Sequence record: KP869112
DNA: 64,000 nt
Strand: one strand, 5' to 3'
Origin: Escherichia coli O157 typing phage 14
A program made the position numbers and the translations under genes. Numbering within the stretch: position 1 is the first letter of the stretch; every line of letters starts with the position of its first letter. Below the pieces are notes generated by a model. The model was not told the origin of the DNA. It was given only the letters and a program-made list of their open reading frames with translations, and searched no databases. Below, one piece after another: positions 1 to 64,000 of this stretch.

Positions 1-1
1 T

Positions 2-124
2 GGTGACTCCTTGGCAGAGGAACTTCATGCCAAGAAACAGGCTGAAGATGAAACCAGAAAGAACTATCCTTTGATTGCAGATAGTTCAGTTGAAGATCCG
101 TATTGCGAAAGCTGTGCACTATAA
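2..124 (+). CDS. nrdA: ribonucleotide reductase class I alpha subunit, C-terminal fragment (5' end outside window)
   Basis: Frame open from window edge to TAA 122-124; tail ...SVEDPYCESCAL has the paired-cysteine C-terminus typical of NrdA; directly upstream of nrdB. Confidence 0.5.
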   Translation, partial: GDSLAEELHAKKQAEDETRKNYPLIADSSVEDPYCESCAL

Positions 125-131
125 TTTTAAA

Positions 132-149
132 GGGGCTTCGGCCCCATTT
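132..149 (+). terminator. hairpin GGGGC-TTCG-GCCCC followed by ATTTT between nrdA and nrdB (attenuator or weak terminator)
   Basis: Perfect 5 bp GC stem with TTCG tetraloop and short T tract seen in sequence. Confidence 0.3.
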
Positions 150-162
150 TAGAGGTAGAATA

Positions 163-1251
163 ATGGCTGTATTTAATGCTGAGAACACCGCTCATAAAAC
201 TGGTGACTATCCGCTGTTTCTGGGACAGCAAATGGGTATGTACGACTCTATCAACAAAAAATATCCACAACTGTTCGAACTGTACAAAAAACAAAAAGAA
301 CAAGACTGGGCAGAGGATGAAGTGGATTTGTCGCAATCTATTTCAGATTTTGTAACATGCTCAAAGTCAACTTATGACGTGATGGTGCAGACCTTGATGT
401 GGCAATGGGAGGCTGATAGCGTTGCGGCAAGATCAATCATCTGCCTCTTTTCACCATTCATCACTAATAGTGAGCTTTTCACTCTATTGATGAAACAGTC
501 AGAGATTGAAGTTCTTCACGCACTAACTTACTCAGAGATTGTTAGACAATGCCTCCCCAATGCCCGTGAGATTATAGAAGAGATTCAGGAAAACCAAAAC
601 GTTCTGAGCAGATCTGGCGTTATTGTAAAATACATGCAAGAGCTTGAGATTATTGGTGCAAAATACCGACTGGATCCTTCTAGTGTTGAAGAAGATATTG
701 TGCGGAAATGCATTCTTAGAGCGCTTTTTGCACTTTTAGCCCTGGAAAGTATTGAGTTTATTGCAAGTTTTGCATGCACTTTCGCAGTAGCTGAACAGGG
801 TATTTTTGTTCAGGTGGCGCAGCTTGTTCAAAAAATCATGCTTGACGAAATGCTACACTCGAAAGGTGATTTTGCCATCATTGATATCCTGCTTAATGAT
901 CCAGCATGGGAGAAAAGCTTCCTTGAGATAAAAGGGGAGTTAAAAGAGATTCTTGATGAAGTACGAACCAAAGAGTACGGTTGGAGTGACTATATTTTCA
1001 GCGAAGGAAGAGCGATTATAGGTCTTAACTCACCGTTGCTTAAAGAATGGGTTGACTATAACTGCTCACCGATTTATGATTACTACGGCATCGACAAAGA
1101 CTTTGTGCCGCCAACAAAGGACCCTCTACCGTTTATGCAGGTGTGGATGAAACCTTCATTGCAACAGACGGCGAACCAAGAAATGTCGAACACTGACTAC
1201 CGCGTCAACACAACTGTTAATGACGCTGAAGAAGAAATTTGGGAGTTTTAA
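163..1251 (+). CDS. nrdB: ribonucleotide reductase class I beta subunit (R2)
   Basis: ATG at 163 preceded by AGAGG; two ExxH iron-ligand motifs (EIEVLH, DEMLH) in the spacing expected for R2; ORF-track start 103 is an upstream extension overlapping the nrdA stop. Confidence 0.8.
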   Translation: MAVFNAENTAHKTGDYPLFLGQQMGMYDSINKKYPQLFELYKKQKEQDWAEDEVDLSQSISDFVTCSKSTYDVMVQTLMWQWEADSVAARSIICLFSPFITNSELFTLLMKQSEIEVLHALTYSEIVRQCLPNAREIIEEIQENQNVLSRSGVIVKYMQELEIIGAKYRLDPSSVEEDIVRKCILRALFALLALESIEFIASFACTFAVAEQGIFVQVAQLVQKIMLDEMLHSKGDFAIIDILLNDPAWEKSFLEIKGELKEILDEVRTKEYGWSDYIFSEGRAIIGLNSPLLKEWVDYNCSPIYDYYGIDKDFVPPTKDPLPFMQVWMKPSLQQTANQEMSNTDYRVNTTVNDAEEEIWEF

Positions 1252-1254
1252 TAC

Positions 1255-1533
1255 ATGAGCTGTGAAAAATCTTTTTTCTTTATTATTTACGGTAAAGATA
1301 ACTGCCCACATTGTGTAAGAGCAAAAGAATTTGCAGTCAGTAAGGGTCTGCCTTTTGTATATAAGACACTTGGCGAGGGTTACACAAAAGAAGAGCTTAT
1401 TGAGAAGTGCAGTCCAATCGTACCCAGAACGTTGCCGCAGATCTTCTTAGAAAGTAATCTTGAAAGTGTCCATATAGGCGGTGCCGACGATTTCATCTCT
1501 TTTGTTAAGAATGGTTTTGGAGAGAAAAAGTGA
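1255..1533 (+). CDS. glutaredoxin-like redoxin (NrdH/NrdC-type hydrogen donor)
   Basis: 92 aa, CPHC active-site motif near N-terminus, thioredoxin-fold length, sits between nrdB and nrdD. Confidence 0.65.
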   Translation: MSCEKSFFFIIYGKDNCPHCVRAKEFAVSKGLPFVYKTLGEGYTKEELIEKCSPIVPRTLPQIFLESNLESVHIGGADDFISFVKNGFGEKK

Positions 1534-3653
1534 AAGTTGTAAAACGGGACGGTAGAGAAGAGGTCTATAACGGAATTAAGGTGATCAAGGCGGCAGAGTC
1601 CGCCTTACTTGAGTCTGGACATACTGAAGAAGAAGCTTACCGGATCGCCTGCGCGGTTAATGAAGTTGTTGCTAACAATCTACCAACCGACCAGTGCACG
1701 ATCTCTGTAAAAAATATCCATATCCTTGTTGAAGACGCTCTTATGGATATGGGTTTAAAATGTGCAGCCAGAGAATACATCCAGTATAGGCAGACAAGAG
1801 ATAATAACAGAGAGGCAGGTGGAAAACTGCTTGCAGATATTAGTGGCTTCTTGGATCGCACTTGTGATGAATTTACAAAAGAAAACGCAAATAAGCCTAC
1901 CAATCATGTACACACTCATCGTGACCTGCTTGCAGGCATCCTTAGCAAACACCTTGCATCAACACAGATCCTGCCAGACCGTGTCTCAGAAGAGCACAAT
2001 AGAGGCTTCATCCATGTGCATGATCTTGACTACTTGATCAGTCCGTTAACAAACTGTTGTTTGGTAAATTATCCAGATATGTTGGAAAACGGATTCAACA
2101 TTGGTAACGCCCATGTCAGTAAGCCTAAGTCAATAGGGGTTGCAACAACAATCCTTAGCCAAATCTCTAGTGCAGTAGCTAGTGCTCAATATGGGGGTCA
2201 GACTATGAGCCATATTGATCATTATCTGGCACAGTATGCTGAAGCGACCTATGAGAAGAACCTTAAATTTTGCCAGGAACATTGGTTGCCAGATGCTGAG
2301 ACTGTTGCAATGCAAATGACAGATAAAGACGTATTTGACAGCATGCAGACTTTGCTCTATCAAATCAATACGTTAACTTCTGTCAACGGGCAAACTCCAT
2401 TCATCACATTAAGTTTAGGACTGGATACCTCGGTCTTTGGTAGAATGATTACCAAAAATTACTTGAAAGTCCACAAAATGGGTCTTGGTGAAGAACGTAT
2501 CACACCTGTGTTCCCTAAAGTGCTATTCTTCCTAGAAGAGGGTGTCAACATGAACCCTGGAGATCCTAACTATGATTTGAAACGATTAGCTCTGGAATGC
2601 TCTGCAGAGCGGATTTATCCTGACTTTGTTTCTGTTCCACTAAATCGTAAAGTGACAGGCTCGACAGATGGTAAAGTAACGAGCATGGGTTGCCGGAGTT
2701 TTCTTAGCAAATATAATGACTTGGAAACAGGCGAGGAGAAATACCTTGGCAGATTTAACTTAGGCGTTGTTAGCCTTAACCTACCAATGATTGCGGCAAA
2801 AGCTAAAACGGAAGGTGTTGATTTCTTTGCAGTTCTTGACGAATACCTGGATCTTGCATACGAGGCTCACCTTGTAAGGGTTAACCGTCTAAAAGGAACA
2901 AAGGCAGGGCAGAACCCTATCATGTGGTGTGAAGGCGCTCTTGCTCGCCTGGATCCTGAAGAGAGTATTGATAAACTCTTCTATGACGGGTACGCTTCCA
3001 TCAGTATTGGGTATATTGGTGTGTATGAAACCTGTCAGATTTTGGGCAGGGAGGGTGACAAGGCTTTAGCTCTTGGAATACTTCAGCACATGAGAGATGC
3101 TTGTGAGCGATACAAGAAGGAAAGTAGACTAGCGTTTAGCTTGTACGGCACCCCTTCTGAGAGTCTATGCTATAAAGCTGCAACCTGTCTGGATCGTGAA
3201 TATCCCGAAGTGTTGAAGCACGAGCATGAATATCTCACCAACAGTTTCCATCAGCCAGTATGGATCAATAGCTCTCCTTTTGATAAGTGGGAGTATGAGG
3301 AAGGTTTTGCTATGATCTCCTCTGGTGGCAACATCGGATATGTAGAGACACCAAATCTGAAAAACAACTTAGATGCTTTAGAGGCTCTTGTTGACTTCGG
3401 GTATAAACACATTATGTATTTTGGTATTAACCAACCTGTGGATAAATGTCTCAAGTGTGGTTTCTCTGGTGAGTTTAGTGCAACAGCTAAAGGCTTTGTA
3501 TGCCCAGAGTGTGGAAACCATGAAGAGGGAACGATCAGTGTAATTCGACGTGTGTCTGGATACCTTTCCAGTCCTAACTCCCGTCCTTATAATAAAGGTA
3601 AGCAAGCGGAAGTTATCGAGCGAGTTAAGCACTATGGAAGTTGTAGTTGCTGA
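1530..3653 (+). CDS. nrdD: anaerobic ribonucleoside-triphosphate reductase (class III)
   Basis: 707 aa; N-terminal ATP-cone (VVKRDGREEVYNGIKV); C-terminal zinc ribbon CLKCG...CPECG; glycyl radical motif RRVSGYL near C-terminus; GTG start overlapping upstream stop. Confidence 0.9.
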   Translation: MKVVKRDGREEVYNGIKVIKAAESALLESGHTEEEAYRIACAVNEVVANNLPTDQCTISVKNIHILVEDALMDMGLKCAAREYIQYRQTRDNNREAGGKLLADISGFLDRTCDEFTKENANKPTNHVHTHRDLLAGILSKHLASTQILPDRVSEEHNRGFIHVHDLDYLISPLTNCCLVNYPDMLENGFNIGNAHVSKPKSIGVATTILSQISSAVASAQYGGQTMSHIDHYLAQYAEATYEKNLKFCQEHWLPDAETVAMQMTDKDVFDSMQTLLYQINTLTSVNGQTPFITLSLGLDTSVFGRMITKNYLKVHKMGLGEERITPVFPKVLFFLEEGVNMNPGDPNYDLKRLALECSAERIYPDFVSVPLNRKVTGSTDGKVTSMGCRSFLSKYNDLETGEEKYLGRFNLGVVSLNLPMIAAKAKTEGVDFFAVLDEYLDLAYEAHLVRVNRLKGTKAGQNPIMWCEGALARLDPEESIDKLFYDGYASISIGYIGVYETCQILGREGDKALALGILQHMRDACERYKKESRLAFSLYGTPSESLCYKAATCLDREYPEVLKHEHEYLTNSFHQPVWINSSPFDKWEYEEGFAMISSGGNIGYVETPNLKNNLDALEALVDFGYKHIMYFGINQPVDKCLKCGFSGEFSATAKGFVCPECGNHEEGTISVIRRVSGYLSSPNSRPYNKGKQAEVIERVKHYGSCSC

Positions 3654-3719
3654 TACTTGACAAAAGCCACAAGGATGTGGCACCCTTAGTTCAAAGACGA
3701 GAACTAAGAGGATTCAGCA

Positions 3720-4880
3720 GTGAGAAAACTTACAACCGAAGATTTTATAGAGGGGGCGAAAGCAGTTCATGGTGATAAATATGATTATTCCAAAGTCAAA
3801 TATGTGGGTGCACACACCAAGGTTGTAATTATATGCCCTGAGCATGGAGAATTTAAGAAAACTCTTGGAGATCACCTCCGTAAAAAACAGGGTTGCCCAA
3901 AATGTCAGATTGAAGCAGAAAGAGCGGCTTCTGCTGAAAAATTTAAAGCGGAGGCCGAGGCTAAGTATAATTATAAATATGATTACTCTAAGGTAGAGTA
4001 TGTAAATGCTAAAACTAAAGTTGTGATTGTTTGTCCTGTTCACGGCGAGTTTGAGCAAAAGCCTTATAACCATCTCCGCGAGGGGGGTTGCCGTAAGTGT
4101 GGAGGGACTGAGAGAAAGACTACTGAAGAGTGGATCGCTGAGGCAAAAGCGCTTCATGGCGATAAGTATGATTACTCTCTTGTAAATTATAAAACCTGTA
4201 ATGATAAAGTGGAGATAATCTGTAATACATGTGGTGCTCACTTCCCACAAAGACCTCATGACCATGCACCAAGTGGAAACGGTTGCCCCGAGTGCGGGAA
4301 GAAGAAGGTGGCCGAGGTTAGTAGGAAGACGCAGAGAAAGAAAGCATCTGAGGTAGCTAAAAGGTTTGAGGCAAGAGCCAGAGCTATCCATAAAGATAAA
4401 TACGATTATTCCAGGGTGGAATATGTTAATAGGGAGACAGAGGTCACTATCATCTGTCCGATTCACGGGGAGTTCACACAAAAACCGTTTGTCCACATCA
4501 ACCAAAAAGCTGGCTGTCAAAAATGTGCTAAAGTCGGCTTCTTATCTCATGAACATGGTAGCCTTTATATCATGGTTGACGATCTGGAAGTACCAACTAT
4601 GATGAAAATTGGTGTGAGTGTCCGGGTAGATGAACGAAGAAAAGATGTGTTAAAAAGAGCTAAAAAAGCTGGTGCTAGATTCTCTGATCTACATGTTATA
4701 AAAACTTGGGAAGGAACAACAGACGACATGCAAACTTTAGAAAAAGCTATGCACCAAGCCTTGAGCCAATACAAAATCAACTTCACAGAGAAGTTTGATG
4801 GCTGTCGAGAGTTCTTCTACTACAGACCGGAGGTATTCGAGCTAGTAGAAGAACATTTGAAGAAATTTGCTAATAAATAA
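3720..4880 (+). CDS. homing-endonuclease-like protein: four tandem zinc-ribbon repeats plus C-terminal T5orf172/GIY-YIG-like domain
   Basis: Four ~60 aa repeats KYDYSxVxY...IICPxHGEFxQxPxxH...GCxxC; C-terminus SLYIMVDD...KIGVS...GCREFFY resembles T5orf172; inserted between nrdD and nrdG; GTG start with AAGAGGA RBS. Confidence 0.6.
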   Translation: MRKLTTEDFIEGAKAVHGDKYDYSKVKYVGAHTKVVIICPEHGEFKKTLGDHLRKKQGCPKCQIEAERAASAEKFKAEAEAKYNYKYDYSKVEYVNAKTKVVIVCPVHGEFEQKPYNHLREGGCRKCGGTERKTTEEWIAEAKALHGDKYDYSLVNYKTCNDKVEIICNTCGAHFPQRPHDHAPSGNGCPECGKKKVAEVSRKTQRKKASEVAKRFEARARAIHKDKYDYSRVEYVNRETEVTIICPIHGEFTQKPFVHINQKAGCQKCAKVGFLSHEHGSLYIMVDDLEVPTMMKIGVSVRVDERRKDVLKRAKKAGARFSDLHVIKTWEGTTDDMQTLEKAMHQALSQYKINFTEKFDGCREFFYYRPEVFELVEEHLKKFANK

Positions 4881-4941
4881 TAACACACAAAGGGCCAGCT
4901 TTATTCTAGCCCTTCAGTCCGTTGTAAATTAAGGAGTTGTT

Positions 4942-5067
4942 ATGTCATCTGGTGGCTTTAAAGTAAAAATTTGTAAACACTGCGGTTGTAAGTGCAACCT
5001 TCGTTGGTGCAAGTCACTAGACGATTTTATTTGGCATTGCCCTAAATGTGATGCGGAGTATCTATGA
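4942..5067 (+). CDS. small zinc-ribbon protein (41 aa)
   Basis: AAGGAG RBS 7 nt before ATG; CxxC...CxxC; stop overlaps nrdG start (ATGA). Confidence 0.4.
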   Translation: MSSGGFKVKICKHCGCKCNLRWCKSLDDFIWHCPKCDAEYL

Positions 5068-5537
5068 ACATTGTCGGATACACAGAAATATCTTACACCG
5101 AAGGGCCAGGTATTAGAACTGCCTTGTGGGTATCTGGGTGCCCACACGCTTGCCCTGGTTGCTTTAATCAGGCATTTTGGTCAAAAGATAAGGGGAGGGA
5201 GTTCACTGAAGAAGATTTGCAAAAAATCTTGTCAGATTTAGATAACCCGTCTGTGTGCGGTATCTCTCTGCTGGGTGGAGAACCCTTAGCCTACTATAAT
5301 GAGCCAGATATTATTAGCCTGATGGAGAAAATTAAGGAAAAATTTGGTGACAAGAAAACTATTCTTGTATATACTGGGTTCACATTTGATCATATCTCTA
5401 GTGATGTTCTTAAACTGGCTGATATCATCATTGACGGTAAGTATGTAAAAGATTTACCAACCAAGAAACCGTTCCGAGGTAGCGATAACCAAAGAATGTT
5501 TAAAAAAGTAGCAGGCGGTTGGGTTCAGGTAGACTAG
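5064..5537 (+). CDS. nrdG: anaerobic ribonucleotide reductase activating protein (radical SAM)
   Basis: 157 aa; CPHACPGC cluster (CxxxCxxC) near N-terminus; adjacent to nrdD. Confidence 0.85.
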   Translation: MNIVGYTEISYTEGPGIRTALWVSGCPHACPGCFNQAFWSKDKGREFTEEDLQKILSDLDNPSVCGISLLGGEPLAYYNEPDIISLMEKIKEKFGDKKTILVYTGFTFDHISSDVLKLADIIIDGKYVKDLPTKKPFRGSDNQRMFKKVAGGWVQVD

Positions 5538-5540
5538 TTG

Positions 5541-5570
5541 TTGACAAAGCTTTGTTTAGATAGGTATAAT
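5541..5570 (+). promoter_or_regulatory. sigma70-like promoter (TTGACA, 18 nt spacer, TATAAT)
   Basis: Perfect -35 and -10 hexamers upstream of the 5602 and 5712 genes. Confidence 0.5.
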
Positions 5571-5601
5571 TATCGTAAAATGAAAGCAGAGGAGGTGCCA
5601 A

Positions 5602-5715
5602 ATGGCTAAAAAAGCCTTGAAGAAGGCGTACAAAAAAGAGATTGCGCTTGAGCTTAAGAAAAAACACAAGCGTGAAAAGAAATATCATGAGGATGAAGAG
5701 GGGGTGCAACAGTGA
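5602..5715 (+). CDS. small highly basic protein (37 aa)
   Basis: GAGGAGG RBS before ATG; lysine-rich MAKKALKKAYKK...; below ORF-track size cutoff. Confidence 0.4.
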   Translation: MAKKALKKAYKKEIALELKKKHKREKKYHEDEEGVQQ

Positions 5716-6062
5716 CACAAGAACGTATCGATTTGGCTAATAAGTTTGTAGATCTCATTTTGCCACGGTTAGTTACTCAACATGCAGACGCTATTTCTAC
5801 TAATCTTGATGGCTTACGCCTAATGCTGAATCGCACAGATGATCCTCGTATTCGAGCTGATTTAGAAGCCTCTGCCAACAAACTGGAAAAGTTCTTGCAA
5901 GTAGATACGCAAGAAGCCTTACACAAGATTATGGTGGAAGGTTTCTCTAAAGAATTTACCATTAAAGAGCTTAAGGAGCTGATCCACCAAGAAGAGATGA
6001 ATATCCGAGTTCAGGCTGTTGCAAGCAGCATGGAAGCGGCTATTGAAAAACTGTTGCAGTAA
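5712..6062 (+). CDS. hypothetical protein
   Basis: ORF-track ORF, GTG start overlapping upstream stop; no recognisable motif. Confidence 0.45.
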   Translation: MTQERIDLANKFVDLILPRLVTQHADAISTNLDGLRLMLNRTDDPRIRADLEASANKLEKFLQVDTQEALHKIMVEGFSKEFTIKELKELIHQEEMNIRVQAVASSMEAAIEKLLQ

Positions 6063-6100
6063 AAGTACTTGGCACATCTCAATCTGAAAGGAGTCCCAAC

Positions 6101-6889
6101 ATGGGTCGAGCTAAAGAAACAAAACGCATGCGTGATGAAGCTAGAGAGGCTCGCAAATCTGATCGCCTGCGTAAGGCTGCTGAGAAATTTGCTGACGAAC
6201 GAGAGCACACCGCTCCAGCTCTCCGACCAATGAATAAAAAGCAGCAAAAGTATCTTGATTATCTAGGGTCACGTAAGATTATTATTGTAAACGGTGTGTT
6301 TGGATCCGGTAAGACATTCATGGCATCTGCATATGCAGGTGATCTTCTGCGTAAGAATGAGATTGATAAGATCATTGTTGCACGTCCTTATGTACAGACC
6401 GGAAAATCAAGCGGATACAAACCGGGAACGTCAATGCAGAAGCTTTGGCCTTACCTTCGTAGTATGATGGACACTATTTGTCGTCGTGTTGGCAAAGGTG
6501 CTTTTGCCGCAATGCTGGGAGATGGTCAGAACAGCCGTATCGAGATTTGTGAAGTTGAAAGCATTCGTGGTCGTAGTTTCGATGAGCGATGCTTTGTCCT
6601 GATTGACGAGGCACAGCAAACTAACCCTGAAGAAATGTTGTCAATTATTACAAGGATCTCTGATCAGGCCACCCTTGTAATTATGGGTGATAATAGTCAA
6701 CGTGACATCCCTGGTAAATCTGGCCTTGCATGGGTGACGGATTTCTTTACTCGTCATCCAGATCCTGAGGTTGGAATGATCAGCTTTGATAGTCCAGACG
6801 ATGTCGTTCGTTCCGGGTTGGGCCGTCAGATTGCTCTCAATCTTATAGAGGATCGTGCAAATCATATTTGGACCCCTGTTTCCGAGTAA
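6101..6889 (+). CDS. phoH: PhoH-like ATPase
   Basis: Walker A GVFGSGKT, Walker B VLIDEAQ, GDNSQRD motif; RBS AAAGGAG. Confidence 0.8.
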   Translation: MGRAKETKRMRDEAREARKSDRLRKAAEKFADEREHTAPALRPMNKKQQKYLDYLGSRKIIIVNGVFGSGKTFMASAYAGDLLRKNEIDKIIVARPYVQTGKSSGYKPGTSMQKLWPYLRSMMDTICRRVGKGAFAAMLGDGQNSRIEICEVESIRGRSFDERCFVLIDEAQQTNPEEMLSIITRISDQATLVIMGDNSQRDIPGKSGLAWVTDFFTRHPDPEVGMISFDSPDDVVRSGLGRQIALNLIEDRANHIWTPVSE

Positions 6890-6894
6890 TACAG

Positions 6895-6920
6895 AAGGGT
6901 GGTTATTCCACCCTTAAATA
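6895..6920 (+). terminator. stable hairpin AAGGGTGG-TTAT-CCACCCTT after phoH (weak terminator, no strong U tract)
   Basis: 8 bp inverted repeat seen immediately after stop. Confidence 0.3.
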
Positions 6921-6933
6921 TCTAAAACAGTTG

Positions 6934-6962
6934 TTGACAAACAGGTAAGCTTTAGATATTAT
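6934..6962 (+). promoter_or_regulatory. sigma70-like promoter (TTGACA, 17 nt, TATTAT)
   Basis: Hexamers at 6934-6939 and 6957-6962 upstream of gene at 6993. Confidence 0.45.
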
Positions 6963-6992
6963 TATCGGACAAGACAAGTAGAAGGAGATAGT

Positions 6993-7304
6993 ATGGCTAC
7001 AATACAAGAAAGACTGAATAAAATATACTGCCTGTTTGTCTATAAAGGCGAGACAATTTTGGCAAATAAAGGATACAAGAATGTGTGGATCAAGGACAGT
7101 GGTGGTAATATAATCAACTTAGCGTTGCTACGTGAGCGCCGACACAGATTCTTTATCGAGTCTCGGATTATTGAAAGCAGCACCTGCTACAGAACCGGCG
7201 ATAAAGTAATTGTTGACAATGATACGTGGTATGTGGTAGACTGGCAATCATTGAGCTGTGATGCTTCTGACAATCGTAAGTATTCCCTAGTGATTGCTAA
7301 ATAA
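6993..7304 (+). CDS. hypothetical protein
   Basis: RBS GAAGGAG before ATG; no recognisable motif. Confidence 0.5.
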   Translation: MATIQERLNKIYCLFVYKGETILANKGYKNVWIKDSGGNIINLALLRERRHRFFIESRIIESSTCYRTGDKVIVDNDTWYVVDWQSLSCDASDNRKYSLVIAK

Positions 7305-7364
7305 AGGTAAATGTGAATCAGGTTTAAATAAATAGCTTTCAACTTCCAATATTAAGGATTTCTC

Positions 7365-8414
7365 ATGAATTTAACACCTCGCAGCACCATGGTACACGGC
7401 ATGAAAGAAAAACAGAACGGTTTCGAACCTATGAGTAATAAAATGTTTGGTATGCCGGGTGGTATTATGGAAACATACAGCTACCCAACACCTGTTGTTG
7501 ACCACGTTCTTTATATCGACGATTTGGAAGACTTACAAGATCATATGTCTCGTCTGCAGACGATCCGTATGGCTCAGCCGGAAGAAAGCATTCGGGTGAT
7601 CATCAATAGCCCTGGGGGTTGCGTGCACATTGCAATGGCTTATCTGCAGGCATTCCGCGAGTCTCAGGCAAGCGTTGTTGCACATGCTGAAGGGATGTGC
7701 TGCTCTGCTGGAACAATCTTATGGCTTGGTTGTAAAGAACGTACTGTGGCTCCGGACACAGAATTTATGTTCCACTACTATCAAGGTGGCACTTATGGTA
7801 ACGGTGTGAACATGAATACTCAGGTCAGCTACTGGAAAAAACGTTTTGAACGCCTGATCGAAAAATACTACGGTGGGGTGCTGACAGAAGATGAGATCGC
7901 ATCCATCACAGCTGGTGGCGAAGTGTGGTTGGACGGAGAAGAGCTGGCAGCACGCACTGGAGCTATTATTCTGGATGAAGGCAACATACAACGCATCCAG
8001 AACGGACAAAAACCGAAAAAGCTTCTGGCAAAAGGTGATGAAGAGGGCGTGTTAGGTGAAGCAGGTCTTCCGGAGATTCACCAGTGCACATCTTTAGATG
8101 AGTTAGTTCATGCTGTTGAATCTGCAAAAGCGGGTGGTTCGAAAGGTGATGTTCACACTGTGTTCCTGAATCTGCAGATGGAAAGTGGCGAGACCGTCCG
8201 AATTGCCCTGGGTGAGATTACTTCAGAAGATCTGCAGAGATTCTCTGTCGTTGAACTTCAGGATATTCTGTCTCAATTGAAGACTACTCTGAACGGCGGT
8301 GAAGAGGTTAAGGTGAAAGATAAGACTCGCAAGCGTCTGGTGGATAATATTATTAAAACAGCAAAAGAGCTCAATGAAAAAATCCTGGGCGCAGGAATTG
8401 TCGAAGAAGTTTAA
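7365..8414 (+). CDS. ClpP/S14-family serine protease-like protein with ~140 aa C-terminal extension
   Basis: INSPGG motif, candidate catalytic Ser in GMCCSAGT and His in FMFHYYQGG, matching ClpP fold order; RBS AAGGA. Confidence 0.7.
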   Translation: MNLTPRSTMVHGMKEKQNGFEPMSNKMFGMPGGIMETYSYPTPVVDHVLYIDDLEDLQDHMSRLQTIRMAQPEESIRVIINSPGGCVHIAMAYLQAFRESQASVVAHAEGMCCSAGTILWLGCKERTVAPDTEFMFHYYQGGTYGNGVNMNTQVSYWKKRFERLIEKYYGGVLTEDEIASITAGGEVWLDGEELAARTGAIILDEGNIQRIQNGQKPKKLLAKGDEEGVLGEAGLPEIHQCTSLDELVHAVESAKAGGSKGDVHTVFLNLQMESGETVRIALGEITSEDLQRFSVVELQDILSQLKTTLNGGEEVKVKDKTRKRLVDNIIKTAKELNEKILGAGIVEEV

Positions 8415-8426
8415 ACATTAATTCTA

Positions 8427-8450
8427 AAGCCCTCTTCGGAGGGCTTTTAT
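8427..8450 (+). terminator. intrinsic terminator AAGCCCTC-TTCG-GAGGGCTT + TTAT
   Basis: 8 bp stem with TTCG loop and T tract right after the 7365 gene. Confidence 0.6.
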
Positions 8451-8465
8451 GATCTGGAGATTTGC

Positions 8466-8999
8466 ATGACTTGTGCTAGAAAACCTGATGAACAACGTAA
8501 CGCCTACGATGAGTATGTGACACCGGAGTGGTGTGCAGAAGGGCTGTATGACCTTATTCCGTTCCCAGAAGACTGGACCTACTTAGAGCCTTGCAGGAAT
8601 AGTGCCTCAGGTGTGTTCTACTCCCGTATGCCGTTAGGATCTGCATGGGGAGAAATCCAAGAAGGTGTTGACTATCTGAATACAGAATACAACCATGTTG
8701 ACTGTATTATCACCAACCCACCATACAGCTTGGCTCGTGAGTTTGTAGACAAGGCGTTGAAAGATGCTGACGTAGTTATTATGCTTTTACGTCTTAATTT
8801 TCTGGAAAGCAAAGCCAGATTTGAATGGTGGCTTGATAATGCACCTACCACTGTGATCACAATATCTAAGCGTCCGTCATTTCAATCAAATGGCAGAACT
8901 GACGGGCAAGCATATGCATATTTTGTGTGGGATAAGAAAAACCGTTTAGGCTTGCCGCCATTTATGTGGTTGGCACCCCCAGAGGTAGACCTGAAATGA
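8466..8999 (+). CDS. DNA N6-adenine methyltransferase, phage Dam-like
   Basis: 177 aa; YVTPEW and catalytic NPPYS motifs in the order typical of small phage Dam enzymes. Confidence 0.65.
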   Translation: MTCARKPDEQRNAYDEYVTPEWCAEGLYDLIPFPEDWTYLEPCRNSASGVFYSRMPLGSAWGEIQEGVDYLNTEYNHVDCIITNPPYSLAREFVDKALKDADVVIMLLRLNFLESKARFEWWLDNAPTTVITISKRPSFQSNGRTDGQAYAYFVWDKKNRLGLPPFMWLAPPEVDLK

Positions 9000-9280
9000 A
9001 AATGAGTGCTAAGGACAAATTACACCAGTTAGCGCTAAAATGTCCTGTAACGCTCCCTGACGAGCTTAACTCCATTTATGATGCGATTGTAGGGGAGATA
9101 CAAAATAAAGCGTTAGCAGGCTTTCTGGGATGCGGATTTTCGATAAATCTACCCTCGCATCTCTCAGATTACTTCCCGCATATTGTTGGGGATTTGAGGG
9201 CAGGAGGTCTGCAGGTAGATGTTGTTGGCATCTCTCCAGAGAAAAATAATACGGTTGCCTACTTGACAGTAACCTGGTAG
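8996..9280 (+). CDS. hypothetical protein
   Basis: ATG overlapping upstream stop, GAGG RBS; ORF-track start 8966 likely an extension. Confidence 0.45.
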   Translation: MKMSAKDKLHQLALKCPVTLPDELNSIYDAIVGEIQNKALAGFLGCGFSINLPSHLSDYFPHIVGDLRAGGLQVDVVGISPEKNNTVAYLTVTW

Positions 9281-9314
9281 TAGTGTATTGTTGTTCTCAA
9301 CAAGGGGGTCATTT

Positions 9315-9554
9315 ATGTACAAGTCATTTTCAATTTACTCAAGACAGGCGAAACACTACACAGAGATCCTGATTACTCAGAAAAAATCTGTAGAAGGTGA
9401 GTGGGAATATCACCATAAAATGTTGCGTCCAGATTGGGTTTTTGATAGACTTATTGCCATGATCCCTCTTGGGGAAGTATACCCTCTGACAGGTGGGAGG
9501 GATGCTTGGGATTTAATTGATTACATAGATTCATTTAAGGAGCCCAGTGTATGA
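9315..9554 (+). CDS. hypothetical protein
   Basis: ATG with AAGGGGG RBS; ORF-track start 9288 likely an extension. Confidence 0.45.
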   Translation: MYKSFSIYSRQAKHYTEILITQKKSVEGEWEYHHKMLRPDWVFDRLIAMIPLGEVYPLTGGRDAWDLIDYIDSFKEPSV

Positions 9555-9949
9555 AGATTGAGATCACTAAAGAAGGTAAGAAAGTGTCTGGAGACTATGC
9601 AACAGTAATTCGAGATTTAATGTTTGAAACCACCAAGTTCGGCACATCTAAAGTTGGTCAAACTGTTAGTGTGCAAGGCAATATCACCACAGGGGAGAAG
9701 ATAATCATTGTAATCAAAGGGCAGGATCCTGTGGAAGGAACAGTGGGCCGAGGAGGATACCTGTGCATTTCTGAAGAGCCACGTATGCTGGTGGCTGACC
9801 ACACTACAGGTGGGAAACGTGTGTGCGAGGCGAATGAGGTAATGATTATTCAACCTGTTGATCCAGATGATCCAGCAACTTGGGTGGTAGGAAATGAAAT
9901 CTTCTCCTTAGAAGAGTTATCCTTCCCAGCCCCACGCTCTGTTCAGTAA
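9551..9949 (+). CDS. small acidic protein, MKIEI-type paralog family
   Basis: AAGGAG RBS; N-terminus MKIEIT and acidic C-terminus shared with other family members. Confidence 0.5.
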   Translation: MKIEITKEGKKVSGDYATVIRDLMFETTKFGTSKVGQTVSVQGNITTGEKIIIVIKGQDPVEGTVGRGGYLCISEEPRMLVADHTTGGKRVCEANEVMIIQPVDPDDPATWVVGNEIFSLEELSFPAPRSVQ

Positions 9950-9988
9950 TAATTTATCTTACCATGGACGGTAGAAGCAGGAGGTAGC

Positions 9989-10222
9989 ATGAAAGTTAAA
10001 TTTCTTACAGATTTAGGGTACCCTTCCTTGGTTGACTGCATTGGTAAAATTGTGGAAGCAAAACGGCTATCTGCAAACGATAATGTTGTCATGGTTAAGG
10101 GAAAAGATTTATTAGCTGCAGGTGCAGAGTCTGGCAGGATCTCTCCTGACTATACATATTACTTATCTTTAAGTAATCTACCAGAACGAGGCGGCAAAGG
10201 CCTTGAAGTTGTGGAGGAGTGA
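9989..10222 (+). CDS. small acidic protein, MKVK...EVVEE paralog family
   Basis: GGAGG RBS; MKVKFL N-terminus, ends LEVVEE. Confidence 0.5.
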   Translation: MKVKFLTDLGYPSLVDCIGKIVEAKRLSANDNVVMVKGKDLLAAGAESGRISPDYTYYLSLSNLPERGGKGLEVVEE

Positions 10223-10227
10223 CAGGT

Positions 10228-10764
10228 ATGCTTCTGATTAACTGGGAAGACCTCTATGGGGACAAAGACCCTGTTGCGTTTGTTGATCGTAGATGGAGAT
10301 ACACTGAAGAACAACTGGCTGCAAAAAATTTAACTGCGAAACGCAGAAAGATCATCCAGTGCAAGTACAAATACGCACAATTTGCTGCAAAAGTGTCTCC
10401 ACAAATCGAGAGTTTTGTACTTAAATTGTATGACGAATACCTCAAGTTCAAATTGGATTTTGTACAGGTGTACCGTGCACAGGTACGCCCAGATACCAAC
10501 ATATGTAGATGGAAGGTTGTTTGTGACGGTAAAGATTTGCCGCTCAGCTTGACAATTGAGTGGCGTTATGGGTATCATGAGTGTGGTCTGTATGATATTT
10601 GGGATGTCATTGTAGATCCTGCTAAGTACCTGAACACAGAGGAGCTGGAATATATCAATAAGGTTATTCTCGATATGTTTTTCAGATACACCCGTGAAAA
10701 CTCTGAGAAAGAACGGGATGATTTTCTTGACACCATCAGCAACCATCTGCAGTATACAATTTAA
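10228..10764 (+). CDS. hypothetical protein
   Basis: ATG with GGAGGAG RBS; ORF-track start 10219 is a short extension. Confidence 0.5.
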   Translation: MLLINWEDLYGDKDPVAFVDRRWRYTEEQLAAKNLTAKRRKIIQCKYKYAQFAAKVSPQIESFVLKLYDEYLKFKLDFVQVYRAQVRPDTNICRWKVVCDGKDLPLSLTIEWRYGYHECGLYDIWDVIVDPAKYLNTEELEYINKVILDMFFRYTRENSEKERDDFLDTISNHLQYTI

Positions 10765-10782
10765 CCTACAAAGGGAGGGCTA

Positions 10783-11019
10783 ATGAGTATAAATGTTGTG
10801 CTAATAGGCTACCTGGTAATAGCCGTTATAACAGCGGTATTCTTGACAGGTATATGCATCGTGTCTAGACGAAAGGTGAAGTTTGATGATTTTATCACCA
10901 TCATCACTGCTGCACCTTTTTGGCCTATTGTTATCTTCATCGTAATAATGTGCCTAGTTGATTACTACAAGAATATTCGTAAGGAGAAAAAGGAGAGTAG
11001 GGATGGAGACCGCACCTAA
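10783..11019 (+). CDS. small membrane protein
   Basis: AAGGGAGGG RBS; two hydrophobic helices followed by basic tail. Confidence 0.45.
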   Translation: MSINVVLIGYLVIAVITAVFLTGICIVSRRKVKFDDFITIITAAPFWPIVIFIVIMCLVDYYKNIRKEKKESRDGDRT

Positions 11020-11132
11020 AGCTGTTTATACTGTTCTTAAAGAGATTGCGTTCTACGCAGATCTTAGCCAGGCACCTTTATGGGAAAAGAGCATGTATTT
11101 AAAATGGTGCGTTAATTTAGGGAGACCTTCCA

Positions 11133-11621
11133 GTGTTTCAAGCCATGTTTATTGAGATGCTATCTGGGGTATTGTTACTGGTAGCCATCTTAGGTGGTGC
11201 AGTTCTGATGTATAACTATCTTGAAAAAGGAGAAATTTTAACAAAATCTGGAAAGATAACTTTGATACCTCTTGATAGTAAAGGTAAAGACCCGTCACGA
11301 CTTGTTATAGATGATTACGTTACAGGTGTGACGTTCGAGGTCTCTGTGGAGAGGTTAATACGCAGAGCTGGCGGCCCTTATGACCGAAGAGAGTATGTTT
11401 TCGATTCCGTTACAGAGATGGGGGAGCATCCGTCTTTAATGTTCAGGATGGTAATCAGGGATATGAGGTCATCTATAGATAGGATCGTAAAGGACATTAA
11501 GGAACCTTTTAGGGTAAAAGTTAAGAAGTTTTTTGATTCTAAGATTAACATACTTGCTGTTGTGCTAGGCGTAATTCAACTTCTGTTAATTTTGCACTAT
11601 TTTGAACTGTTGTTTAAGTAG
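11133..11621 (+). CDS. membrane protein
   Basis: GTG start with AGGGAG RBS; N-terminal and C-terminal hydrophobic segments. Confidence 0.45.
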   Translation: MFQAMFIEMLSGVLLLVAILGGAVLMYNYLEKGEILTKSGKITLIPLDSKGKDPSRLVIDDYVTGVTFEVSVERLIRRAGGPYDRREYVFDSVTEMGEHPSLMFRMVIRDMRSSIDRIVKDIKEPFRVKVKKFFDSKINILAVVLGVIQLLLILHYFELLFK

Positions 11622-11681
11622 TGTGCAACAAGGCACAAAGGATGTGCCATAATTAAACAAATTAAGAAAGAGGTAGAGAGA

Positions 11682-12029
11682 ATGTCAAAGATTAAATCGA
11701 TATTAATGTGGGTAGCTGTTGTGGCTTTTGTAGGATACTGGACTTGGGAAACTGAATTAAAAGATATCGGATATACCAGTCTTGAGAGCAAGGCATGCAT
11801 TGGCATAACCGATGCATTCAGGCAAAATGCTATGGATCACGAATGTGTCGATGCAGATATAGATGAGAAACTATCTAAGGACAAGGATTTTTACCATGGT
11901 CATGCCTTGCTTGATAGTGGTGACACTGTAGAATTCTGGTCGTGGTTCCGTGAAGATGGAACAATAAAGACAGCAGTAAAGATTTCCAACAAAGAGTTAA
12001 TGCTGTTGCAGCAGAAGGAGGCTCAATGA
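11682..12029 (+). CDS. hypothetical protein with N-terminal transmembrane segment
   Basis: RBS AAGAAAGAGG; hydrophobic N-terminus. Confidence 0.5.
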   Translation: MSKIKSILMWVAVVAFVGYWTWETELKDIGYTSLESKACIGITDAFRQNAMDHECVDADIDEKLSKDKDFYHGHALLDSGDTVEFWSWFREDGTIKTAVKISNKELMLLQQKEAQ

Positions 12030-12313
12030 TCTGGATATCTTATACTGATGGCACCATGCTGTATACTGCAGGTACCAGATATGAAGTTCAGGAGAACGAT
12101 AAAAAATTTATCGTAAGAACATTTGACAAGGACGACAACCTTTTGCTAGAATTGACTTACAAGGTTGGAGAGGTATCCAATATCCAATTGGATTGTGGTC
12201 ATAAAGATAATCCACTCAAAAAACCTGGAATAGGCAAGGCTTCAGAAGAACGTTTGTCTCGTATTGCAGAAAGCGTTTCTCCCCAAAAATCCAAGAAGAG
12301 GATTAGAAAATGA
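12026..12313 (+). CDS. hypothetical protein
   Basis: ATGA overlap with upstream gene; no motif. Confidence 0.5.
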   Translation: MIWISYTDGTMLYTAGTRYEVQENDKKFIVRTFDKDDNLLLELTYKVGEVSNIQLDCGHKDNPLKKPGIGKASEERLSRIAESVSPQKSKKRIRK

Positions 12314-12510
12314 GTGACAAAATTCTTAAATTTAATACCTACTATGAGAATGATTTGAACGATCTGTATTATATAGTGCGTAGCGAAAACCCAAATGTAG
12401 TTCTGTTTTGCCGAGAACCTTTCAAAAAAGAGGAGATTGAATCTACCATGAATGTGGATCAGATTTCACACCTGCTGCTCCTTGGATCATTAAAAGAGGC
12501 AGTATTCTAA
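12310..12510 (+). CDS. hypothetical protein
   Basis: ATGA overlap with upstream gene; no motif. Confidence 0.45.
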   Translation: MSDKILKFNTYYENDLNDLYYIVRSENPNVVLFCREPFKKEEIESTMNVDQISHLLLLGSLKEAVF

Positions 12511-12529
12511 ACCAGGGTGGAGGGTTTTT

Positions 12530-12715
12530 ATGAAGCATTATTGTCTGTCTGGTAGATTGGGTGCAGATTGTGATTGGGTTTTCTTAAAACTTGTCAGCAT
12601 TCGAGAGTCCATCTCAGAAGAAGAGCAAGAAAGTGAGCTGATGTCATGGATCAACCATTACGGTAACACTTTTCGGCATGTTAAGGTAGAAGAGTTGCCA
12701 AGCGAGGCTGATTGA
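12530..12715 (+). CDS. hypothetical protein
   Basis: RBS GGTGGAGGG; no motif. Confidence 0.4.
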   Translation: MKHYCLSGRLGADCDWVFLKLVSIRESISEEEQESELMSWINHYGNTFRHVKVEELPSEAD

Positions 12716-12717
12716 CT

Positions 12718-12807
12718 ATGATTGCATCAATATTAACGTTTATGGGTGGCGTGGCATTCGGATTCATTGTTTGCCTGTTTATAGTGATTATGTCTATGCG
12801 AGGCTGA
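12718..12807 (+). CDS. small hydrophobic peptide (29 aa)
   Basis: ATG right after upstream stop; single predicted TM helix; below ORF-track cutoff. Confidence 0.3.
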   Translation: MIASILTFMGGVAFGFIVCLFIVIMSMRG

Positions 12808-12810
12808 ATT

Positions 12811-13107
12811 ATGAAACTTTTTGAGTGGTTTAAAAAGTTTAAATATAAAGCTGTAGCCATCGTGCCGTGGTCCATTCAGTGGGTTGATGAAGGTGGTCTA
12901 CCAATACCTGGTGACAAAGATACTGGGTACTGGATTATGATGGAGAACGGGTTTGGAAAGCGAAAGTATACGTGCACAAACTCTACTCGATCTGCGCTTA
13001 ATAGAGTGCCTGGTTACAAACTTATGGTTGTGTGGAAAATGTCAGGCGTGCCTCCAGCTAATGCTCAATTTCTTACTGACAATCCGACCACGGTAGAGGG
13101 AGATTGA
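12811..13107 (+). CDS. hypothetical protein
   Basis: ORF-track ORF in operon-like packing; no motif. Confidence 0.5.
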   Translation: MKLFEWFKKFKYKAVAIVPWSIQWVDEGGLPIPGDKDTGYWIMMENGFGKRKYTCTNSTRSALNRVPGYKLMVVWKMSGVPPANAQFLTDNPTTVEGD

Positions 13108-13391
13108 TAATGAAAAAGATTAACAGTGGTGAAGTTGAGTTTAAACTTGTCGGGAAAGGCACTTACTGGGAAGTTCGTCAAAAGGTATATTTGTTCGGTC
13201 TTATTCCCTATTGGTCTAAATTCTACTGGGGAGCTAACGAGTGGGGAAGATACGCCACCAAATCAATGGCACTTATTGGTATAGCAGAGTACATTGCAGC
13301 CAGAGATAGGGTTGGAGACACTTATTACTATACTGCGGACGATATTCGTAACAGTGTTTACGTCCCACAACCACCTGATGGAGACCGTTGA
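13104..13391 (+). CDS. hypothetical protein
   Basis: Overlapping start/stop; no motif. Confidence 0.5.
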   Translation: MIMKKINSGEVEFKLVGKGTYWEVRQKVYLFGLIPYWSKFYWGANEWGRYATKSMALIGIAEYIAARDRVGDTYYYTADDIRNSVYVPQPPDGDR

Positions 13392-13615
13392 TGAAAGTTA
13401 AAGTTTTAGATTCAAGCTTCTATATTGGTCAGGAGCCTTTAGTAGGAAAAGTGTTTACTGCTGTCCCTAACGAAGATTACCCTGACCTTTTAAAAATAAA
13501 AGGAGCAGATCTTATTGCCGCTGGTGCATCTCAGGAATGCTTTGACAGTCAGTGGACCTACAACTTTGCCCTAGGTGAGGATGTAGAGGTAGTGGAGGAC
13601 GATCATGAAGGTTAA
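13388..13615 (+). CDS. small acidic protein, MKVK paralog family (cassette copy 1, gene a)
   Basis: MKVKVL N-terminus, ends EVVEDD; paralog of 15477-15740. Confidence 0.5.
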   Translation: MMKVKVLDSSFYIGQEPLVGKVFTAVPNEDYPDLLKIKGADLIAAGASQECFDSQWTYNFALGEDVEVVEDDHEG

Positions 13616-13859
13616 AATTCTTGATTCTAACGTCTACTTGGGACAATCCTTCCTGAATGGAAAGGTCGTTCCTGCGGTATACTTTGAAGGGTTGCCGTGG
13701 GATGATCCTGTGCGGCAACATCACAGTTATGTAGGCCACAACGTGGTGTTTATCTTGGGATCAGACCTGATCACCGCTGGTGCACCTGAATATTATTTCG
13801 GGGAAGAGTCCTACTATGCCTTTGGGGTAGGGTCAGATGCAGATATTGTAGAGCTGTGA
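13605..13859 (+). CDS. small acidic protein, MKVK paralog family (cassette copy 1, gene b)
   Basis: MKVKIL N-terminus; AFGVGSDADIVEL tail matches AFVVGSDVEVIEE of 15745-16077. Confidence 0.5.
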   Translation: MKVKILDSNVYLGQSFLNGKVVPAVYFEGLPWDDPVRQHHSYVGHNVVFILGSDLITAGAPEYYFGEESYYAFGVGSDADIVEL

Positions 13860-13871
13860 TGGGTAACCGTT

Positions 13872-14270
13872 GTGAAAAATAAACTGTTTAAAGTTACAAT
13901 GAAAATTCGCGGGGCTTGGAGCGTAAAGCAAGGGCGTATTCCAGAATTTGAGAAAGACTTCTACGTAGTCTCCACCTCGGAGGAGGCTGCATGCTGGCAG
14001 GCTGGCTATGCCTATGCAAGAACCTGGTACGAAGGATACCAGACTGGGGGCTATGACGGAGAAATTATCAGCAAGGGTGTAGAAGAAATTAATGTGTTGA
14101 CAAGTGAAAAAGTTTTTGTTATAGTGCATCCAGATTCCAGAGTGAAGCATTACTGGAATGCCAGAACAAAAACTTGGACACCGTTTGCAGATTCTGCTAC
14201 GCCACTTTTAAACCAGAAAGCTCTTGACTCTGCCCCAAGTTATGGGGTTGTTGAAGAAAAGCTAAACTGA
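13872..14270 (+). CDS. hypothetical protein (cassette copy 1, gene c)
   Basis: HPDSRVKHYWNARTKTWTPF matches HPHSNIAYYWDVLNNEWTPDL of 16077-16472. Confidence 0.5.
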   Translation: MKNKLFKVTMKIRGAWSVKQGRIPEFEKDFYVVSTSEEAACWQAGYAYARTWYEGYQTGGYDGEIISKGVEEINVLTSEKVFVIVHPDSRVKHYWNARTKTWTPFADSATPLLNQKALDSAPSYGVVEEKLN

Positions 14271-14287
14271 AACAGTGAGGTGTCACC

Positions 14288-14578
14288 ATGATGGATTTAA
14301 TTCTAAATATTGATAACGCAGGAGAGTTTAAAGACGAGGGTGTAACAAGCATGGACAAACCCTGCTCTGCTAAGGTTGACTCAAAATGGACCTACAAGTT
14401 TGACGGAGAGATCTTCGCAAATGATGAGAAGGTTGTAGATGCTGCAGCCATTTTAAACGCTCTAGGGTACGACCCTGTGAATTCTTTGATCAAGGATCCT
14501 GTTGAGTTTGCAGAGTATGTTCGAAAAATGGCAGATCTTGCTGTGGATATTTTAAAAACTATCGACAACAAGCTGTAA
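14288..14578 (+). CDS. hypothetical acidic protein
   Basis: RBS GTGAGG; no motif. Confidence 0.5.
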   Translation: MMDLILNIDNAGEFKDEGVTSMDKPCSAKVDSKWTYKFDGEIFANDEKVVDAAAILNALGYDPVNSLIKDPVEFAEYVRKMADLAVDILKTIDNKL

Positions 14579-14584
14579 AAACTG

Positions 14585-14613
14585 TTGACACAACGCTTCA
14601 GATTTAGTATCAT
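14585..14613 (+). promoter_or_regulatory. sigma70-like promoter (TTGACA, 17 nt, TATCAT)
   Basis: Upstream of hpf-like gene. Confidence 0.35.
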
Positions 14614-14660
14614 TGTTTTCAAAGATGGTTTGGTTCCCTCTTCTTTAAAAGGAACACGTT

Positions 14661-14978
14661 ATGCAAATTGAAATCACTGGCAACGTAGAAATCACTGAAG
14701 GTATGGTGTCTTTCATTTCCCACAAAATGTCTAAGCTGGAGCGTTTGCACCCCTCTGCCAACTATGCACGTGTGAGTGTAAAAGTTGAAAATGATCACCA
14801 GGAAGTTATGGCGCTCATTTTTGACAATTCTGGAAAAGAAGTTATTGCCAAGGCTAAAGGTAGTGATGCTTACGAGGCAACTGACCGTATGGTAGATGTT
14901 GCAGCACGTCAGCTGGCTAAATGCGGTGGAAAGAAAGGTAAGGGGAAAGGCAAAGTAAAGATTGACTTTGGAGAATGA
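14661..14978 (+). CDS. hpf: ribosome hibernation promoting factor / RaiA (YfiA) family protein
   Basis: N-terminus MQIEITGNVEITEGM... and ...AYEATDRMVDVAARQLAK closely track bacterial HPF (MQLNITG..VEITEAL ... ARQL); lysine-rich tail. Confidence 0.75.
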   Translation: MQIEITGNVEITEGMVSFISHKMSKLERLHPSANYARVSVKVENDHQEVMALIFDNSGKEVIAKAKGSDAYEATDRMVDVAARQLAKCGGKKGKGKGKVKIDFGE

Positions 14979-15115
14979 GGTGCTACAATGGGCGTGATTA
15001 AGAAACTAGTCCCAAATGTAGAGATTGCATGCTTTGAAATTATGTTTGCAATCGCAGTTGTAGTTAATGTGTTAGGTTACGGCTATTAATATCAAATAAT
15101 TGAGGAGACCTCTAA

Positions 15116-15385
15116 ATGAAAATTAAATTATTCAAAACTGAGCTGGCAGACAAAAACTGTGGACTGGTTGAAGGCATGATTGTCGAAGCACAACCAGTTG
15201 ACTATATGAAGGTGGTTCGTGATGCCCTGGGTGAAGGTTTTGATCTGATGGAGCCAGCTCTGCGAGAAGATGTTATCGAGATGGCTAAAAAGCACACACC
15301 TGAAGGAATGGTGGTGTTTGTTGCACCAGGTAACGGAGAAGAGTTGATTGTAACTCCGGATGTGTATGAGATTGTAGAGGAATAA
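15116..15385 (+). CDS. small acidic protein, MKIK...EIVEE paralog family
   Basis: RBS GAGGAGA; ends YEIVEE. Confidence 0.5.
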   Translation: MKIKLFKTELADKNCGLVEGMIVEAQPVDYMKVVRDALGEGFDLMEPALREDVIEMAKKHTPEGMVVFVAPGNGEELIVTPDVYEIVEE

Positions 15386-15476
15386 TCCTGCTTGGATTAG
15401 CATACTTCCTCGACAAGGAAGGTTTGTAATTATTTGTGGGAAAGGAATCCCAATCTCTTACCATAGGTGATACTAT

Positions 15477-15740
15477 ATGATTGTTTATTTTAAAACTTCA
15501 GGTGGATACCCTGATTCTCAAAGCTTGATCGGAAAAACGTGCACAGCATACTCACCTCTTGATGAGGAGGTAGGCGATATTCTACGAAATATGTATCGGA
15601 TTGATCCCCAAGAAGCCTTTGATCAAAACCTTGTATTTGTCAAGGGCTCAGACATGAAGTCTTTGGGAGCATTCCCTGAAGCAGATGATGATGCCGTTTA
15701 TTCGTTCATGACCCCTTTTGAAGCTATGGTTGTCGGGTGA
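15477..15740 (+). CDS. small acidic protein (cassette copy 2, gene a)
   Basis: Paralog of 13388-13615 (GYP...LIGK..TA...KGSD motifs). Confidence 0.5.
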   Translation: MIVYFKTSGGYPDSQSLIGKTCTAYSPLDEEVGDILRNMYRIDPQEAFDQNLVFVKGSDMKSLGAFPEADDDAVYSFMTPFEAMVVG

Positions 15741-15744
15741 TAAT

Positions 15745-16077
15745 ATGAAAGTACGCTTTATTGGTGAAACAATTCCTGTGCATCTCCGGTCGCCTGAGGA
15801 TTCTGCAGATCTTGCATCTCAGAAAGCGAGAGGCTATGATAAGAAAGTAACCTCAACCGGTGTAGTGCTTGAGGCTACTAGTCTACCTGACCCTGCTGCA
15901 TTCTTTAATCATTATGGGTACTATTTCAGCAATCTTATGAATATCGGTGAGCTTGTGTTTATTAGTGGTGGAGAGATTGTTAGCAAGCTTGGCGGCGATC
16001 CGGATGTCTTTCATGAAACCTGTCCTTTTGCATTTGTGGTAGGTTCAGATGTGGAAGTTATTGAGGAGGTGCGGTAA
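15745..16077 (+). CDS. small acidic protein, MKVR paralog family (cassette copy 2, gene b)
   Basis: ATG with GGGTGA RBS; ends VGSDVEVIEEVR. Confidence 0.5.
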   Translation: MKVRFIGETIPVHLRSPEDSADLASQKARGYDKKVTSTGVVLEATSLPDPAAFFNHYGYYFSNLMNIGELVFISGGEIVSKLGGDPDVFHETCPFAFVVGSDVEVIEEVR

Positions 16078-16472
16078 TGGTAAGCCTATACCGTGTTGAG
16101 TATAGCTCAGATACTGTATACAACGTAAGAAGCAAAGATCGCAGCAACAGAGTGCAAGAAATGTATGTTCTTGCCGACAGTCCGTTATCTGCAGCGTTCA
16201 AGGCAGGGGCTCTTGCATCTCGTTGGAAATTTGAAGGCGGATCTTTCTATGAAGAAACCCTTGAAGATTCTGTTGTTATTTCTTCTGTAGAGGTTTCAGA
16301 TGACTACGAAGGGAAAAAGTTCGTAATGCGGCACCCACACAGCAACATTGCGTACTACTGGGATGTTCTGAACAACGAGTGGACCCCAGATCTTCAGAAG
16401 GCCACTGTGCTAACACCGTTTTTGGCAGATAAGTTCCCACCAGAAGGTAATTTATCCGCACTGTTTCAGTAA
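16077..16472 (+). CDS. hypothetical protein (cassette copy 2, gene c)
   Basis: RBS GAGGAGG; paralog of 13872-14270. Confidence 0.5.
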   Translation: MVSLYRVEYSSDTVYNVRSKDRSNRVQEMYVLADSPLSAAFKAGALASRWKFEGGSFYEETLEDSVVISSVEVSDDYEGKKFVMRHPHSNIAYYWDVLNNEWTPDLQKATVLTPFLADKFPPEGNLSALFQ

Positions 16473-16490
16473 TTTTCTTGCACACAGGTG

Positions 16491-16519
16491 TTGACAACAC
16501 CAACCCTGTGTGAAATAAT
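16491..16519 (+). promoter_or_regulatory. sigma70-like promoter (TTGACA, 17 nt, AATAAT)
   Basis: Upstream of 16552 gene. Confidence 0.4.
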
Positions 16520-16551
16520 ACCTTCATCTTAACAAGACGGGAGACTGATTG

Positions 16552-16809
16552 ATGAAGATTAAACTGAAAAACCTTGAAATGGCAGAGATTCAGGATGGTG
16601 TTGATTTCCGCTCTAAAGATGGTGACATCTTAGAGGTAAATCTTCCAACCTACGAGCTGATTAAAGGTTTTGGCAACGTTCAGGAAGAGGATATTCCAGA
16701 AATTCTTATGATGTTGATTCTTGACGGAACTGTGTTTGTAGGTGAAGGTGAGAACGCTATTGCAATCCCAGGCCATTTTTATGAAGTAGTTGACGAAGAG
16801 GTGCTGTAA
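16552..16809 (+). CDS. small acidic protein, MKIK...EVVDEEVL paralog family
   Basis: RBS GGGAGA. Confidence 0.5.
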   Translation: MKIKLKNLEMAEIQDGVDFRSKDGDILEVNLPTYELIKGFGNVQEEDIPEILMMLILDGTVFVGEGENAIAIPGHFYEVVDEEVL

Positions 16810-17160
16810 ATGAAAGTAGAAATTACTGGTTTTGATGTTAGTGTGGTTCCGGAAGATATTTTAGCTAACTTACCGGAAGGTTTTGGTAACGGTGTTGTGG
16901 TGGATGCTGTTCCTCCTACCAAAGACATTCTGCTGCAGTATGGTGTAGCAGAGGAAGATGTCGATAAAGTTCTTACAATGATGGCAATCGATCGTGTTGT
17001 CGTTGTTAAAGGTCTCGATAATTTTGAGAGTGATCCTCTGATTATTCGCGGAGATGACTACAAAATCATCGATAATGAAGGCCAAGAGTTCTATGAGCCT
17101 TGTGCAGAAGATATTCTTAACTTATTACTGGAAGCAGGCACCGAAGAGGAGGACGAATAA
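16810..17160 (+). CDS. small acidic protein, MKVEI paralog family
   Basis: ATGA-type overlap; very acidic C-terminus. Confidence 0.5.
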   Translation: MKVEITGFDVSVVPEDILANLPEGFGNGVVVDAVPPTKDILLQYGVAEEDVDKVLTMMAIDRVVVVKGLDNFESDPLIIRGDDYKIIDNEGQEFYEPCAEDILNLLLEAGTEEEDE

Positions 17161-17489
17161 TGAAGATTGACCAGTTACTGAAGGCTCGTGCAGAAAAAGC
17201 GTACACCATTAAGCTGACCAACCTGGTTCCTACTTGTCATCCGGATGTAGGTTGGCCCGAAGGTCTGGTAGAGGGAACTGTAACAGCTGCATACCTTCCT
17301 AACATCAAGTACCTTATGGAGATCTTAGAGATGGATGAGGAAACTGCAGAACAGTTCCAGTTAGATATGAAACAGAGTGGGACTCTGGTTATTCACGGGT
17401 GGTATAATACTAAAGATGCAGAAGACCCTCTGGTAACTTCTAATCTGGCATATGAAATCTTAGGGCCTTTGAACCTGGAGGAAGACTAA
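17160..17489 (+). CDS. small acidic protein
   Basis: Overlapping start; no motif. Confidence 0.5.
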   Translation: MKIDQLLKARAEKAYTIKLTNLVPTCHPDVGWPEGLVEGTVTAAYLPNIKYLMEILEMDEETAEQFQLDMKQSGTLVIHGWYNTKDAEDPLVTSNLAYEILGPLNLEED

Positions 17490-17776
17490 TGAAAGATCTG
17501 GTTAAGATTAAGATTAAAGATACCAATGGAGAACTCAGCCATTTTGGAATTAATGATGGTGACGAGCTGATCGCACACCTGCCTACTAAGGAGGTTGTAA
17601 GCAAAGCAGTTGCAGGAGAAGAAGCTGCAATGCAGGCTGCAGGTGTGGATGAAAACTATGTAGCTATGTGCATGTGCCGAGATCAGGTTGTTCTGTATAA
17701 AGCGTATCGACCAAACGGAGCCACGGAGTGGCTTGTATTCCGACCCGAAGGATATGAAATCTTAGAGGCACTATGA
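17489..17776 (+). CDS. small acidic protein
   Basis: Overlapping start; no motif. Confidence 0.5.
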   Translation: MKDLVKIKIKDTNGELSHFGINDGDELIAHLPTKEVVSKAVAGEEAAMQAAGVDENYVAMCMCRDQVVLYKAYRPNGATEWLVFRPEGYEILEAL

Positions 17777-17865
17777 TAAATCTTGCCAAGGTTGCAACGG
17801 CACTGCTAATTATTTGCTGGTCAGTAACCTTAACACTGTGTCTTGTATTTCAGTGAGGTGCTTGT

Positions 17866-18129
17866 ATGAACATCCTGATGTGGGTTATAGCAGTGGCGTT
17901 TGTTGCATGTTTTTGCTGCTGGGTTGCGGTGAGGATTTCTGTAGCTACCCTTCGGAAGTTGGGGTTCTCAGAATGGGATATTAATATCCTTTCTTTTCGC
18001 AATGAAACAATCTCAGCCGCCCTGCTTTGTAAGAAATTCAAGTGGGAACCTTGTGAGGTCATGAGCTATCTAAGAACAGGCGATATCCCTGAAAGATTTA
18101 AAAAAGTTCTTGACGGCAAGGATAAATGA
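17866..18129 (+). CDS. small membrane protein
   Basis: RBS GTGAGG; hydrophobic N-terminal helix. Confidence 0.45.
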   Translation: MNILMWVIAVAFVACFCCWVAVRISVATLRKLGFSEWDINILSFRNETISAALLCKKFKWEPCEVMSYLRTGDIPERFKKVLDGKDK

Positions 18130-18284
18130 CAGTATAGTGACTAACAAGAGGTGAGGAGTGACTGATTTTACTGAAGCTTTAATGATGGCCTTGTCTGTTT
18201 TAGCGCTATCGGTGTGTTTTGGGGCGTTATTCACATCTCTGGTTAAAGTTTTACATACAATATTATTACCCAAGGAGCGCAGTA

Positions 18285-18536
18285 ATGACGAAGATTGACT
18301 TGAATGCTGGCGATCATGTTGTTGTCAAATGCATTGGAGATTATCTTGGATTCACAATCGGCAATACTTACGAGGCGGTAGTGGCGAAGGTTTATCATGA
18401 TAAAGTCCTCAGTCTTGTATTTGACTGCGATGATGATGGGGATGACCGATACGTCTGTGAGGTGCTGGCACGAGACGATAGTGAAGACCAGAAATTTCTG
18501 GTTATTGAACTGAACGGTATTTTTGTAGAACGTTAA
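18285..18536 (+). CDS. hypothetical protein
   Basis: ATG with AAGGAG RBS; ORF-track start 18219 is an extension. Confidence 0.5.
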   Translation: MTKIDLNAGDHVVVKCIGDYLGFTIGNTYEAVVAKVYHDKVLSLVFDCDDDGDDRYVCEVLARDDSEDQKFLVIELNGIFVER

Positions 18537-18564
18537 TTTAAAACAACATAAGGAGACTCTTACT

Positions 18565-18870
18565 ATGGCTAAATCTAAAGTTGAACTGTTCACCTCTCTT
18601 CCTTCTGACACTGCAGAGCGTGATCGCCTTCGCAAAACAATCGAAGAACTGGTGGAACTCCAACTTCAGATTAAAGATCTGAAAGATGCCATTAAGGATA
18701 TCATTCTTGTTGAGAAGCAGGATCATTTGTATTCTCCTAAATTCATCAAATCTCTGGTGGCTACCGAGTTCGATATTCGATATGAGGCTGAAAAACGTCG
18801 AGCTAAAATCGAAGAAGAGGTTGAGCACATGTCTGAGGCAGACATTCTGTTCAAACGCTCTGTAGAATAA
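18565..18870 (+). CDS. hypothetical protein (coiled-coil-like)
   Basis: RBS AAGGAGA. Confidence 0.5.
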   Translation: MAKSKVELFTSLPSDTAERDRLRKTIEELVELQLQIKDLKDAIKDIILVEKQDHLYSPKFIKSLVATEFDIRYEAEKRRAKIEEEVEHMSEADILFKRSVE

Positions 18871-18876
18871 TGACAA

Positions 18877-18905
18877 AGAGGGGGGGCTTAGGCCCCTCTT
18901 TTTAC
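18877..18905 (+). terminator. intrinsic terminator AGAGGGGGGGC-TTAG-GCCCCTCT + TTTTT
   Basis: Strong GC stem plus T run immediately after stop of 18565 gene. Confidence 0.7.
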
Positions 18906-18926
18906 TATCTATGAAGGAGATTTGAG

Positions 18927-19259
18927 ATGGGCATGCCGATCACTGTAAAAGAATTGAATGAACGTGATGCAGGTGGTCTATGGCCTGCACGAAAAATCCG
19001 TTGCATCCGTATGAAAGAGAACCTTGAACATCTTGAGCAACAGAAACGGATTGAGGTTGGTGATATTTTCGAAGTATTTTATTCTGATCGCCGTAACTGG
19101 GAAACCATTCAACCTTCCGGTCTTGTTCTTGCTAAGCTTGACACTGGAGAAGTGATTGTTCCTGGGTTGGATATTGTCTTCGAAATTATCCAGGAGTGGG
19201 ATCCGGACAAGATTAGATACGAAGAGTTATTCGGTAAAGGTATTATCAAACCTGTGTGA
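18927..19259 (+). CDS. hypothetical protein
   Basis: RBS GAAGGAGA. Confidence 0.5.
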   Translation: MGMPITVKELNERDAGGLWPARKIRCIRMKENLEHLEQQKRIEVGDIFEVFYSDRRNWETIQPSGLVLAKLDTGEVIVPGLDIVFEIIQEWDPDKIRYEELFGKGIIKPV

Positions 19260-19267
19260 GGTGGATT

Positions 19268-19567
19268 ATGTCTACAAAGGCGGCTAAATACTCCTACATA
19301 CCATCAACCTCTGCAGAGGTAGACTTTAGTTTCGATGTGTTTCCACTGTTTGAGGTGGTTCTGGCATACCCAACAATACTATCTACTCCTGAGTCACTTG
19401 TGCCTGTTAAGTTGCAGAACGCTATGCATTCTATGCACTACAACAATAAATGTAGGCACAGATGGTGTCAGGACGAGGAAAAAGATCTGGATAGTTTGAG
19501 AGATTTTGACAATCACCTTTTGACACCTTTCAGCTACTCCAACCTTGATAAGCCCTCATGGGTATAG
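19268..19567 (+). CDS. hypothetical protein
   Basis: ATG with GAGGTGG RBS; ORF-track start 19256 is a short extension. Confidence 0.5.
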   Translation: MSTKAAKYSYIPSTSAEVDFSFDVFPLFEVVLAYPTILSTPESLVPVKLQNAMHSMHYNNKCRHRWCQDEEKDLDSLRDFDNHLLTPFSYSNLDKPSWV

Positions 19568-19592
19568 CAAAATATCAAATTTAAGACACCTA

Positions 19593-19620
19593 GGACGCTC
19601 TGTGGCGTCCTTTTCTTTAT
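19593..19620 (+). terminator. intrinsic terminator GGACGC-TCTGTG-GCGTCC + TTTTCTTTAT
   Basis: 6 bp stem and T-rich tail after 19268 gene. Confidence 0.65.
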
Positions 19621-19780
19621 CTGGTGCACGATTGCATACCTTTGACAGATAATCTCATTACAGAGCGTTTAAGAGCTTCCTACAAACAAATCTCTCTTTC
19701 GAGCGTAGCGAGAACGCACGTCCGTTTTGACCCAAATCACCATACGCTCGGATTTTAACCAAACCCTCGCGGCGTTTCTA

Positions 19781-19809
19781 TTGACACATTACCGCTCCAG
19801 TGATAATAT
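19781..19809 (+). promoter_or_regulatory. sigma70-like promoter (TTGACA, 17 nt, TAATAT)
   Basis: Upstream of small peptide gene at 19842. Confidence 0.5.
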
Positions 19810-19841
19810 CCACACATAGTTTGTAGAATATGGGGTACACT

Positions 19842-19931
19842 ATGAGAACATTGTCCGAAGTTTTGGTGGTGATCCTGATGATCATTACGTCCATAGCGGC
19901 TGTTGCCGGAATACTCACGGGTGGAACATGA
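19842..19931 (+). CDS. small hydrophobic peptide (29 aa)
   Basis: ATG 33 nt downstream of promoter -10; single TM helix; stop overlaps next ATG. Confidence 0.35.
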   Translation: MRTLSEVLVVILMIITSIAAVAGILTGGT

Positions 19932-20140
19932 TAAACACACATGCATCTGAAGAGACATCCAAAGGAGTGACTATATGTCCCTTGGCTGAGCCAGTGAAAG
20001 AGGAAAACTTCGATTCTGAAGATTCTCCATCTTCGCTCCAGGTAGATCCTGAGGCTGATGACCTAACGTGGGAAGACATCGTAGATATCTGGTTCTCTAT
20101 TATGCCTGAGCACGAAGAGTTCAGGGGTGGTAGACTATGA
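19928..20140 (+). CDS. small acidic protein
   Basis: ATGA overlap with upstream peptide gene. Confidence 0.4.
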   Translation: MINTHASEETSKGVTICPLAEPVKEENFDSEDSPSSLQVDPEADDLTWEDIVDIWFSIMPEHEEFRGGRL

Positions 20141-20261
20141 AGCACCGAGCCCACACAGGTTCCTCATGCTAAAGCATGGCCTGAAGAGGCAAACGTGCAT
20201 AATTCCTGTACATTGGGACGTATAAAACCCTGTTCACATTCTCATTTCCAGAGGAGATTTC

Positions 20262-20477
20262 ATGAAGATAGAAATATTTGGTGGAGCTGACAATACTCGT
20301 GGCCTGATTTACCTTGAATTCGATGAATCATACCTGCCAGAGGTGTTAAATATGGACTCTGTTGCTGATGCTTTGGGAGTAAGTCCTAAAGATCTCTACT
20401 CTGGTGCTGAGATTGATGGTTGGGAGGAGACCATGAACATTGATTTCAGTGAAGTAGGTGATGAACCACTGGACTGA
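20262..20477 (+). CDS. small acidic protein, MKIEI paralog family
   Basis: RBS GAGGAGA; MKIEIFGG N-terminus. Confidence 0.5.
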   Translation: MKIEIFGGADNTRGLIYLEFDESYLPEVLNMDSVADALGVSPKDLYSGAEIDGWEETMNIDFSEVGDEPLD

Positions 20478-22085
20478 CACACAATTAGCTACCCGGCTAA
20501 AGTGCTGGGAGCACCTATAACACATCTTTCAACTAAATTTCCTACCACCACAATCACTTACCTCCCACACATGACTGTTTGCTTGTTTAGTGAGCAGTCA
20601 TGCCTTGACATTCTTGCCTATCCTGATAAAATTAAGTTCTTCTCTTTTCTTTTACCGAGTAATTCGGGTTTTCTGTTCTCTTCGGTTTGAAGGGGTATGG
20701 AGATACACCTGAGTGAACAGGGTGAACAACCGAACCATTGGCTATGGCATTAGCATGGCGAAGCGGACGGGTGACGAAAGAGGGGCCGGAGGACACCAGT
20801 CACTGCCATATGATATATAGGTGATAACCTGAAGAGTCTGAATAAGTGTTTAAGTACCAGTCAGAGGAAAAGGTGAATGGTAGCCGAAGGGGGAGGGGGG
20901 TTTCTTGTATCTTTAATTTGTATATTATGTATACACTTGTAAACCAACACCATCTGAATTTGCTTACCACACAAAGCGGATAGAGACAAATATTACCTAT
21001 TAAACTTGAATTATTTATAGAAAATACCACAACACCACTTAAGTCTTTGATTTTACACATAAATCCTACAGATATTCACCCTCCATATTTAACATACTTG
21101 TAACATATCTATACCCAACCTGTCTGATCAACTCACCCAACTACATCCTCCATATTTCCCCTGTCTGTACTACCCCTGCCCAGCCGGGAGTCCCGTCATA
21201 TCTGGCTTTCCAGCAAATATCACACCCACAAATATCATTGCCTGAAGAGGGTTTCATCCCATAATACATGCCTTACCTGAAGAGCGCTTCATACACCACG
21301 TAAATTTTTTAATTGACCTGCAATTTTCCCGTCATGACCCCCTGCCCCGCCAGAGAGGTTGACTTTTCCCACACAGACCTGAAGAGCCAGCCAGAAATAT
21401 CTGAACAGGTCCAGTTATACCACGATTTTGACCTGACCGACAGGAGTGCCTCCCTGTCAGGAGCCGGTAGCGACTGGAGTGCTGCCAGGCGGACGAAATG
21501 GGAATACTTCTCATTCTTATAATAATTCTCAAATATCGAGGCAGTGAGGCAAATTAATAGGTGAGGCCGTTCACACAGTGGCACAACATTTGCAACCTAT
21601 CTTGTGGGGTGAATGAGAATACCTATCATTGTGAGAATAGTTATCATTACGGGCAATTTAACATAATACCCATTATGCGCACCACTGGCGATACATACAG
21701 GGGTTGATAACATGAGTTACTGTTTACGCACATAACAATTATATTTCTTACTATTTGTGTGGGATATAGTTAGCAGCCGATAGATTAGATATTGACCTGT
21801 AGACTTCCAACCGTCTAGACGTCTAAACGCCCACACAACAAGGCTTATACATACATCACTGAATGTAAACAGGACCGCAAAAATGCTACCATACAAGCTT
21901 GTAAATTTTTCATGCAGCACTTGACAAAGAGGAGGAAAACTTGTCTGACACACTGGGCACAACATAACATACTGCAGCACAATATGACACAATAACGACT
22001 GTTATTATTTCATGTTTCACTGTTCACGTATAGATTGTTCCCGCATAGACTGTTTACGCCTGGATAGTTCACGCATAGATGATAA

Positions 22086-22317
22086 GCCATGCCATTCGTT
22101 TGCATGACAATAATTAACTTGTTTACAATAGATGACATAATATAAAAGCAGGGCAACTATTAGAAGATCATAGTTGCCTTGCTTGTTATGTCATGATTAA
22201 CTAAATACAAGGCAACTATGATCTGATTAATAGATTGCAGACAAACTATCACGGGGGTGATTGTTACTGCTTTTATATTATGTCGCGACTCCGTCGCGCC
22301 ATGCCATTCGTTTGCAT
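22086..22317. repeat. repeat cluster: 20 bp direct repeat GCCATGCCATTCGTTTGCAT (x2), inverted repeat CATAATATAAAAGCAG/CTGCTTTTATATTATG, ATAGTTGCC motif x3
   Basis: Exact repeats read in sequence within the gene-free region. Confidence 0.6.
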
Positions 22318-22930
22318 AGTTGCCTTATTGTTACAGATAAAATAATTGTATTGTTAATTATTTCTTATCTTTCTATTAGTCATCTAATGATTTCAGTTAG
22401 TATAGTAACGTACAGTAAACATTAGACGACTAAAGATTTCTCTGCTTATAATAACCTAACGTGACAATTCCGGACTGTTTACGAAAAATGTTGACACCTG
22501 AGCTGATTTATGTTATGCAGTTTACACGAATAATTATTTTATGCAGGTATTGACTATTCTGTTATTCTATGGTTGGAATAAATACTTAGCAGGCTATAGA
22601 ATGGTGAGCGTACGTAAATTCTAAGATCTGGCGGCTATAGTTATGCCCGATTTTTCACGTAGAAAACGCTTTTATGAGTGTGTAAGTGTATGACTTATAA
22701 AGATTTTTAGTTGTTGACAAGATACTGAAGATGTGCATCAGGTTAAATTTTGTGCAATAGCGGCATTACGTGCAATTTTGGAAGGAAAAACGTGTAAAAA
22801 ATGGCGCTGCTACCACACAATGAAAGATTATGCAATAGCTATTTTACATGTATGTTTGTACAGTGGTGGTAATTGATGGCTTGTCGATTATTCCACTTGC
22901 CAGGCTGGGCCGTTTGTGGTAGGGGAAATA

Positions 22931-22963
22931 CAGACAAAAAGAAAGGGGCCTTTTAAAGCCCCT
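22931..22963 (-). terminator. intrinsic terminator for leftward block (AGGGGC stem, U tract on minus strand)
   Basis: Hairpin AGGGGC/GCCCCT followed on the minus strand by TTTCTTTTTGTCTG, just 3' of the 22982 gene stop. Confidence 0.55.
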
Positions 22964-22981
22964 GATAGTTTAGTTAATAAA

Positions 22982-23401
22982 TTATAATGATTCGTATATT
23001 TCAAAAATCCGATTTGCCAGGTCGTTACGGTACCGGAATTTTTCTTCACGTTTGATCATTAGATCTTTGAAGCCGTATTCTTTAAGCACTTCATTAACTT
23101 TATAGCGGCATACCCTCATATTGTCTTGCGCGTCACCGATAAACTTGTTGCTATGGTGCATGGCTTTAATTTCTTCTTCCAGGACCAGGGCAACTATGCG
23201 GACCGGATCAAGCTGATAGGCGGTAACATCCATGCGGCATTGTAAACGGCTTTTTACGTCTGCCACCGGGTATACTGCAACCTCTTCCCCGTCAACATTG
23301 ACAATAATTAGTTTACCATCGATTTCGAATCCTTTCGCCGCCGGACCGTGACAAAAAGCGTTATCAAAGCTATATGCCGGATTATTAGATTTGATGTTCA
23401 T
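22982..23401 (-). CDS. hypothetical protein
   Basis: RBS AAGAGG before ATG. Confidence 0.5.
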   Translation of the reverse strand: MNIKSNNPAYSFDNAFCHGPAAKGFEIDGKLIIVNVDGEEVAVYPVADVKSRLQCRMDVTAYQLDPVRIVALVLEEEIKAMHHSNKFIGDAQDNMRVCRYKVNEVLKEYGFKDLMIKREEKFRYRNDLANRIFEIYESL

Positions 23402-23548
23402 GGTGTTTTTACCTCTTAGTTAATTTTCTTACAACTTCCCTTCAAAAAAGAATATAGCAAAACTGCCGATCCTTGTCAACCAAGGATAGCATAATTTTTA
23501 TGTGATCAAGGGGCTTTATTGCCCCCTCTGATCGTGCAACTTGTTGTA

Positions 23549-23812
23549 TTATTTGTTGCTCATCCAGTTTTCCCAGGCTGCCTGATAATCTGCCTCACTG
23601 CGGCGGATCTCTTCTTGCTCTTCAAGTCGGATCTCTTCTTCCAGGTACCCCAAGATGTCAGCCTTTTTGGTCTGGCGTAGCATCCAGTCATCTTTTTTGC
23701 GGGTAAAGATCTTATAAGCTTTCTCGCAAACCTCTTTTTTGCTACCTTTTTGGACTTCAAGAATTCTGTAGGCCATGTACTGAACTAATTTAAGCTGATC
23801 CAGACGTTTCAT
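23549..23812 (-). CDS. hypothetical protein
   Basis: RBS AAAGAGGAAA before ATG. Confidence 0.5.
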   Translation of the reverse strand: MKRLDQLKLVQYMAYRILEVQKGSKKEVCEKAYKIFTRKKDDWMLRQTKKADILGYLEEEIRLEEQEEIRRSEADYQAAWENWMSNK

Positions 23813-23889
23813 GATGTTTCCTCTTTATGTGGTTCGTTTTGATTAGTTGATAATACAGCAGTTCGCAGATCAGTCTTTAGCAATTCATG

Positions 23890-24108
23890 CTATTTACTCA
23901 CAAGGGTGTCGAAAACAAATTTTTCTTTATTGTCTAAACTCACGTATCCGATTCGACCACGCAAGCCGCAAGTAGTGCCGTACTCGTAACCATTAAGGCC
24001 TTTAACCTTCCAATCCGTACCCATTAAAACCGCATTATATTCCTGACCAACTACAAAAGCGCCCCCAGTCGATTCAATGCAAACAACTTTAATTTTACGG
24101 GTTGTCAT
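23890..24108 (-). CDS. hypothetical protein
   Basis: RBS AAAGAGAGAAAG before ATG. Confidence 0.5.
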   Translation of the reverse strand: MTTRKIKVVCIESTGGAFVVGQEYNAVLMGTDWKVKGLNGYEYGTTCGLRGRIGYVSLDNKEKFVFDTLVSK

Positions 24109-24168
24109 TTTCTTTCTCTCTTTGTGTGGTTCTGATTAGTGGGCCTTTTGGCCCGTGTCATTATCTTA

Positions 24169-24441
24169 TTACTTGCGGCGGCAGAATTCAAGCGTTTTTA
24201 ATTGATAATCTTCCTCAGCCTGGAGTACGACCGCCTCGATCATTTCGTTGGCATTGTTAAAGCCATAACCTTTAGCGAACTCATCCGCGCCACCTTCGTG
24301 ATCATGTTCTGCGTTCATCGCTTCCACAAAATGGAATTCCAAATTGTTGAGGTAGGGGCTTGATGTTCCGTCCTCTTTTTCGATGAGATCCCAAATAGCA
24401 TTAAAACGTGATTCGACTTCTTGATTAATCCAGCTTGACAT
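24169..24441 (-). CDS. hypothetical acidic protein
   Basis: RBS AGAGAGGAAAAC before ATG. Confidence 0.5.
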   Translation of the reverse strand: MSSWINQEVESRFNAIWDLIEKEDGTSSPYLNNLEFHFVEAMNAEHDHEGGADEFAKGYGFNNANEMIEAVVLQAEEDYQLKTLEFCRRK

Positions 24442-24547
24442 AATGTTTTCCTCTCTTCTGGTTGTTGTGTGGGCACTTTTGCCCCTTCAAGATAAATGTT
24501 ACCCCACCCCCTGGCAGATGTCAACGGTTTTTATAGTTCTTATATGA

Positions 24548-24593
24548 CAGGCACCCCCGGTGATTGTCTCCCCCCGTCGCCAGGTGCCTGCCG
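24548..24593 (-). repeat. copy 1 of conserved GGCAGGCACC...GACGGGGGGAGACAATCACCGGGG element (minus orientation), with flanking 8 bp stem
   Basis: Reverse complement nearly identical to 33654-33690. Confidence 0.6.
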
Positions 24594-24600
24594 TGGAATA

Positions 24601-24629
24601 AGTATAACAAAAAACAGGACCATTGCAAG
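24601..24629 (-). promoter_or_regulatory. candidate sigma70-like promoter (CTTGCA, 17 nt, TATACT) upstream of the conserved element
   Basis: Hexamers on minus strand. Confidence 0.35.
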
Positions 24630-24652
24630 CCCTGTTTTGTAGTTTATAAATA

Positions 24653-24844
24653 TTATATTTTTTCGCCTATGTAGTCCGGTCGGTTTTTCTCTGTCATGCG
24701 CTTTAGCAATTCTTGAATAATCCATATTGCGGTCAATGTCTCATCTTCACGCTTTGAGTCAACATAATCAGGATCGTTTATAACCTTTGTTTGATTATGA
24801 TATCTCAATACCGCCAACACTTTTACAGCTTCATCAGTGGTCAT
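24653..24844 (-). CDS. hypothetical protein
   Basis: ORF-track ORF; weak RBS. Confidence 0.4.
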   Translation of the reverse strand: MTTDEAVKVLAVLRYHNQTKVINDPDYVDSKREDETLTAIWIIQELLKRMTEKNRPDYIGEKI

Positions 24845-24989
24845 TATCGCACCTAAAACAATGAGTTAATATATAACACCAGATCGCTGACCACTAGAAT
24901 AACACTGATCAGCACATACCTAACCATAAGGGGAAAGAGCGCCAATATTGCCACCACAATCCCCAAGGTGATGATTATCTTTTTCATGG

Positions 24990-25274
24990 TTAACGGTTCA
25001 CGTAAGTTTTCCCGTTCACGGTTATGGGCAGATCCTCCAGGTCTGGGTCTTCCTTAAGGTCGCGAGCAAGCTCACCGCACCGGATACCCTCGAATCCGTA
25101 GTACTCTGTTGTACCGTCATTAAAAGTTTTAGCGGCAAGGCATAAGCGATAAGTAACCCCGATTTGATTGACGGCATGGATATCCGTTAGATCAACCTCT
25201 TTTGCCAGCTCTTTAGCCATTACAGGCGCATTAAGTCCAACAACCAGGGCAACCACTGCGATCATCTTTTTCAT
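24990..25274 (-). CDS. secreted/periplasmic small protein (signal peptide)
   Basis: N-terminus MKKMIAVVALVVGLNAPVMA looks like a cleavable signal peptide; RBS AAAGAGGA. Confidence 0.5.
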   Translation of the reverse strand: MKKMIAVVALVVGLNAPVMAKELAKEVDLTDIHAVNQIGVTYRLCLAAKTFNDGTTEYYGFEGIRCGELARDLKEDPDLEDLPITVNGKTYVNR

Positions 25275-25365
25275 TGTGTCTATCCTCTTTCTGCTACGTT
25301 TAAGGCGGCGGTAACCGCCTGTTTATGCTTTGTTGGTTAATTTTCAGGTATCTGTATAAATTAAA

Positions 25366-25581
25366 CTATGCTGTACGCTCAACTATAACAACGGTTTGGG
25401 GGATCTCACCTTCCACCACTAGTAAGGCCTTTTTCTGCGTGATGGATATCTTTACCCGTTGCAGCGTGGCGGTGAAGTCTTTCATTTCGTCACGTGGTGT
25501 TTTAGTGCAATGCCAGATCTCAGGCTTACCTATTTGCAAGCCGCGTAAAAATTCTGTTTTACCTGTCTTATTCGTGATCAT
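25366..25581 (-). CDS. hypothetical protein
   Basis: ATG with AAGGTGA RBS; ORF-track start 25590 is an extension. Confidence 0.45.
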   Translation of the reverse strand: MITNKTGKTEFLRGLQIGKPEIWHCTKTPRDEMKDFTATLQRVKISITQKKALLVVEGEIPQTVVIVERTA

Positions 25582-25591
25582 TTTATTCACC

Positions 25592-25696
25592 TTAACCGAT
25601 ACCGTGGGAAGATAGGATCATGTTAGCCATAGTTGCAACCACTCCAACCGATAATGCCAGGCCAACTACTACAACCGTGAAAATTTTCTCTAACAT
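25592..25696 (-). CDS. small hydrophobic peptide (34 aa)
   Basis: RBS GAGGG before ATG; single TM helix; below ORF-track cutoff. Confidence 0.35.
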   Translation of the reverse strand: MLEKIFTVVVVGLALSVGVVATMANMILSSHGIG

Positions 25697-25748
25697 GATT
25701 CTACCCTCATTAATGGGCGTTGCCTTATTGCCCCGCCCTACGAAATAC

Positions 25749-25776
25749 ATTCTACCCGATTTGTAATTGTTGTCAA
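25749..25776 (-). promoter_or_regulatory. candidate sigma70-like promoter (TTGACA, 16 nt, TAGAAT) on minus strand
   Basis: Hexamers on minus strand upstream of the 25696 peptide gene. Confidence 0.4.
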
Positions 25777-25782
25777 ACTATT

Positions 25783-25962
25783 TTAACGATAATCATCATA
25801 TGCTTTATTTACCTGGCGAATATAACATTCAAAAGCCAGATCAATAGATTTATATTCACGAATATACTCACCATAGGAAACCACATACATTTCTATAGCT
25901 TCCTCATATGCGAGGAGAATAGAATCTAAGCCTACGATCTCAGTCTTTGCAATAATAGCCAT
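25783..25962 (-). CDS. hypothetical protein (59 aa)
   Basis: RBS AAAGAGGATAAA before ATG; below ORF-track cutoff. Confidence 0.4.
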   Translation of the reverse strand: MAIIAKTEIVGLDSILLAYEEAIEMYVVSYGEYIREYKSIDLAFECYIRQVNKAYDDYR

Positions 25963-26038
25963 GATTTTTATCCTCTTTGTGGTTGGTGGGGCTTGTTGCC
26001 CCCCTTTGATTTATATATTACAGTCTTATATGGTCATG

Positions 26039-26272
26039 TCAACTATTTTCAAAAAATTTTTCTGCTGTGATATTTTTCCCGGTCGGATTCGCTACTTTCA
26101 AAATTTTATCATGTACTGGACGCCCAAAAGAATAAGATCCGTATACAGTAAACCAATAATCGCCGTCAGGCTGTACTATTACCGCCGCATATGGTACGCC
26201 TTTTTCGTTTTTGCTGACAAAATAGATCACATTGCCATTAATAGCCTCAGCGCGTTTAATTTGTTCCATCAT
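26039..26272 (-). CDS. hypothetical protein
   Basis: RBS AAAGAGAGG; preceded by GGGGCC-hairpin. Confidence 0.5.
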   Translation of the reverse strand: MMEQIKRAEAINGNVIYFVSKNEKGVPYAAVIVQPDGDYWFTVYGSYSFGRPVHDKILKVANPTGKNITAEKFFENS

Positions 26273-26326
26273 GATGATTTACCTCTCTTTATTTTCATAA
26301 TTGGGGCCTTTTCGGCCCCGCCAGGT

Positions 26327-26611
26327 TTATTTATTGATAGCGTGCAGCGGGAAAGGTACGCCAGGTTGATAGATAACTTTTACAACCTCATCAGGGCAAA
26401 AGAAATTGCAGAATTCCCCCTGATAAGCCTCATCCTCTTTCAATTCTTCATCAACATACTCAAAAAAGTAGTCAACACTTGGATAATCTTGCCCTGGGTT
26501 ATAGTCAACCATTGTCAGGACCAGTTCAAGATCGTTGCGTAGGATATGCATACCCGCTTTTAAGTATTTTGCTTCCATTTCTACTACATCGCCAGCGGTA
26601 ACAATAGCCAT
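26327..26611 (-). CDS. hypothetical acidic protein
   Basis: RBS AGGAG before ATG. Confidence 0.5.
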   Translation of the reverse strand: MAIVTAGDVVEMEAKYLKAGMHILRNDLELVLTMVDYNPGQDYPSVDYFFEYVDEELKEDEAYQGEFCNFFCPDEVVKVIYQPGVPFPLHAINK

Positions 26612-26813
26612 GGTTTTAACTCCTATCTATCCGGTTAATGATTGGGGGGCCTCCCCCCTGACACGTCCTATTATCCATATTGTAGGGCTTGATGCAAGTA
26701 CTTCTTTAAAAAATTTTTAAGCGCCTTGGGGCCGCTGTAACGCTAAAATAATAAAGGCCATGCAACCGCATAGCCTTTATGTGATTATATCACTGCAGGA
26801 CCTGCTAGAGGCC

Positions 26814-27164
26814 TTATTTTGCATTCTTGCCTGTATTGCCGCCACGGTACCAGCGTTTGCGGTGAAAATGGTAATAATCACCCTCGGCATTAAACATCAG
26901 ATGATTTTCAATAACCAGCTTACGAAGGTGGGCCGGATCTTGTTCCATTCTTGCCAGATTCCGGCGGCTGTTACGTAAGCGTATAAATTCCATATTCAGG
27001 CCGTTGATTGCAGCATGGATGTCAAAGTAACCACCTTTGAGACGTTCACGCATGGCGTTAAGCTCAACACAATATACAGATTTCTCACAAATCAAGGTAT
27101 TAGCTAGGGCGCGGACCTGGGCAAGGGGGTTAAGCTCATTAAGGTAATATAGTTTGACTTTCAT
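26814..27164 (-). CDS. hypothetical protein
   Basis: ORF-track ORF. Confidence 0.45.
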   Translation of the reverse strand: MKVKLYYLNELNPLAQVRALANTLICEKSVYCVELNAMRERLKGGYFDIHAAINGLNMEFIRLRNSRRNLARMEQDPAHLRKLVIENHLMFNAEGDYYHFHRKRWYRGGNTGKNAK

Positions 27165-27181
27165 AAAATCGCCTGCTGAAA

Positions 27182-27490
27182 TTAGTTTGAGAAAACATCG
27201 TTCACAATAGCGATCACAATGCCGCCCACCTTGTCACGGTCAACAATGCACAAATCACCATGGATCATGCGGTAGTCTGGATGATCTTTCACAGAATAGT
27301 CAATAAGTGTTTTCTTGTCGTCCAGCTTCGTAACTTCCATTCTCATAACGATATGAGAATCATCAAAGGCATTATTCCGAAAAGTCATAGCCTGACCGCC
27401 AGGGCACCCGGTGATCTCCACTTCCACACCATCTACGATCTGACCATCAAAGAAATAAAGATTATTAGCCTGGATAAACATGTCTATCAC
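27182..27490 (-). CDS. hypothetical protein
   Basis: RBS AAGGAGTGA before ATG. Confidence 0.5.
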   Translation of the reverse strand: MIDMFIQANNLYFFDGQIVDGVEVEITGCPGGQAMTFRNNAFDDSHIVMRMEVTKLDDKKTLIDYSVKDHPDYRMIHGDLCIVDRDKVGGIVIAIVNDVFSN

Positions 27491-27527
27491 TCCTTGTTAA
27501 CTGCGTGGTATTTTAACAGGGTTTAAA

Positions 27528-27572
27528 TTTACTTTATTGATGGCCCTGGAGTCAAGGCCATCTAAAAATAAA
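27528..27572. repeat. 45 bp conserved intergenic repeat, copy 1 (TTTACTTTATTGATGGCCCTGGAGTCAAGGCCATCTAAAAATAAA)
   Basis: Near-identical to copies at 31399 and 32019; 7 bp hairpin GATGGCC/GGCCATC; lies immediately 3' of the stop codon of a minus-strand gene. Confidence 0.65.
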
Positions 27573-27574
27573 TT

Positions 27575-27775
27575 TTACAGGCCTACAATCTCTTTGATTC
27601 GTTTAACCGCTGCCTCAGCGCCTTGGGGGTAAAAATTATGGTAACCAATCACGCGAGTGATACTAATCGCCGTTTGATGATCTTCATAGTCGCCCTTGAA
27701 GATTTCTTGACCGTCAATCAGCACGGCAATTTTTTCTTCTTTTTTGAAGTTAATAACGCGGATATTGTTGCTCAT
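27575..27775 (-). CDS. hypothetical protein
   Basis: RBS GAAAGGAGAAAC. Confidence 0.5.
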   Translation of the reverse strand: MSNNIRVINFKKEEKIAVLIDGQEIFKGDYEDHQTAISITRVIGYHNFYPQGAEAAVKRIKEIVGL

Positions 27776-27914
27776 TTTGTTTCTCCTTTCTGGTTTTTGT
27801 GTTGGTGGGGATGTTTCCCCGTTGATTGTTATTATCCATATTGCGGACCAGATTGCAACACCCTGGAAGAAAAATTTTTTGAAAAAGTTAAGCCCCCCAT
27901 GATCGGGGGCGTTA

Positions 27915-28034
27915 TCAGTTACTTATAGCAATAAAGTACATTCCTACCCCTAACAATATTTCAAGGGCGATGATCTCAAGCCATACCATAACCTGGCGCA
28001 CCTTATCGGTGCGGGGCTTATCCTTGGTTGTCAT
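27915..28034 (-). CDS. small membrane peptide (39 aa, MTT start)
   Basis: RBS GGAGGAAAGGGGGAG before ATG; hydrophobic C-terminal half. Confidence 0.4.
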   Translation of the reverse strand: MTTKDKPRTDKVRQVMVWLEIIALEILLGVGMYFIAISN

Positions 28035-28276
28035 CGTCTCCCCCTTTCCTCCTGGTAGTAGTGACGTAGTTTACAATGGCCCCCAGGAGTACCATCACCA
28101 CGCACATCATAAGAAAAATTATCTCTGTCGTTGTTCGATCCATTGTTATAAAATTCCTCAAGATCAGGCCTGAAAATAAAGCGTTCGTTATTGAATCCAT
28201 CACGCCAGGCGGCTGGCTTCAAATCTTCATTAAAGGGATTAATTAACGTGGTATTATTTAAACGGCTGGCCCACAT
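28031..28276 (-). CDS. hypothetical protein
   Basis: RBS GAGAGGAATAG before ATG; overlaps alternative ORF 28018-28203 in another frame, so call is uncertain. Confidence 0.35.
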   Translation of the reverse strand: MWASRLNNTTLINPFNEDLKPAAWRDGFNNERFIFRPDLEEFYNNGSNNDRDNFSYDVRGDGTPGGHCKLRHYYQEERGRR

Positions 28277-28625
28277 ATTTTCTATTCCTCTCAAATAGGC
28301 GATCCGCCTCAGTTAAACATATCTCATGGGCTTGATCTCTGGTTTTAGCCTCATCAAAAACTTGTTGTGCCAGGCTGCAGCGCAAGGAGACCGGAAGATC
28401 ACTATAATAGGCGTTAACAAAAGTTTGGGCGTCATACAGGTCGGAAAATACTTTACCCTTCTTATTATTATCCTTGTCAACAATTGCAAGGATAACTAGT
28501 ACAATGGTTGCAACCACCCCCAAGAAAATAGATATAATAAACCATAAAAAGGCGGATCTACCCATCTTGCCAGCTATCCAGGCGTTGAACAAGGCAACTA
28601 CTACAGCCAAAATAATAAATTCCAT
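28254..28625 (-). CDS. membrane protein
   Basis: ATG with AAAGAGG RBS at internal Met; two TM helices; ORF-track start 28763 is an extension. Confidence 0.5.
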   Translation of the reverse strand: MEFIILAVVVALFNAWIAGKMGRSAFLWFIISIFLGVVATIVLVILAIVDKDNNKKGKVFSDLYDAQTFVNAYYSDLPVSLRCSLAQQVFDEAKTRDQAHEICLTEADRLFERNRKYVGQPFK

Positions 28626-28692
28626 TCTATGTACCTCTTTTGCAGTTCTGTTTAACAATAAGGCGGCAAATATGCCGCCGCCTGTTACCTGA

Positions 28693-29073
28693 TTAAAAAC
28701 TATCGCCGTAAATCTTCCCGCTTTCTGCCCACACCACCACGCGGGGCATACTATCCCACACATCTTGTTTTAGATTGAGCGCGTGCAATTCTTCGATGGT
28801 GCCCATACCGGGCACGGGCTGATTGTATACTGCAAAACGACCACCCGCATAATCATAGGCTAGAATTAAATCACACTGGATCATCTTTTTGATCATGGCA
28901 TTAAGCATGGCGTTAGCCGCATACTGATCACGTTTTAAAGGCAACTCTTTGATTAGTTTGCGATAGTTTTCGATATGGTCGCACACTGTTTCACGCGGAA
29001 GATCTTTCATATCCTCGCGAAAGGTAACCAGGTTAAACATAACGGTGTAAATAGCTTTGGTAGTGTTTTTCAT
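28693..29073 (-). CDS. hypothetical protein
   Basis: RBS AAAGAGGAAAAC. Confidence 0.5.
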   Translation of the reverse strand: MKNTTKAIYTVMFNLVTFREDMKDLPRETVCDHIENYRKLIKELPLKRDQYAANAMLNAMIKKMIQCDLILAYDYAGGRFAVYNQPVPGMGTIEELHALNLKQDVWDSMPRVVVWAESGKIYGDSF

Positions 29074-29162
29074 GATGTTTTCCTCTTTGTTTTGTGTGGG
29101 GGCAAACGTCTTGCCCCTTGAGTTTTAATATAGCAGGTTTTTAGGTTATTGCAACACTTTAT

Positions 29163-29786
29163 TTATGAAAAAGTCATCTCGCCATATTCATCCACATCAA
29201 ACCGCCAATCATTGGCCTCGATAAGGCCGATCAGGTTTTCGGTGGTGAATTGTTCAAGATAGGCTTGCTCCAGGTCTACGTAAACCTTGCGGGATAACTC
29301 CCGTACCGTCTCGGTGATCAGCTCTTCCAGCTCTTCAACTTTATCCTCTTGCTTGGTGGTCAGGTCTAGCCAATTGGTATCGATGCACCCGCCTATTGTG
29401 TTTTCGTGATGATAATGGCTAAACGGGATACGTTCAACGCTGGCTGACAGTTCGCCATCATGCATTGTGCCGAACAAGTGTCTAATTAAGCGGAATTTTG
29501 TAAGCGCTTTAACCTTACGCAAGAATTTTTCTAAGTTTACATTTTCAGCGCTAATTGATGCGCCGTCGCCTTGACACCAAAAGCCGGACCAATGTATTTC
29601 GGTATCTTCAAGGCCATACTCTGGAAAAACATATTCTTTATAGTACTCAATTACACTTTCTGCAAAAAAGTTATCCCCGCTGTGTTCTTCTCTTTCGCGG
29701 ACCATTTCAACAGCTTTTTCTTTTTGTTCGTCGGTCAGCACGTCGAAAGATAAATTGTAACCTGTAGTAATGTTAACGGTGGTCAT
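29163..29786 (-). CDS. hypothetical acidic protein
   Basis: RBS AATAGGAGAAAAT; no confident motif. Confidence 0.5.
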   Translation of the reverse strand: MTTVNITTGYNLSFDVLTDEQKEKAVEMVREREEHSGDNFFAESVIEYYKEYVFPEYGLEDTEIHWSGFWCQGDGASISAENVNLEKFLRKVKALTKFRLIRHLFGTMHDGELSASVERIPFSHYHHENTIGGCIDTNWLDLTTKQEDKVEELEELITETVRELSRKVYVDLEQAYLEQFTTENLIGLIEANDWRFDVDEYGEMTFS

Positions 29787-29820
29787 GATATTTTCTCCTA
29801 TTTTCTTTGTTAGTGGCGGG

Positions 29821-30094
29821 NNNNNNNNNNNNNNNNNNNNNNNNNNNNNNNNNNNNNNNNNNNNNNNNNNNNNNNNNNNNNNNNNNNNNNNNNNNNNNNN
29901 NNNNNNNNNNNNNNNNNNNNNNNNNNNNNNNNNNNNNNNNNNNNNNNNNNNNNNNNNNNNNNNNNNNNNNNNNNNNNNNNNNNNNNNNNNNNNNNNNNNN
30001 NNNNNNNNNNNNNNNNNNNNNNNNNNNNNNNNNNNNNNNNNNNNNNNNNNNNNNNNNNNNNNNNNNNNNNNNNNNNNNNNNNNNNNNNNNNNNN
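29821..30094. other. assembly gap (run of N)
   Basis: 274 consecutive n characters. Confidence 1.
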
Positions 30095-30247
30095 TTTAAT
30101 CACTGGACGGCCTTGCCAGTGCCCTTGGAGAAAGCGCGCTTTAACTTTATCGGTGGAACTATCACGCCACCAAACGGCTTTATTATTGCAGTAGTAAAAA
30201 TTATTCAGGACAACATCGACTTTATCAAAATTTTTTAATTTACGCAT
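30095..30247 (-). CDS. hypothetical protein, 3' end lost in assembly gap
   Basis: RBS GGAAGGAG before ATG at 30247; ORF runs into N gap. Confidence 0.4.
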
Positions 30248-30282
30248 GGCGTTTACTCCTTCCTTCTTGCTTTGATGTGGTT

Positions 30283-30311
30283 AGTATATCCGGACTATCC
30301 CAAGGTGTCAA
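30283..30311 (-). promoter_or_regulatory. sigma70-like promoter on minus strand (TTGACA, 17 nt, TATACT)
   Basis: Hexamers on minus strand ~35 nt upstream of the 30247 start. Confidence 0.5.
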
Positions 30312-30492
30312 GCTTTAAATAGAATCACTGTCAATAATATTTTTAACGCCATAAAACGGCCCTAGACGCTGTTTTCAGGTTAAGAAAGGGGATTGCATAG
30401 GTAGGGGCCTTTATGGCGCTTGTAGGGCCAACCAGGGGCGCTATCGGCGGGATAGAAATAAAAAGCCCCGCACAATGGCGGGGCGTTGGTTG

Positions 30493-30690
30493 CTATTTGT
30501 CTTTGTGGCGGTATCGTTCCGCCTGTCGTTCACGTTCCAAAAGCAGGCCCGGTAATTTGCGATCATAGTGATTTCTCCAGATCTTCCCGAACCTTTTCGG
30601 TTTATTCGGTTTATTGTTACGCTGGCGGCGTTCCGGCAGCTCTTCGGAATCGTGGGGGCGCTTTACAATTTTTTCGAAATTAATTTTCAT
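30493..30690 (-). CDS. small basic protein
   Basis: ATG with AAGGGGG RBS; arginine/lysine-rich. Confidence 0.4.
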   Translation of the reverse strand: MKINFEKIVKRPHDSEELPERRQRNNKPNKPKRFGKIWRNHYDRKLPGLLLERERQAERYRHKDK

Positions 30691-31033
30691 AAACGCCCCC
30701 TTTACTGATCTCAATATTTGCCTGAATCGCCCGGATACGACGTTTTATAGTCTCCTGATCCTTGCAATCATATCCCCAAAAGTCTACGATTTTTGCGCCG
30801 CCAGCCTTTAAGCGGTATAATGTTTCTTGCATCTTGTAAGCTGGGATCGGTCTCGGTGTTACCTGGTCCCCTTTCTCATCCTTGTACTTGATAATGTAGT
30901 CTTCATTGTCGTTGAATACCCAAAATGGGTATTCTGTAAGCGCGTTGCTCTCTTTTTCGTTTTTGGATTGGATCTTGTTTACAATTAAAGCCGTAGCAAT
31001 AGCGCCAATAATAAAACTTGCCCCGCTGATCAT
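30680..31033 (-). CDS. membrane-anchored protein
   Basis: ATG with AAAGGAGAAAG RBS; N-terminal TM helix. Confidence 0.45.
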   Translation of the reverse strand: MISGASFIIGAIATALIVNKIQSKNEKESNALTEYPFWVFNDNEDYIIKYKDEKGDQVTPRPIPAYKMQETLYRLKAGGAKIVDFWGYDCKDQETIKRRIRAIQANIEISKGGVYEN

Positions 31034-31109
31034 GTTACTTTCTCCTTTCATTGTGCTGATAAACTATCTTTATAGATGGCCCTGCTACCAGGACCACCGA
31101 AAAAACAGT

Positions 31110-31355
31110 TTATTTGACGATACCGACAAAACAGATCCCGCCTTCCCCTATATAGGCAACATCGGTAATTTTATAATTTGTCAAGATCCGCGTGTTCAGA
31201 TCATTAATAAAATCGGTCATCGCGTTGGTGTAGTTGTCTTCCGTGTCTAAGGCATAATCCCAGGTGTAAACCTTTTTACGTCCGAAGCCTTTTACCATGA
31301 TACGGGCGCTTTTGGTGTTGGTAGGGGCATAATATTTGGTGATTAGTGCTGCCAT
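31110..31355 (-). CDS. hypothetical protein
   Basis: RBS AGAGGAG. Confidence 0.5.
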   Translation of the reverse strand: MAALITKYYAPTNTKSARIMVKGFGRKKVYTWDYALDTEDNYTNAMTDFINDLNTRILTNYKITDVAYIGEGGICFVGIVK

Positions 31356-31398
31356 GGTTTTAACTCCTCTGAATTAGTTCAGTGTTAACAGTATAAAG

Positions 31399-31442
31399 TT
31401 TACTTTATTGATGGCCCTGAAGTCAAGGCCATCTAAAAATAA
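31399..31442. repeat. 45 bp conserved intergenic repeat, copy 2
   Basis: Near-identical to 27528 and 32019 copies; directly abuts stop of 31445 gene. Confidence 0.65.
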
Positions 31443-31444
31443 TC

Positions 31445-31786
31445 TTACTCGTTTTCTTCCAGCTCTGCAAGCTCTTCTTTTGCTTCTTCTAACTCTGTCT
31501 GTAGTTCCTGGTATTCTTCATCGTCCTCAATATCCAGGCTGTCGATGTAGTCGCTAAATCCGCAGCGGTAAGCGATAGGATCTAGCTCCTCGAGGATACG
31601 CGACGGAAGAAAAGAAATGTTTCCGATCATAATTTCGCCGTAGATCTCGTCTAACCATTCATCATAGTTTTCGTCGTACTTGTCCTCGTCGATTTCAAAG
31701 TTATCGATCTTATTCTCAAGGTCTGCGATCTGTTTTTTCAGCGCGGCGATCTGCATGGCTTTTTCTGCGGCGGTCATAGTAGTCAT
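31445..31786 (-). CDS. hypothetical acidic coiled-coil protein
   Basis: RBS AAAAGGAGAAAAAC. Confidence 0.5.
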   Translation of the reverse strand: MTTMTAAEKAMQIAALKKQIADLENKIDNFEIDEDKYDENYDEWLDEIYGEIMIGNISFLPSRILEELDPIAYRCGFSDYIDSLDIEDDEEYQELQTELEEAKEELAELEENE

Positions 31787-31865
31787 GGTGTTTTTCTCCT
31801 TTTGTGTGTTCTGGGAAGTTTTCCCGTCTATGTGTTTAGTATACTGATCTAAGTTAGCTTGTCAA

Positions 31866-31985
31866 TTAAAAGTTTAAGAAAAATTTTGCGATACCGTTGG
31901 CGCTACCCATCAACATTTGCGCCAGGATGTAACCAATGATGCAAACGATAATAGTTACCTTTGTGTGCTGGCGTGTAGTACTCAT
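31866..31985 (-). CDS. small hydrophobic peptide (39 aa)
   Basis: RBS AAGGGGG before ATG; TM helix. Confidence 0.4.
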   Translation of the reverse strand: MSTTRQHTKVTIIVCIIGYILAQMLMGSANGIAKFFLNF

Positions 31986-32018
31986 CTTTAAGCCCCCTTT
32001 CCGCTCAACTGTGGTTAG

Positions 32019-32063
32019 TTTACTTTATTGATGGCCCTGAAGTCAAGGCCATCTAAAAATAAA
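32019..32063. repeat. 45 bp conserved intergenic repeat, copy 3
   Basis: Near-identical to copies 1 and 2; directly abuts stop of 32065 gene. Confidence 0.65.
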
Positions 32064-32064
32064 C

Positions 32065-32469
32065 TCAGTAAGTTTTCAGTACTTTACCGTCCAACCTGTC
32101 AAGCTGGATCTCGATAGCTGCAGAAAACCTATTGTAAACCACATCGCCCATAGAATCCAACCAGTCTATGACATTATACACTTGCTCTTTGTTCTTGCAG
32201 GTCCGGATCCGTTTCATGATGTAAGCCGGATCAATATTGGTACTCTCGTTGGTGTTCCCCTGTACCTGGTTTGCCGTATTAGTTACATCTTTAATGGCCT
32301 TTACCACCACCTGGAATGGCTTTAAGGTGCCTTTTGCGTTCATCTCACGCGCTTTTGCGGCGCGGTTGTTATATGTTACACAACGGCGGCAAATGTTGAC
32401 CAAATGCATATCAATAATTTTTTCATCGTTTGCCAGTTCGTTCATGATGCGGCGTACGTTCTTATTCAT
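32065..32469 (-). CDS. hypothetical protein
   Basis: RBS AAAGGAAAAAG. Confidence 0.5.
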   Translation of the reverse strand: MNKNVRRIMNELANDEKIIDMHLVNICRRCVTYNNRAAKAREMNAKGTLKPFQVVVKAIKDVTNTANQVQGNTNESTNIDPAYIMKRIRTCKNKEQVYNVIDWLDSMGDVVYNRFSAAIEIQLDRLDGKVLKTY

Positions 32470-32552
32470 GATCTTTTTCCTTTGTGTTGGCGGGAAACAT
32501 TCCCGCCTTTTGTGCCTAGTTTACTTTAATTTTGCAGCGTGTCAATAATTTT

Positions 32553-32951
32553 TTATTCATGGGCGCATGTTACAATGTGCTTTTTATAGCCCAGGTGGTC
32601 AGCAAGTGCCGACAAAAACTCTTCTTCGTAGATCCAGCCGTCGGCAGTGATCCCCATAGCATTTAATGCGCTCTCAAGTGCTGCGTTAGCTTTATCATAA
32701 CCGTGACCGCTCGCCTTGCCGCCAGTATAGCCGTACTTATTGTTCTTGTTGTCGTGTATCCAAAAAACGCAGTAGTAAGTGTTCCCGCTGGCGGCGGCAT
32801 AATACCGGATCTCAGCTACTTCGTGCAAATTATTGTCATCGTCCAGGCCCACCAGATTATAAGCCTTGTAAAATCCACGATCACGGCGGCAGTTCTTGAC
32901 ATCAGAAAAAGAAAAGTCTGCATTATCAAAATTAAAGGTAGTGGTTTTCAT
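32553..32951 (-). CDS. hypothetical protein
   Basis: ORF-track ORF with purine-rich upstream region. Confidence 0.5.
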   Translation of the reverse strand: MKTTTFNFDNADFSFSDVKNCRRDRGFYKAYNLVGLDDDNNLHEVAEIRYYAAASGNTYYCVFWIHDNKNNKYGYTGGKASGHGYDKANAALESALNAMGITADGWIYEEEFLSALADHLGYKKHIVTCAHE

Positions 32952-33015
32952 GATTTTATCCTCTTAGTGTCTTTTGTGCTTTTAGTGTATTTGGTGTCGG
33001 ACTATATGTCAATAC

Positions 33016-33213
33016 TTATTTTTTATTAAACCAGTGGTTGATCTGACCTTTTGTCAGGGCGCAACGATTAAGCTGTTGCAGGGTATAGCTATGACCGCGA
33101 CGAAATTTATAAAGGCCTTGCCCGTTGTTGATGGTTACATCCACCCGGCAAATCACTTGATTGGTGACCACCTGGCGAGTGTTGCGACGTACTTTGATCC
33201 CGTATGCGTTCAT
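33016..33213 (-). CDS. hypothetical basic protein
   Basis: ATG with AAAGAGGATAAA RBS; ORF-track start 33291 is a TTG lying inside the promoter -35. Confidence 0.45.
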   Translation of the reverse strand: MNAYGIKVRRNTRQVVTNQVICRVDVTINNGQGLYKFRRGHSYTLQQLNRCALTKGQINHWFNKK

Positions 33214-33262
33214 AAATTTATCCTCTTTACTGGTTAGTGCGGTGTTGTTCACCTTGTAGGGT

Positions 33263-33291
33263 AATAATACCATGATTAACCTTGTTGTCAA
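33263..33291 (-). promoter_or_regulatory. sigma70-like promoter on minus strand (TTGACA, 17 nt, ATTATT)
   Basis: Hexamers on minus strand at the head of the 23-33 kb small-gene block. Confidence 0.5.
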
Positions 33292-33557
33292 CGACTATTT
33301 TAAATTATTTTTATGATAGAATCCACCTGCCGCCCCCGCCAGGTTAACCACCATTTTTTCGTACTCTTCTTTATGTTCCAACGCTCCCGCCATAGCCTTT
33401 TCAACCAGGGCGATAGCCTCAGCGTCATTAATCGCTACATTTTCCAGGGGATCATATTACCTTTCATTTTTGTACCTCCTCTCCAGTTGTTGCCTACCCT
33501 ATAGCATAGCCCTACCAGGTTTGCAAGCTTTCACTCTCCCCTGCCAGGCTGGCCCCG

Positions 33558-33600
33558 CCAGGTCCTGGCAGTGGGCGCACCTGGTTATAATTTTTTTTTT
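33558..33600 (+). terminator. hairpin (CCAGGT/ACCTGG and CTGCCAGG/CCTGGCAG) followed by T10 run
   Basis: Inverted repeats and ten consecutive T seen in sequence. Confidence 0.35.
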
Positions 33601-33607
33601 GAAAGGT

Positions 33608-33636
33608 GTTGACAGCGGCCCCGCCAGGTGGCACAA
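33608..33636 (+). promoter_or_regulatory. candidate promoter (TTGACA, 17 nt, TGgCACAAT)
   Basis: Perfect -35, TG-extended weak -10, immediately upstream of conserved element copy 2. Confidence 0.35.
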
Positions 33637-33653
33637 TATACCTATCGAAAGGA

Positions 33654-33690
33654 CGGCAGGCACCGGTGACGGGGGAGACAACCACCGGGG
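33654..33690 (+). ncRNA. candidate small RNA / regulatory element, copy 2 (CGGCAGGCACCGGTGACGGGGGAGACAACCACCGGGG)
   Basis: Promoter-proximal, no ORF, paralogous to 24548 and 33791 elements. Confidence 0.25.
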
Positions 33691-33754
33691 ATGGGCGCTG
33701 CATAAAATGAGAACGGTTATCATTATCATTTAAAAATTTATGCAAAAAATCCTT

Positions 33755-33783
33755 GCTTTCTTTGTCCTGTGTGATACTATAAT
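33755..33783 (+). promoter_or_regulatory. candidate promoter with perfect TATAAT -10 and weak -35
   Basis: TATAAT at 33778-33783 upstream of element copy 3. Confidence 0.3.
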
Positions 33784-33790
33784 AACAAGC

Positions 33791-33830
33791 CGGGGCAACA
33801 GGGGCCGGGAGACAATCACCGGGCCTGCCC
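33791..33830 (+). ncRNA. candidate small RNA / regulatory element, copy 3 (diverged)
   Basis: Shares GGGAGACAATCACCGGG core and downstream GAGAATGATTATCATT block with copy 2. Confidence 0.2.
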
Positions 33831-33959
33831 GTTATTCTGCAAACGAGAATGATTATCATTCAAAATTCTAAATGAGAACTCCTCACATTTAATAAATTTA
33901 ATTAGCATGCTAATTACCCTCCGTAACAATTTCCTATAAAACAGTATCCCATAAAATAT

Positions 33960-34440
33960 TCCCATATAGAAATTTTAAAAATCCATTTCTGAAAACGAAA
34001 AATCGATTTCGTCCCCAAAAATTTCAGGTCGAGATCCGGAACGATTTCCAGAAAATCCGATTCAGAAAACGAAAAACAGATCGAGTACTGAGAAATTTAT
34101 CGAGAAAAATTTTCAGAAAATCCAAGCCCTGAAATGAAAAGTAGATCGAGTACCTGGAAAGCTGCACCGCAACTTCAAGATAGTGGTTAGATTGTTACCA
34201 TAGAAGGTCAAGGGTAAGTGGAGGAAGTTCTGGTAGAGGGAGGTTAGCATGTGTGGGAAATCTATAATGGTGGCCTGGAATATGGTGCAAACGATAGGAT
34301 GAGTTATTCAGCTTGTCGCGCCTACTCTGAAAAATCCATTTTAGTTTTCGATCCATTTTCTGATTTTCTAAGAATTTTAAAATATCCAGCCTGGTGAAAT
34401 ATCAAAAGGAGGAAATCCATTTTAGAAATCCCCCTTATAC
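33960..34440. repeat. AT-rich repeat tract: AAATCCATTTT (x4), TTCAGAAAACGAAAAA-like (x2), GATCGAGTAC (x2), CAGAAAATCC (x2)
   Basis: Short direct repeats read in a ~0.5 kb ORF-free stretch. Confidence 0.5.
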
Positions 34441-34465
34441 TTGATATGCCAGGAATTTTCAAGTA

Positions 34466-34795
34466 TCAGTTGTCTTTGTTTTTAGGTTTGTACATGCGCA
34501 GAGGTATGGTCTTTGTAACATTCCATTTCCTCAACCCTTCCCAGCTCCAGTTGTGGGCGTGGTATCCGGTTATGCATGCACTACTGGGGTGATCGTAAGC
34601 ATAAGAGAACGCTAAGCGCACCAGGTGGGGCCAGTCCTTCCATGGTTGTGGACCGTAAGCTTTTCTCCAACACCGACACAAACTAAATGTCTCAAGGATA
34701 GGAAGGATAACAAACCCATACACTGTCACCAAAATAGCCAGCGCAATGATTGTCAGGAATACATACCCTGCAGTTGAAACGATGATCTCTGTCAT
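34466..34795 (-). CDS. membrane protein
   Basis: RBS AAAGGGGA; N-terminal TM helices. Confidence 0.5.
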   Translation of the reverse strand: MTEIIVSTAGYVFLTIIALAILVTVYGFVILPILETFSLCRCWRKAYGPQPWKDWPHLVRLAFSYAYDHPSSACITGYHAHNWSWEGLRKWNVTKTIPLRMYKPKNKDN

Positions 34796-34995
34796 TTGTC
34801 GTCCCCTTTCTTACGAATATAGATGTGAGAGCCTGCCTGTATATAAATTTCTCGACCATCCTCTGCAAAGATATGAAATACACGATCACCTTCGTACTCG
34901 ATACGAGATATCTTCATAATGGTCTTTCCACCTGGGATACGGATCTCGTCTCCCACAGCGATGTTCCATGCAGATTTAAGCTTAAACATCTGCAC
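34792..34995 (-). CDS. hypothetical protein
   Basis: RBS AAAGGAGGG. Confidence 0.5.
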   Translation of the reverse strand: MQMFKLKSAWNIAVGDEIRIPGGKTIMKISRIEYEGDRVFHIFAEDGREIYIQAGSHIYIRKKGDDK

Positions 34996-35227
34996 CCTCC
35001 TTTGGGAACTTAAACTCTGGCATAGCCATATACGCTACAACAGGGTTGTGATCAAAGTAGAACTGACCGTTAATTATCCCGGTTTTGTCCACATAGTTAC
35101 CAGATCCTGCAAGAACAACCTCGCAAGCTCCGAAATCCACCTTGCCATTCTCATCTGCCATGGCTACAATATACTTTCCTAGAGGCATGTTTTTAACGCC
35201 GTCTACAAATGTCCACCCTTTGTTCAT
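34982..35227 (-). CDS. hypothetical protein
   Basis: RBS GCAGGAGATAAAG. Confidence 0.5.
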   Translation of the reverse strand: MNKGWTFVDGVKNMPLGKYIVAMADENGKVDFGACEVVLAGSGNYVDKTGIINGQFYFDHNPVVAYMAMPEFKFPKEGADV

Positions 35228-35248
35228 AACTTTATCTCCTGCATTCTC

Positions 35249-35581
35249 TTAAGGTAACCAGTAAACAATCTCACCTTTCAGCTTCATGTCGTTTCCAACA
35301 TAAATTTGCCAGCCATCCATCTTAGCAACTGTAGGCCCAAAGTCATCCGCACCTCTTACCTCTTTCCAGGCTCCGTAGTCAGGTTGCCAGATATAGAATC
35401 CACCTTCTTTGTCCCATGCTCCGTACACTACGTTTAACAGGTTTCCCATTGCAACAATGGTGGGCCGTGGGAATAATACATCTACAGATGCGCCACAATT
35501 TCGGGTATCTTTTAAGTTGCAATCCCAAAAGATGTCTGCCAGTGTGGCAGCGATAGCTTTACGTCTTTCTAATGTTACCAT
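35249..35581 (-). CDS. hypothetical protein
   Basis: ORF-track ORF; moderate RBS. Confidence 0.5.
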   Translation of the reverse strand: MVTLERRKAIAATLADIFWDCNLKDTRNCGASVDVLFPRPTIVAMGNLLNVVYGAWDKEGGFYIWQPDYGAWKEVRGADDFGPTVAKMDGWQIYVGNDMKLKGEIVYWLP

Positions 35582-35590
35582 ATATCATAC

Positions 35591-35782
35591 TCACTTGTTG
35601 TTAATAAGTTCTAAAACTTTCTGTCTTACTTTGTCAAGGTCTGTTGATTCAAAAACTGTACGATATCCCCAACTTTGCCCATAGGAGTGACTGCAATCCC
35701 CGTAGCACCATTGCTCAATTTGATAGTATTCAAGGAACGGGTGCTGTCTAACTATGATACCATCCCGGTTAAAAATTACCAT
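35591..35782 (-). CDS. hypothetical protein
   Basis: ORF-track ORF. Confidence 0.45.
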   Translation of the reverse strand: MVIFNRDGIIVRQHPFLEYYQIEQWCYGDCSHSYGQSWGYRTVFESTDLDKVRQKVLELINNK

Positions 35783-35845
35783 AATACATCACTCTCTGTT
35801 AGTTTATGCGTATATTATACACTGCAGTTTTCAGATGTCAACCTC

Positions 35846-36040
35846 TTACAGATTGCTCCAGTACAATCGGCATTTACATTTTGGGCAATGAGGTTCTTTT
35901 ATGTAATAACCGTCAGTCTTTGGAACACTTTTTGGTGCAGTTTTAAGATTGTACCTGGTAAAACATCGGAAGCAGGTTACCTCTCCCACCTGTTGATCGT
36001 TGATCCACTCACCGGAGTAAAGTTCTTTCTTGTTTCTCAT
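35846..36040 (-). CDS. small zinc-ribbon protein
   Basis: ATG with GGGAGAG RBS; CxxC...CxxC; ORF-track start 36097 is an extension. Confidence 0.45.
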   Translation of the reverse strand: MRNKKELYSGEWINDQQVGEVTCFRCFTRYNLKTAPKSVPKTDGYYIKEPHCPKCKCRLYWSNL

Positions 36041-36291
36041 AATTCTCTCCCAAATCCTCTGCAATCTTATACCAAAATCTCCAGCCAGAAAGCACACGGG
36101 AACACTTTGAGGATTGAATCTTTACCTGGTTCAGCAGTTCTTTTTCCGTAGGGTAGGTAGAAATACCCTCCTGCAGATTCGAACACAGCCCCTTCGGTTG
36201 TATCTATCACAGCTAGAATTAAGATTTTAGTCTCCACAGTGCTCTCCTCTCTTAGTTGTCGTGGAAACTATATCACCTCAGAAGATGGCCG

Positions 36292-36750
36292 TCAACACTT
36301 TTTGTACTCCACCACGACAATATCTATGTCGAAAGTGGCAAGGTTAATAACGTCCTCTACGTGTTCCCACTTCAAACCGCCTATGCCGCACCCGATCTTA
36401 GGGATGTAGAATGGTAAAGTCGATCCGCTGAATACTTCATTGACTAGCTCAAAGCCTTTCAGGATTGAGAAATACTCAGCATTAGGTCCTGGGTAGAACT
36501 GGGTATATAGATTGATTCCGTAGACAATACCTATCGGAGATAAGTGCTCCCATCGGGAGAACGCACCCAGTTTACTTAGGCAACCGTATCTAGTCTCTTT
36601 GTCGGCTGACAGTGCTTGAGGAAACTCACGGGCAATCTGTTTTGCTATACCCTTGCCCATTGTGTGGAAGCAGTTACAACCGTGGATCAGGTGACCAGCA
36701 CCGCTCTTAAAAAGGGAGATTAAATCTCCCTCTACAGTATCAATAATCAC
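36292..36750 (-). CDS. macro domain protein (ADP-ribose binding/processing)
   Basis: GTG start with GAGGAG RBS; VIIDTVEGDLISL...AGHLIHGCNCFHTMGKGIAKQI and FYIPKIGCGIGGL match macro-domain glycine-rich motifs; ORF-track start 36831 overlaps upstream gene. Confidence 0.65.
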   Translation of the reverse strand: MIIDTVEGDLISLFKSGAGHLIHGCNCFHTMGKGIAKQIAREFPQALSADKETRYGCLSKLGAFSRWEHLSPIGIVYGINLYTQFYPGPNAEYFSILKGFELVNEVFSGSTLPFYIPKIGCGIGGLKWEHVEDVINLATFDIDIVVVEYKKC

Positions 36751-37165
36751 GGTAAGCCAGCTCCTCTTCCGCAATTTCAAAAAACTCAGTCCAGCACTGT
36801 GGCATATTGGAGTTACCGAAGTGGCTTTCATAGTAAAGGTTCTTACCGCTAGGAAGGTAGAAATCTGTTACCTCATAAAATCCACAATCGTCGCACTCAC
36901 CTTCTTCAAACTTGGCCTTAACCTTAATACCGAGGAAGGTGAAAAGTTTATGGACATCTTCAGTTTCGAACTCCCAGGGAATGTTGTTTTCCGCATCGGT
37001 GTAGAACTGGATCAGCAGACCATTGTCCAGTTTACCAAAATACTCTGTGAAGTAACTTCCTTCCCAGAAATCTTTATGACAAATAATATCCATGCGTTTG
37101 CCCATAATAATGGTGTGAGCGTTTTGGGCATCGTCACGAATCAGTTTTGGCATTTCATAGATCAT
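36740..37165 (-). CDS. hypothetical protein
   Basis: RBS GGAGAA. Confidence 0.5.
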   Translation of the reverse strand: MIYEMPKLIRDDAQNAHTIIMGKRMDIICHKDFWEGSYFTEYFGKLDNGLLIQFYTDAENNIPWEFETEDVHKLFTFLGIKVKAKFEEGECDDCGFYEVTDFYLPSGKNLYYESHFGNSNMPQCWTEFFEIAEEELAYRDY

Positions 37166-37233
37166 CTTAGTTCTCCGGGTTCAACAGGTGGTGGCGCTAC
37201 AGGAAGATCATAAAACATAGCTATCACAGTCTC

Positions 37234-37431
37234 TTACACAGGAATTGCTTCAAACAGGCCGTTATCTATACCGTCCTTCAGATAGAGATTATATTCTATG
37301 TCGGTATCTGTGTAAAGGGCAGCATCCAGCATTCTATCTGTGAGTCCATCCATTGGGTGGAGAAACCACCACCCACGCCAGTCAAAGTAACAGCCTGGTG
37401 CATCTTCTCTTACACGGATTCGATAAATCAT
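37234..37431 (-). CDS. hypothetical protein
   Basis: RBS CAGGAGG. Confidence 0.45.
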   Translation of the reverse strand: MIYRIRVREDAPGCYFDWRGWWFLHPMDGLTDRMLDAALYTDTDIEYNLYLKDGIDNGLFEAIPV

Positions 37432-37502
37432 GGGCAGTGGCCTCCTGTCAGTTATACATCCCAGTTTTCTTCGTTCATCACGTCCTCCCGTTCTATGAAG
37501 TT

Positions 37503-37531
37503 ATAATTGCACACCTTTCAACCTGTGTCAA
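37503..37531 (-). promoter_or_regulatory. candidate promoter on minus strand (TTGACA, 17 nt, AATTAT)
   Basis: Hexamers on minus strand. Confidence 0.3.
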
Positions 37532-37944
37532 CAGAAAACTTCAACAAATTCTTCCACAGTTTTAATGTCGTGGGAAAAAGGTTTACGGCTATAACGGGCA
37601 ATAGCACTATCAACCACCGCCCGGTACTCTAAATCTTCAGAGTATTTCATGAAGCATTGTAGCGTCTCTGGACAGATAGCTAAATAGCTCCACCACCCCT
37701 CTTCAGATTGGTAGTCGAATCCCATACTCTCCAACCATGAAGCGTACACACCTGCACCCTCTAGCCAGTGGGTATTTTCATCAAGAAATTTATTCACCGA
37801 CATGTGTGCTTCCAGGCACTCGTCAAGCTCTTTTCCGTTAACCAGCCATGCACTGACTGTGGCGCATCCGAGGTCTACAGATTGAGTTGACAGGTTATAT
37901 TGGTCATAGTTCTCAGGTTTAACAATGATATCTTCTAATGTCAT
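37528..37944 (-). CDS. hypothetical protein
   Basis: RBS TAAGGAGA. Confidence 0.5.
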   Translation of the reverse strand: MTLEDIIVKPENYDQYNLSTQSVDLGCATVSAWLVNGKELDECLEAHMSVNKFLDENTHWLEGAGVYASWLESMGFDYQSEEGWWSYLAICPETLQCFMKYSEDLEYRAVVDSAIARYSRKPFSHDIKTVEEFVEVFC

Positions 37945-37962
37945 TTTTCAGATCTCCTTATA

Positions 37963-37991
37963 CAAAAATGCCCCACCCTTTCGGGCAGGGC
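37963..37991 (-). terminator. intrinsic terminator (GCCCTGCCC-GAAA-GGGTGGGGC + UUUUUG on minus strand)
   Basis: Hairpin with GAAA tetraloop and U tract 3' of the 38007 gene; identical hairpin recurs at 48099. Confidence 0.65.
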
Positions 37992-38006
37992 TATGTTAAC
38001 TAGATG

Positions 38007-39233
38007 TTAAAACGGTATGTCATCATCAAAGGCGTACTGTGCTGGATTCTGATCCATCGGGTCATCTTCCTCATCATTTACAGGAGGAGCGTCTACAGTG
38101 TTTTGCTGTGGAGCTGCTTCCTGTTTGGCAGCCTGAGGTTCTTGATGGTCAGTTGACCCAGCACCGTTCTTGATCCAATCGTACAACGGCTCAGCCAGAT
38201 TAGTCAAGACATCTTTTGCTTCTGCAGTAATTGCCACTGCAAAATCATCAACTTTCGTTTTCTTGTCAATACGGCGACAAGCGTTCAACACCGCATTACC
38301 GACACTGGCACCTACTTCATCTTCAGTTCGGTTGGTGGCTTGAGCATACTCTTTCTTAAGCTCAATAGTGACTACGTGTAGTGTTTTAGCCACTCCTAGT
38401 GGGTCGTCTACCTTAAACCCGCGATCCAGGATGATTTGCAACGCATTGATGCTATGCCCCGTTTCCACACCGATAGGGTCGTAAGAGGATTTACGCTTGC
38501 CACCAGAGCCTTGAGTGCCGTTCTCTGCCTTAGGAGGATAGGCCTTGAAACCACTGATAATGTTTCCGGTGTCTTTGTCAACAATGGCTGCAACACGACC
38601 ACCTACCACCAGGTCTTTAAGCTGCTCATCAGTTACAACCATAGCACCTTCGCCAATCTTGTGGTCATTAACAGTAACCACGTTGCCAACAATCTGAGTC
38701 ACATCACCATAGATGCGTAAAACGTCCTGATTGGCATTCTGCTGAGGTTTCTGCTTCTGGCCTTGTGATTGTGCACCTTGTTGCTGTTTTTGCTGCTGAG
38801 TCGCTGCTGGAGCCTCTCCTGCACCCAGCTTAACCATCTTAGCCAGTGAGCCCTTGTAATAGGTCTTACCGTTATGCTCGTTTGCCTTCAAAGGGATATT
38901 TACGATCCATCCTGGCGTTACGGTTTCCCACTTGTCATCAATCTTAACAGAGACAGAGTCTTGATGACCTGGTTTAAGCAGCTTATCACCCATGCTGATC
39001 CAGACTTCTTCACCACCTTGAAGCAGGTTATCAGAGGAATCCAGTTCAGAAATCAGTAAAGAGATGGTGTGGCTGGATTCAATTTTCTTACCTTGCCACA
39101 CAGTGGTTTTAATACCTGTTGTAGGATCAGCACCTTTGATAGGCTTGATGCTAACACGTTTAATCATGCCGTGAGCCAGTAAAACAGTTTCACGCGGATT
39201 CATTGGGTTAGCGAATTGTTGAATAACGCTCAT
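38007..39233 (-). CDS. putative ssDNA-binding protein (SSB-like acidic C-terminal tail)
   Basis: C-terminus ends DDDIPF, the hallmark tail of bacterial SSB; Gln/Gly-rich linker; RBS AAGGAGA; N-terminal fold not verified. Confidence 0.45.
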   Translation of the reverse strand: MSVIQQFANPMNPRETVLLAHGMIKRVSIKPIKGADPTTGIKTTVWQGKKIESSHTISLLISELDSSDNLLQGGEEVWISMGDKLLKPGHQDSVSVKIDDKWETVTPGWIVNIPLKANEHNGKTYYKGSLAKMVKLGAGEAPAATQQQKQQQGAQSQGQKQKPQQNANQDVLRIYGDVTQIVGNVVTVNDHKIGEGAMVVTDEQLKDLVVGGRVAAIVDKDTGNIISGFKAYPPKAENGTQGSGGKRKSSYDPIGVETGHSINALQIILDRGFKVDDPLGVAKTLHVVTIELKKEYAQATNRTEDEVGASVGNAVLNACRRIDKKTKVDDFAVAITAEAKDVLTNLAEPLYDWIKNGAGSTDHQEPQAAKQEAAPQQNTVDAPPVNDEEDDPMDQNPAQYAFDDDIPF

Positions 39234-39598
39234 TATTTGTCTCCTTGTTCTTCGTTAGTGCTTGCCGTGTGTGCGAACCCTGCTTGAATTAATTTGTCCT
39301 GAACTTGAGCCAACAGGCCCATTGCAAAACTTGTGGTCCCAGAGAGGGCCATCAGCATATCCCGTTGTTGAGCTACCCAACCTAAGGCATAGTCCAAACG
39401 ACGATATTTTTCTTCTTCACGCAAAGCTTGGAATAATTGTTCAGCCTCTGGCTGTTGTGTGAGCTCCTGAAGTCTTCCCATGAAAGAAGAAAGCACTAGC
39501 AGAAGAGACACTTGATCTTTACTTAACCCTAAGAAAAATTCTTGAGGTTGTTCTTGCTCGTTCATCGCAACCGACGCTTGATCGTTCATTTGTTCCAT
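39233..39598 (-). CDS. hypothetical protein
   Basis: RBS CGGAGA. Confidence 0.5.
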   Translation of the reverse strand: MEQMNDQASVAMNEQEQPQEFFLGLSKDQVSLLLVLSSFMGRLQELTQQPEAEQLFQALREEEKYRRLDYALGWVAQQRDMLMALSGTTSFAMGLLAQVQDKLIQAGFAHTASTNEEQGDK

Positions 39599-39681
39599 TA
39601 TGGAATCTCCGATTTTATTTGAACAACATAGAAGGAGACACTATTTTAGCATCCCCTTCTGTAAATTACAATAGGTATTTG

Positions 39682-39927
39682 TTAGCCAATCACTTCGAAA
39701 GTTCCCCAATTCCCGTCCAGCAGGCAGGTGATCGGATCTCCATCGTCGTCAAAGATTTCAAAGTTTTCAGCATCCAGGATGTGGCCCTCGAACACAATAC
39801 TCTCGTCGCCACCACCAGAAATAACAGCGTATTCCTTACCTTGAGTCAAGTTTTGACACCCTTTGCCACCAAAACCTACTTCCACACAACGTACTTTCTG
39901 TCCTGCGCGAGCAACTACTTCAGCCAT
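39682..39927 (-). CDS. hypothetical protein
   Basis: RBS CAGGAGA. Confidence 0.5.
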   Translation of the reverse strand: MAEVVARAGQKVRCVEVGFGGKGCQNLTQGKEYAVISGGGDESIVFEGHILDAENFEIFDDDGDPITCLLDGNWGTFEVIG

Positions 39928-39944
39928 CTTAAGGTCTCCTGATA

Positions 39945-40247
39945 TTAATCGTCAAGTTCAAAATAGATTTTAACAGCTTCATCAAAGATTGGAATCCCGA
40001 TGTTGTTGATAAGCTGCCAAACTACCATATCTTTACCTGGGTCTGGGAGAATGTCAACCTTTCTCCATGCGCTGTATATCCAGTTCGGACCACCTTCTGC
40101 ACTAACTGGCAGATTTTCACCAGCCTCCTGCAGATACTTATACAGCAAAAGATATTCTGGATACTCTAGAACACTGTCCTCTGTAGTGTATAGCAGTTCA
40201 CGGTATACTTTTAAGAACCCTGCGGGGGTGATGTTTTCAGTCTTCAT
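39945..40247 (-). CDS. hypothetical protein
   Basis: ATG with AGGAGAGG RBS; ORF-track start 40265 is an extension. Confidence 0.45.
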   Translation of the reverse strand: MKTENITPAGFLKVYRELLYTTEDSVLEYPEYLLLYKYLQEAGENLPVSAEGGPNWIYSAWRKVDILPDPGKDMVVWQLINNIGIPIFDEAVKIYFELDD

Positions 40248-40626
40248 TTGCTGCCTCTCCTGCATTCATCAGATCTGCCATAGCGTCACCAACGAAGAGA
40301 ACAACCACATCGTTGACAGCGTCAGTATCATCTTTGTTGACGTTGCTGAATTTAGGACACACAGCAATGATCATATAGACACCGTTACCCACCTGAACTG
40401 TCCGTGTGGTGCACATCATGGCGGTATTTGTGCCTTCTTTGAAGGCGAAGCCTTGAAGACGCTCCTCTAAAGTGTTACCGGTAGATTTCAGAAGCGCCAG
40501 CTCGTCCAAGGCATAGATGATGTCTCCGGAAGTTAGTGTTGCCTTGCCATCAGACACCATAATCACTCCATCAGCACCGTCAAGCTTAGAGGCTTCAAAG
40601 ATATCAATATCCCAAATATTTTTCAT
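40237..40626 (-). CDS. hypothetical protein
   Basis: ATG with GAGGAAG RBS. Confidence 0.5.
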   Translation of the reverse strand: MKNIWDIDIFEASKLDGADGVIMVSDGKATLTSGDIIYALDELALLKSTGNTLEERLQGFAFKEGTNTAMMCTTRTVQVGNGVYMIIAVCPKFSNVNKDDTDAVNDVVVLFVGDAMADLMNAGEAANED

Positions 40627-40886
40627 CACGCTTCCTCGTCGTCTAAGGAGTTGAAGATTTCACCGAAGTATTCTAAGACTTCTAGCTCCCGTGTGGTGCA
40701 GAAAACACAGTCACCGTTGTCATCCTCGATAACGGCCTCTTTACCCAGAATATCTACTTCAAGTTCATCGTTCAACAGGACGGCCCCTGTGTAAACTTTG
40801 TCAGCTGTGCAGTCCCGAAAAGCAAAGTCCTTCTCCAGATAGTCTGGCTTAACCTTGGCTTTAATTCGTTGGTATTGTTTGGTCAT
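40626..40886 (-). CDS. hypothetical protein (paralog of 40950-41204)
   Basis: ATG with AAAGGGGA RBS; FRDCT / DDNGDCVFCT motifs shared with neighbour. Confidence 0.45.
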   Translation of the reverse strand: MTKQYQRIKAKVKPDYLEKDFAFRDCTADKVYTGAVLLNDELEVDILGKEAVIEDDNGDCVFCTTRELEVLEYFGEIFNSLDDEEA

Positions 40887-40938
40887 TGCTGTGGTCCCCT
40901 TTCGTTTTGATAGGGCCATTATATTAGGCCCTATCACT

Positions 40939-40967
40939 GTTGTCAAGTATTAATGTTCAGGTTTTAC
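40939..40967 (-). promoter_or_regulatory. sigma70-like promoter on minus strand (TTGACA, 17 nt, TATAAT)
   Basis: Perfect hexamers on minus strand; -10 lies in loop of 9 bp hairpin GATAGGGCC/GGCCCTATC. Confidence 0.5.
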
Positions 40968-41204
40968 AAAAACGACTTCATTAACAGTGCACCAGACAGA
41001 GTCTCCTTCATCATCTTTAAAGGTAAGGCACTGTGCCGAGTTTTCCAGCTCATCGATCTCTTCTTGTGATAAAGGGGCCCCTTCTTCCAGAAGGGCTTTT
41101 ACCAGAGGGTTCTCACAAAACTCTGCTTCATAAATTGCACCGACTGTGCAATCTTTAAAAGCTCGGTCATTTGCAACGCATTCTGGCTTCAAAGTAATTT
41201 TCAT
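40950..41204 (-). CDS. hypothetical protein (paralog of 40626-40886)
   Basis: RBS AAGGAGA. Confidence 0.5.
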   Translation of the reverse strand: MKITLKPECVANDRAFKDCTVGAIYEAEFCENPLVKALLEEGAPLSQEEIDELENSAQCLTFKDDEGDSVWCTVNEVVFVKPEH

Positions 41205-41280
41205 CTTGGCAGTCTCCTTAGTTATTTAAAAATCAACGCTCTGTTTGTGTGAAGCATCTTATATCTAATCTTACTTCTTG

Positions 41281-41652
41281 TCAATGGCTATTTTCAATCA
41301 GCCACACAGGGTCGAGGTAAATTTGTTGGCGTGTTGCCCAATGACAAACTTCATTGTACATCTGAATCTCTTTGTCCGTCAGTTCACGAATAGGCTCATC
41401 TATACCCTCATTTTTGTGGTAATCCCAGTCGGCATCGATTTCCCACAACCATGACTTGTTGTCACCACGCTTACGCACACAGAAGTCACCAGGACGGCCT
41501 GCCAGTGCATTTAAGAACTCGTTCTCCGCTCGCTCCTGGAGAATACTAAGGAGCAAAACGTTGGAGCATGACCGTAAAATATGCTTCAGCTCACAATCAT
41601 CAATCTCAACTTCAATACGTTGTTTGACTGTGTGGGTACCTTTTACTAACAT
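41281..41652 (-). CDS. hypothetical protein
   Basis: ATG with AGAGGAGG RBS. Confidence 0.5.
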   Translation of the reverse strand: MLVKGTHTVKQRIEVEIDDCELKHILRSCSNVLLLSILQERAENEFLNALAGRPGDFCVRKRGDNKSWLWEIDADWDYHKNEGIDEPIRELTDKEIQMYNEVCHWATRQQIYLDPVWLIENSH

Positions 41653-41662
41653 CCTACCTCCT

Positions 41663-41857
41663 CTAAACGAACTCTGCAAGAGTTGTGTTGTTCACTGCAC
41701 CGCAGTAAATGGAATATCCCAGCCCATTATAGTGTAAAAACCACGGCGTGCCGAAATTATCTTTCACGTAGACATCGCCGTTGTTTGTAAAGGGCCAATA
41801 TTCTTCACCAAGGGTAAAATACCTATTCATACCCTCAGCCAGATACTTTACTTTCAT
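41663..41857 (-). CDS. hypothetical protein (paralog of 41854-42081)
   Basis: Shared ...WF..H...G.Y.IYG...LA.FV pattern. Confidence 0.5.
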   Translation of the reverse strand: MKVKYLAEGMNRYFTLGEEYWPFTNNGDVYVKDNFGTPWFLHYNGLGYSIYCGAVNNTTLAEFV

Positions 41858-42081
41858 AGGCCCTCTTCAACAGCTACAAACTTGGCAAGCAGGCTGGTTC
41901 CGTAGATATGATACTCACCGTTTGCCAGATGGGAGATAAACCAGGCAATCCCTTCCTCGTCTTTAATCATCTTGTTTGCACGATTTTTATCGTAATAAAC
42001 CTCGTAGGTCTCTCCTTCTTTAAAGAAGGACAGGTCTGTCATCTTTTCTTCTACAAAAGTAGCTTTAACCAAAGTTGTCAT
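41854..42081 (-). CDS. hypothetical protein
   Basis: RBS AAGAAGGAGA. Confidence 0.5.
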   Translation of the reverse strand: MTTLVKATFVEEKMTDLSFFKEGETYEVYYDKNRANKMIKDEEGIAWFISHLANGEYHIYGTSLLAKFVAVEEGL

Positions 42082-42362
42082 TGATCGGTCTCCTTCTTGT
42101 TAAGTCTGAATACTGCAATAATAGCATTCCCAAGGTGCAGTGTCAAGTCATTTCCAAGATACCACAGCATCCCACGGTCATCTTTAATGAAAGGGTAACA
42201 ATCTGGTGCCTTCCAGACATTGTACACTTTCCCAACCTGAAAGAAATCAGGACCTGTTGGGATTTTGGTGCCAGGCCACACTTGAGATACCTGAACACAC
42301 TCCACCTGCATAATAACAGGAATGGTCATGGATGTAAATGTTTTTGTTGGCTCTACTACCAT
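42078..42362 (-). CDS. hypothetical protein
   Basis: ATG with AAAGAGGAGA RBS; ORF-track start 42452 would overlap the polymerase gene. Confidence 0.45.
   Translation of the reverse strand: MVVEPTKTFTSMTIPVIMQVECVQVSQVWPGTKIPTGPDFFQVGKVYNVWKAPDCYPFIKDDRGMLWYLGNDLTLHLGNAIIAVFRLNKKETDQ
42118..42146 (-). promoter_or_regulatory. candidate internal promoter on minus strand (TTGACA, 17 nt, TATTAT)
   Basis: Hexamers on minus strand ~40 nt upstream of 42081 start. Confidence 0.4.
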
Positions 42363-42411
42363 AAAAGTCTCCTCTTTGCTCAACAGCACCTCCCTGTGCT
42401 GATAGTTTACA

Positions 42412-45189
42412 TTAGTGACAATCACCCCAGTTACGACCACACAAGTATTCACCTGTGATCTGGAACGGGACTCCCATCATTTTAGAAGCTTGCCAGAAGC
42501 AATGCACCACCATTTCACCTACAGGGCTCCAGATAAGTTCAAGCTTTCCGTCATCGTTCAGGATAGGATCGTACACCGTGTTTCCGTCTCTGTCAACCAC
42601 TTCGTTTCCGTCCTCATCCTTGCGTGCCTTTTTGTACTTATGACCGTCGAACACATGAAGTTTGGCCTCCTGCTCTGCCTTAAATGCTTCCAGTTCTTCA
42701 ATTGTGTCGAAGGTGTACACAGTCTTATACTTCGGTGTGTCAGGCACTTGAAGCTGATATTCGTCATGGTAATAGATAATACGACGGACACCTTCATCGT
42801 ACCACCCACGCTTCACCATTTGGTGGTGCATGAGTATCCCAACTAAGTCACACAGCGATGCACCACCATTCTGTTGGTATGCATTAAGTAAAGAGTGTTT
42901 AGATCGGGTCCAGATAGCATGACCATCAAAAGAGTAGATAAACTTCTTACCTGTTGCTTCCCAGAATTTCTCCAGATCCTCTTTGCGCCCCTTAAGACCA
43001 GGGTTGGCATCCCAGAGTGCATCGATTACCCTTTGTCCCAACTCTGGAGAGATGTCCAGCATATCTGCAACTTTATCTTTTTGTGCCCCGTACATAACCC
43101 CATACGTGATAGGTTTACCGTCGTTACGAGACACCTCTCTGCCTGCTACTTTTGTATATGCCTCAGCATTGTTTTGGTGTGCGTCCCCGTTACTTACAAC
43201 ATCATAATACAAGCCGTTGTCGAACTCAAAGGCACCCCAAGCCCCGATAAGCTGCTCTAAGTTGGACCCGTCAATACCGATCTCAAAGTATCCAGGAGGA
43301 ACACCCCACAAGCTACGCATCTCCTTACCCATAACCACTTTAGGAGAGGGTTTAGGCATGTTTGCACAAATGCTGTGTTTCTGTCTGGAAGTGTTTGTTA
43401 ATCCGGAGCTTTTAGCAGGAAGCTTATGGTCAATCTTCAAGCGTGGGTGATTAAGAAGACCAGTATCAACCTTATCCTCCTTGATTGGATCAAGGACCGA
43501 TCTGCGGTTTCGCAATGATAACCACAAGACGATATCCTTAGCCATCTCTCCGTTCAATTTTTCAAGATTCGGACATAGGTGTCCAAACGTATCTTTCAGT
43601 TGCGGAGAAGTAATAAGTGCCCTAGCTTTTCTACGTATTTTCCCGAATACTTCCTTTTTAATCCTTTCGGAGTTAGGAAAGCTTCGGAACTTGTGCACTG
43701 TTGTCTGAAACTTAGCATCAGTTTTGTTCCAGAAGTTGATAATTAGGTCACAATACTCTGACTCTAAAAGCTCGTCCATGTATGCATATACTCGTGCATC
43801 AACATCTGCATCAGGTAGAGCTTTCTTCTTGCTGTCTTTAGTTACATCCTTAGTTCTCCACATTGTCGGAAGCCAACCAGCACTGATCAGGTATCGCTTA
43901 ATGTCGTCCTGATTGCTGATTTTCATAGGTATCTTGCAGTCCGGCATTCGCTTCTGCTGTAGATCACTTATTGCCTGATCCATCAGCTCTTTAGGTAAAG
44001 GTTGTGGTGTGGAAGTGCCCTTAATATAGCCTCTCAAGAAATCAGCCATCTTATCAGGGTCTTTGCAGCCCATCTCTTCACACCATTTTATCCCCATCTT
44101 ACTGACATCTCCTGTGGAGGTAAATGCTCGCTTAGGCTGGGCTTTGAACTCTAAAGCGCTCATGTCTACAGGATAGCCAAGCTTATCTTTTAACCATTTC
44201 CAACCATTATTGGAGATTGTCCCATCTTGGTTAAACGGCTTTTCAGGGAACTTGGGCCGCTGAGACATTGACAGCTCTTTTAAAGGTAGTTGTGGTTCAA
44301 CACGATCAGCTATTTCTTTCATCCACGCATCACAACGGTCACGTAAAGCAATAGCTCCATCTATGTCAAAATACACACCCTGACGGGCCTGCAGCTCCAT
44401 CAGGAAGTGCTGCAGCATGCCTCGGCGTAGTGCGTTCTTCCAGGTGATCTTCTTGAACCCTTTCGGCTTCTCTTTGGCAGGATCGTACATAAAGTTCTGC
44501 ATGTCAGATTTGCCGTAGAATACACCTTTTGATTCCGCTACCAGCTCTTTCCAGAGCAGCTCCTGGATGATAACGTCCTCGAATACACGATCCACATACT
44601 TCCACAATGGAAGATCGCGCCAGTCATCAATTTGAACTTTCTGGTTACCAAGGGCGTAGCCCCATGCCATAAGGCCGTGAGGACCAACAGGCTGCATTTT
44701 CTTAGTAACCGGGTTGAATACGGAGTCCGGACAACCTTTTGGTAAAGGGCGATCAGGCCACAAGATTCGGCTCATCGCCAACGTATCAAACAGGTTAACC
44801 TGGTGGTCGTTGATAGTCCCCATACATTTAGGATCACGGAACATATCAAAATGAATACCGGATAATCTCTCCATCAGCATAAAGTCATAACTGTAGCAGT
44901 TATGGCAGTTCAAAGCTGTTGGTGACCAGTCGGAATTTCCTGTAAGCCAACCTTCCAACTCCGAAAAATCTGCTATGCGAACTTCAAAATCCTTATAAAG
45001 AGTTTTCTTTGCCAGAATAAAGTTCTTGGCCTTCTCTATATCCTCCTCGGAGTAGTGTGTGCGGTCATTCAGAGGAAGGAACAGCATAAAACGGTTCTTA
45101 TTCAGCTCTTTAAACAGGCCGCAGTGATAATAAAGATCTGGGTCTTCCAGCAAACCGGATGACTCAAAATCGAACGACCACATGCTCAT
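42412..45189 (-). CDS. DNA polymerase, family A (Pol I-like) with 3'-5' exonuclease domain
   Basis: 925 aa; N-terminal exo motif FDFESSG; motif B KPITYGVMYGAQ; motif C YYHDEYQL; RBS AAGGAGAA. Confidence 0.9.
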   Translation of the reverse strand: MSMWSFDFESSGLLEDPDLYYHCGLFKELNKNRFMLFLPLNDRTHYSEEDIEKAKNFILAKKTLYKDFEVRIADFSELEGWLTGNSDWSPTALNCHNCYSYDFMLMERLSGIHFDMFRDPKCMGTINDHQVNLFDTLAMSRILWPDRPLPKGCPDSVFNPVTKKMQPVGPHGLMAWGYALGNQKVQIDDWRDLPLWKYVDRVFEDVIIQELLWKELVAESKGVFYGKSDMQNFMYDPAKEKPKGFKKITWKNALRRGMLQHFLMELQARQGVYFDIDGAIALRDRCDAWMKEIADRVEPQLPLKELSMSQRPKFPEKPFNQDGTISNNGWKWLKDKLGYPVDMSALEFKAQPKRAFTSTGDVSKMGIKWCEEMGCKDPDKMADFLRGYIKGTSTPQPLPKELMDQAISDLQQKRMPDCKIPMKISNQDDIKRYLISAGWLPTMWRTKDVTKDSKKKALPDADVDARVYAYMDELLESEYCDLIINFWNKTDAKFQTTVHKFRSFPNSERIKKEVFGKIRRKARALITSPQLKDTFGHLCPNLEKLNGEMAKDIVLWLSLRNRRSVLDPIKEDKVDTGLLNHPRLKIDHKLPAKSSGLTNTSRQKHSICANMPKPSPKVVMGKEMRSLWGVPPGYFEIGIDGSNLEQLIGAWGAFEFDNGLYYDVVSNGDAHQNNAEAYTKVAGREVSRNDGKPITYGVMYGAQKDKVADMLDISPELGQRVIDALWDANPGLKGRKEDLEKFWEATGKKFIYSFDGHAIWTRSKHSLLNAYQQNGGASLCDLVGILMHHQMVKRGWYDEGVRRIIYYHDEYQLQVPDTPKYKTVYTFDTIEELEAFKAEQEAKLHVFDGHKYKKARKDEDGNEVVDRDGNTVYDPILNDDGKLELIWSPVGEMVVHCFWQASKMMGVPFQITGEYLCGRNWGDCH

Positions 45190-45247
45190 ATACAGTTCTC
45201 CTTAAAGGGGAGGCAGTTGTACTACCCCTCCCACTCTTTGTTAAACA

Positions 45248-47326
45248 TTAAAAAGGTGTTTCATCATCCTCAAAACCAGGAACATGGTCAGAGGACGGAT
45301 CATCGTACTGGAGGTCTTCCTGCGTGTCAACAGGCTTAACAGTAGGAGTTACAACCTTATCAGCCACAACCTTGCCCATAGGTGTTTCTACAACTGCATG
45401 CTCCTGATCCTCAAACATAGCCTGAGGTCTCCAAACAACCTCCCCACCTTCTCCATCTGTAAACATTTGCATTTCTTTGTCCCAGTACCAATTACTGGCA
45501 TCATGGAACTTACCTGTATGTGGGTCCATAACCAAAGTGTCTGCAATACCCAATGTTTTTGCTGGACGGTTTTTAAGACCTACTAAACGGACACGCCCAC
45601 GAGAACGATCCACCATTTCTTCGGCCTCGACACCTATGACTACCCAACTCAACTGTTCAAGCCCAGCCGATCCTCGCAAATTCTCTTTTCGCACAGGATA
45701 CCAGAAAGGTAACGGGTTACCATCCTTGTCTTTAGGAGGCACAATCTCTGTACGTTTGAGGTGAGCGATCACCAAGATAAACACATTAAACTGCTTACAA
45801 AACGCAGCCAGTTGGGTCATAGCTATGTCCAGTTCTTTTCGCTCATCCTTAACATTAAGACCTGAAATTACCATGGACAGGTGATCCAGCACAATATAAC
45901 GACAATGGTACAGGCAAACCATTTGCTTAAGCTTGGTAATCAACTCGTCCACCGGAATAGATCCGAAATGTTTGAACACTTTGATTTTTCCAGCTTTTGC
46001 CCATGATTGGTGAATCTCTGCGTGTTCTTGATCAGTTAAAAACTGGCTAGGATCTTCAACAAACTCTTTAACATCAAACCCTAACTGGTTTGCATACAAG
46101 GAGTTAATTGCTTCCTCTGGGTCCTCCTCAAGATGGATCATGCATAGACGATCATCCTCTTCGTAGTCATCGGCCTTCGGGCATGTCGGGTCCATCAAGT
46201 ATCTTGCAATACAATGTTCCAGTTTTTTAGCTACAGTTGTTTTACCGCCCCCTGATGGCCCTGTAAGCATTACGAGTGTCCCTTTGTGCAAGCCTTTTAG
46301 CATTTTTTGCAGTTTTGGGAACTCTGCACTGATATCTACCCCGTTGGAAGTCTTTTTCCGCAAAGACTCGATAGAGAAGTCTTCTAAATCCGACACAGCA
46401 TCAGGCACATATTTAACAGGGTGCCGGAACATGTTGACAATATCTTCCAGCTTTTTAGCCTTCAGCATGTCTCGGATATCTTTTACACCGTCAGGGTCAT
46501 TTACTTCACCAGGGTATTCTACGTGGTAAACGTTATCAGCCATCAAAAATGCTGCGATATTGTGCGTGGCCTCAACACCTTTAATGACGTGTTTTTGCTT
46601 CTCTACCTCGTTAGCTGCATCGTTATCCATTGCCAGCACAACTGTTCCATAGCTACGGATAAACTTCTCATTGTTTGCAAAAGTATCTACTGCGTTTGCA
46701 CATCCACAGTTAATTCCAACAAAAGGCAGGCAGGGTTTTCCTGCCAGATCACCACCGTTGATAACTGCGTCGATCCCGTCCTGGACCTCTTTAGCCCACT
46801 GCTTCACCTTTGCCGGGGCTTTAGCGTTGGTGAGAATCCCTTTTACTTGTATCTGATATGCAGCCTGCCATGCTGCAATAACATCACCTTCTCCCTCACA
46901 AACGTTAATCTGCTTACGGTTGTTGGAAGATGCACACAGCTTTTGACCAAACATCTGGGAGTTGGCCTTTACGATGCCAACAACGGAGAAATGGCCCCTT
47001 TGCTCTTTAGGAATAGTCCAGTCACGCTTTTTGAAACCAGACAGATTTCCATAGCGGTCGTAATATGGGAAATATGTTGCAGTGACTGTCACACCGTCTT
47101 CTTGGGACAATGCTGATCGCACACCAAAATATTGTGCAGCCATAAGACCGATATTTTGTTGTGGGACAGGGACAATTTTAGTATTTTCTAAAACAGTCTC
47201 TACAGTTTCAACTTCTTTTTCATCACGATAGTCTCGTTTCACACTTCCCCCACTTTTATACTTAGTTGCTTTCGGGTTTGGCTCACCGAAACGGTTGTAT
47301 GCAGATGCCATAAATTTACTTCCCAT
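45248..47326 (-). CDS. DNA primase-helicase (TOPRIM primase fused to DnaB-like helicase, T7 gp4-like)
   Basis: TOPRIM motifs CEGEGD and MDNDAANE; helicase Walker A LTGPSGGGKTT and Walker B IVLDHLS. Confidence 0.85.
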   Translation of the reverse strand: MGSKFMASAYNRFGEPNPKATKYKSGGSVKRDYRDEKEVETVETVLENTKIVPVPQQNIGLMAAQYFGVRSALSQEDGVTVTATYFPYYDRYGNLSGFKKRDWTIPKEQRGHFSVVGIVKANSQMFGQKLCASSNNRKQINVCEGEGDVIAAWQAAYQIQVKGILTNAKAPAKVKQWAKEVQDGIDAVINGGDLAGKPCLPFVGINCGCANAVDTFANNEKFIRSYGTVVLAMDNDAANEVEKQKHVIKGVEATHNIAAFLMADNVYHVEYPGEVNDPDGVKDIRDMLKAKKLEDIVNMFRHPVKYVPDAVSDLEDFSIESLRKKTSNGVDISAEFPKLQKMLKGLHKGTLVMLTGPSGGGKTTVAKKLEHCIARYLMDPTCPKADDYEEDDRLCMIHLEEDPEEAINSLYANQLGFDVKEFVEDPSQFLTDQEHAEIHQSWAKAGKIKVFKHFGSIPVDELITKLKQMVCLYHCRYIVLDHLSMVISGLNVKDERKELDIAMTQLAAFCKQFNVFILVIAHLKRTEIVPPKDKDGNPLPFWYPVRKENLRGSAGLEQLSWVVIGVEAEEMVDRSRGRVRLVGLKNRPAKTLGIADTLVMDPHTGKFHDASNWYWDKEMQMFTDGEGGEVVWRPQAMFEDQEHAVVETPMGKVVADKVVTPTVKPVDTQEDLQYDDPSSDHVPGFEDDETPF

Positions 47327-48080
47327 TAATTCTGCTCCTTACTACAGGCTCGTTTGCTAAGAATACGGCTTTTGCCCAGCCACGTGGTGTGAGGCTTCGG
47401 ATCATCTTCGTTCTTGCACTCTTTCCACCCAGCTTGGCGTGTTGCATGGAATACCCGCTAACCGCGTCAACTATTTGCGGGACAGGTTTTGTGGCCGGGA
47501 TTATAAATCCATTACCTATCCAGCCGCAAGTTATTTTTGGATAGGCATCACGTGGAGCTATAAATTCAGGAAACCAAGGGTTTACATCATCCTCCGGTAA
47601 ATACCCGCCATAGTCAGAAGGATGAAAACGGTAATCAGGTTTGCGCCACAGTGTGGACATAACACCAACAGGATTCTCTACATGCCACGGGCAATCGTAA
47701 ATCTCTCCCAGCTCTTCCGCAACCCGAGCATCCTTTACAGCATTAATTTGGATCATGGGGTCCTTAGCCAGCTTTTTCTTAAAATGTGCAGCACCTGATA
47801 CCGCTAAATGCGTGCACGGAGGAAATGCAAGAATAAAGTCTGGGGCTGGGTACATGCAAAAAGTTTCCTGAGGGAACCATGGGTCAATCCAATAATCCAC
47901 ATAGTGGATGTTGGGATGATCGGTTATCACCTCTGCATAACTGCCGTGATCAGCACCTTCTGCATTGAAGCATAGGCACAGGTACCCAGCTTTTGCCCAG
48001 TCAATGACTGCACCACCAGACCCGTCAAATAGACTCCACACAACACCTTTGTGGTGGTGTTCTTTGTAGATAAATTTCAA
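47316..48080 (-). CDS. putative DNA cytosine-C5 methyltransferase-like protein
   Basis: FDGSGG (motif I-like), FPPCTHLAVSG (Pro-Cys motif IV-like), HVENPVG (motif VI-like) in canonical order; TTG start with AGGAGA RBS; ORF-track start 48110 lies inside a terminator hairpin. Confidence 0.35.
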   Translation of the reverse strand: MKFIYKEHHHKGVVWSLFDGSGGAVIDWAKAGYLCLCFNAEGADHGSYAEVITDHPNIHYVDYWIDPWFPQETFCMYPAPDFILAFPPCTHLAVSGAAHFKKKLAKDPMIQINAVKDARVAEELGEIYDCPWHVENPVGVMSTLWRKPDYRFHPSDYGGYLPEDDVNPWFPEFIAPRDAYPKITCGWIGNGFIIPATKPVPQIVDAVSGYSMQHAKLGGKSARTKMIRSLTPRGWAKAVFLANEPVVRSRINGK

Positions 48081-48098
48081 TTTGCTGTCTCCTAATGC

Positions 48099-48125
48099 AA
48101 AAAGCCCCACCCTTTCGGGCAGGGC
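48099..48125 (-). terminator. intrinsic terminator (same GCCCTGCCC-GAAA-GGGTGGGGC hairpin as 37963)
   Basis: Identical hairpin plus U tract 3' of the 48132 gene. Confidence 0.65.
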
Positions 48126-48131
48126 CTAGTG

Positions 48132-48614
48132 TTAAACCCGGATACCTATTGTATACTCGGTGGATACCAATGTCAAATCTAAATTTAAAATTTCTTGCAT
48201 CTCATAGTATGCGTCCAGGGTGAGATACATTTCCCCATCCTTTTCTACATACTTGTCCAAGTGCTTGAGGCATTTCGGATAACTATCGAGTGCAGCTTTC
48301 AGACACTCAAACTCTGTGCTGTTGATGAGTCCTTCCATCTTGGCTACCCGTTCTGGGGTAACGATAGCACTGTAGTGAGATTTAGCTTCCTGAATGCAAT
48401 GGGTCCAAGCATCAACTTTCTCTTCGAAAAGTCCGAAGAATTTCTTTTTGGTGAGCTTCAGATTCTTTAAGTGCTTAAGCACTCGGTTGCCGATCACAGC
48501 CACATCACGAAACTTAAGGATCACTTTGTCGATATCCTCGCGGCCTATTTTCACAAAGCAAGCCTCACACATTTCAGGAGCTGCGTAACCTACTTTCCAC
48601 ATAAAATCTGACAT
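48132..48614 (-). CDS. hypothetical protein
   Basis: RBS TAAGGAGA. Confidence 0.5.
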   Translation of the reverse strand: MSDFMWKVGYAAPEMCEACFVKIGREDIDKVILKFRDVAVIGNRVLKHLKNLKLTKKKFFGLFEEKVDAWTHCIQEAKSHYSAIVTPERVAKMEGLINSTEFECLKAALDSYPKCLKHLDKYVEKDGEMYLTLDAYYEMQEILNLDLTLVSTEYTIGIRV

Positions 48615-48626
48615 AACACTATCTCC

Positions 48627-49025
48627 TTATTCTTCCTGAAAAGCAACGATATCATATGAACTTGCAGACGATCCTGGTGAAGAATGACTCCAGTCTAGGT
48701 CATCAGAGTAGTCAGCGTACTGTGCACCACTACGTAGTTTATATTTTACCCACTTACCTGGTGCAGGGTTTTCACCACCTTCCCATACTTCCCAGCCTTC
48801 TGGCAGGCCGTCCTGGGGATAGTCATCCACCTCACTAATAATCTTAGGGTTTGGCACCAAGATCCCTGCAGGCTCTTCCTTACGGATAAGTGTCCACACA
48901 ACGTAGGTGTCTGAGCAGGCGCATGATAGCAAAGTATATCCACTATTCAGAACTTCTGCAAGCTCTTTTTCAGCATCTTCCAATTTGGTTAAGTGGTATT
49001 GGATAACCTTCACACCTGTAATCAT
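48627..49025 (-). CDS. hypothetical protein
   Basis: RBS GGGAGG. Confidence 0.5.
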   Translation of the reverse strand: MITGVKVIQYHLTKLEDAEKELAEVLNSGYTLLSCACSDTYVVWTLIRKEEPAGILVPNPKIISEVDDYPQDGLPEGWEVWEGGENPAPGKWVKYKLRSGAQYADYSDDLDWSHSSPGSSASSYDIVAFQEE

Positions 49026-49330
49026 CAGAAACCTCCCACTTCTTCAGCAAATGCAGCTGCTGTCGTCGCTGCATCCAGATAGGACTCTAGTTCACGGGCT
49101 GCACGTTTGTAAATTGAGTGTCGCAAATCGTTTGGCAGTTGGTGGAAGTCCACCTCTTCACCGTTGTGGTAAACATGCACATCGGTGATTTGTCTAAATC
49201 CGTAACAGTCAACATCAGAATCCCGGCACTCCGGATCTGGCAACTGAACAACTGCCTGAGCTTCCACAGTAAACATATCGTCAAGTTCGAAATCGATTTC
49301 AAAAGTGTATGGTTTATAACGTTTCATCAT
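49025..49330 (-). CDS. hypothetical protein
   Basis: ORF-track ORF. Confidence 0.45.
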   Translation of the reverse strand: MMKRYKPYTFEIDFELDDMFTVEAQAVVQLPDPECRDSDVDCYGFRQITDVHVYHNGEEVDFHQLPNDLRHSIYKRAARELESYLDAATTAAAFAEEVGGF

Positions 49331-49343
49331 TTGATTGTACTCT

Positions 49344-50668
49344 TTATTGATCAGAATTATCTTTCGTAATTAAGGTCTGGGTAAGTTTGTAATAGCGGAA
49401 GCCACCGCCACCTTGCCAGCTTGCAGACTTAGAAATACCACCTTGATCTTCACCATCAATCACTTTTTGCAAGCGAGGGATAATATGGGTATGACAATGA
49501 TCACCCAGTTCGATCAAGATCCAACGTCTTTTCATCTTGTGGGCTACAGCAGCAGTAGTTCCCGAACCGCCGAATGAATCCAATACCAAATCACCTTCTC
49601 GCGTACACATTTCGAGAATCCGCTTCAAAAGCGCTTCTGGTTTTTTCCATTTTTGAAACTAACGCCGCCTTCATTTGCTATTCCATTCCAACTAATGTCT
49701 GTCCAAACATCAGTTATTAGTTCCGCAGGTCGCATCTCACCGTCAATTTCCAAAAGCCTGTTGGAGTAAAAGACCATTTGCCTACCATTTGCGATATAAA
49801 ATCCTTCAACATCCTCATTCGGATGTACATAAACCTTATCCCTATCTTTCTTTGACTTCTCGATAGTTTCTTTTCTCTTTATTTTAGCGCCACCACCAAT
49901 TGCAACAGATTGAAATACACGTTCTGCATTATCAATTGCGAATTGTGCTAATTCATCATCGAATGTGTCAGGCAGTTTTTTCTTAGCTTCTTTTGCATCT
50001 TTATAGCCATTGGCCTTTGCAAACGCATCGGCAATACCGCACCACGTCCAATTTTTATAATGGTCATCCGGGTTTAATAGGTATTTGTTATATCCTGTAT
50101 CATACCCTTTAGGTATATAGATTTTGTTAAGCGGTTTCTGGGTGCGATCTTTTGCATATACAAGCAAAAAGTTTGCTGTGGAGAAAACTGTGGCTCCTGT
50201 TGCCTTAAATCCCGAAGGGAAATTTGTGGTCATCGATATGGTATTTAACTGATTTGCACGACCAAAAATCTCGTCCATCAAAACTTTTAAATACGCCATT
50301 TCGCAATCATCTAAGTGAACGAATATTACCCCATCATCACTTAGAAGATTACGAATTATTTCTAACCTATCCCTCATTAAGCCCAGCCAAACGGAATGCT
50401 CCAGGCTATCATCGTAGTGCTCAAAAGCCCTCCCGGTATTGAATGGTGGGTCTATGTAAACACACTTCACTTTGCCTGCATACTCTTGCTCTAGCGCCTT
50501 CAATGCTAATAAGTTATCTCCAAAAATCAGTTTATTATCAAAAATATCGTTTTCGGTCACTTTCTGGCTGTGGTAAGACTTGCTAGAATCTTCTAACAAA
50601 ATGTGCTGCTCTAACTTTTTGCGCTCGTTTTTACCTATCCAGGTAAGTTCTAATTTGGTTTTACTCAT
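49344..50668 (-). pseudogene. beta-class DNA N6-adenine/N4-cytosine methyltransferase split by a frameshift
   Basis: Upstream ORF (49625-50668) carries DPPF (VYIDPPFNTG); downstream ORF (49344-49628) carries AdoMet motif FGGSGTT; reading frames overlap across 49628-49658 around a homopolymer (GGAAAAAACC on coding strand). Confidence 0.55.
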
Positions 50669-50726
50669 CGTTTGGTGCTCTCCTTAGTTTTTGTGGGGAG
50701 GAGTGCCTCCCCTTTATACTCACATC

Positions 50727-51071
50727 TTACTGCTCAAGGTCTTCAGAGTCAAGCTCAAAAAGAATCAAACTGTGCATGCCTGCAGAGAGATCAACACACC
50801 CTGCAACAATAAGGGTTTGATAGTAAGGTTCAGCACCCTCAATGTCTTCGTTAAAATCCACAACAAGGTAGTCACCTTTGTTAAAGGTGTATTTGTCCGA
50901 TGTAAACGCAAAACCTGCCCAGTCCCCTACTGCAGGATCTTTATCAGTCACCTTTGTTAGCAGTAGATCTTTTTCACGAGATCTTTTAGTAAAATCGTGA
51001 ATCACAACATCCTTCTCTTCAGGAGTTGGATTGCCGCACACGTAGTTAACGATATTTCTCCACAAACTCAT
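50727..51071 (-). CDS. hypothetical protein
   Basis: RBS AGAGGGGGA; start overlaps helicase stop. Confidence 0.45.
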   Translation of the reverse strand: MSLWRNIVNYVCGNPTPEEKDVVIHDFTKRSREKDLLLTKVTDKDPAVGDWAGFAFTSDKYTFNKGDYLVVDFNEDIEGAEPYYQTLIVAGCVDLSAGMHSLILFELDSEDLEQ

Positions 51072-52438
51072 ACGTCCCCCTCTTCTGCTCTGGTTTCAAA
51101 ATCTTTCCTGACAATTTTGTCTAAGTCAGGGAATGTTGTATTGTAAAACTCTACGACTCGCGGGTCAACAATAATGTCAACCTCTCTTAGTGGACGCAAC
51201 AAGTTTATTCCTTGTATTGTCTTAACTCTACTCAAAGCGACATACGTCATCCCAGGAGAGAAAGCTCCGTTCTTTCCAAGGTCTAGGTTGTAACAATCTA
51301 GTGTAAGTCCTTGACTTTTATGAGATGTTACGGCGTACCCAGATTTCAGAGGAAGTTGCTTGTATGACCCAATCACTACCCTCTCTATAAACTTCTCCAT
51401 CTTCCTTTCTGCAATGTTGTATCTCTGAGATGGCTTATACTCGTTATTCTCCCACAACCTCTGCTCTATGTCAACCTGTGTTCCATCTTCAAGCTCTACC
51501 ACCACCGCCTTGTTCTTAAATTTAACAATTGTAGCACGTGTTCCGTTAACATAATAAGGTACTTTGTGCGTCGGGTCAACATCGTTGGCGGTTATCATAA
51601 CTTTCATGCCAATTTTCAACTTCATCTCCTGCTCAACTGGCAGGGTGGAGGGAAACTTACCCTTCATTTCACCAGTGTATACCTTCTCTGGGGCGTTGAT
51701 GGCATCATAGAACCTTCTGTTCACTTCCTCTGCTTGTTTGTTGGTGGCGCAAATTGTGAGAGCGTCTGTTGGTACACCTCCTTTGTAACAGCGAGCATTA
51801 AGTTCTGCTACAACCTCTTTTATGCGACGACCCTCACGAACACAGTTGAGCATTGTAGCAAATCGAACAGACTCCTGTCGGAACTGATCTATTAGGGCTA
51901 TGTTGTGGAGGTCAAGCTCTTTCCAAGATTCGGTATAGCAACACAGGTCCGTATGGTAGAAGTTGAAGTAGGCTTCCTTCTCCATAGAAGAGACAACAGG
52001 AGGTGCCTGGTAAAAATCGCCAAACAATATGACCTGTATGCCTCCGAAAGGTTTGTCATTTTTTCGAAGGAAGCGGAGTTTCCTATCCATCTCTATAAAC
52101 TTATCAGCACGGATCATAGAGATTTCATCGATAATTAGGATGGTAAATGCCTTGCTTTTCAAAGGCTTTGCTGTTTTTGCCCTTATTGCGGTCCAGTCCG
52201 ACTCCATGCTCACACCTGCTGCAAGATCGAAGGTTCGGTGTGCTGTTGCTCCATTAACGTTTAAAGCGGCTACCCCTGTCGGGGCAACCGTTATGCAAGA
52301 GTCTCCATACATTGACTGGATCATGTTGATGAGGTACGTCTTCCCACAACCTGCGGGTCCTGAAACGAAGACATTCTCACCGCTCATGATTGCAACGAGG
52401 GCAGCATCTGTGCCTACATCATACTGCCCTTTTTCCAT
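51068..52438 (-). CDS. Dda/Pif1/RecD-like SF1 DNA helicase
   Basis: Walker A GPAGCGKT, Walker B LIIDEISMI, C-terminal SHKSQGLT motif; RBS GAGGAGG. Confidence 0.8.
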   Translation of the reverse strand: MEKGQYDVGTDAALVAIMSGENVFVSGPAGCGKTYLINMIQSMYGDSCITVAPTGVAALNVNGATAHRTFDLAAGVSMESDWTAIRAKTAKPLKSKAFTILIIDEISMIRADKFIEMDRKLRFLRKNDKPFGGIQVILFGDFYQAPPVVSSMEKEAYFNFYHTDLCCYTESWKELDLHNIALIDQFRQESVRFATMLNCVREGRRIKEVVAELNARCYKGGVPTDALTICATNKQAEEVNRRFYDAINAPEKVYTGEMKGKFPSTLPVEQEMKLKIGMKVMITANDVDPTHKVPYYVNGTRATIVKFKNKAVVVELEDGTQVDIEQRLWENNEYKPSQRYNIAERKMEKFIERVVIGSYKQLPLKSGYAVTSHKSQGLTLDCYNLDLGKNGAFSPGMTYVALSRVKTIQGINLLRPLREVDIIVDPRVVEFYNTTFPDLDKIVRKDFETRAEEGDV

Positions 52439-53643
52439 TACGCCTCCTCGTAAAGAATGTCGATAGTGTTACCGTCACGATCAACTACATATTCAATAGG
52501 GTCTCCATCTTTGCGTGCTTCCGGAGCTACCACAATCTCATAGCGGCATGCACGGCACTTAGCGCTATTGTGTTGGTATGGCACACTAACCACATCTGCA
52601 GGATCAACCATAACAGTCATTACAGTGCCGTAGCTCTTTGCATACTCTTTGCTGGCGCAGTGTAAGCCATAGGAGCACGCAGCTTCCGGATCATCCTCTA
52701 CAAAGTTACGAGGCATGGATACAAAAGCACCCTGGTATTGTGGAACTTTACCACTGTGCCAATCCACCCACTTGCTGCCGTTAAACTGAACCCCTTTGTA
52801 GCAAATTATTCGACCATCTTCTGCAATCTGGATATCGTTGGCCTGCATAAAATCGTAGAGCATGTTTACAGATTTTGCAGAAGGATTGCGTAGCAGGCGA
52901 ACGAGGAATTTCACATAGCGGTCATCCAGCGTTCCGTCTGCATAATCTTTCTCAATTTTCTTTGCAATGGTGGATCGCATCTCTACACCGTAGTAGTAGA
53001 GCTTACCATCTTTCATGATCAGGTTGTCTGCAAGTGTGGTGAACTCATTCTTGCGTTCCAGCCAGACAAGGATTTCACCAATTGCCTCATCATATTCCTG
53101 AACAGAGATATGGTCGAAGACTTTCTGGTAAACTTCCTCACTTTCGCTGCGGCGAATTTCAAAAATGCCTTCGTTGCAGGTGATCTGGAGGAGTTCCCCA
53201 CAAATAACTACCAAAGGCTCGATGCTTCGAGTCTGTTGCTGAGACACACTGCTCACCACCTCCAGCACCGGATCTTTGACTTCTACTAAAGGTTCTTCTG
53301 ACTTGATTGCTACCCCAGTGAACCCCACACCGTGAACAACACACAGTGGGTATACCACGCCCCAACGTTTAACGGAACCTTCGCCTAAATCTAAGATCAT
53401 AGCGTACTTACCGTTATCTTCCAGACCGTATCGAAATAAACGGGCCTCTTCGCGGGTTTCAAAATCCTCACGGGTGTAGCAGACGCTGTCACGGTCAGGA
53501 TCGAACAACTCTGGGGCACCAACTGCCAGTGTCCAGGTTGTGTCGCCTTTCTCAATGGCACATGTGAAACCCTTCTTCTCAAGTTCTGCACGGCGGTCTC
53601 GTGCTTCTTTACGGGTTTTGAAATGTTCGTAGATGAAAATCAT
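52438..53643 (-). CDS. rIIB: rIIB-like protein
   Basis: Immediately downstream of rIIA-like gene; C-terminal blocks LYDFMQANDIQIAEDG, CSYGLHCASKEY, VDPADVVSVPYQHNSAKCRACRYEIV match the remembered T4 rIIB C-terminus. Confidence 0.65.
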   Translation of the reverse strand: MIFIYEHFKTRKEARDRRAELEKKGFTCAIEKGDTTWTLAVGAPELFDPDRDSVCYTREDFETREEARLFRYGLEDNGKYAMILDLGEGSVKRWGVVYPLCVVHGVGFTGVAIKSEEPLVEVKDPVLEVVSSVSQQQTRSIEPLVVICGELLQITCNEGIFEIRRSESEEVYQKVFDHISVQEYDEAIGEILVWLERKNEFTTLADNLIMKDGKLYYYGVEMRSTIAKKIEKDYADGTLDDRYVKFLVRLLRNPSAKSVNMLYDFMQANDIQIAEDGRIICYKGVQFNGSKWVDWHSGKVPQYQGAFVSMPRNFVEDDPEAACSYGLHCASKEYAKSYGTVMTVMVDPADVVSVPYQHNSAKCRACRYEIVVAPEARKDGDPIEYVVDRDGNTIDILYEEA

Positions 53644-53653
53644 CTTGGTCTCC

Positions 53654-55636
53654 TTATTTGATGTTATTCTTTGTATCGATCAGTTCACGGTATTCAATCA
53701 TAGCAGGAGTGTCCCAATATTTCAAGCCCACATGCTTCAAAAGTGGATATTTCTTTTCCAATCTTGCAATATAGGCCTTCCCGCACTTAACCCGGTTGGC
53801 GATTAAGATTTTGGCACGATGATTTAGCTCACTGTGCTTCCACGCGGTGTTACCTTCCCACTTGTGGAAATGTGGCCGATAATTTCCAAAATCCTGCATG
53901 GGGATAATTTTCCCTAATTGTCTATACAGGCTGTCATATGAAGTTTCATTTGCTGCGCGAGTCAGTAAGAATTTCCAAGCATCCTCTTTCAACAAATGTT
54001 CCACATTCTTCTCTGTAACATACTGGCAATCAGGATCAGTCCAAAGCAGACGAGATTCTGATACCAGGTACAGATCTTCACCTTCAGGAATCTGGAGTGC
54101 AGCACGCACACGGTCATAATTTTGCTGGTAGATGTTACTCATCTGGCCCAGCCAGCAGCTTCCCCGTTGGATATCCCCCTCATAAGGGATGCAATGCTTA
54201 ATCTTCTTGAACTCTGCCTTCGTGAGGCGCTCACGATGGAAGTAGCCATCCTCTCTAAGCTTCTTAACCCAGTAGCCTGGCTCGTAACGAGTTTTGGTTT
54301 CACCTTTCTTCGCAGGTCGGCGTGGAAGCTCCGATAACAATTTGACCGTATCTGCAAAGAACGGATGGTGTGCCGCCTCTTTAAACTCTTTCACCAGATC
54401 CTTGTTCCGGCAATAGAAAACGTTGCGTCCGGTGATCTCGCTTAAGTAGTTACACTTATTCCGGTTATATTTGCCGTCTCCGTCGTTAAATACAAGGTAT
54501 ACACCTCGTAAGAACTCCGACTTTCCGTAACGAGCATAGCCTATGCGGCCTTTATTTAAGCCGCCAGCGAAAATTTCACAATCGCCTAAGTCGCCAAGCC
54601 CTGTTTCTTCCCAACGGTTCCACATAAAGTTTTTGCCGAAGATGTGTCCGAACACTCCACTGTTCTTCATCATCTCACGTGCTTCTGAGGATGTTTTTGC
54701 TGTCTCCAATTCCGCAACAACTTCTGCCCCACGAAGACGTATACCTTCTTTGACAAAGGCCTCCAGGCGATCCTGGAATCCACCATCGTCGTGCCCCTCT
54801 ATGGTCCATTCGCGCCCAGGGTTAATATTGCAATCCCCGATAGGGATCTCTACACAGATTGCAGGGTAGTCTGTCAATGTTTCCAGAAACTTAGAGCGGT
54901 AAGGTTGGTGTCCCATCACCACACGGCTCTCATCAGAGCTGGTATAACCTTTCAGGATGGTCATTTTCCAACCATCTTTCTCGTAGTGATACTGCGCCTC
55001 AACCTTGTCACCTTCCAGCATCTTACTGGTCATAGGGTCGGTAACGGTAAACGGAAACTTTGCATAGCGTAGGCATGACGCAATAGCAGTGCGATATTTC
55101 AGAACATGCTCTTTCTTAACATGGAACTGAACTTTTACCCCGTTGTGCTCTTCAGTCTTCCGCTCGCGGATCTTGGTAACGTTTGGGATACCCTGATCCA
55201 AGAACAACAGATATGTGCTTTCAACACCGTTGTGCACACTGATCACATCGAAAGTGTCCACCATGCTGAACGGGGCCTTTGAACCTACACCTTTATTACC
55301 TACCAGAGCGTTGCTGTTGCGCTTGGTTGACTCCCCGAGGTTCATGAAAGTGTTGCGGACCATCTCTTCCGACATGCCCAATCCAACGTCCTGCACAAAG
55401 AAGTATGGTTCAAGGTCTGTAGGAGAGTGAATGATGATCGGTACATCACCCCGTCCAGACTCAACATGGGAGTCCACAGCATTGAAGATTGGTTCACGGC
55501 AGCTTGCCAGCACCTTATCTTCGTAAATCCCTTTAATGATTAGCCCAAAAGTCTCTTTGTTCAGAGAAATTGAGCCCCTGGTGACCTCCATATTTCCGGT
55601 TAGTACTGCTTTAGTTTCATTACTGTTTACAATCAT
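53654..55636 (-). CDS. rIIA: rIIA-like protein (N-terminal GHKL-type ATPase fold)
   Basis: Bergerat-fold motifs EPIFNAVDSH, VQDVGLGMS, GNKGVGSKAPFSMVDTF matching remembered T4 rIIA motifs; 660 aa. Confidence 0.7.
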   Translation of the reverse strand: MIVNSNETKAVLTGNMEVTRGSISLNKETFGLIIKGIYEDKVLASCREPIFNAVDSHVESGRGDVPIIIHSPTDLEPYFFVQDVGLGMSEEMVRNTFMNLGESTKRNSNALVGNKGVGSKAPFSMVDTFDVISVHNGVESTYLLFLDQGIPNVTKIRERKTEEHNGVKVQFHVKKEHVLKYRTAIASCLRYAKFPFTVTDPMTSKMLEGDKVEAQYHYEKDGWKMTILKGYTSSDESRVVMGHQPYRSKFLETLTDYPAICVEIPIGDCNINPGREWTIEGHDDGGFQDRLEAFVKEGIRLRGAEVVAELETAKTSSEAREMMKNSGVFGHIFGKNFMWNRWEETGLGDLGDCEIFAGGLNKGRIGYARYGKSEFLRGVYLVFNDGDGKYNRNKCNYLSEITGRNVFYCRNKDLVKEFKEAAHHPFFADTVKLLSELPRRPAKKGETKTRYEPGYWVKKLREDGYFHRERLTKAEFKKIKHCIPYEGDIQRGSCWLGQMSNIYQQNYDRVRAALQIPEGEDLYLVSESRLLWTDPDCQYVTEKNVEHLLKEDAWKFLLTRAANETSYDSLYRQLGKIIPMQDFGNYRPHFHKWEGNTAWKHSELNHRAKILIANRVKCGKAYIARLEKKYPLLKHVGLKYWDTPAMIEYRELIDTKNNIK

Positions 55637-56133
55637 TTATTGCGCTCCTTGTAGTAGATATGACTCCCGAATTGAGCTGTCCTCTGCATCTTTTTTGCCC
55701 ATTTCGGTCGTACTTTGGTTGTATGGTAGTGTGTTGCTCCACCTGTTATGTCCATAGCCATGTATGCAACATGGTTGTTATTATAGACCTTTAGAAGCAT
55801 CTTTGCAAGACTTTTAGCGTGATCCCATGAATCTTTTTCTGTCACCTTAAAAGTTTTGCCGTGGTTTGTCCACGAAAACTGGTTAGGTTGGTAGACAATC
55901 TTTCTTATAGTGTCTGGGTATTTGGGGTGAGATTTCCTGTTTAGTGTGGCAAACCCTGATGCCAGCATACCCATCGTGCCATCCCCTCTAGCCTCCCTGT
56001 AGATATTGCATGCCAGAATGTTTTCCTTAGTAGCTGAGGGCTTGCAAGTATGATATACTTTTTGTTTTGGTGCTGCAACAACAGGCAGCGATAAAAATGC
56101 GCTCAAAATAATAGCAAAGATCTTAATTTTCAC
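55633..56133 (-). CDS. secreted cell-wall hydrolase, SleB/Hydrolase_2-like
   Basis: GTG start with GGAG RBS; signal-peptide-like MKIKIFAIILSAFLSLPVVAAP; NIYREARGDG...ATLNR...IVYQPNQFS pattern typical of SleB-family hydrolases. Confidence 0.55.
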   Translation of the reverse strand: MKIKIFAIILSAFLSLPVVAAPKQKVYHTCKPSATKENILACNIYREARGDGTMGMLASGFATLNRKSHPKYPDTIRKIVYQPNQFSWTNHGKTFKVTEKDSWDHAKSLAKMLLKVYNNNHVAYMAMDITGGATHYHTTKVRPKWAKKMQRTAQFGSHIYYKERNK

Positions 56134-56142
56134 AATAACTCC

Positions 56143-56169
56143 AAATAGAAAATCCCCGCCGAAGCGGGG
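56143..56169 (-). terminator. intrinsic terminator (CCCCGC-TTCG-GCGGGG + AUUUUCUAUUU on minus strand)
   Basis: Hairpin and U tract 3' of the 56183 gene. Confidence 0.6.
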
Positions 56170-56182
56170 GAGGTCTTAGAAA

Positions 56183-56563
56183 TTAATCGTAGTGTGCCAA
56201 AATCTCTCCATCGTTGCAAGTTCCCTCTACAAAGTTATGAAGATTCATGCACTCATCTTGATAGAAGAATTTACCGCTTTTCAGCCGTAAGCCAAACAAC
56301 TCCGCATCTCCACGATGGCAAGCCTCTACAAGTTCATAGATTTCATACGGCAACTCTCCGTCGTCATGGAAGAACCCAGCCTTATCGTTGACATAGATGA
56401 AGAAATAATCACTGCTGTCGCAAGCGTCCAATATTTTAAACCAGATTTCATCTACATCTTTTTCTCGGATATCGATCACGCAAGTGGAGCTGCATTCGTA
56501 CTCCTTCTCCGGCTCCTCGGTCAATACCACCAGGTAGTTTCCCCGCTTACCTACTTTAGCCAT
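56183..56563 (-). CDS. hypothetical acidic protein
   Basis: RBS TAAGGAGG. Confidence 0.5.
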   Translation of the reverse strand: MAKVGKRGNYLVVLTEEPEKEYECSSTCVIDIREKDVDEIWFKILDACDSSDYFFIYVNDKAGFFHDDGELPYEIYELVEACHRGDAELFGLRLKSGKFFYQDECMNLHNFVEGTCNDGEILAHYD

Positions 56564-56572
56564 ACAACCTCC

Positions 56573-57757
56573 TTAAGCTTTAGCCAAAATGGCGCTAAAC
56601 TCTTCACCAAACTCTTTTACAATCTTCATCAGGTTTGGGTATGCTTTGATCAGCTGAGCAACGATCTTGTCACGACCTTTACCGATAAGCAAGGCATTTC
56701 CTAAGGCATTAGGTTTCATCATCGCCATAAAGACTGAAAATACAAAATCTCGGTTCTCGTCCTTGAAGTTTTCCCAAAGGAAATCGAGAAAGTTTGCCAC
56801 ACAGCTAACAAGATCTTCGTCGGAGATACTTGCATTTTCCATCATATTACGAATAGCGATGCAACCTTCAGATCCAAGAATCCACAAGATGTCTGGCTGT
56901 TTAGGACCTACGTATTCTTTGCAACCTCCTGCCATAATCCGACCGATTTCCGGTAAGTTGCGTTTCTTGGTGTGGTAAGTCCAGATCTCTACCGCTGCAG
57001 TGTGACCAATAGCACCTTGCAGAAGAACACGGGCCATAGCGTCAGAAATAATACCGCTGTCAAAATCGTGCAAGATATCAGATGCAGCAACCCAAGATCG
57101 CGGTGTGGCAAAAGATGGACAATTAATCTCAGCCATGGCCTCATAATTATCGATAGCTGATGGAACTCTTTTCAGATATCCAATTACAGAGGAGTGCACC
57201 CCATTAAGGAATGCGTAGTCCTCAATAAACACCTCTGCATTGCTTGTAACCTCTACAATGATAAAACGGTTAGCCAGAGGGGCTTCGAGCGCCGAAAGAA
57301 CCGCACCATCTGTAGAACGGTTACCAGCAGCCACAAAAACAGAACCCTTAGGGAATGCATAGGTACCGCACTTGTGGTCAAGCATAATTTGCATTGCAAC
57401 CTTTTGCAGGTAGTTATCTGCATGAGTGAGCTCATCCAGAAAGATAATTCCGCTCCAGTCAGGATCCGCAGGCCAAAATTCTGGAATTGCAAACACTGTA
57501 CGTGTAGTTCCATCCGCTTCTACAGGGATAGGTAGCCCAGATAAGTCGGCAGGATCTTTATCTGACAGTCGCACGTCAACAAGGTTGTCATCTCGCTCAC
57601 CGAACATATTATCAGCGATCTGCTTCATCACCTGGCTTTTACCCACACCCATTGGTCCCAAAATTAGGACAGATCGGCTATGACGTTGGGCAAACTGAAT
57701 AATAGCTGGCAACTCACGGACAGTGATTTGACCACTTTCGAATACGTTTCTTGACAT
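56573..57757 (-). CDS. MoxR-like AAA+ ATPase
   Basis: Walker A GPMGVGKS, Walker B IIFLDELTHAD, single AAA module of ~390 aa; RBS GTAGAGGA. Confidence 0.7.
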   Translation of the reverse strand: MSRNVFESGQITVRELPAIIQFAQRHSRSVLILGPMGVGKSQVMKQIADNMFGERDDNLVDVRLSDKDPADLSGLPIPVEADGTTRTVFAIPEFWPADPDWSGIIFLDELTHADNYLQKVAMQIMLDHKCGTYAFPKGSVFVAAGNRSTDGAVLSALEAPLANRFIIVEVTSNAEVFIEDYAFLNGVHSSVIGYLKRVPSAIDNYEAMAEINCPSFATPRSWVAASDILHDFDSGIISDAMARVLLQGAIGHTAAVEIWTYHTKKRNLPEIGRIMAGGCKEYVGPKQPDILWILGSEGCIAIRNMMENASISDEDLVSCVANFLDFLWENFKDENRDFVFSVFMAMMKPNALGNALLIGKGRDKIVAQLIKAYPNLMKIVKEFGEEFSAILAKA

Positions 57758-58026
57758 TAGTAAAAGTCCTCTACTTGTGTGTAAGTGTTTTCAAAGTTTT
57801 CCAAAACAGATATCACATCGGATCTGTCAATATCATACGTGACTCTCCAGTTGTACGCAACCCTTTCTGCTGTTGCCTCTTCTGGCGCTAGTCGTCTGCT
57901 GGCATAAAAGAGTGTTGGAGTACACTTTCTTGCTTGCCCTCTAACTTTCCCATAATAATATCTGTGAATATCTTTGTCAAAATTTAACTCTTTTTCTGCA
58001 CGAAGTTCATATTGCTGGTATAACAT
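57757..58026 (-). CDS. hypothetical protein
   Basis: RBS TAAGGAG. Confidence 0.5.
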   Translation of the reverse strand: MLYQQYELRAEKELNFDKDIHRYYYGKVRGQARKCTPTLFYASRRLAPEEATAERVAYNWRVTYDIDRSDVISVLENFENTYTQVEDFY

Positions 58027-58070
58027 CTCTACTACTCCTTAAGCAGCATCCTTGCCGCCATTCCTGCCCA

Positions 58071-58451
58071 CTAAAATGCAGTCCGAATCCAGACAAGGTT
58101 CTTATCTGCCCAATCATAGAGGCAAGTCATTGCACTATTGAATTGCTCACACGGAGGATAATCTTCTTCCATCTGACGCATAGCAGAGCCTTGTGGGTAA
58201 AGCTCCCGTGCTGCAAACCACGCGTCGTAGTCATCAACGGTGTCGAAGTAGTATACAACATCCTCCAACTCAGGATCGAACTTTGAACTATCAGGATCCA
58301 GTTGTTCAGGGAACTTGGAGCGTAACTTGCCAGCCACAATACTTGCCAACTCGCTAACATGCTTATTGTCCCACTCCACTAGCTTCCCGTCTTCAGTGAT
58401 GCGTCCTAACCACTGATCATGAAGGTCAACTGTTGTCTTCCACAGGGCCAT
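58071..58451 (-). CDS. hypothetical protein
   Basis: RBS GAAGAGGTGG. Confidence 0.5.
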   Translation of the reverse strand: MALWKTTVDLHDQWLGRITEDGKLVEWDNKHVSELASIVAGKLRSKFPEQLDPDSSKFDPELEDVVYYFDTVDDYDAWFAARELYPQGSAMRQMEEDYPPCEQFNSAMTCLYDWADKNLVWIRTAF

Positions 58452-58453
58452 TA

Positions 58454-58711
58454 TCAGTCCACCTCTTCTTCTCGTTGTAGTTCAAGATACCCGTAGGTCT
58501 GGACATCTTCAAGGGTGTGGAACTCCCCATCTGCCGCTAATGCACGAACAACTTGGCACAAAACCTTATGAGGAACTTCATCCAGACCAAGATTCAGTGC
58601 AGGGAACACCTTATCTAAGTCAACAAAATAAATGAACTGTAGCTCACCAGCTTCAAAAGGTGTATCTTCAATAAACATCTTCTCGGCATTAGTCAAGATC
58701 TGCACTTTCAT
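58454..58711 (-). CDS. hypothetical acidic protein
   Basis: Start overlaps upstream stop. Confidence 0.5.
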   Translation of the reverse strand: MKVQILTNAEKMFIEDTPFEAGELQFIYFVDLDKVFPALNLGLDEVPHKVLCQVVRALAADGEFHTLEDVQTYGYLELQREEEVD

Positions 58712-59067
58712 TATTCTACCTCCTCTTCTTTTTCTTCGGCATTAGTTTCATGGCTACCCCACTCTGGAGTTTCCACCTCGATAGTAAACTCACGCACTAC
58801 ACGGTAATTGCCCATGAAGCGCTCCACTTCGTCAAGGCTTATGGAGAAGCCATTGGCAACCAGGTCTGCAGCACCCTCTTCTACCAGGTAGTCCAGATTG
58901 GCTTCCAGAGCTTCAGGTTCAAACCCTGTCAATGCAATCAGATAACCTTTCCCTTCATCAGGGAGGACAATACAGCCCAACTGATTTTCTTTAAAAAGGC
59001 AGTGACCATCATTATTGATTGGGTGTTCATTGCAGTAAATAGCTGCACGATAAGTAACTTTAGACAT
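58711..59067 (-). CDS. hypothetical acidic protein
   Basis: ATG with TAAGGAGA RBS; ORF-track start 59088 has no RBS. Confidence 0.5.
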   Translation of the reverse strand: MSKVTYRAAIYCNEHPINNDGHCLFKENQLGCIVLPDEGKGYLIALTGFEPEALEANLDYLVEEGAADLVANGFSISLDEVERFMGNYRVVREFTIEVETPEWGSHETNAEEKEEEVE

Positions 59068-59080
59068 CGGTAAGGTCTCC

Positions 59081-59353
59081 TTAGGCAATTGTCATTTTAC
59101 ATTCTTGAAATTTTAACACAAGACGGTGATTGTGTCTAGTGTCTAAAAAGATTTTTTCAACCATCAGGTACACGGTATAACCGTCCATCTTGTTGACAAC
59201 AAAATCTCCAGGGTAAGGGAGAGTGTCCCCTGGGCTGGGAAAACATAACCCGCTCAGAAAGGCATCGTCAGTGGTGGACTTAATAGATTTCCACACACTG
59301 TCTGCCTGAACATGCTCACCGACGTAATATACATTACCACATGCCTTCATCAT
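59081..59353 (-). CDS. hypothetical protein
   Basis: ATG with GGGGA RBS. Confidence 0.45.
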   Translation of the reverse strand: MMKACGNVYYVGEHVQADSVWKSIKSTTDDAFLSGLCFPSPGDTLPYPGDFVVNKMDGYTVYLMVEKIFLDTRHNHRLVLKFQECKMTIA

Positions 59354-59355
59354 AG

Positions 59356-60255
59356 TCAAATCCCCGCATAAATTAAACTTGTATCAGTATACTTCTTTAA
59401 CGGGTAAATATCCTGTCCGTAAATGTAGTCATTAAACACCTCATCTACCCAAAGACTGCATTTATACCCCATCATTTCTAAAACGCCCATCTCTTCATCA
59501 GTGAATTTATCACCACTCTTGCAGGATGTCAATACCTCATTTTGTACTCTTGCCAGTTCAAAAATGTTGTTAGCAATGTCACTATTAACGATCAGGTATT
59601 CACCCAAAGGGTGTGCGGCATTAAAGATGCACAGTGGGAGGTTGACGTAATAGTCCCCAGGTGTATAGAAATTGTTGAGGTCCTTCACCAGAACATTCTT
59701 ATCAGTCACTTCATTTATAACATCGTGCATATCGCACATCTTTATATGCTTGAGGATTCCATCTCCCATCACAAAATAAAAACTTGCTGAGATACTCTCG
59801 GCATAGATCTTACTGGACCCGTTGTAGTTGTATTTTACGCGAATACTCACGGGAGTTTTTCCTGTCGCGTTAGCCATCATCCAAAGGAACGGAAGTTCAA
59901 ACTTCTCTTCTGAGGAAACAAAAGGTGAAGTTGCCAGAGATCGGAAACCTCCAGAAAAGTTGAAAGTCACAGAACCGCTCCGGCGGTATGATACCGCGTA
60001 TTCTACTTTTATATCGACATACCCGTTGGAATAGGTGTGTCCTTCATTATCTAAATATGTCCACTTATCAGACCCAGATACCAATCTACGCTCAATAACC
60101 TTCATCACTATAGGAATTAGTGGGTTGGTACAAACCGCTTTTGAAGTAGCTTTAGCATCTAAAGCCTCGTAAATTGCAGAAAGGATGTCTCCAGCTGAGA
60201 GATTGGTTGTTATATCCTGTTGCCACCGAGTACTAAAACTGTTAAGATTTGCCAT
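59356..60255 (-). CDS. hypothetical protein
   Basis: RBS TAGGAG. Confidence 0.5.
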   Translation of the reverse strand: MANLNSFSTRWQQDITTNLSAGDILSAIYEALDAKATSKAVCTNPLIPIVMKVIERRLVSGSDKWTYLDNEGHTYSNGYVDIKVEYAVSYRRSGSVTFNFSGGFRSLATSPFVSSEEKFELPFLWMMANATGKTPVSIRVKYNYNGSSKIYAESISASFYFVMGDGILKHIKMCDMHDVINEVTDKNVLVKDLNNFYTPGDYYVNLPLCIFNAAHPLGEYLIVNSDIANNIFELARVQNEVLTSCKSGDKFTDEEMGVLEMMGYKCSLWVDEVFNDYIYGQDIYPLKKYTDTSLIYAGI

Positions 60256-60319
60256 GAGTGAGTGCTCCTATGTTGGTTTTCTTTTGAATGGGTGCACTAT
60301 ATCGGAGATTTAGAGTAAA

Positions 60320-60342
60320 GTCAACACGTTTTTGATGTTGAC
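60320..60342. promoter_or_regulatory. operator-like inverted repeat GTCAACA-N9-TGTTGAC overlapping promoter -35
   Basis: 7 bp perfect arms in divergent intergenic region. Confidence 0.35.
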
Positions 60343-60366
60343 ATCTGTTGAGACAATTGATACGAT
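60338..60366 (+). promoter_or_regulatory. sigma70-like promoter (TTGACA, 17 nt, TACGAT)
   Basis: Hexamers upstream of 60398 gene. Confidence 0.4.
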
Positions 60367-60397
60367 TTCTTCACTTACAGAGCACGAGAGACAACTC

Positions 60398-61375
60398 ATG
60401 AATCTTGAAAAATATTATACACCAGAAGAGTTAGAGCGCTTGCTCAAAAAATATAGACGCAAACAGAATAACGCACGGAAACGAGATATAGAGTTCGACC
60501 TGTCGTGGGAAGAATACCTCCTATTTGGTAAAAAACTTTTAGGGGAGGGGGTATGCGACTACACCCTTATACCTTTCGACATGCACACAGATGAGAACGG
60601 ACTGGGAAATCCTTTCTACCCATCTTTGGAGCGTATAGATGATGAAGGTCCTTACGCAATTGACAATTGTTGTGTGGTAGGGTTGAGGTGCAATGCTCTG
60701 AAAGACTGTCTGGTAGATAAAAAGACTGCAATCCTGATTAAAGACAAAACTGATCGAAAAATTGTCCAGCAGATGATGCTCCACCTGAGCGAAGAGCGTA
60801 TGGAGAAATTGAAAGGTGATTATACTTTTGAAGATTTCATCTTGCAATACGGGACAGAAGAAGATAAACTAGCACTATTTGACGAAGAGGAAGAAGATAT
60901 GTCACCGATGCAGGATTTTAAAAATTTCATGGCTGATCGTGCAGCCAACAAACACATTTCAGACATCGTAAACGAGACTGTGACAGAAGAAATTGAAGAA
61001 CAGACCTCTGAAGAAGAAAAAGAGCCTCAGGAGGTTGAAGAGGAGATTGCAGAAGAGGTTCCTGCACTGCCTGATGATGTTGAGATTGCTAAGGCTTACA
61101 CTTTCTATTGTCAAACGTTCTACGATGCAGGTATGAAAGTTGATCTGTCGTTCAGCCAATTTAAGAGTTCGTATATTCGCAAATGCTGTGCTTTAACTGG
61201 TGAACGTCTCGGAGCTGGACTTAAACCACTGTTGGTGACCGACTGGAATAAAGGTTTCACTAAAGGAAACTTTATGGTAGTATCTCCAATTATGGAGAAA
61301 GCTATGACAGATCTTATGAAGACCACCCGCATGACAATGACCGAGTTGGCAGGTATTTTCAAACACGTTAAATAA
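60398..61375 (+). CDS. hypothetical acidic protein
   Basis: ATG with GAGAGA RBS downstream of promoter; ORF-track start 60332 would lie upstream of the promoter. Confidence 0.5.
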   Translation: MNLEKYYTPEELERLLKKYRRKQNNARKRDIEFDLSWEEYLLFGKKLLGEGVCDYTLIPFDMHTDENGLGNPFYPSLERIDDEGPYAIDNCCVVGLRCNALKDCLVDKKTAILIKDKTDRKIVQQMMLHLSEERMEKLKGDYTFEDFILQYGTEEDKLALFDEEEEDMSPMQDFKNFMADRAANKHISDIVNETVTEEIEEQTSEEEKEPQEVEEEIAEEVPALPDDVEIAKAYTFYCQTFYDAGMKVDLSFSQFKSSYIRKCCALTGERLGAGLKPLLVTDWNKGFTKGNFMVVSPIMEKAMTDLMKTTRMTMTELAGIFKHVK

Positions 61376-61380
61376 TGACA

Positions 61381-61395
61381 GGGGCCAATGGCCCC
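61381..61395 (+). terminator. hairpin GGGGCC-AAT-GGCCCC followed by TTCTGGAGTTTT (attenuator-like)
   Basis: 6 bp GC stem between 60398 gene and 61409 gene. Confidence 0.3.
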
Positions 61396-61408
61396 TTCTG
61401 GAGTTTTA

Positions 61409-62869
61409 ATGGATAGCAGAAGTTCAGAAATCATTGCCTCACAGAAAGATGATGCCCTGAGAATGTTGCAGGCTGCACGTATGTATCTCCTTGAAAAGCT
61501 GCCGTTTTATGGCACACTACTGTCAGGGTTGCAGTTCGTAGAAAACCACACATGGTGCTCCACCATGGCAACCGACCATAAACGCATCTATTACAGTCCT
61601 GAGTTCATTATGGGATTGGCTGATGAACGCAAGGCTATTCTTAAGGCTTCTCTAACTGACGAGCAGTTTGAGATGGCTGAAGTTTTCTATTCCCCAAAAT
61701 CTGTGAAAGAGGTGGCCTTCCTTCTGTCACATGAGGTGGGACATATTATCTGTGATCACCTGGTCCGTGGTAAAAGCTTTGAGCCGGAACTGTTCAATAT
61801 TGCTTGTGATCACGTTATCAACACAGGTCTTGTGGTTGACTTTAGCAAGCCCCCTTGTGTTTTCTTCCCGAAGGGGAAAAGCACTACGTTCGTGAAAGGT
61901 AAGCCTTTTGGATTCTTAGCCAGCTGCTACTGCGACATGAAGTTTCATGGATGGATTGCTGAGAACGTCTATGCAGTTCTTGATAAGCAAAGAGATCAGA
62001 ATAACGGTAAAAGTAAGAGCGGTAAAGGTGAGAACTCTCAAGGAGATAAGCGACAAACCGATGATCACATGAGTGGTAACGGTGGCACCAGTGATGATCT
62101 TGGAAAGGCTATGGGGTATGATCAGCCACAACCTGTAATCAGTCAATCTGATAAAGATCAGGCCATGCAGGACTCTGGCGATATGCTGGAGGCAGCAATG
62201 CAAGCTTCCGGAGGCCGTTGCCCTGAGGCGGTTCGTGAGTTTGTCAAGAATAGAGGTAAGCCTGTAATCAATTATATAGACATCATCAAGCAACGCATGT
62301 TGTCTAAACGAAAGGCTGAACTGACCTACAGAAAACCTGGTCGCCGATCTGGGTCTTTGACCAGCACAATGCGAAAAGTTGGGGCTATAAACAAGAACCA
62401 GCACGTTATTGTTCCTGGTCGTAATCCGGAAAACACCATAGATATTGTGGTAGCTTTAGACGTTTCTGGCTCGATCTCTCAAAGAACTTTAAAGAAAATG
62501 TTCAATGAAATCACCGGATTGTGCAATCTGTATAAAGAGTTTAAGGTTACAATGTTCTGTTGGTCAACCGAGATTGGAGAGGTCAAAGTATACACTCGCG
62601 GCAACATAGACGAGATGATCAACTATGAGGTCCACTCAACATGGGGCACAACAGCTGCTTGCGTGTTCGAGTATCTGGATGCCAACATACCAAATGCAAA
62701 AGATGTCATCGTCCTGACCGACCTATACTTTGAGCATAACTTTGAACAAAAGGCTGTTGACAACAAGTGGAAAAAGTACGATACTTTATGGGTTCTCACC
62801 GAAGGGTATAATAAAAATTATATCCCGAGCTTTGGGAAAACTGTGGAATTAATCGAGTACGCCAAGTAA
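61409..62869 (+). CDS. VWA-domain protein with N-terminal HExxH metallopeptidase-like region
   Basis: HEVGHIICDH zinc-binding-like motif in N-terminal half; MIDAS motif VVALDVSGSIS in C-terminal half; ATG with GGAG RBS. Confidence 0.65.
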   Translation: MDSRSSEIIASQKDDALRMLQAARMYLLEKLPFYGTLLSGLQFVENHTWCSTMATDHKRIYYSPEFIMGLADERKAILKASLTDEQFEMAEVFYSPKSVKEVAFLLSHEVGHIICDHLVRGKSFEPELFNIACDHVINTGLVVDFSKPPCVFFPKGKSTTFVKGKPFGFLASCYCDMKFHGWIAENVYAVLDKQRDQNNGKSKSGKGENSQGDKRQTDDHMSGNGGTSDDLGKAMGYDQPQPVISQSDKDQAMQDSGDMLEAAMQASGGRCPEAVREFVKNRGKPVINYIDIIKQRMLSKRKAELTYRKPGRRSGSLTSTMRKVGAINKNQHVIVPGRNPENTIDIVVALDVSGSISQRTLKKMFNEITGLCNLYKEFKVTMFCWSTEIGEVKVYTRGNIDEMINYEVHSTWGTTAACVFEYLDANIPNAKDVIVLTDLYFEHNFEQKAVDNKWKKYDTLWVLTEGYNKNYIPSFGKTVELIEYAK

Positions 62870-62884
62870 GAGAGGATGTTATTT

Positions 62885-63142
62885 ATGGCAACAGAGGTAG
62901 TAATCAAAGCTGAACGCCCAGTTAAAAAAGCTATCAACACGTTCCCTGTAGGAACAATTGTGAGCATGATCACAGAGTCAGGCCGTATATCTACACTGCT
63001 GATTGTGAAATCTGCATGTTCTTCTTGTGTGTGGGCTTACGATCTGGACGAGAAAGAACTAAAAGATTTTGTTGGGGAGCTGAAAGCAACCGAGCTCGAT
63101 GCTCGTATCGAAGTATTTGGTGAAACTATGGAGGAGGAGTAA
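62885..63142 (+). CDS. hypothetical protein
   Basis: ATG 9 nt after AGAGAGG. Confidence 0.5.
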   Translation: MATEVVIKAERPVKKAINTFPVGTIVSMITESGRISTLLIVKSACSSCVWAYDLDEKELKDFVGELKATELDARIEVFGETMEEE

Positions 63143-63405
63143 TGACCACGAAAATCACTATTGCAGAACCGAAAGCTAACACGCAACCTATCGAAAAATT
63201 TAAATGTGGTGAGGTGGTAACATTTACACCAGACAATGAAGATGCTAAGATTTTCGCCATGGTCACAGCTGAGTGGATGTGCGACAATACCACACAGGTT
63301 CTGCGTTTTGACACCTATCTTACCGATGAAATCAGGAACGACAAGATCGTGACTGGTGTTGATACTGAGATTGTTTTCTACAAGAGCTTTTTAGAGGGTT
63401 TCTAA
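63142..63405 (+). CDS. hypothetical protein
   Basis: ATGA overlap with upstream gene. Confidence 0.5.
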   Translation: MTTKITIAEPKANTQPIEKFKCGEVVTFTPDNEDAKIFAMVTAEWMCDNTTQVLRFDTYLTDEIRNDKIVTGVDTEIVFYKSFLEGF

Positions 63406-63406
63406 T

Positions 63407-63640
63407 ATGGCGAAAATTCGTAAATTATCCAACAATCAGGTTGTGAAAGACTTTGAATCTGGAGAGATTCTATATGTTCGTGATGCAGATGACGAAGGTG
63501 AAGATCTTGTTATGTTGGTGGGGCACGCTGAGGACGGATGCATCCAAGCTGTTTTTCTTGAAACAGCTATGGTGCACTGGATAGAGCTGGACTTGAAAGC
63601 ACGAAAACCTAAAGCAGAAATCCTGATTTACGAAGATTAA
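63407..63640 (+). CDS. hypothetical acidic protein
   Basis: Tight packing after upstream gene. Confidence 0.5.
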   Translation: MAKIRKLSNNQVVKDFESGEILYVRDADDEGEDLVMLVGHAEDGCIQAVFLETAMVHWIELDLKARKPKAEILIYED

Positions 63641-63655
63641 CAAAAAGGAGATAGC

Positions 63656-64000
63656 CGTGTTGAGCAAGCGTGAATGCGACAGCATTAGCCTGAATTCTTA
63701 TAAGAAACAATGGTTTGGGGTAGAAGTTTGCCGACTGCGGCTAGGCTCCTACCTGAACTTCGTTTATTATGAGAGCGATAGTCGTATCGTTTCTTATGAA
63801 GTGTTCTACACTAAGAACACCTTCGAACTGCGCCGTAAAGTGGAGGGTGGGAGAACTACCCCCCAGAATAATTGGGAAACTATCCTACCTACAGATGTTA
63901 TAGGAAGTCCCCTGAATGTATCTGAAGATGAAAATCTTATGGTTCATGCTATGATGGGACTTGACAGCTTAGAGCTGGCGATCTATGATATGTCCATCGA
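63656..64000 (+). CDS. hypothetical protein, 3' end outside window
   Basis: GTG with AAAAGGAGA RBS; frame open to window end; absent from ORF track because no stop within window. Confidence 0.4.

Follow-up and report, generated by a model that had tools for sequence, protein, structure and literature searches.

Organization of the repeat-containing early region

The window, i.e., the whole stretch of 64,000 nucleotides that we analyzed, comes from an rV5-like Escherichia coli myovirus (Vequintavirus), a type of phage that uses host sigma-70 promoters throughout (PMC3606486). Several leftward early genes of this phage are separated by copies of a short repeat. Three copies match a 44-nt pattern exactly on the plus strand (27528-27571, 31399-31442, and 32019-32062), with one G/A difference among them, while 100 dinucleotide shuffles searched with the same pattern, allowing up to 3 mismatches, gave no matches. 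The original prediction had placed a near-identical element at 27528, 31399, and 32019, each copy abutting the stop codon of a leftward gene and preceding the next one, and the coordinates agree with this description, including the G/A difference: the adjoining minus-strand open reading frames (ORFs) end with stop codons at 27577-27575, 31447-31445, and 32067-32065, and a gap of 41 to 53 nt separates each copy from the next ORF. Each repeat unit measures about 49 nt (27526-27574, 31397-31445, and 32017-32065) rather than the 45 bp proposed, and the count of three overlooked a fourth, diverged copy (65% identical; 31062-31110), directly after the stop codon at 31112-31110. The window holds four copies in all, clustered within 4.5 kb.

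All of them are intercistronic and read on the minus strand. Copy 1 (type A, 27526..27574) lies between the homologues of rV5 ORF179 and ORF178, copy 2 (type A, 31397..31445) between those of ORF192 and ORF191, copy 3 (type A, 32017..32065) between those of ORF194 and ORF193, and copy 4 (type B, 31059..31113) between those of ORF191 and ORF190. The units that contain them are bounded by sigma-70 promoters and canonical terminators. A promoter-like site upstream of the ORF194 homologue (TTGACA-N16-TAAACT, 32518..32545, minus strand, 10/12 match) likely gives rise to the transcript across copy 3. A near-consensus promoter at 31838..31865 (minus strand, TTGACA-N16-TATACT, 11/12), equivalent to the P192 annotated in rV5, would start a transcript comprising ORF192, copy 2, ORF191, copy 4, ORF190, and ORF189, and this operon ends at a canonical intrinsic terminator with a GC stem and UUUUUAUUU (30465..30484, minus strand), which is annotated in phages EdH4 and Murica.

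Secondary structure and covariation

The minus-strand RNA of the element folds into a two-tier hairpin. Its AU-rich lower stem of 7 to 13 bp is separated by an internal loop (2 nt on one side and 3 nt on the other) from an upper stem of 10 bp, which includes G·U pairs and carries a tetraloop. The 7-bp hairpin described previously holds as a DNA palindrome, but in the RNA the upper stem reaches 10 bp and a second, lower stem is formed by the flanking U-rich and A-rich runs, which pair with each other. In copies 1 to 3 the upper stem is GAUGGCCUUG/CAGGGCCAUC, with one U·G pair and a closing tetraloop, inside which the G/A difference falls. Upper stem and loop occupy 27562-27539 in copy 1 (where the lower stem pairs 27574-27565 with 27535-27526), 31433-31410 in copy 2, and 32053-32030 in copy 3. 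Copy 4 has a 13-bp lower stem, the internal loop 5'-UC/3'-UAU, a 10-bp upper stem (31098-31075) with two G·U pairs, and the loop GUAG. The lower stem, almost pure A-U and G·U, may be only marginally stable where it has just 7 bp (copy 2). The z-scores of the minus-strand folds range from -4.2 to -8.0 (copy 1, minimum free energy of -25.2 and z of -4.2; copy 2, z of -6.5; copy 3, z of -6.4; copy 4, minimum free energy of -28.8 and z of -8.0), versus -2.6 to -3.3 for the plus strand, on which C·A mismatches take the place of the G·U pairs.

Searching related genomes for the element, a check that had been suggested with the prediction, gave 43 distinct copies from 14 sources. Within this set, 98.3% of pair cells are paired, versus 33 to 58% when the partners are slid. 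Double changes occur at four lower-stem pairs (for example, A-U/U-A and U-A/C-G), and of the five single changes seen in the upper stem, four leave the pairing intact; sequence variation among copies is found mainly at tetraloop positions 3 and 4. Both the covariation and the strand specificity of the fold count in favor of an RNase III processing signal.

The same data bear on a protein-binding site in the DNA, another of the roles proposed originally. The element might be an operator to which a dimeric phage protein binds, or a cruciform or hairpin involved in replication or recombination, as it contains a perfect 7-bp inverted repeat with 10-bp spacing that overlaps a -35-like motif, its copies are recombination junctions (see below), and the palindromes of T7 RNase III sites can be sensed as DNA hairpins by Lamassu/DdmABC (PMC11707656). 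However, departures from symmetry are always G·T in the sense of the minus strand and never A·C, and the center of the palindrome (the tetraloop) varies freely. The flanks also covary as a conserved second helix in which changes are compensated, and the asymmetric internal loop stays fixed; an operator would need neither. We regard a function of the palindrome as DNA as extremely improbable.

Similarity to the RNase III sites of T7

T7-like podoviruses are the textbook case of early messages processed by RNase III, and the T7 early sites (R0.3, R0.5, R1, and R1.1, with R1.1 RNA as the model substrate) are the closest known system to the element. They too are intercistronic, lie just past a stop codon in early transcripts made by the host polymerase, and occur as several paralogous copies per genome. 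When folded here, the mapped T7 sites form a tetraloop on an upper stem of 9 to 10 bp that includes G·U pairs, and a 2/3 internal loop separates this stem from a lower one, the whole amounting to about two helical turns. The internal loop of copies 1 to 3 (5'-UA/3'-AAU) is identical to that of R1, and the loop of copy 4 to that of R0.3, R0.5, and R1.1. Likewise, the pairs U29-A36 and U28·G37 of copies 1 to 3 are identical to the UA/UG distal box of R1.1, and the U-A and C-G pairs of copy 4 to the distal box of R0.5 (UA/CG). The stop codon stands at the base of the lower stem, as in the T7 sites after genes 0.4, 0.7, 1, and 1.2. The T7 cleavage coordinates used for these comparisons, R1.1 excepted, we take to be those of Dunn and Studier 1983. 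There are also differences. The host of the element is a 137-kb myovirus (Vequintavirinae) and not a T7-like podovirus, the stem sequences differ (GAUGGCCUUG.. here and AAGGUCAUUC.. in T7), the lower stem is almost entirely A-U and G·U here, and the present sites, predicted from sequence and structure, are just four and clustered in 4.5 kb. In addition, the internal loop of R1.1 is usually drawn with 4/5 nt (PMC6121014), versus 2/3 nt in the present copies.

We compared the element with the recognition features of RNase III substrates as given in PMC1540722. According to that study, at least about 11 bp separate the scissile bond from the tetraloop, and here 10 Watson-Crick or G·U pairs and one loop "pair" precede the cut position aligned with T7. 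The hairpin is irregular and spans the expected two helical turns (about 20 to 22 bp) with its 10-bp upper stem and 7- to 13-bp lower stem, and the asymmetric internal loop of 2 nt/3 nt is present in all four copies. In that study the distal box, optimally UA/UG, adjoins the pair that closes the loop, and the tetraloop sequence is described as irrelevant to the enzyme, with which the free variation of the tetraloop among copies fits. Antideterminants of the proximal box are, in the same study, G-C/C-G at position 2 and G-C/C-G beside the scissile bond, and a purine 2-amino group at position 2 inhibited binding in a minimal substrate. The proximal box of copies 1 to 3 is compatible with RNase III, because position 2 is A-U and an A/A mismatch lies beside the cut. 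In copy 4, position 2 is G·U and the distal box is without U·G, and these features may count against this copy.

Covariance models built from each side recover the other. With a model made from only the four T7 sites, the top four matches in the window's 128 kb were the four copies, at full length, on the minus strand, and in register: copy 3 as the top match (28.7 bits, E = 1.1e-4), copy 1 (27.9 bits, E = 1.7e-4), copy 4 (24.9 bits, E = 1e-3), and copy 2 (17.6 bits, E = 0.09), which has one lower-stem mismatch, A11xA55. A model made from only the present phage copies scored copy 1 at 83.6 bits and copy 4 at 77 bits, with the plus strand about 45 bits below the minus strand. Its top four matches in 12 kb of T7 early DNA were R0.3, R1, R0.5, and R1.1, and three of the top four in the whole T7 genome were R0.3, R18.5, and R1; individually these T7 matches are weak (E = 0.26 to 8), and the informative part is their positions.

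The site architecture, the recognition features, and the profile match strongly support RNA processing among the roles considered originally, and each copy is probably a T7-type (R1.1/R1-like) RNase III processing signal in polycistronic early mRNAs. From the register with the T7 sites, the cuts are predicted at 27536/27535 in copy 1 (between ..CAUCAAU and AAAG..), 31407/31406 in copy 2, 32027/32026 in copy 3, and 31072/31071 in copy 4, all on the minus strand.

Promoter-like and terminator-like features

On the coding strand, copies 1 to 3 contain a sigma-70-like match (TTGACT-N18-TAAACT/TAAATT, 9/12) with an AT-rich run upstream and the next start codon 30 to 45 nt away; orthologues keep TTGAC, and some have TTGACA. 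The element could accordingly be read as a cassette like the PeSLs of T4-type phages (RB49/phi1, T4/PST, and KVP40/nt-1), in which an early sigma-70 promoter (AT-rich tract, TTGACN, 18-nt spacer, TAAAYT) and a stem-loop attenuating upstream transcription would give each downstream gene its own start, with ORFans shuffled by recombination. PeSLs are also repeats of about 50 to 100 bp, located in an early region rich in ORFans between a stop codon and the SD/ATG that follows, with an AT-rich run and a stem-loop that contains G·T pairs and commonly lies between -35 and -10 (PMC2839356). However, the hallmarks of a PeSL are a sigma-70 promoter of strong consensus and a stem-loop that terminates transcription, each demonstrated by experiment. 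The element has a stem-loop without a U tract, its conserved feature is the two-tier hairpin of RNase III type, and its promoter match is at the level of chance, since 9/12 matches are expected about once per 900 nt (about 36 per 32 kb in shuffles). The 18-nt spacer is suboptimal, whereas the genuine early promoters nearby have 11 to 12/12 matches and spacers of 16 to 17 nt, and the element is absent from the rV5 promoter list (Table S4, 10/12 required). Copy 4 lacks TTGAC (best match of about 7 to 8/12 by inspection) and yet keeps the whole two-tier hairpin. Moreover, the would-be AT-rich tract and -10 covary as a helix, a pairing that no promoter needs, read-through from the mapped promoters can express all the downstream genes, and the element is found by the T7 RNase III profile. 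We consider a PeSL-like cassette unlikely, and the same weak match, together with the use of host sigma-70 promoters by rV5-type phages, leaves the promoter for a modified polymerase, suggested in the original prediction, unsupported.

Copies 1 and 4 are annotated as 45-nt terminators in Murica, and Rho-independent terminators share with the element a stable, GC-rich hairpin 3' of a stop codon. A weak or unconventional intrinsic terminator or attenuator would consist of the extended hairpin and a short UUU(A) run that partly stops transcription, and after the full two-tier hairpin we find UUUAAAC in copy 1, CUUUAUAC in copy 2, and UUUAUCAG in copy 4, but CUAACCAC in copy 3. An intrinsic terminator has a U tract of about 7 to 9 nt immediately 3' of its GC-rich stem; here the sequence after the stem is AAUAAAGUAAA or UAUAAAGAUAG, with the 3-nt loop and an A-rich strand of 8 nt in place of the U tract, and the U-rich run lies upstream, paired with the downstream A-rich run. 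As the original prediction correctly stated, the coding strand has no U tract after the hairpin and the element is not a classic terminator: a terminator scan of the window called none of the copies while calling canonical terminators nearby, and neither the EdH4 nor the rV5 annotation lists the copies as terminators. The sites are inside operons, and if termination at them were efficient, no transcript would cover ORF193, ORF191, ORF190/189, and ORF178. Termination at the copies seems very unlikely to us.

Recombination and neighboring genes

Some relatives have lost the genes between copies by recombination, with the four repeats of about 50 bp acting as patches of homology. The ORF191 homologue is missing from 241Ecol014PP, a deletion via recombination between copies 2 and 4. 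The relative L025 has a chimera of copies 3 and 2 and lacks window positions 32016-31446, and L048 has a chimera of copies 2 and 4 and lacks about 31392-31085. Such loss or gain of flanked ORFans with chimeric copies is exactly as in PeSLs; a role in recombination is compatible with RNase III sites and does not discriminate between them and PeSL-like cassettes.

The operon of copies 2 and 4 codes for two proteins with relatives in the T7 group. The ORF189 homologue (30493..30714, minus strand) belongs to the T7 gene 1.1 family (Pfam PF08200, E = 2e-9, 38.2 bits versus a cutoff of 21). The ORF191 homologue (31110..31355, minus strand), bracketed by copies 2 and 4, has distant homologues in T7-like and SP6-like phages, and these likewise follow a T7-type RNase III hairpin directly. 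Those of a Przondovirus and a Vectrevirus begin about 16 nt past the hairpin (E = 2.5e-10 and 0.008).

Proposed processing of early messages

In the processing that we propose, host RNA polymerase would start at the near-consensus sigma-70 promoters and transcribe leftward across the element, whose RNA would fold into about two helical turns with the AU-rich lower stem, the asymmetric 2/3-nt internal loop, the 10-bp upper stem, and the tetraloop. Host RNase III would bind via the proximal pairs as well as the distal box (U-A, U·G) beside the loop, and cut the 3' strand only, predictably after ..CAUC-AAU/UAU, because of the internal loop. The upstream message would end with its stop codon and a protective 3' hairpin and the downstream one would begin 38 to 53 nt before its start codon, so that long early messages would be split into stable, single-gene messages. 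A literature search for transcript ends of rV5-like phages found none. The element is most likely a T7-type RNase III hairpin in an unrelated rV5-like coliphage, a group for which such processing of early messages has so far gone undescribed.

The T7 gp1.1 homologue and ORF191, a post-hairpin gene in T7- and SP6-like phages, point to an exchange of cassettes across families together with their processing signals. Somewhat speculatively, unrelated coliphage families (T7/SP6-like Autographiviridae and rV5-like Vequintavirinae) may exchange cassettes of early genes that have RNase III hairpins as their portable borders. Each small gene for host takeover would travel with the processing signal that makes its message independent and stable, and within the new genome the hairpins would provide the homology by which cassettes are gained and lost, as an RNA-processing analogue of PeSL promoter cassettes. 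The chimeric copies show that the hairpins are also recombination sites at which ORFans are added or removed. As T7 RNase III-site palindromes can trigger Lamassu/DdmABC defense as DNA hairpins (PMC11707656), palindromes of this kind may be a liability on some hosts.

The rV5-like myoviruses find wide use in phage therapy and O157 biocontrol, and nearly all the genes of their early region are unknown. Should the sites be confirmed, they would define the true early mRNA units (ORF194, ORF193, ORF192, ORF191, ORF190-189, ORF179, ORF178, and so on), terminator annotations in deposited genomes would be corrected, and the expression of these genes would be predicted to depend on host rnc.

Distribution and position of the repeats

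The repeat pattern of the original prediction has exact matches at 27528-27571, 31399-31442, and 32019-32062, and none in shuffled versions of the window, with up to three mismatches permitted. The 45-bp unit first proposed proved too short, as the repeat finder extended it to 49 nt (copies 1 to 3, at 27526-27574, 31397-31445, and 32017-32065, respectively). All three copies stood, although the count was incomplete, since the same search added a fourth, diverged copy with 65% identity at 31062-31110. The abutment to stop codons was borne out, with copies 1 to 3 starting at the minus-strand stops 27577-27575, 31447-31445, and 32067-32065, and copy 4 begins likewise at the stop codon of an ORF (31112-31110, minus strand). 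The gap between the end of a copy and the start of the ORF that follows is 38 to 53 nt in all four cases. The early region also contains, at 33960-34160, three intergenic direct repeats of about 62 nt with 65- to 74-nt spacing and 61 to 73% identity.

The region is 93 to 95% identical to the E. coli myoviruses rV5_ev168, FFH2, and EdH4 and about 120 other rV5-like records of Vequintavirus. Seventeen GenBank records within MG065635-MG065690, labeled "Campylobacter phage" with C. jejuni as the host, are 94 to 100% identical to the region 26500-33500 of the window, and this host label looks doubtful. In the complete rV5 genome (138 kb), a covariance model identified exactly four copies, which cluster in 4.4 kb of leftward early genes and lie between ORF178/179, 190/191, 191/192, and 193/194 (rV5 gene numbers, used here also for the homologs in the window); no members beyond the four copies were found in either the window or this genome. 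The proposed search of related genomes, performed with blastn and one copy against 50,697 phage records, matched only Vequintavirus genomes; hits in Streptococcus, Salmonella, and others were discarded as short chance matches inside coding genes. A degenerate upper-stem pattern retrieved 41 loci from IMG/VR, with real members, as judged by the covariance model, in only three rV5-like contigs; the other loci reached at most 33 bits, a score forced by the pattern itself. By tblastn, the homologs of ORF194 and ORF189 were both confined to Vequintavirus, which left no orthologous intergenic site outside this genus for an alignment. No Rfam family matched the copies in an E-value scan of 26500-33000. 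The element is absent from the 33 promoters and 20 terminators given in the rV5 genome paper, and the EdH4 annotation leaves it unmarked. Two "terminator" features of the rV5 record (DQ832317), one spanning a whole ORF (285 nt, 16195-16479) and one inside ORF195 (15810-15855), look like annotation slips.

RNA structure and covariation

The minus-strand (coding) RNA folds into the same two-tier hairpin in every copy. The lower stem has 7 to 13 A-U or G·U pairs, formed by an upstream U-rich run and a downstream A-rich run, and is followed by an internal loop (5' strand, 2 nt; 3' strand, 3 nt) and by an upper stem of 10 bp (GAUGGCCUUG/CAGGGCCAUC in copies 1 to 3 and GGUGGUCCUG/CAGGGCCAUC in copy 4), capped by a tetraloop. 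Fold z-scores against shuffles ranged from -4.2 to -8.0 on the minus strand but only from -2.6 to -3.3 on the plus strand, where C·A mismatches take the place of the G·U pairs. A covariance model made from the four window copies (model R1) gives the plus strand a score about 45 bits below that of the minus strand.

Covariation was analyzed in 50 copies (43 distinct) from 14 sources. Standard pairs occupy 98.3% of the pair cells, compared with 33 to 58% after a shift of the 3' partners by 1 to 3 columns. Both partners have changed in four pairs of the lower stem (A-U/G-C, U-A/C-G, U-A/A-U, and A-U/U-A). The upper stem has five single substitutions, of which four preserve pairing in the RNA (C to U producing G·U, G to A producing U-A, and A to G producing U·G). 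Free variation is found mostly at the last two tetraloop positions (ACUU, ACUC, ACAC, ACCC, and ACGC; GUAG, GUAA, GUUG, and GCUG). Independent events are few, because much of the covariation splits copy 4 from copies 1 to 3, but the evidence points one way throughout.

These data bear on two readings of the element as DNA. A sigma-70 promoter was rejected as its main function: although one is legible in copies 1 to 3 (TTGACT-N18-TAAAYT), it matches at only 9 of 12 positions with an 18-nt spacer, of which about 36 occur per 32 kb in shuffles, copy 4 lacks TTGAC, and the would-be UP-like tract and -10 element covary as the two strands of a helix. The promoter for a modified polymerase put forward in the original prediction fares no better, the sigma-70-type match being at chance frequency and absent from copy 4. 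Nor does the protein-binding site suggested there fit as a DNA operator, which would leave unexplained why the G·U pairs are strand specific, why there is a second helix, and why the center varies.

Similarity to the T7 RNase III sites

The early RNase III sites of T7 are hairpins of about two turns with an asymmetric internal loop, located between early cistrons. Their cleavage coordinates were taken to be 890 (R0.3), 1468 (R0.5), 3138 (R1), 5887 (R1.1), and 6450 (R1.3), reportedly those of Dunn and Studier (1983), because the RefSeq T7 record carries no RNase III site annotation. The folds served as the check on them, supplemented for R1.1 by the cutting of a 60-nt R1.1 RNA into 47-nt and 13-nt products, which matches a cut at ..CCUUUAU/GAUUG.. 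(PMC6121014). As folded here, R0.3, R1, and R1.1 have an upper stem of 9 to 10 bp with G·U, a tetraloop, a 2/3-nt internal loop whose 3' strand ends at the cut, and a lower stem. The minimum-free-energy fold of R0.5 is slightly shifted in register (5-nt loop, 3-nt bulge), and this site was aligned to the common plan by sequence fit and not by that fold, while R1.3 folds without an internal loop and was missed by model R1. The internal loop 5'-UA/3'-AAU is shared by T7 site R1 and copies 1 to 3, and 5'-UC/3'-UAU is shared by R0.3, R0.5, R1.1, and copy 4.

The determinants described for E. coli RNase III are about two helical turns with at least 11 bp from cut to tetraloop, a distal box adjoining the loop with UA/UG as the optimum, and no G-C or C-G at position 2 of the proximal box, while the tetraloop sequence is not a requirement (PMC1540722). 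The element also spans about two turns, with 10 pairs plus one loop "pair" from cut to tetraloop. Its distal box is UA/UG in copies 1 to 3, exactly as in R1.1, and UA/CG in copy 4, as in R0.5, and position 2 of the proximal box is A-U in copies 1 to 3 and G·U in copy 4. The freely varying tetraloop fits the indifference of RNase III to this sequence.

Reciprocal searches connect both sets of sites. Model R1, which contains only the window's four copies, was run on T7 without filters; in 6 kb of early DNA (12 kb of strand), its best four matches were R0.3, R1, R0.5, and R1.1, each in the correct orientation and register, and in the whole genome R0.3, R18.5, and R1 were three of the best four. 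The single E values are weak (0.26 to 8), but a rough estimate puts the probability that random hits would coincide with known sites to this extent on the order of 1e-6 or lower. A cleaner result came from the reverse test. A model made only from T7 R0.3, R0.5, R1, and R1.1 (model R2), run without filters on both strands of the 64-kb window, ranked the four copies 1 to 4, at full length and on the minus strand (E values of 1.1e-4, 1.7e-4, 1e-3, and 0.09), and aligned the UAU cleavage loop of T7 against AAU/UAU of the element. Applied to the complete rV5 genome under default filters, model R2 gave five hits, among them copies 1, 3, and 2. From the register, the predicted cuts on the minus strand would fall at 27536/27535, 31407/31406, 32027/32026, and 31072/31071.

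A fifth match of model R2, at 26733-26800 (E value of about 1 in the window and 0.13 in rV5), was rejected as an RNase III site. It contains a plain hairpin of 13 bp at 26751-26780 (minus strand; AUAAAGGCUAUGC-GGUU-GCAUGGCCUUUAU, then UAUUUUA) that includes the GGCCUUUAU common to T7 RNase III sites and is annotated as a terminator in EdH4; given its U-rich tail and the lack of an internal loop, we consider it an ordinary terminator-like site.

Operon context and neighboring genes

Canonical signals, from a scan of the window and the rV5 annotation, frame the copies and place them inside operons. The first unit runs from a promoter (32545) through ORF194, copy 3, ORF193, P192 (31865, 11/12), ORF192, copy 2, ORF191, copy 4, ORF190, and ORF189 to a terminator (30484), and in the second, a terminator (27910) is followed by ORF179, copy 1, and ORF178, with another terminator at 26780. 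Efficient termination at the copies would leave several genes without a transcript. The Murica annotators mark copies 1 and 4 as 45-nt "terminators," but we rejected an intrinsic terminator because the copies have no U tract, in agreement with the original view that the repeat is not a classic terminator. Elsewhere in the window, two terminator-type hairpins (AAAAWGCCCCACCCTTTCGGGCAGGGC, 37965-37991 and 48099-48125) are 96% identical and 10 kb apart.

The ORF191 homolog (31110-31355, minus strand; phrog_3199) sits between copies 2 and 4 and has distant homologs in Seuratvirus, Pseudomonas myophages, a Vectrevirus, and a T7-like Klebsiella phage; the loci recorded for this family, besides that of the window, are 2913-3300 (L056) and 2925-3192 (L057). 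The homolog starts about 16 nt after a hairpin in both the T7-like Klebsiella phage (model R2, 47.9 bits, E = 2.5e-10) and the SP6-like Vectrevirus (19.6 bits, E = 0.008), so that these two Autographiviridae share the arrangement of copy 2 and ORF191. No T7-type hairpin was found adjacent to the homolog of the Seuratvirus WildeMaa. The ORF189 homolog (30493-30714, minus strand) matches Pfam PF08200, "Bacteriophage 1.1 protein" (E = 2e-9), so that a T7 early-gene family is represented in an early operon of a myovirus, by the second gene after copy 4; in T7, gene 1.1 comes after site R1.1.

Recombination and proposed role

Two chimeric copies were identified. In an IMG/VR contig (L025, 208-272), the 5' flank of copy 3 is joined to the 3' flank of copy 2, and window positions 32016-31446 (ORF193, P192, and ORF192) are missing. 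In phage 241Ecol014PP (4495-4559), copy 2 is joined to copy 4, about 31392-31085 is missing, with the loss of ORF191, and two covarying lower-stem pairs turn into mismatches. Other genomes have one, two, or four blastn matches in place of three. The chimeras and the varying numbers of matches indicate that the repeats act as recombination sites, independently of any RNA function. In this behavior, as in position, AT-rich run, and stem-loop, the element resembles the promoter-early stem-loops (PeSLs) of T4-type phages, but these are defined by a strong consensus promoter (PMC2839356, PMC4122927), which the element does not have.

Among the options of the original prediction, an RNA processing site is the best supported by structure, conservation, position, and similarity to the T7 sites. 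Our literature searches turned up neither a transcript map for any rV5-like phage nor a reference to RNase III in connection with rV5, and T7-type RNase III signals are, as far as the searchable literature shows, unreported for this group. Judging from the sequence comparisons, we consider it probable that the element is a set of such processing signals in the early transcripts of rV5-like phages. With an internal loop, RNase III cleaves a single phosphodiester, and the hairpin that remains at the 3' end is protective (PMC1540722); the copies may likewise be cleaved, stabilize the messages, and have some effect on translation. A secondary role as cassette boundaries would tie the element conceptually to the PeSLs.

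Follow-up and report, generated by a model that had tools for sequence, protein, structure and literature searches.

What is a kilobase of DNA with no gene doing inside a leftward gene block of a virulent phage? The 64-kb window considered here, meaning the whole stretch of DNA that was analysed, comes from the genome of a Vequintavirus (an rV5-like myophage), and the first-pass annotation had picked out within it a 1.1-kb island free of ORFs, which it likened to a replication origin or regulatory hub more than to a spacer. As we read it, this gene-free kilobase is probably a control point and possibly a replication origin, and the iron state of the host may be its input. Once the gene on its left margin is set aside, the island is best read as a conserved non-coding control module common to phages of the Vequintavirinae and Stephanstirmvirinae.

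The description of the island as ORF-free holds for its core (33470-34460) and fails for 33295-33468, where most relatives carry an intact gene of 57 aa on the minus strand (phrog_21957, E 9e-32). In the window, this gene is reduced to a 10-codon remnant by a frameshift, placed by the alignment at a 1-nt deletion in a C run, and a strong GGAGG ribosome-binding site (RBS) lies just upstream (~33474-33480). The gene is an annotated CDS in relatives, being intact in L001, L002, L003, L135, L137, and L133 and frameshifted also in L132. Comparison with relatives, which the first-pass annotation had proposed, gives a divided result: the island is conserved, and an intact gene, which that annotation had named as a refuting outcome, is found in its place only over the left 170 bp.

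Could the remainder also be coding DNA in decay, simple spacer, or a region for termination or packaging that has no specific part in regulation? The broken gene in the left 170 bp, the several hypothetical proteins annotated across the island in relatives, and the presence of a hairpin with a T run all fit such a reading, but we regard it as extremely improbable. No RBS-bearing ORF in the core is kept in frame among relatives, and the ORFs annotated there in relatives are inconsistent in strand and length between annotators, have no RBS, and are broken by indels in A/T runs. In particular, the core is conserved above real genes: across 10 Vequintavirus genomes, conservation is 0.96-1.0 for 33600-34125 and 34325-34440 compared with 0.83-0.94 for the flanking genes, and the core is still ~95% identical in the relative L133 despite heavy divergence of the adjacent gene. 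Moreover, distant genera retain the same motif order at the homologous island without any ORF. Finally, no other part of the island is as poorly conserved as the T-run hairpin, and the terminase genes are not nearby.

Seunavirus, Certrevirus, W70, and Phapecoctavirus have the same layout, and this recurrence, together with the conservation of the core, strongly upholds the view that the island is more than a spacer. A promoter followed by a hairpin with a GAGACAA loop, palindromes, and repeats is found in ukendt, phiTE, GAP31, KNP2, LNA4, F4M1E, GEC_vB_MG, and W70, and all eight phages have an annotation gap of 0.4-1.3 kb at the homologous locus. A search of IMG/VR with a flanking protein returned only 2 loci. 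A link to the pseudo-ToxI of phiTE was considered and rejected, since pseudo-ToxI lies at 106.7 kb and the homologous island at 37-42 kb of that genome; the two are unrelated.

Between the small gene and the promoters lies a variable GC-rich hairpin region (33500-33600, plus strand) with a CCWGG cluster, a T10 tract (33591-33600), and a conserved kernel, CCAGGCTGGCCCCGCCAGG. The T10-tailed hairpin reported earlier is indeed present, and it is long and GC-rich (-36.7 kcal/mol, with a z-score of only -1.8), but the importance given to it is not borne out, as this region ranks last in conservation (0.82) and first in gaps in the 10-genome comparison. The terminator scan did not call it as an intrinsic terminator, and both stem and T-run length vary among relatives; the A/T run differs by -1, +1 or +2 nt, and several relatives have A3-4T6 instead. 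Given its position at about -45 to -54 of the first promoter, P1, the T tract may act as an UP-like element of P1 rather than as a terminator tail. The short motif CCCCGCCAGGT, also reported earlier, does occur in four exact copies (33334, 33553, 33619, and 26316, against 0.59 expected with at most one mismatch). However, these copies cannot be treated as one class of site, which is ruled out by their unlike contexts: one is in coding sequence, one in a small hairpin that is conserved, one in the spacer of a promoter, and one in a remote terminator-like hairpin.

The core itself is ordered as two rightward sigma-70 promoters, each with a GC-rich hairpin leader and 19-bp palindromes, then three ~70-bp iterons, and then a block of AAATCCATTTT and AAATATC motifs. 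The surrounding gene block is leftward and both promoters are rightward. Two candidate promoters had been proposed, and both stand, P1 by promoter scan and P2 by eye and conservation. P1 (33609-33637, plus strand; TTGACA-17-TGgCACAAT, predicted start ~33644) has 10/12 matches and an upstream TG in the scan, carries CCCCGCCAGG in its spacer, and shows almost no variation across 10 genomes; W70 has a homologue of this promoter in which the spacer motif is also present. P2 (33752-33779, plus strand; TTGCTT-16-TGaTACTAT, with an extended -10 and a predicted start at ~33786) has hexamers that are invariant in 10/10 Vequintavirus genomes, three of which have a single substitution in the spacer. Its homologues in other genera, the PB promoters, keep their hexamers while their spacers vary. 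In addition, the PA, PB, and PC promoters of GAP31 are all plus-strand matches in the promoter scan, PA of ukendt reaches 11/12, and Seunavirus and W70 have an extra third promoter directly before the iterons. With -35 and -10 elements conserved across varying spacers and host-type Fur operators following them, the locus has, at the level of sequence, the appearance of the regulatory hub that had been suggested.

Each promoter leads into a predicted stem-loop. The unit 1 leader (33645-33700, plus strand) is GC-rich and presents GGGAGACAACCACCGGG (33673-33689); it is paired with unit 2 by direct repeat D9, and its stretch 33650-33699 is 100% conserved. The unit 2 leader (33786-33836, plus strand) presents GGGAGACAATCACCGGG (33807-33823), followed by a conserved TGCCCGTTATTCTGCAA, and has 72-86% identity in Phapecoctavirus, Seunavirus, Certrevirus, and Klebsiella phages. 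One may argue that the island is a small-RNA locus, in which P1 and P2 would produce two paralogous sRNAs that act in trans through pairing of their conserved GAGACAAnCACC loop with a target in host or phage, with expression under the control of the Fur boxes. The conserved promoters, the loop sequence conserved in hairpin context across genera, and, in this island of other genera, an additional unit (unit A) that is conserved and resembles a structured RNA are consistent with this proposal. As a variant, a weak leftward promoter (TTGAAT-18-CAGAAT) with box 2 as its spacer possibly serves an antisense RNA; it can be read from the sequence, and ATTCTG and TTCAA flank the box in most genera, but it matches at only 8/12 positions, and phiTE, ukendt, and W70 have degraded forms of it. 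Overall, we consider a small-RNA locus unlikely. Thermodynamic and covariation support is insignificant: the two leaders fold at -21.7 kcal/mol (z -1.5; unit 1) and -21.6 kcal/mol (z -1.4; unit 2), hairpin z-scores range from -2.1 to +0.4, single-sequence folds share a topology and are no better than shuffles, and RNAalifold gave no consensus structure for 12 unit-B hairpin sequences. Thus, we do not claim a structured RNA. Furthermore, there is no intrinsic terminator after unit 1 or unit 2, an Rfam search with the island and three distant homologous loci gave no credible family, and small RNAs would leave the equally conserved iterons and right-hand block unexplained.

The most informative elements of the island, three sites with 19-bp palindromes (33706-33730, 33842-33866, and 33871-33889), had been overlooked in the earlier reading. 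Fur-type operator 1 (33706-33730) consists of two overlapping 19-mers, AATGAGAACGGTTATCATT and AACGGTTATCATTATCATT, offset by 6 bp, each matching the 9-1-9 consensus at 15/18 positions; counted from the predicted starts, it covers about +62 to +86 for P1 and -56 to -80 for P2. Operator 2 (33842-33866, about +56 to +80 of P2) comprises AACGAGAATGATTATCATT, a 16/18 match, and a weaker site offset by 6 bp, and a weaker third box, AATGAGAACTCCTCACATT (33871-33889), follows exactly 29 bp past box 2. In both units, the first 19-mer is ~56-62 nt past the predicted start. No box overlaps the -35 or -10 of P1 or P2, the boxes lying at about +56 to +103 of the starts, and the only promoter element overlapped is the weak leftward candidate at box 2.

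To what do these palindromes correspond? The published Fur consensus (AATGATAATNATTATCATT / GATAATGATAATCATTATC) has four matches of at least 15/18 in the 64-kb window, compared with 0.1 expected, and all four are in the window's two non-coding islands; the sites at 33706, 33712, and 33842 match this 19-bp inverted repeat at 15-16/18. A matrix made only from the phage boxes and run on 45 kb of K-12 gave six matches of at least 8 bits, all of them within the fepA-fes, fepD-entS, and fepB-entC intergenic regions, which hold experimentally defined Fur sites. In addition, the boxes form pairs with a 6-bp offset (33706/33712 and 33842/33848), a pattern also seen in ukendt, phiTE, and L044, and Fur clusters have overlapping sites offset by 3 or 6 bp (PMC2189734). 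In sequence, then, the phage boxes are equivalent to Fur operators. The second non-coding region (20.9-22.9 kb) was considered as a paralogue of the island and rejected, as there is no extended similarity and only the boxes and short motifs are in common.

The distribution of the boxes bears on which protein might read them. The 16-mer GAGAATGATTATCATT is identical in 9/12 related non-Vequintavirus loci (it is absent from L128, L129, and W70), and the 29-bp phasing is kept in 7/8 of the related non-Vequintavirus loci with at least two boxes, a single box being present in L129, W70, and L072. Since the boxes are constant where the iterons and the neighbouring small gene differ, they point to a host protein in preference to one made by the phage. 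A regulator that the phage itself encodes next to the island was also considered: W70, ukendt, and phiTE have a small HTH-like rightward gene there, but the window lacks it and another gene takes its position in Seunavirus, so it is not the factor for the invariant boxes. Moreover, 33600-33900 has no blastn match in 5,426 E. coli genomes and is therefore not captured host DNA.

The same arrays could instead belong to a lambda-type origin without Fur, with the 19-bp boxes as iterons for a dimeric phage initiator, the AT-rich DNA as the unwinding region, local transcription as the activator, and the likeness to Fur operators a coincidence. Arrays of two to four 19-bp palindromes, phased at 29 bp and placed beside AT-rich DNA, do recall lambda ori with its four O-binding repeats and AT-rich tract; the island holds further direct repeats, and similar boxes are sometimes found beside DnaA-box arrays or parS-like sites in unrelated contigs. 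However, one box sequence is found across genera whose iterons differ (GATCGAG, CTCAAGTTC in W70, and CTTTAAAT in ukendt), and GAGAATGATTATCATT recurs, often clustered, in more than 116 viral contigs that are unrelated, as one would expect of a site for a conserved host protein more than of a site for a phage initiator that co-evolves with it. The box-derived matrix, as described above, picks only known Fur regions in the E. coli stretch scanned, and no candidate initiator gene adjoins the island. Thus, we give little credence to an origin of this type.

If Fur does bind these boxes, they might simply act as a sponge, soaking up Fur as the phage genome is amplified and thereby de-repressing host iron uptake, while the promoters and iterons serve an unrelated function. 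Multicopy Fur boxes do titrate Fur in the FURTA assay (cited in PMC2189734), and box clusters are widespread in unrelated phage contigs. Furthermore, the phage boxes equal or surpass native sites in their agreement with the consensus (15-17/18 compared with 14-15/18 for those of the E. coli enterobactin cluster), and the 64-kb window has at least six of them, all in non-coding DNA. Against this, the boxes keep a fixed spacing from the promoters and a phasing of 29 bp, both of which suggest a role in cis, a few sites per genome would face thousands of Fur molecules, and a benefit late in the lytic cycle is presumed. A sponge of this kind seems to us distinctly unlikely.

The reading that we prefer, of a Fur-gated control module, assigns a part to the DNA on the right as well. 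Past the boxes, a perfect 16-bp palindrome, AATTAGCATGCTAATT (33900-33915), has CACG at its centre in some relatives, and 33880-34129 is 67.6% A+T, the 99.7th percentile of the window. The AT-rich tract with short direct repeats that had been described is present, and its exact copies can be counted: GATCGAGTAC occurs at 34079 and 34144 (2 against 0.26 expected), and all three exact copies of AAATCCATTT in the 64-kb window are in the island (33979, 34332, and 34413), with a variant, GATCCATTTT, at 34350. The (T)TCAGAAAACGAAAAA pair is part of three degenerate 62-nt direct repeats (family D1) spaced by 74 and 65 bp. These belong to three iterons of ~65-74 bp (33960-34160), each with GAAAATCCnTTT, GAAAACGAAAAA, and (GA)TCGAG(TAC), which were defined by repeat search and cross-genus reading, as Tandem Repeats Finder misses degenerate units of ~70 bp. 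Conservation is 0.99 over the iteron stretch 33975-34100, and homologous GATCGAGWACC units are found in GAP31, LNA4, GEC_vB_MG, phiTE, and F4M1E. A fast-diverging spacer follows (34160-34325, conservation 0.80-0.90), in which a 17-codon plus-strand ORF with GGAGG loses both ORF and RBS in most relatives. Finally, a near-invariant right-hand block (34325-34440) has three copies of AAATCCATTTT and two of AAATATC, the latter flanking a 9-bp dyad that shows symmetric changes among relatives; Seunavirus and Certrevirus have related motifs at this position, namely AAAACCATTTC repeats and CAAATATCA repeats.

Is the island a replication origin? Its architecture makes this plausible, with three iterons, very AT-rich DNA, and P1 and P2 upstream of 33880-34130 and pointing into it. 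The island has no DnaA boxes (up to one mismatch) and no IHF cores, and its four GATC sites are about the average density of the 64-kb window. No initiator gene adjoins it, the neighbours being small proteins with no assigned function, and it is ~26 kb inside the leftward transcription unit rather than at a divergent promoter region. GC skew has no inflection in the window, and the skew analysis in the rV5 genome paper found no origin (PMC3606486).

Considering conservation, promoter elements, likeness of the boxes to Fur operators, iteron architecture, and AT-richness together, we propose, with confidence a little short of even, a Fur-gated, rightward-transcribed control module that feeds an origin-like iteron block. 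In this model, host sigma-70 RNA polymerase would initiate at the tandem promoters P1 and P2 and move rightward, against the leftward genes. The 5' part of the transcript would form a GC-rich stem-loop of ~45-50 nt, and polymerase would then reach near-consensus Fur operators at a near-constant distance, from ~+56 (P2) to ~+62 (P1). Fe-Fur on these operators might act as a roadblock just past the hairpin, giving short hairpin RNAs and leaving the iterons untranscribed. When Fur is off the DNA, either in low iron or through titration by multiplying phage genomes, polymerase would read through into the AT-rich iterons, which could be a site of unwinding or assembly that resembles an origin and that transcription activates, as it does those of T7, T4 or lambda. 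Fur usually represses from an operator over the -35 and -10 of a promoter, and we know of no established mechanism of termination by a Fur roadblock. In addition, an E. coli cell has thousands of Fur molecules, so titration would need many phage genome copies.

These possibilities have practical and general implications. Phages like rV5 are widely used therapy and biocontrol candidates. If host Fur gates the module, phage development would depend on iron availability, and since no condition differs more than iron between broth in the laboratory and an infected animal, this would bear directly on phage efficacy in vivo. If the boxes sequester Fur, they would be a natural case of Fur titration that turns on host iron uptake to the benefit of the phage. 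The box clusters in many unrelated viral contigs may point to a general ability of phages to sense or alter the iron regulon of the host. More specifically, virulent phages of many lineages might carry near-consensus arrays of Fur operators in origin-like non-coding DNA, either coupling early transcription or replication to host iron or sequestering Fur, a generalization that we offer tentatively and with some doubt. We found no prior description of such use of Fur boxes in the literature searched, which had nothing relevant on origins or transcriptomes of the rV5 type or on Fur boxes in the genomes of lytic phages.

How does the island compare with known systems? In the primary origin of T7, an AT-rich tract comes after two promoters in tandem, 1.1A and 1.1B; oriF and oriG of T4 each have a promoter and a downstream unwinding element and are primed by an R-loop. 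The island is similar in that tandem promoters lead into a very AT-rich, repeat-bearing tract without DnaA boxes; in contrast, its promoters are of the host sigma-70 type, operator arrays lie between promoters and AT-rich tract, its iterons are ~70 bp long, and its role as an origin is putative. Lambda ori has four 19-bp dyad-symmetric sites for the O protein beside an AT-rich region and is activated by transcription. The island, too, has a phased array of 19-bp palindromes adjoining AT-rich DNA with transcription nearby, but its palindromes follow the consensus of a host regulator and are common to unrelated phages, and it lies outside an initiator gene. Cyanophages carry boxes for host regulators (PhoB and NtcA sites) and are likewise virulent phages with operators for a regulator that senses host nutrients; here, however, the regulator would be Fur, for iron, and the operators are in a non-coding module rather than upstream of an auxiliary metabolic gene. 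Compared with E. coli Fur operators of the 9-1-9 type, such as those of fepA-fes, fepD-entS, and fepB-entC, the phage boxes are alike in their 15-17/18 consensus match, 6-bp overlaps, and matrix retrieval, and differ in being ~56-103 nt past the starts, phased at 29 bp, and placed in a gene-free island of a lytic phage with no iron-related gene downstream. Finally, in PLE, a satellite of the Vibrio phage ICP1, a non-coding, repeat-bearing region was shown to be the origin (PMC7145576). Both it and the island are kilobase-scale gene-free regions with several repeat families in a phage-related replicon, whereas the PLE origin, unlike the island, lies between divergent operons and has its cognate RepA encoded nearby (PMC7145576).

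More than 100 Vequintavirus (rV5-like) E. coli myophages, with genomes of ~137 kb, match the 1.3-kb stretch around the island at 33300-34460 with 92-96% identity. In annotated relatives, the island lies within a long leftward series of small early genes. The genes for DNA polymerase and primase-helicase are ~9 kb upstream of it in the direction of transcription, and the divergent promoter region where the leftward unit begins is ~26 kb away. When 10 Vequintavirus islands were aligned and scored by per-column majority, 33600-34125 and 34325-34440, here called the core, reached 0.96-1.0, compared with 0.83-0.94 for the flanking genes, and in L133, the genome that differs most, the core is ~95% identical despite a heavily diverged neighbouring gene. 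ORFs placed in the core by various annotators conflict in strand and length and are broken by homopolymer indels. Conservation above that of the flanking genes, together with these inconsistent ORFs, marks the core, on sequence grounds, as functional non-coding DNA, and the first-pass annotation was right that the island is real and more than a spacer. Between two AAATATC motifs (34380-34404), a 9-bp dyad varies symmetrically among relatives (CCAGCCTGG, CCGGCCCGG, CCTGGTAGG, CTGGGCAGG), as if selection acted on dyad symmetry rather than sequence.

The description of the island as ORF-free fits the core and fails at the left edge, where comparison with relatives reveals a 57-aa gene (33295-33468; phrog_21957) with a strong ribosome-binding site, intact in most of them and disrupted in the window by a 1-nt deletion within a C run. 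The relative L132 has a -2 nt frameshift at the same G/C homopolymer as the window's -1 nt (~33447), and EdH4 carries a compensating -1/+1 indel pair further along the gene; such frameshifts may reflect errors in sequencing or a gene that is dispensable or variable. CCWGG (Dcm-type) sites peak at 33339-33624 (9 in 290 bp, compared with an average of 2.2 per kb across the window), and the spacer of the predicted promoter P1 contains one. Genes for a Dcm-like cytosine methyltransferase and for an adenine methyltransferase occur in relatives.

The repeats first noticed in the island are present: CCCCGCCAGGT occurs at 33334, 33553, 33619 and 26316 (4 observed vs 0.59 expected), GATCGAGTAC has two copies, and all three exact window copies of AAATCCATTT fall within the island, which also holds three degenerate 62-nt direct repeats at 33960-34160. 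The CCCCGCCAGGT copies are heterogeneous: the first is coding, another makes up the kernel of a conserved small hairpin, a third belongs to the P1 spacer and the last to a distant terminator-like hairpin; in W70, the same motif occurs in the promoter homologous to P1. The T10-tailed hairpin, stressed most in that reading, does consist of a long hairpin followed by a T10 run, yet it is dispensable in detail: its segment (33500-33600) has the lowest conservation among the 10 islands (0.82, with many indels), and the A/T run near P1 ranges from A3T6 to T12 among relatives. This T tract, at ~-45 to -54 of P1, may be a UP-like element. Both candidate promoters stand as sequence elements, P1 (33609-33637) being called by a promoter scan and P2 (33752-33779) being visible with an extended -10.

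Sensitive blastn extends part of the core (33792-33896) to Phapecoctavirus, Seunavirus, Certrevirus and Klebsiella phages at 72-86% identity. In ukendt, phiTE, GAP31, LNA4, F4M1E, GEC_vB_MG, W70 and KNP2, the corresponding regions have their elements in a common order within a 0.4-1.3 kb gap that is largely without annotation: a small rightward gene, not always present; promoter PA with a conserved ~85-nt RNA-like unit A (missing in the window); promoter PB with a GC-rich hairpin bearing a GAGACAAnCACC loop; 19-bp palindromes, between one and four of them, at 29-bp phasing; a third promoter in some lineages; ~3 long direct repeats in AT-rich DNA; and a short-repeat block (AAAACCATTTC / CAAATATCA). 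Across genera, the -35/-10 hexamers are conserved while spacers vary, and in GAP31 the promoter scan calls PA, PB and PC all on the plus strand. Vequintavirus carries the PB-type unit twice, the extra copy replacing unit A (direct-repeat families D6 and D9); accordingly, P1 is followed by unit 1 and P2 by unit 2 in the window, each unit a GC-rich hairpin leader. Unit A itself is almost invariant (CGCCACCCCACGGCGAAAAGGCGGGGCUAAC...GGUGGAUCGCCGGUAG) in Seunavirus, Certrevirus, Phapecoctavirus and W70; it comes with an extra promoter (L004 2330-2420, L005 2320-2410, L006 2390-2480, L130 1820-1910; also L048 and L127-L129), has a consistent fold that includes one compensatory pair, and gives no match in Rfam. 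The small rightward gene (phrog_19316) occupies the left edge in W70 (L130 1507-1773), ukendt (L006 ~2076-2342) and phiTE (L004 ~2003-2284), and its motif WQGGTVHQVASATGL suggests a helix-turn-helix; in Seunavirus this edge is taken by a small gene of a different, unrelated kind, and both genes are absent from Vequintavirus.

The palindromes match the published 9-1-9 Fur consensus AATGATAATNATTATCATT, a model discussed in PMC2189734. At least 15 of 18 positions agree at four places in the 64-kb window (21612, 33706, 33712 and 33842), all within its two non-coding regions, vs 0.1 expected from first-order simulations. As an independent test, a weight matrix built from the phage boxes alone was scanned across a 45-kb E. 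coli K-12 segment that surrounds the enterobactin cluster; only six hits scored at least 8 bits, all of them between fepA and fes, fepD and entS, or fepB and entC, where the segment's three bidirectional promoters under Fur control lie. The boxes also overlap with the 6-bp offset typical of Fur clusters, and their inner half-site bases agree with the Fur consensus and, presumably, disagree with the Zur box. In sequence, the palindromes are Fur boxes. They stay constant across lineages with differing iterons and adjacent small gene, and the exact 16-mer GAGAATGATTATCATT recurs in >116 unrelated IMG/VR contigs. In 34% of these, at least two strong boxes fall within 300 bp, compared with a background of 0.04 per 600 bp, and 68% lie in ORF-poor DNA. 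Such a pattern speaks for a conserved host protein rather than a phage protein particular to one lineage. Among these contigs (L007-L125, e.g. L090, L046, L022, L027, L030, L040, L043, L044, L107), some GAGAATGATTATCATT clusters adjoin DnaA-box arrays or parS-like TGTTCCACGTGAAACA sites, and DnaA boxes are ~2.2-fold enriched within 300 bp. In the window, a perfect 16-bp palindrome, AATTAGCATGCTAATT (33900-33915), whose centre is CACG in several relatives, lies directly 3' of a weaker third box (33871).

The window's second gene-free region (20900-22900) is larger than the island and has no extended similarity to it. It lies where two transcription units converge, contains three further Fur-like boxes (21497, 21612 and 21630) and AAATATCA at 21215 and 21230, and is equivalent to the separate 2.6-kb "non-coding" box (window ~20.2-22.8 kb) that the rV5 genome paper describes, rather than the present island (PMC3606486).

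The island boxes sit at ~+56 to +103 of the predicted P1/P2 starts; the 5' hairpin directly precedes them, and the next promoter follows 50-80 bp downstream. Because they leave the core promoter elements uncovered, repression of the classical Fur type does not suggest itself as their mode of action. Their fixed spacing suggests a roadblock, whereby bound Fur would stall polymerase just when the hairpin emerges; short RNAs would be made when Fur is bound, and its release would allow read-through into the iteron block. Alternatively, the boxes could have an upstream anti-silencing role in H-NS-prone AT-rich DNA. As to the hairpins of the roadblock model, Rfam yielded no family match for the island or homologous loci, and for the unit-B hairpin RNAalifold gave no consensus and single folds were no better than shuffles; we therefore treat the leader hairpins as plausible but unproven.

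The first-pass annotation had likened the island to a replication origin or a regulatory hub. For an origin, the rV5 skew analysis found none (PMC3606486), no skew signal is seen at the island, the iteron block has no DnaA or IHF sites, and no initiator gene is adjacent; the searchable literature yielded no description of an rV5-type origin, nor of Fur boxes in non-coding islands of lytic phages. The block itself reaches 67.6% A+T (99.7th percentile of the window). In Vequintavirus, Seunavirus and Certrevirus it is made up of three homologous ~70-bp units that have GATCGAGWACC at their ends; W70 and ukendt each have units particular to their lineage. Each AT-rich repeat unit of ukendt (L006 2700-2910) has a minus-strand promoter-like element (TTTACA-17/18-CAAAAT), and these "iterons" might be tandem leftward promoters. 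At the level of sequence, the conserved core, promoter hexamers and Fur-consensus boxes support a regulatory hub, and likewise the reading of the core as a control module, transcribed rightward and equipped with host-type Fur operators, that would feed an origin-like iteron block. The setting would be one in which a virulent phage has recruited operators of a host regulator in an origin-like context. A replication origin here is plausible but putative; the architecture of the iteron block is origin-like and resembles that of promoter-fed phage origins.

What the first reader, a model, noticed from the sequence alone, without database searches (positions are those of the whole stretch)
36292..36750. 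Macro-domain protein: candidate ADP-ribosylation countermeasure
The glycine-rich motifs (GDL...AGHLIHGCNCFHTMGKGIA...IPKIGCGIGGL) fit macro domains, which bind or hydrolyse ADP-ribose adducts. In phages such proteins are plausible counters to host ADP-ribosylation-based defences or signalling. The gene starts at a GTG with a good RBS overlapping the upstream stop, a start the ORF track obscures.
Basis: partly seen in the sequence, partly recalled or inferred. Interest (0 to 1): 0.6.

Follow-up and report, generated by a model that had tools for sequence, protein, structure and literature searches.

The report
Phage macrodomain, likely anti-DarT2 enzyme

Summary
Window 36292..36750 (minus strand) is a 152-codon gene. 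It starts at GTG 36750, has a GAGGAG ribosome-binding site 10 nt upstream, and overlaps the upstream gene by 11 nt.

- **Fold:** it passes Pfam Macro (28 bits, cut-off 22) and PHROG 335 (E 2e-59). The model has pLDDT 97 and is closest to TARG1, Poa1p, DarG, BT1257 and SCO6735.
- **Source:** the window is a Vequintavirus (97% nucleotide identity to EdH4 and APECc02). Relatives annotate this gene as "macro domain protein" or "phosphatase".
- **Family:** it is 39% identical over its full length to T4 Tk.4. It is 70% identical to the gene at the tk.4 position of Krischvirus W115.
- **Function by homology:** a 2025 preprint names tk.4 adfM because T4 lacking it becomes sensitive to DarTG2. The most likely role is removing DarT2's ADP-ribose from thymidines in phage DNA. 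This is untested for this phage.
- **Mechanistic nuance:** the catalytic Lys of DarG, TARG1 and PhiKZ AdfM is an invariant Gln (Q84) here and in T4 Tk.4. SCO6735 has the same Gln and cleaves thymidine-linked ADP-ribose.
- **Context:** no ADP-ribosyltransferase or NADAR gene was found in the window.

Novelty and interest are low.

The parts
36292..36750 (-). Macrodomain gene: 152 codons plus TGA stop, a stand-alone single-domain protein of the Tk.4/AdfM family
   Evidence: Translation. Pfam Macro 28 bits against cut-off 22. PHROG 335 E 2e-59. 39% identical to T4 Tk.4, E 3e-41. AlphaFold2 pLDDT 97.1. Same CDS annotated in HdK5 and APECc02.
36748..36750 (-). GTG start codon
   Evidence: Sequence. 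It is the codon equivalent to the ATG of the 70%-identical W115 gene. The full-length close homologues begin here (P0001-P0016).
36761..36766 (-). Shine-Dalgarno-like GAGGAG, 10 nt upstream of the GTG and inside the upstream gene's coding sequence
   Evidence: Read directly from the minus-strand sequence GCGGAAGAGGAGCTGGCTTACCGTG.
36643..36684 (-). Codons 23-36 (HGCNCFHTMGKGIA): first ADP-ribose-binding loop. It includes H23, invariant G24 and N26, and the G-x-G motif G32/G34.
   Evidence: Invariant or near-invariant columns in 61 homologues. Aligns with N27 of SCO6735 and N22 of DarG. N27S nearly abolishes SCO6735 activity (PMC9411070). PhiKZ AdfM N23A has reduced activity.
36499..36501 (-). 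Codon Q84: invariant glutamine at the position of the catalytic lysine of DarG (K80), TARG1 (K84) and PhiKZ AdfM (K78)
   Evidence: Alignments. Invariant in 61 homologues. The equivalent SCO6735 Q85A mutant is inactive (PMC9411070).
36376..36402 (-). Codons 117-125 (PKIGCGIGG): second glycine-rich, diphosphate-binding loop. G124 sits where TARG1 has the catalytic D125.
   Evidence: P117 and G120 are invariant; I119, G122 and G125 are at least 90% conserved.
36740..37165 (-). Upstream 141-aa gene of unknown function (PHROG 8157). Its last 11 nt overlap the macrodomain gene, so the two are probably co-transcribed and translationally coupled. This is context, not a demonstrated partner.
   Evidence: ORF list. 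No Pfam hit; PHROG 8157 of unknown function.

Best explanation
The gene encodes a stand-alone macrodomain ADP-ribosylglycohydrolase of the ALC1/TARG1-like class. It belongs to the same family as T4 Tk.4 (AdfM).

Proposed mechanism:
1. The gene lies in a block of small minus-strand genes downstream of the replication genes and is probably made early in infection.
2. When the host carries a DarTG2 toxin-antitoxin system, infection releases DarT2. DarT2 puts ADP-ribose on N3 of thymidines in single-stranded phage DNA and so blocks replication.
3. The phage enzyme binds the ADP-ribose in its glycine-lined cleft and cleaves the ribose-thymine bond. This restores normal DNA and releases free ADP-ribose.

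The protein has Gln84 held by Asn26 and lacks the lysine of DarG and TARG1. Catalysis is therefore expected to follow the SCO6735 type: Gln positions the distal ribose and a water molecule does the chemistry. It is not expected to follow the lysine route.

Shown here: the gene, its start, the fold, the family, the conserved residues and the homology to Tk.4. Inferred: the substrate (thymidine-linked ADP-ribose on DNA), the timing of expression and the protective effect.
For: **Fold.**
- Pfam Macro is above its cut-off.
- The model has pLDDT 97.1.
- Best solved matches are TARG1 (E 3e-10, TM 0.78), Poa1p, T. aquaticus and M. tuberculosis DarG, BT1257 and SCO6735.
- The family profile hits the same set at E 1e-17 to 3e-13.

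**Family.**
- 39% identity over the full length to T4 Tk.4, E 3e-41, with shared motifs HGCNCFHTMG, NLYTQFxPGPN and P+IGxGIG.
- 70% identity to the macro gene at the tk.4 position (between vs and tk) of the T4-like Krischvirus W115. That gene is itself 44% identical to T4 Tk.4.
- The second-best viral structure match is tk.4 of Acinetobacter phage 133, TM 0.89.

**Genetics of the homologue.** tk.4 was the single hit in a T4 transposon screen on a DarTG2 host. A clean knockout became DarTG2-sensitive (preprint 10.1101/2025.11.20.689424).

**Chemistry.**
- SCO6735 has the same Gln and Asn. It cleaves thymidine-linked ADP-ribose on DNA and rescues cells from DarT. Its Q85A mutant is dead and N27S is nearly dead (PMC9411070).
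- N26 and Q84 are invariant in 61 homologues.

**Defence-library matches.** The only PADLOC and NCBIfam hits are DarG models, over the macrodomain half only: E 2.9e-13 and 2.4e-12.

**Orphan status.** No ADP-ribosyltransferase, NADAR, Nudix, Sir2 or TIR family appears among 98 other window ORFs.

**Accessory character.** Natural deletion or frameshift alleles exist in otherwise intact relatives. This fits a conditionally needed counter-defence gene.
Against: - No experiment exists for any Vequintavirus copy. The Bas54 (Vequintavirinae) transposon library in the same preprint was not reported on DarTG2.
- The T4 result is genetic only and comes from a preprint. No in-vitro activity of a Tk.4-type protein was found in the literature searched.
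- 39% identity leaves room for a shifted substrate.
- PhiKZ gp104, the phage macrodomain with in-vitro data, is Lys-type and only 20% identical. Its biochemistry cannot simply be transferred.
- The protein lacks the longer lysine-bearing mobile loop that the SCO6735 authors link to efficient DNA processing. It also has Gly where SCO6735 has Val25.
- Macrodomains of this class also act on protein glutamate-, RNA uracil- and phosphate-linked ADP-ribose.
Confidence: 0.65

Rival explanations
1. It is an ADP-ribose eraser, but its main target is not DarT2-modified DNA. Alternatives include ADP-ribose on proteins (Glu/Asp-linked), on RNA uracil or RNA/DNA phosphate ends, or marks left by another host ADP-ribosyltransferase defence or toxin.
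For: SCO6735, the closest biochemically studied Gln-type enzyme, also de-modifies PARP1 E988Q and uracil-ADP-ribosylated RNA. TARG1 also acts on phosphate-linked marks. The best structural match is TARG1, a protein and nucleic-acid eraser.
Against: The only in-vivo phenotype known for a family member (T4 tk.4) is specific to DarTG2. SCO6735 was reported inactive on 2'-OH RNA ADP-ribosylation. The same paper's results also report it inactive on 5'-phosphate ADP-ribosylation, although its discussion says the opposite. The only hits in the defence and NCBI libraries are DarG models.
Confidence: 0.17
2. It processes small ADP-ribose derivatives, not macromolecular adducts. Candidates are ADP-ribose-1''-phosphate (the origin of the 'phosphatase' annotation), O-acetyl-ADP-ribose, and TIR/Thoeris-type signals such as cyclic ADPR isomers or His-ADPR.
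For: RefSeq and PHROG call it 'phosphatase'. Yeast Poa1p, an ADP-ribose-1''-phosphate phosphatase, is among the best sequence and fold matches. It shares the IH-x-CNC motif, with His23 at the same position. A comparative-genomics survey argued that phage macrodomains mainly target low-molecular-weight ADP-ribose derivatives (PMC9503650).
Against: The 'phosphatase' name is an inherited annotation, not a test. No report of a phage macrodomain degrading Thoeris signals was found. The T4 homologue's phenotype is explained by DNA de-modification.
Confidence: 0.1
3. It acts without catalysis. Either it binds and blocks the DarT2 toxin directly, as the antitoxin does, or it sequesters ADP-ribose-containing molecules.
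For: Catalytically dead SCO6735 Q85A still inhibited DarT in vitro, more strongly than DarG or TARG1 mutants did.
Against: The catalytic-site residues N26 and Q84 are invariant across 61 homologues, which argues for selection on catalysis. The protein lacks the C-terminal DarT-binding domain of DarG.
Confidence: 0.05
4. It reverses or tunes ADP-ribosylation carried out by the phage's own transferase, as a T4-style Alt/Mod system might need.
For: T4 encodes both ADP-ribosyltransferases and Tk.4 (general knowledge). Macro-transferase pairs exist in some phages (PMC9503650).
Against: No ADP-ribosyltransferase or sirtuin family was detected among 98 other ORFs of this 64-kb window, and the neighbouring genes have no such domains. 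The rest of the roughly 137-kb genome was not scanned.
Confidence: 0.03

Closest known systems
T4 Tk.4 = AdfM (anti-DarT factor macrodomain; preprint 10.1101/2025.11.20.689424)
   Same: Stand-alone protein of about 150 aa. It aligns end to end at 39% identity, E 3e-41. It has the same motifs and the same Asn/Gln active-site pair, and falls in the same PHROG 335. A 70%-identical copy sits at the tk.4 locus of Krischvirus W115.
   Different: It sits in a different phage subfamily and a different gene neighbourhood, not between vs and tk. Anti-DarTG2 activity has been shown only for the T4 copy.
Streptomyces coelicolor SCO6735 (PDB 5E3B) and Bacteroides BT1257 (PDB 2FG1): Gln-type ALC1-like macrodomains
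   Same: Gln at the catalytic-lysine position, the supporting Asn, the His, and Gly in place of TARG1 Asp125. SCO6735 cleaves thymidine-linked ADP-ribose and protects against DarT. Both are orphans with no adjacent toxin.
   Different: Only 24-26% identity. The mobile loop after the Gln is about 5-6 residues shorter and lacks the extra lysines. Gly24 replaces Val25. These are cellular proteins, whereas this one is viral.
DarG antitoxin macrodomain of DarTG2 (T. aquaticus 5M31/5M3E, M. tuberculosis 5M3I)
   Same: Same fold and same class. It is the best profile match in the PDB, E 1e-17, and the only PADLOC/NCBIfam hit. The conserved Asn is shared, and the expected substrate is the same.
   Different: DarG has catalytic Lys80 where this protein has Gln84. 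DarG carries a C-terminal DarT-binding domain and sits next to darT; this protein has neither.
PhiKZ gp104 AdfM (PMC13309987)
   Same: A phage-encoded orphan macrodomain that counters DarTG2, with removal of DarT2's ADP-ribose from DNA shown in vitro.
   Different: Only 20% identical. It is Lys-type (K78) like DarG and is imported into the phage nucleus. It looks like a separate lineage that shares the same name.
Human TARG1/OARD1 (PDB 4J5R/4J5S)
   Same: Best Foldseek match: E 3e-10, TM 0.78, rmsd 2.6 A. It also cleaves thymidine- and uracil-linked ADP-ribose.
   Different: The TARG1 catalytic dyad Lys84/Asp125 corresponds to Gln84/Gly124 here.
Yeast Poa1p ADP-ribose-1''-phosphate phosphatase (PDB 6LFQ-6LFU)
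   Same: Shares the N-terminal IH-x-CNC...G-x-G motif and the fold. It is the source of the 'phosphatase' label.
   Different: The sequence match is confined mostly to the N-terminal loop. There is no evidence that this phage family acts on ADP-ribose-1''-phosphate.

Membership tests
Macro domain superfamily (Pfam PF01661) | Sequence match to the family model above the curated threshold | tested here: met
   28 bits against a gathering score of 22, E 2.2e-6.
Macro domain superfamily (Pfam PF01661) | Three-layer alpha/beta macro fold with a glycine-lined ADP-ribose cleft | tested here: met
   AlphaFold2 pLDDT 97.1, pTM 0.91. Foldseek probability 1.00 to many ADP-ribose-bound macrodomain structures. 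The G-x-G loop and the second Gly-rich loop are conserved.
Tk.4 / AdfM family of T4-like phages | Full-length homology to T4 Tk.4 as a single-domain protein of about 150 aa | tested here: met
   39% identity over 153 columns, E 3e-41. 70% identity to the tk.4-locus gene of Krischvirus W115. PHROG 335 E 2e-59.
Tk.4 / AdfM family of T4-like phages | Same conserved active-site residues as T4 Tk.4 (His, Asn, Gln, Gly-rich loops) | tested here: met
   Alignment A2. N26 and Q84 are invariant in 61 homologues.
Tk.4 / AdfM family of T4-like phages | Needed by the phage to overcome DarTG2 | not testable with these tools
   Known only for T4 tk.4. No Vequintavirus data were found.
Gln-type ALC1-like macrodomains (SCO6735 subgroup) | Gln at the position of DarG Lys80 / TARG1 Lys84, with the supporting Asn | tested here: met
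   Q84 and N26 align with SCO6735 Q85 and N27 in both the profile and the MAFFT alignments.
Gln-type ALC1-like macrodomains (SCO6735 subgroup) | Extended mobile loop (about 5 residues longer, with Lys89) and Val25 as the backbone water-positioning residue | tested here: not met
   There is a gap opposite the SCO6735 GMKTGSKG loop, and Gly24 stands opposite Val25. It therefore works like SCO6735 at the Gln/Asn pair but is not a member of that narrow subgroup.
DarG antitoxin (NCBIfam NF048014, PADLOC DarG) | Whole-protein score above the curated cut-off, and a two-domain architecture with a C-terminal DarT-binding domain | tested here: not met
   46.8 bits against a cut-off of 250. Only profile positions 3-141 of 338 are matched. 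PADLOC matches positions 4-142 of 329.
DarG antitoxin (NCBIfam NF048014, PADLOC DarG) | Catalytic lysine (K80) | tested here: not met
   Gln84 occupies that position.
DarG antitoxin (NCBIfam NF048014, PADLOC DarG) | Adjacent darT toxin gene | tested here: not met
   The neighbours have no ADP-ribosyltransferase domain, and none was found among 98 window ORFs.
TARG1/OARD1 | Lys84/Asp125 catalytic dyad | tested here: not met
   Gln84 and Gly124 stand at the aligned positions (the TARG1 sequence was entered from memory, and its numbering matches the published K84/D125).
Poa1p-type ADP-ribose-1''-phosphate phosphatase | Phosphatase activity on ADP-ribose-1''-phosphate | not testable with these tools
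   Only the N-terminal motif and the fold are shared. The 'phosphatase' product name in RefSeq and PHROGs is inherited.

The most novel reading that the evidence does not exclude
Under this reading, the Tk.4-type phage macrodomains, including this one, are not miniature DarG copies. They would be Gln-type enzymes that work like SCO6735 and ALC1, forming a mechanistically separate lineage from the Lys-type PhiKZ AdfM. Like SCO6735, they might erase several kinds of ADP-ribose mark: thymine on DNA, uracil on RNA and acidic residues on proteins. They might even block the transferase by binding it. One 152-residue protein could then blunt more than one ADP-ribosyltransferase defence. The 70% identity between the Vequintavirus and Krischvirus copies would reflect recent exchange of such a general-purpose module between unrelated E. 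coli myoviruses.
Probability: 0.25. Interest if true: 0.45.

Novelty: already known. Interest (0 to 1): 0.22.

Why it matters
The practical value is better annotation. More than a hundred Vequintavirus genomes label this gene "hypothetical protein", "phosphatase" or "macro domain protein". It can reasonably be relabelled as a putative AdfM-type anti-DarT2 factor, which is relevant when choosing therapeutic phages against DarTG2-carrying E. coli.

The one point that goes slightly beyond the papers read here concerns the catalytic residue. The T4/Vequintavirus AdfM lineage has the SCO6735-type glutamine, not the DarG lysine. The two proteins now both called AdfM (T4 Tk.4 and PhiKZ gp104) are therefore probably mechanistically different enzymes. 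This can be tested with two point mutants.

Tried and rejected
- **Long ORF from ATG 36831 (179 aa).** Rejected. The 27-residue extension overlaps the upstream gene in another frame, lies outside the fold, and is absent from the full-length close homologues and from the W115 gene. One record, NHEP1, annotates it.
- **Neighbouring genes as functional partners.** Ten flanking proteins gave no Pfam family except a phage zinc-binding domain, and only PHROGs of unknown function.
- **Search for a transferase, NADAR, Nudix, Sir2 or TIR gene in the window.** The Pfam scan of 98 ORFs found none. The rest of the genome was not scanned. The author annotation of HdK5 was too sparse to help.
- **Promoter and terminator scan.** There is a mild excess of sigma-70-like sites: 17 found against 9.9 +/- 3.6 expected. 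This is only weak support for early expression.
- **Rfam and tRNA scans of the window.** Nothing was found.
- **Literature on a phage macrodomain degrading Thoeris signals.** None was found.
- **The LeRoux 2022 DarTG paper** was not available in the library. Its content is cited only through PMC11825919.
- **Residue-level structural superposition.** This could not be done because model coordinates are not exposed. Active-site equivalences rest on profile and MAFFT alignments that agree with each other.

Full report
**1. What is in the sequence**

The finding lies on the minus strand. Reading from 36750 down to 36292 gives 152 codons and a TGA stop. The product begins (V/M)IIDTVEGDLISLFKSGAGHLIHGCNCFHTMGKGIA and contains IPKIGCGIGGL, exactly as quoted.

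The mechanical ORF continues upstream to an ATG at 36831, giving 179 aa. The GTG at 36750..36748 is preceded by GAGGAG at 36766..36761, a 10-nt spacer. It sits 8 nt before the TGA (36742..36740) of the upstream 141-aa gene, so the two genes overlap by 11 nt.

Four things support the GTG start:
- The curated record of phage HdK5 and the RefSeq record of APECc02 annotate the same 459-nt CDS.
- The full-length close homologues start at this point with MII(D/G/N)(T/I/V)V (P0001-P0016, among the 94 database homologues).
- The 70%-identical gene of phage W115 has an ATG at the equivalent codon, 15 nt after the preceding gene.
- The first strand of the predicted fold begins at residue 2.

One record, NHEP1, annotates the long form.

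**2. Where the window comes from**

The 6 kb around the gene is 97% identical to Escherichia phages EdH4, APECc02, nomine, magaca, FFH2 and HdK5, among 119 records. All are Vequintavirus (rV5-like myoviruses of about 137 kb).

The gene lies in a long run of small minus-strand genes downstream of rIIA/rIIB, helicases, two methylases and the DNA polymerase. Its ten nearest neighbours have no known function. The region has a mild excess of sigma-70-like promoter matches. That fits early expression but does not prove it.

**3. What the protein is**

Sequence evidence:
- Pfam Macro (PF01661) is matched at 28 bits against a cut-off of 22.
- PHROG 335, labelled "phosphatase", is matched at E 2e-59.
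- A profile of 61 homologues hits M. tuberculosis DarG (E 1e-17), BT1257 (7e-17), SCO6735 (3e-16), T. aquaticus DarG (7e-16), TARG1 (2e-15) and Poa1p (2e-14).

Structure evidence:
- An AlphaFold2 model built on 61 homologues has pLDDT 97.1 and pTM 0.91.
- Its best solved-structure matches are human TARG1 (E 3e-10, TM 0.78), yeast Poa1p, the DarG macrodomains of T. aquaticus and M. tuberculosis, BT1257 and SCO6735.

These proteins form the ALC1/TARG1-like class of macrodomains. In the defence-system and NCBI naming libraries the only hits are DarG models. They cover only the macrodomain half of those models and score far below the equivalog cut-off of 250 bits, at 46.8 bits. The protein is therefore an orphan, antitoxin-like macrodomain without DarG's toxin-binding domain.

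**4. Link to a characterised phage protein**

- tblastn finds homologues in 2,717 of 50,697 phage records. In T4-like phages they lie at the tk.4 locus next to vs.
- T4 Tk.4 itself aligns end to end at 39% identity, E 3e-41. It shares the motifs HGCNCFHTMG, NLYTQFxPGPN and P+IGxGIG.
- Krischvirus W115, a T4 relative, carries a 70%-identical copy at the position syntenic with tk.4: regB, vs, macro gene, three small genes, tk. That copy is 44% identical to T4 Tk.4.
- The second-best viral structure match is tk.4 of Acinetobacter phage 133.

A 2025 preprint reports that tk.4 was the single T4 gene depleted in a transposon library grown on a DarTG2 host. A clean knockout became DarTG2-sensitive, and the authors renamed the gene adfM (10.1101/2025.11.20.689424).

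Independently, the PhiKZ macrodomain gp104, also named AdfM, was shown to remove DarT2's ADP-ribose from DNA in vitro and to be needed on DarTG2 hosts (PMC13309987). gp104 is only 20% identical to the window protein.

**5. Active site**

Invariant residues in the 61-sequence family alignment are G24, N26, G34, A36, N80, Q84, P117 and G120.

The HMMER profile alignments and a MAFFT alignment agree on where Q84 sits:
- Opposite Q84 stands the Gln of T4 Tk.4, Q85 of SCO6735 and the Gln of BT1257.
- At the same column, DarG (K80), PhiKZ gp104 (K78) and TARG1 (K84) have lysine.
- TARG1's second catalytic residue, D125, corresponds to G124 here.

For SCO6735 the literature shows the following (PMC9411070):
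- Q85A abolishes activity, and N27S nearly does.
- The enzyme cleaves thymidine-linked ADP-ribose on DNA faster than DarG or TARG1 does.
- It rescues cells from DarT.
- The Gln distinguishes the SCO6735/ALC1 homologues from the DarG/TARG1 homologues.

The window protein and T4 Tk.4 therefore carry the SCO6735-type catalytic pair. They lack SCO6735's longer lysine-bearing loop and have Gly where SCO6735 has Val25. The preprint compares Tk.4 with M. tuberculosis DarG. In the passages retrieved from the two AdfM papers the Gln/Lys difference is not mentioned. It implies that the two proteins called AdfM are mechanistically distinct.

**6. Most likely mechanism and its rivals**

Best explanation, confidence about 0.65:
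1. The phage makes the protein, probably early in infection.
2. On a DarTG2 host, released DarT2 ADP-ribosylates thymidines in single-stranded phage DNA.
3. The macrodomain hydrolyses the ribose-thymine bond, with Gln84 and Asn26 positioning the distal ribose.
4. Replication continues.

Shown here: the gene, its start, the fold, the family, the conserved residues and the orphan status. Inferred: the substrate and the phenotype.

Rival explanations:
- A different or broader macromolecular substrate (0.17). SCO6735 and TARG1 also act on protein-linked, RNA-uracil-linked or phosphate-linked ADP-ribose.
- Small-molecule ADP-ribose derivatives, the origin of the "phosphatase" name and the general prediction of PMC9503650 (0.10). 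No phage macrodomain acting on Thoeris signals was found.
- Non-catalytic inhibition or sequestration (0.05).
- Control of a phage-encoded transferase (0.03). No transferase was found among 98 other window ORFs.

**7. Dispensability**

Some relatives carry broken alleles.
- A 135.5-kb contig with the same gene order has a 121-aa fusion ORF in place of the 141-aa gene plus the macro gene. About 490 bp are missing (window 36503..37000), with roughly 10 bp of overlap at the junction.
- Other contigs carry an internal in-frame deletion or frameshifts (P0019, P0037, P0052).

This fits an accessory counter-defence gene. Assembly error cannot be excluded for the frameshifted alleles.

**8. Verdict**

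The gene is not new. Near-identical copies are already deposited and annotated as macro domain protein or phosphatase. The family's anti-DarTG2 role has been published for T4, and for a distant analogue in PhiKZ.

What remains open is the direct test in a Vequintavirus and the biochemical meaning of the Gln-type site. Interest is low (0.22).

Noticed in passing
window 20480..22980: A stretch of about 2.5 kb where the plus-strand gene block (1..20477) and the minus-strand block (22982..60255) converge. It has only small ORFs (91 aa or less), no tRNA and no Rfam match, and GC falls to 0.33-0.35 at 22000..22800. The HIDEN-SEQ preprint notes a roughly 2-kb intergenic region between oppositely transcribed genes of the Vequintavirinae phage Bas54 that tolerates no transposon insertion. 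It may be the same region.
   Followed up: partly
L007 2501..2866 (Logan contig ERR11560567_708), equivalent to window 36292..37165: A natural deletion allele. A 121-aa in-frame fusion of the N-terminus of the upstream 141-aa gene with the C-terminal half of the macrodomain. Window 36503..37000 is missing, and the junction lies at a short shared QFY-coding stretch right at codon Q84.
   Followed up: yes
L005 1501..1956 (Escherichia phage W115, Krischvirus): A T4-like Straboviridae phage carries a macro gene at the tk.4 locus that is 70% identical to the Vequintavirus one but only 44% identical to T4 Tk.4. This suggests exchange of the gene between unrelated E. coli myovirus lineages.
   Followed up: partly
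model m581ca0205d2b against BFVD: The best viral structure match (TM 0.93, 39% identity) is part of a 302-aa Marseillevirus protein named 'SNF2 subfamily protein'. This recalls the SNF2-macrodomain architecture of ALC1, whose macrodomain also has the Gln.
   Followed up: no
search result for window 34000..40000: Sixteen records named 'Campylobacter phage' (for example C12, MG065635, 137.6 kb, unannotated) are about 97% identical to this E. coli Vequintavirus region. Mislabelled hosts or contaminated isolates look likely.
   Followed up: no
L006 720..1259 (phage NHEP1): This record annotates the macro gene from the upstream ATG (540 nt, overlapping the upstream gene by 92 nt). Public annotations disagree on the start codon.
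   Followed up: yes
window 1..20500 and 40000..64000: Other recognisable content of the window:
- aerobic ribonucleotide reductase small chain
- anaerobic NrdD with its radical-SAM activase
- glutaredoxin
- PhoH
- a Clp protease
- a ribosome-hibernation-factor-like protein (PF02482)
- a T7 gp1.1-like protein
- two N6/N4 DNA methylases
- PIF1 and DnaB helicases
- family A DNA polymerase
- a DUF2201/VWA metallopeptidase-like protein
- a cell-wall hydrolase

   Followed up: no
window 35849..36043 (minus strand): A small 65-aa protein two genes downstream of the macro gene matches Pfam Phage_zn_bind_2 (PF23903, E 8e-23). Its function is unknown.
   Followed up: no
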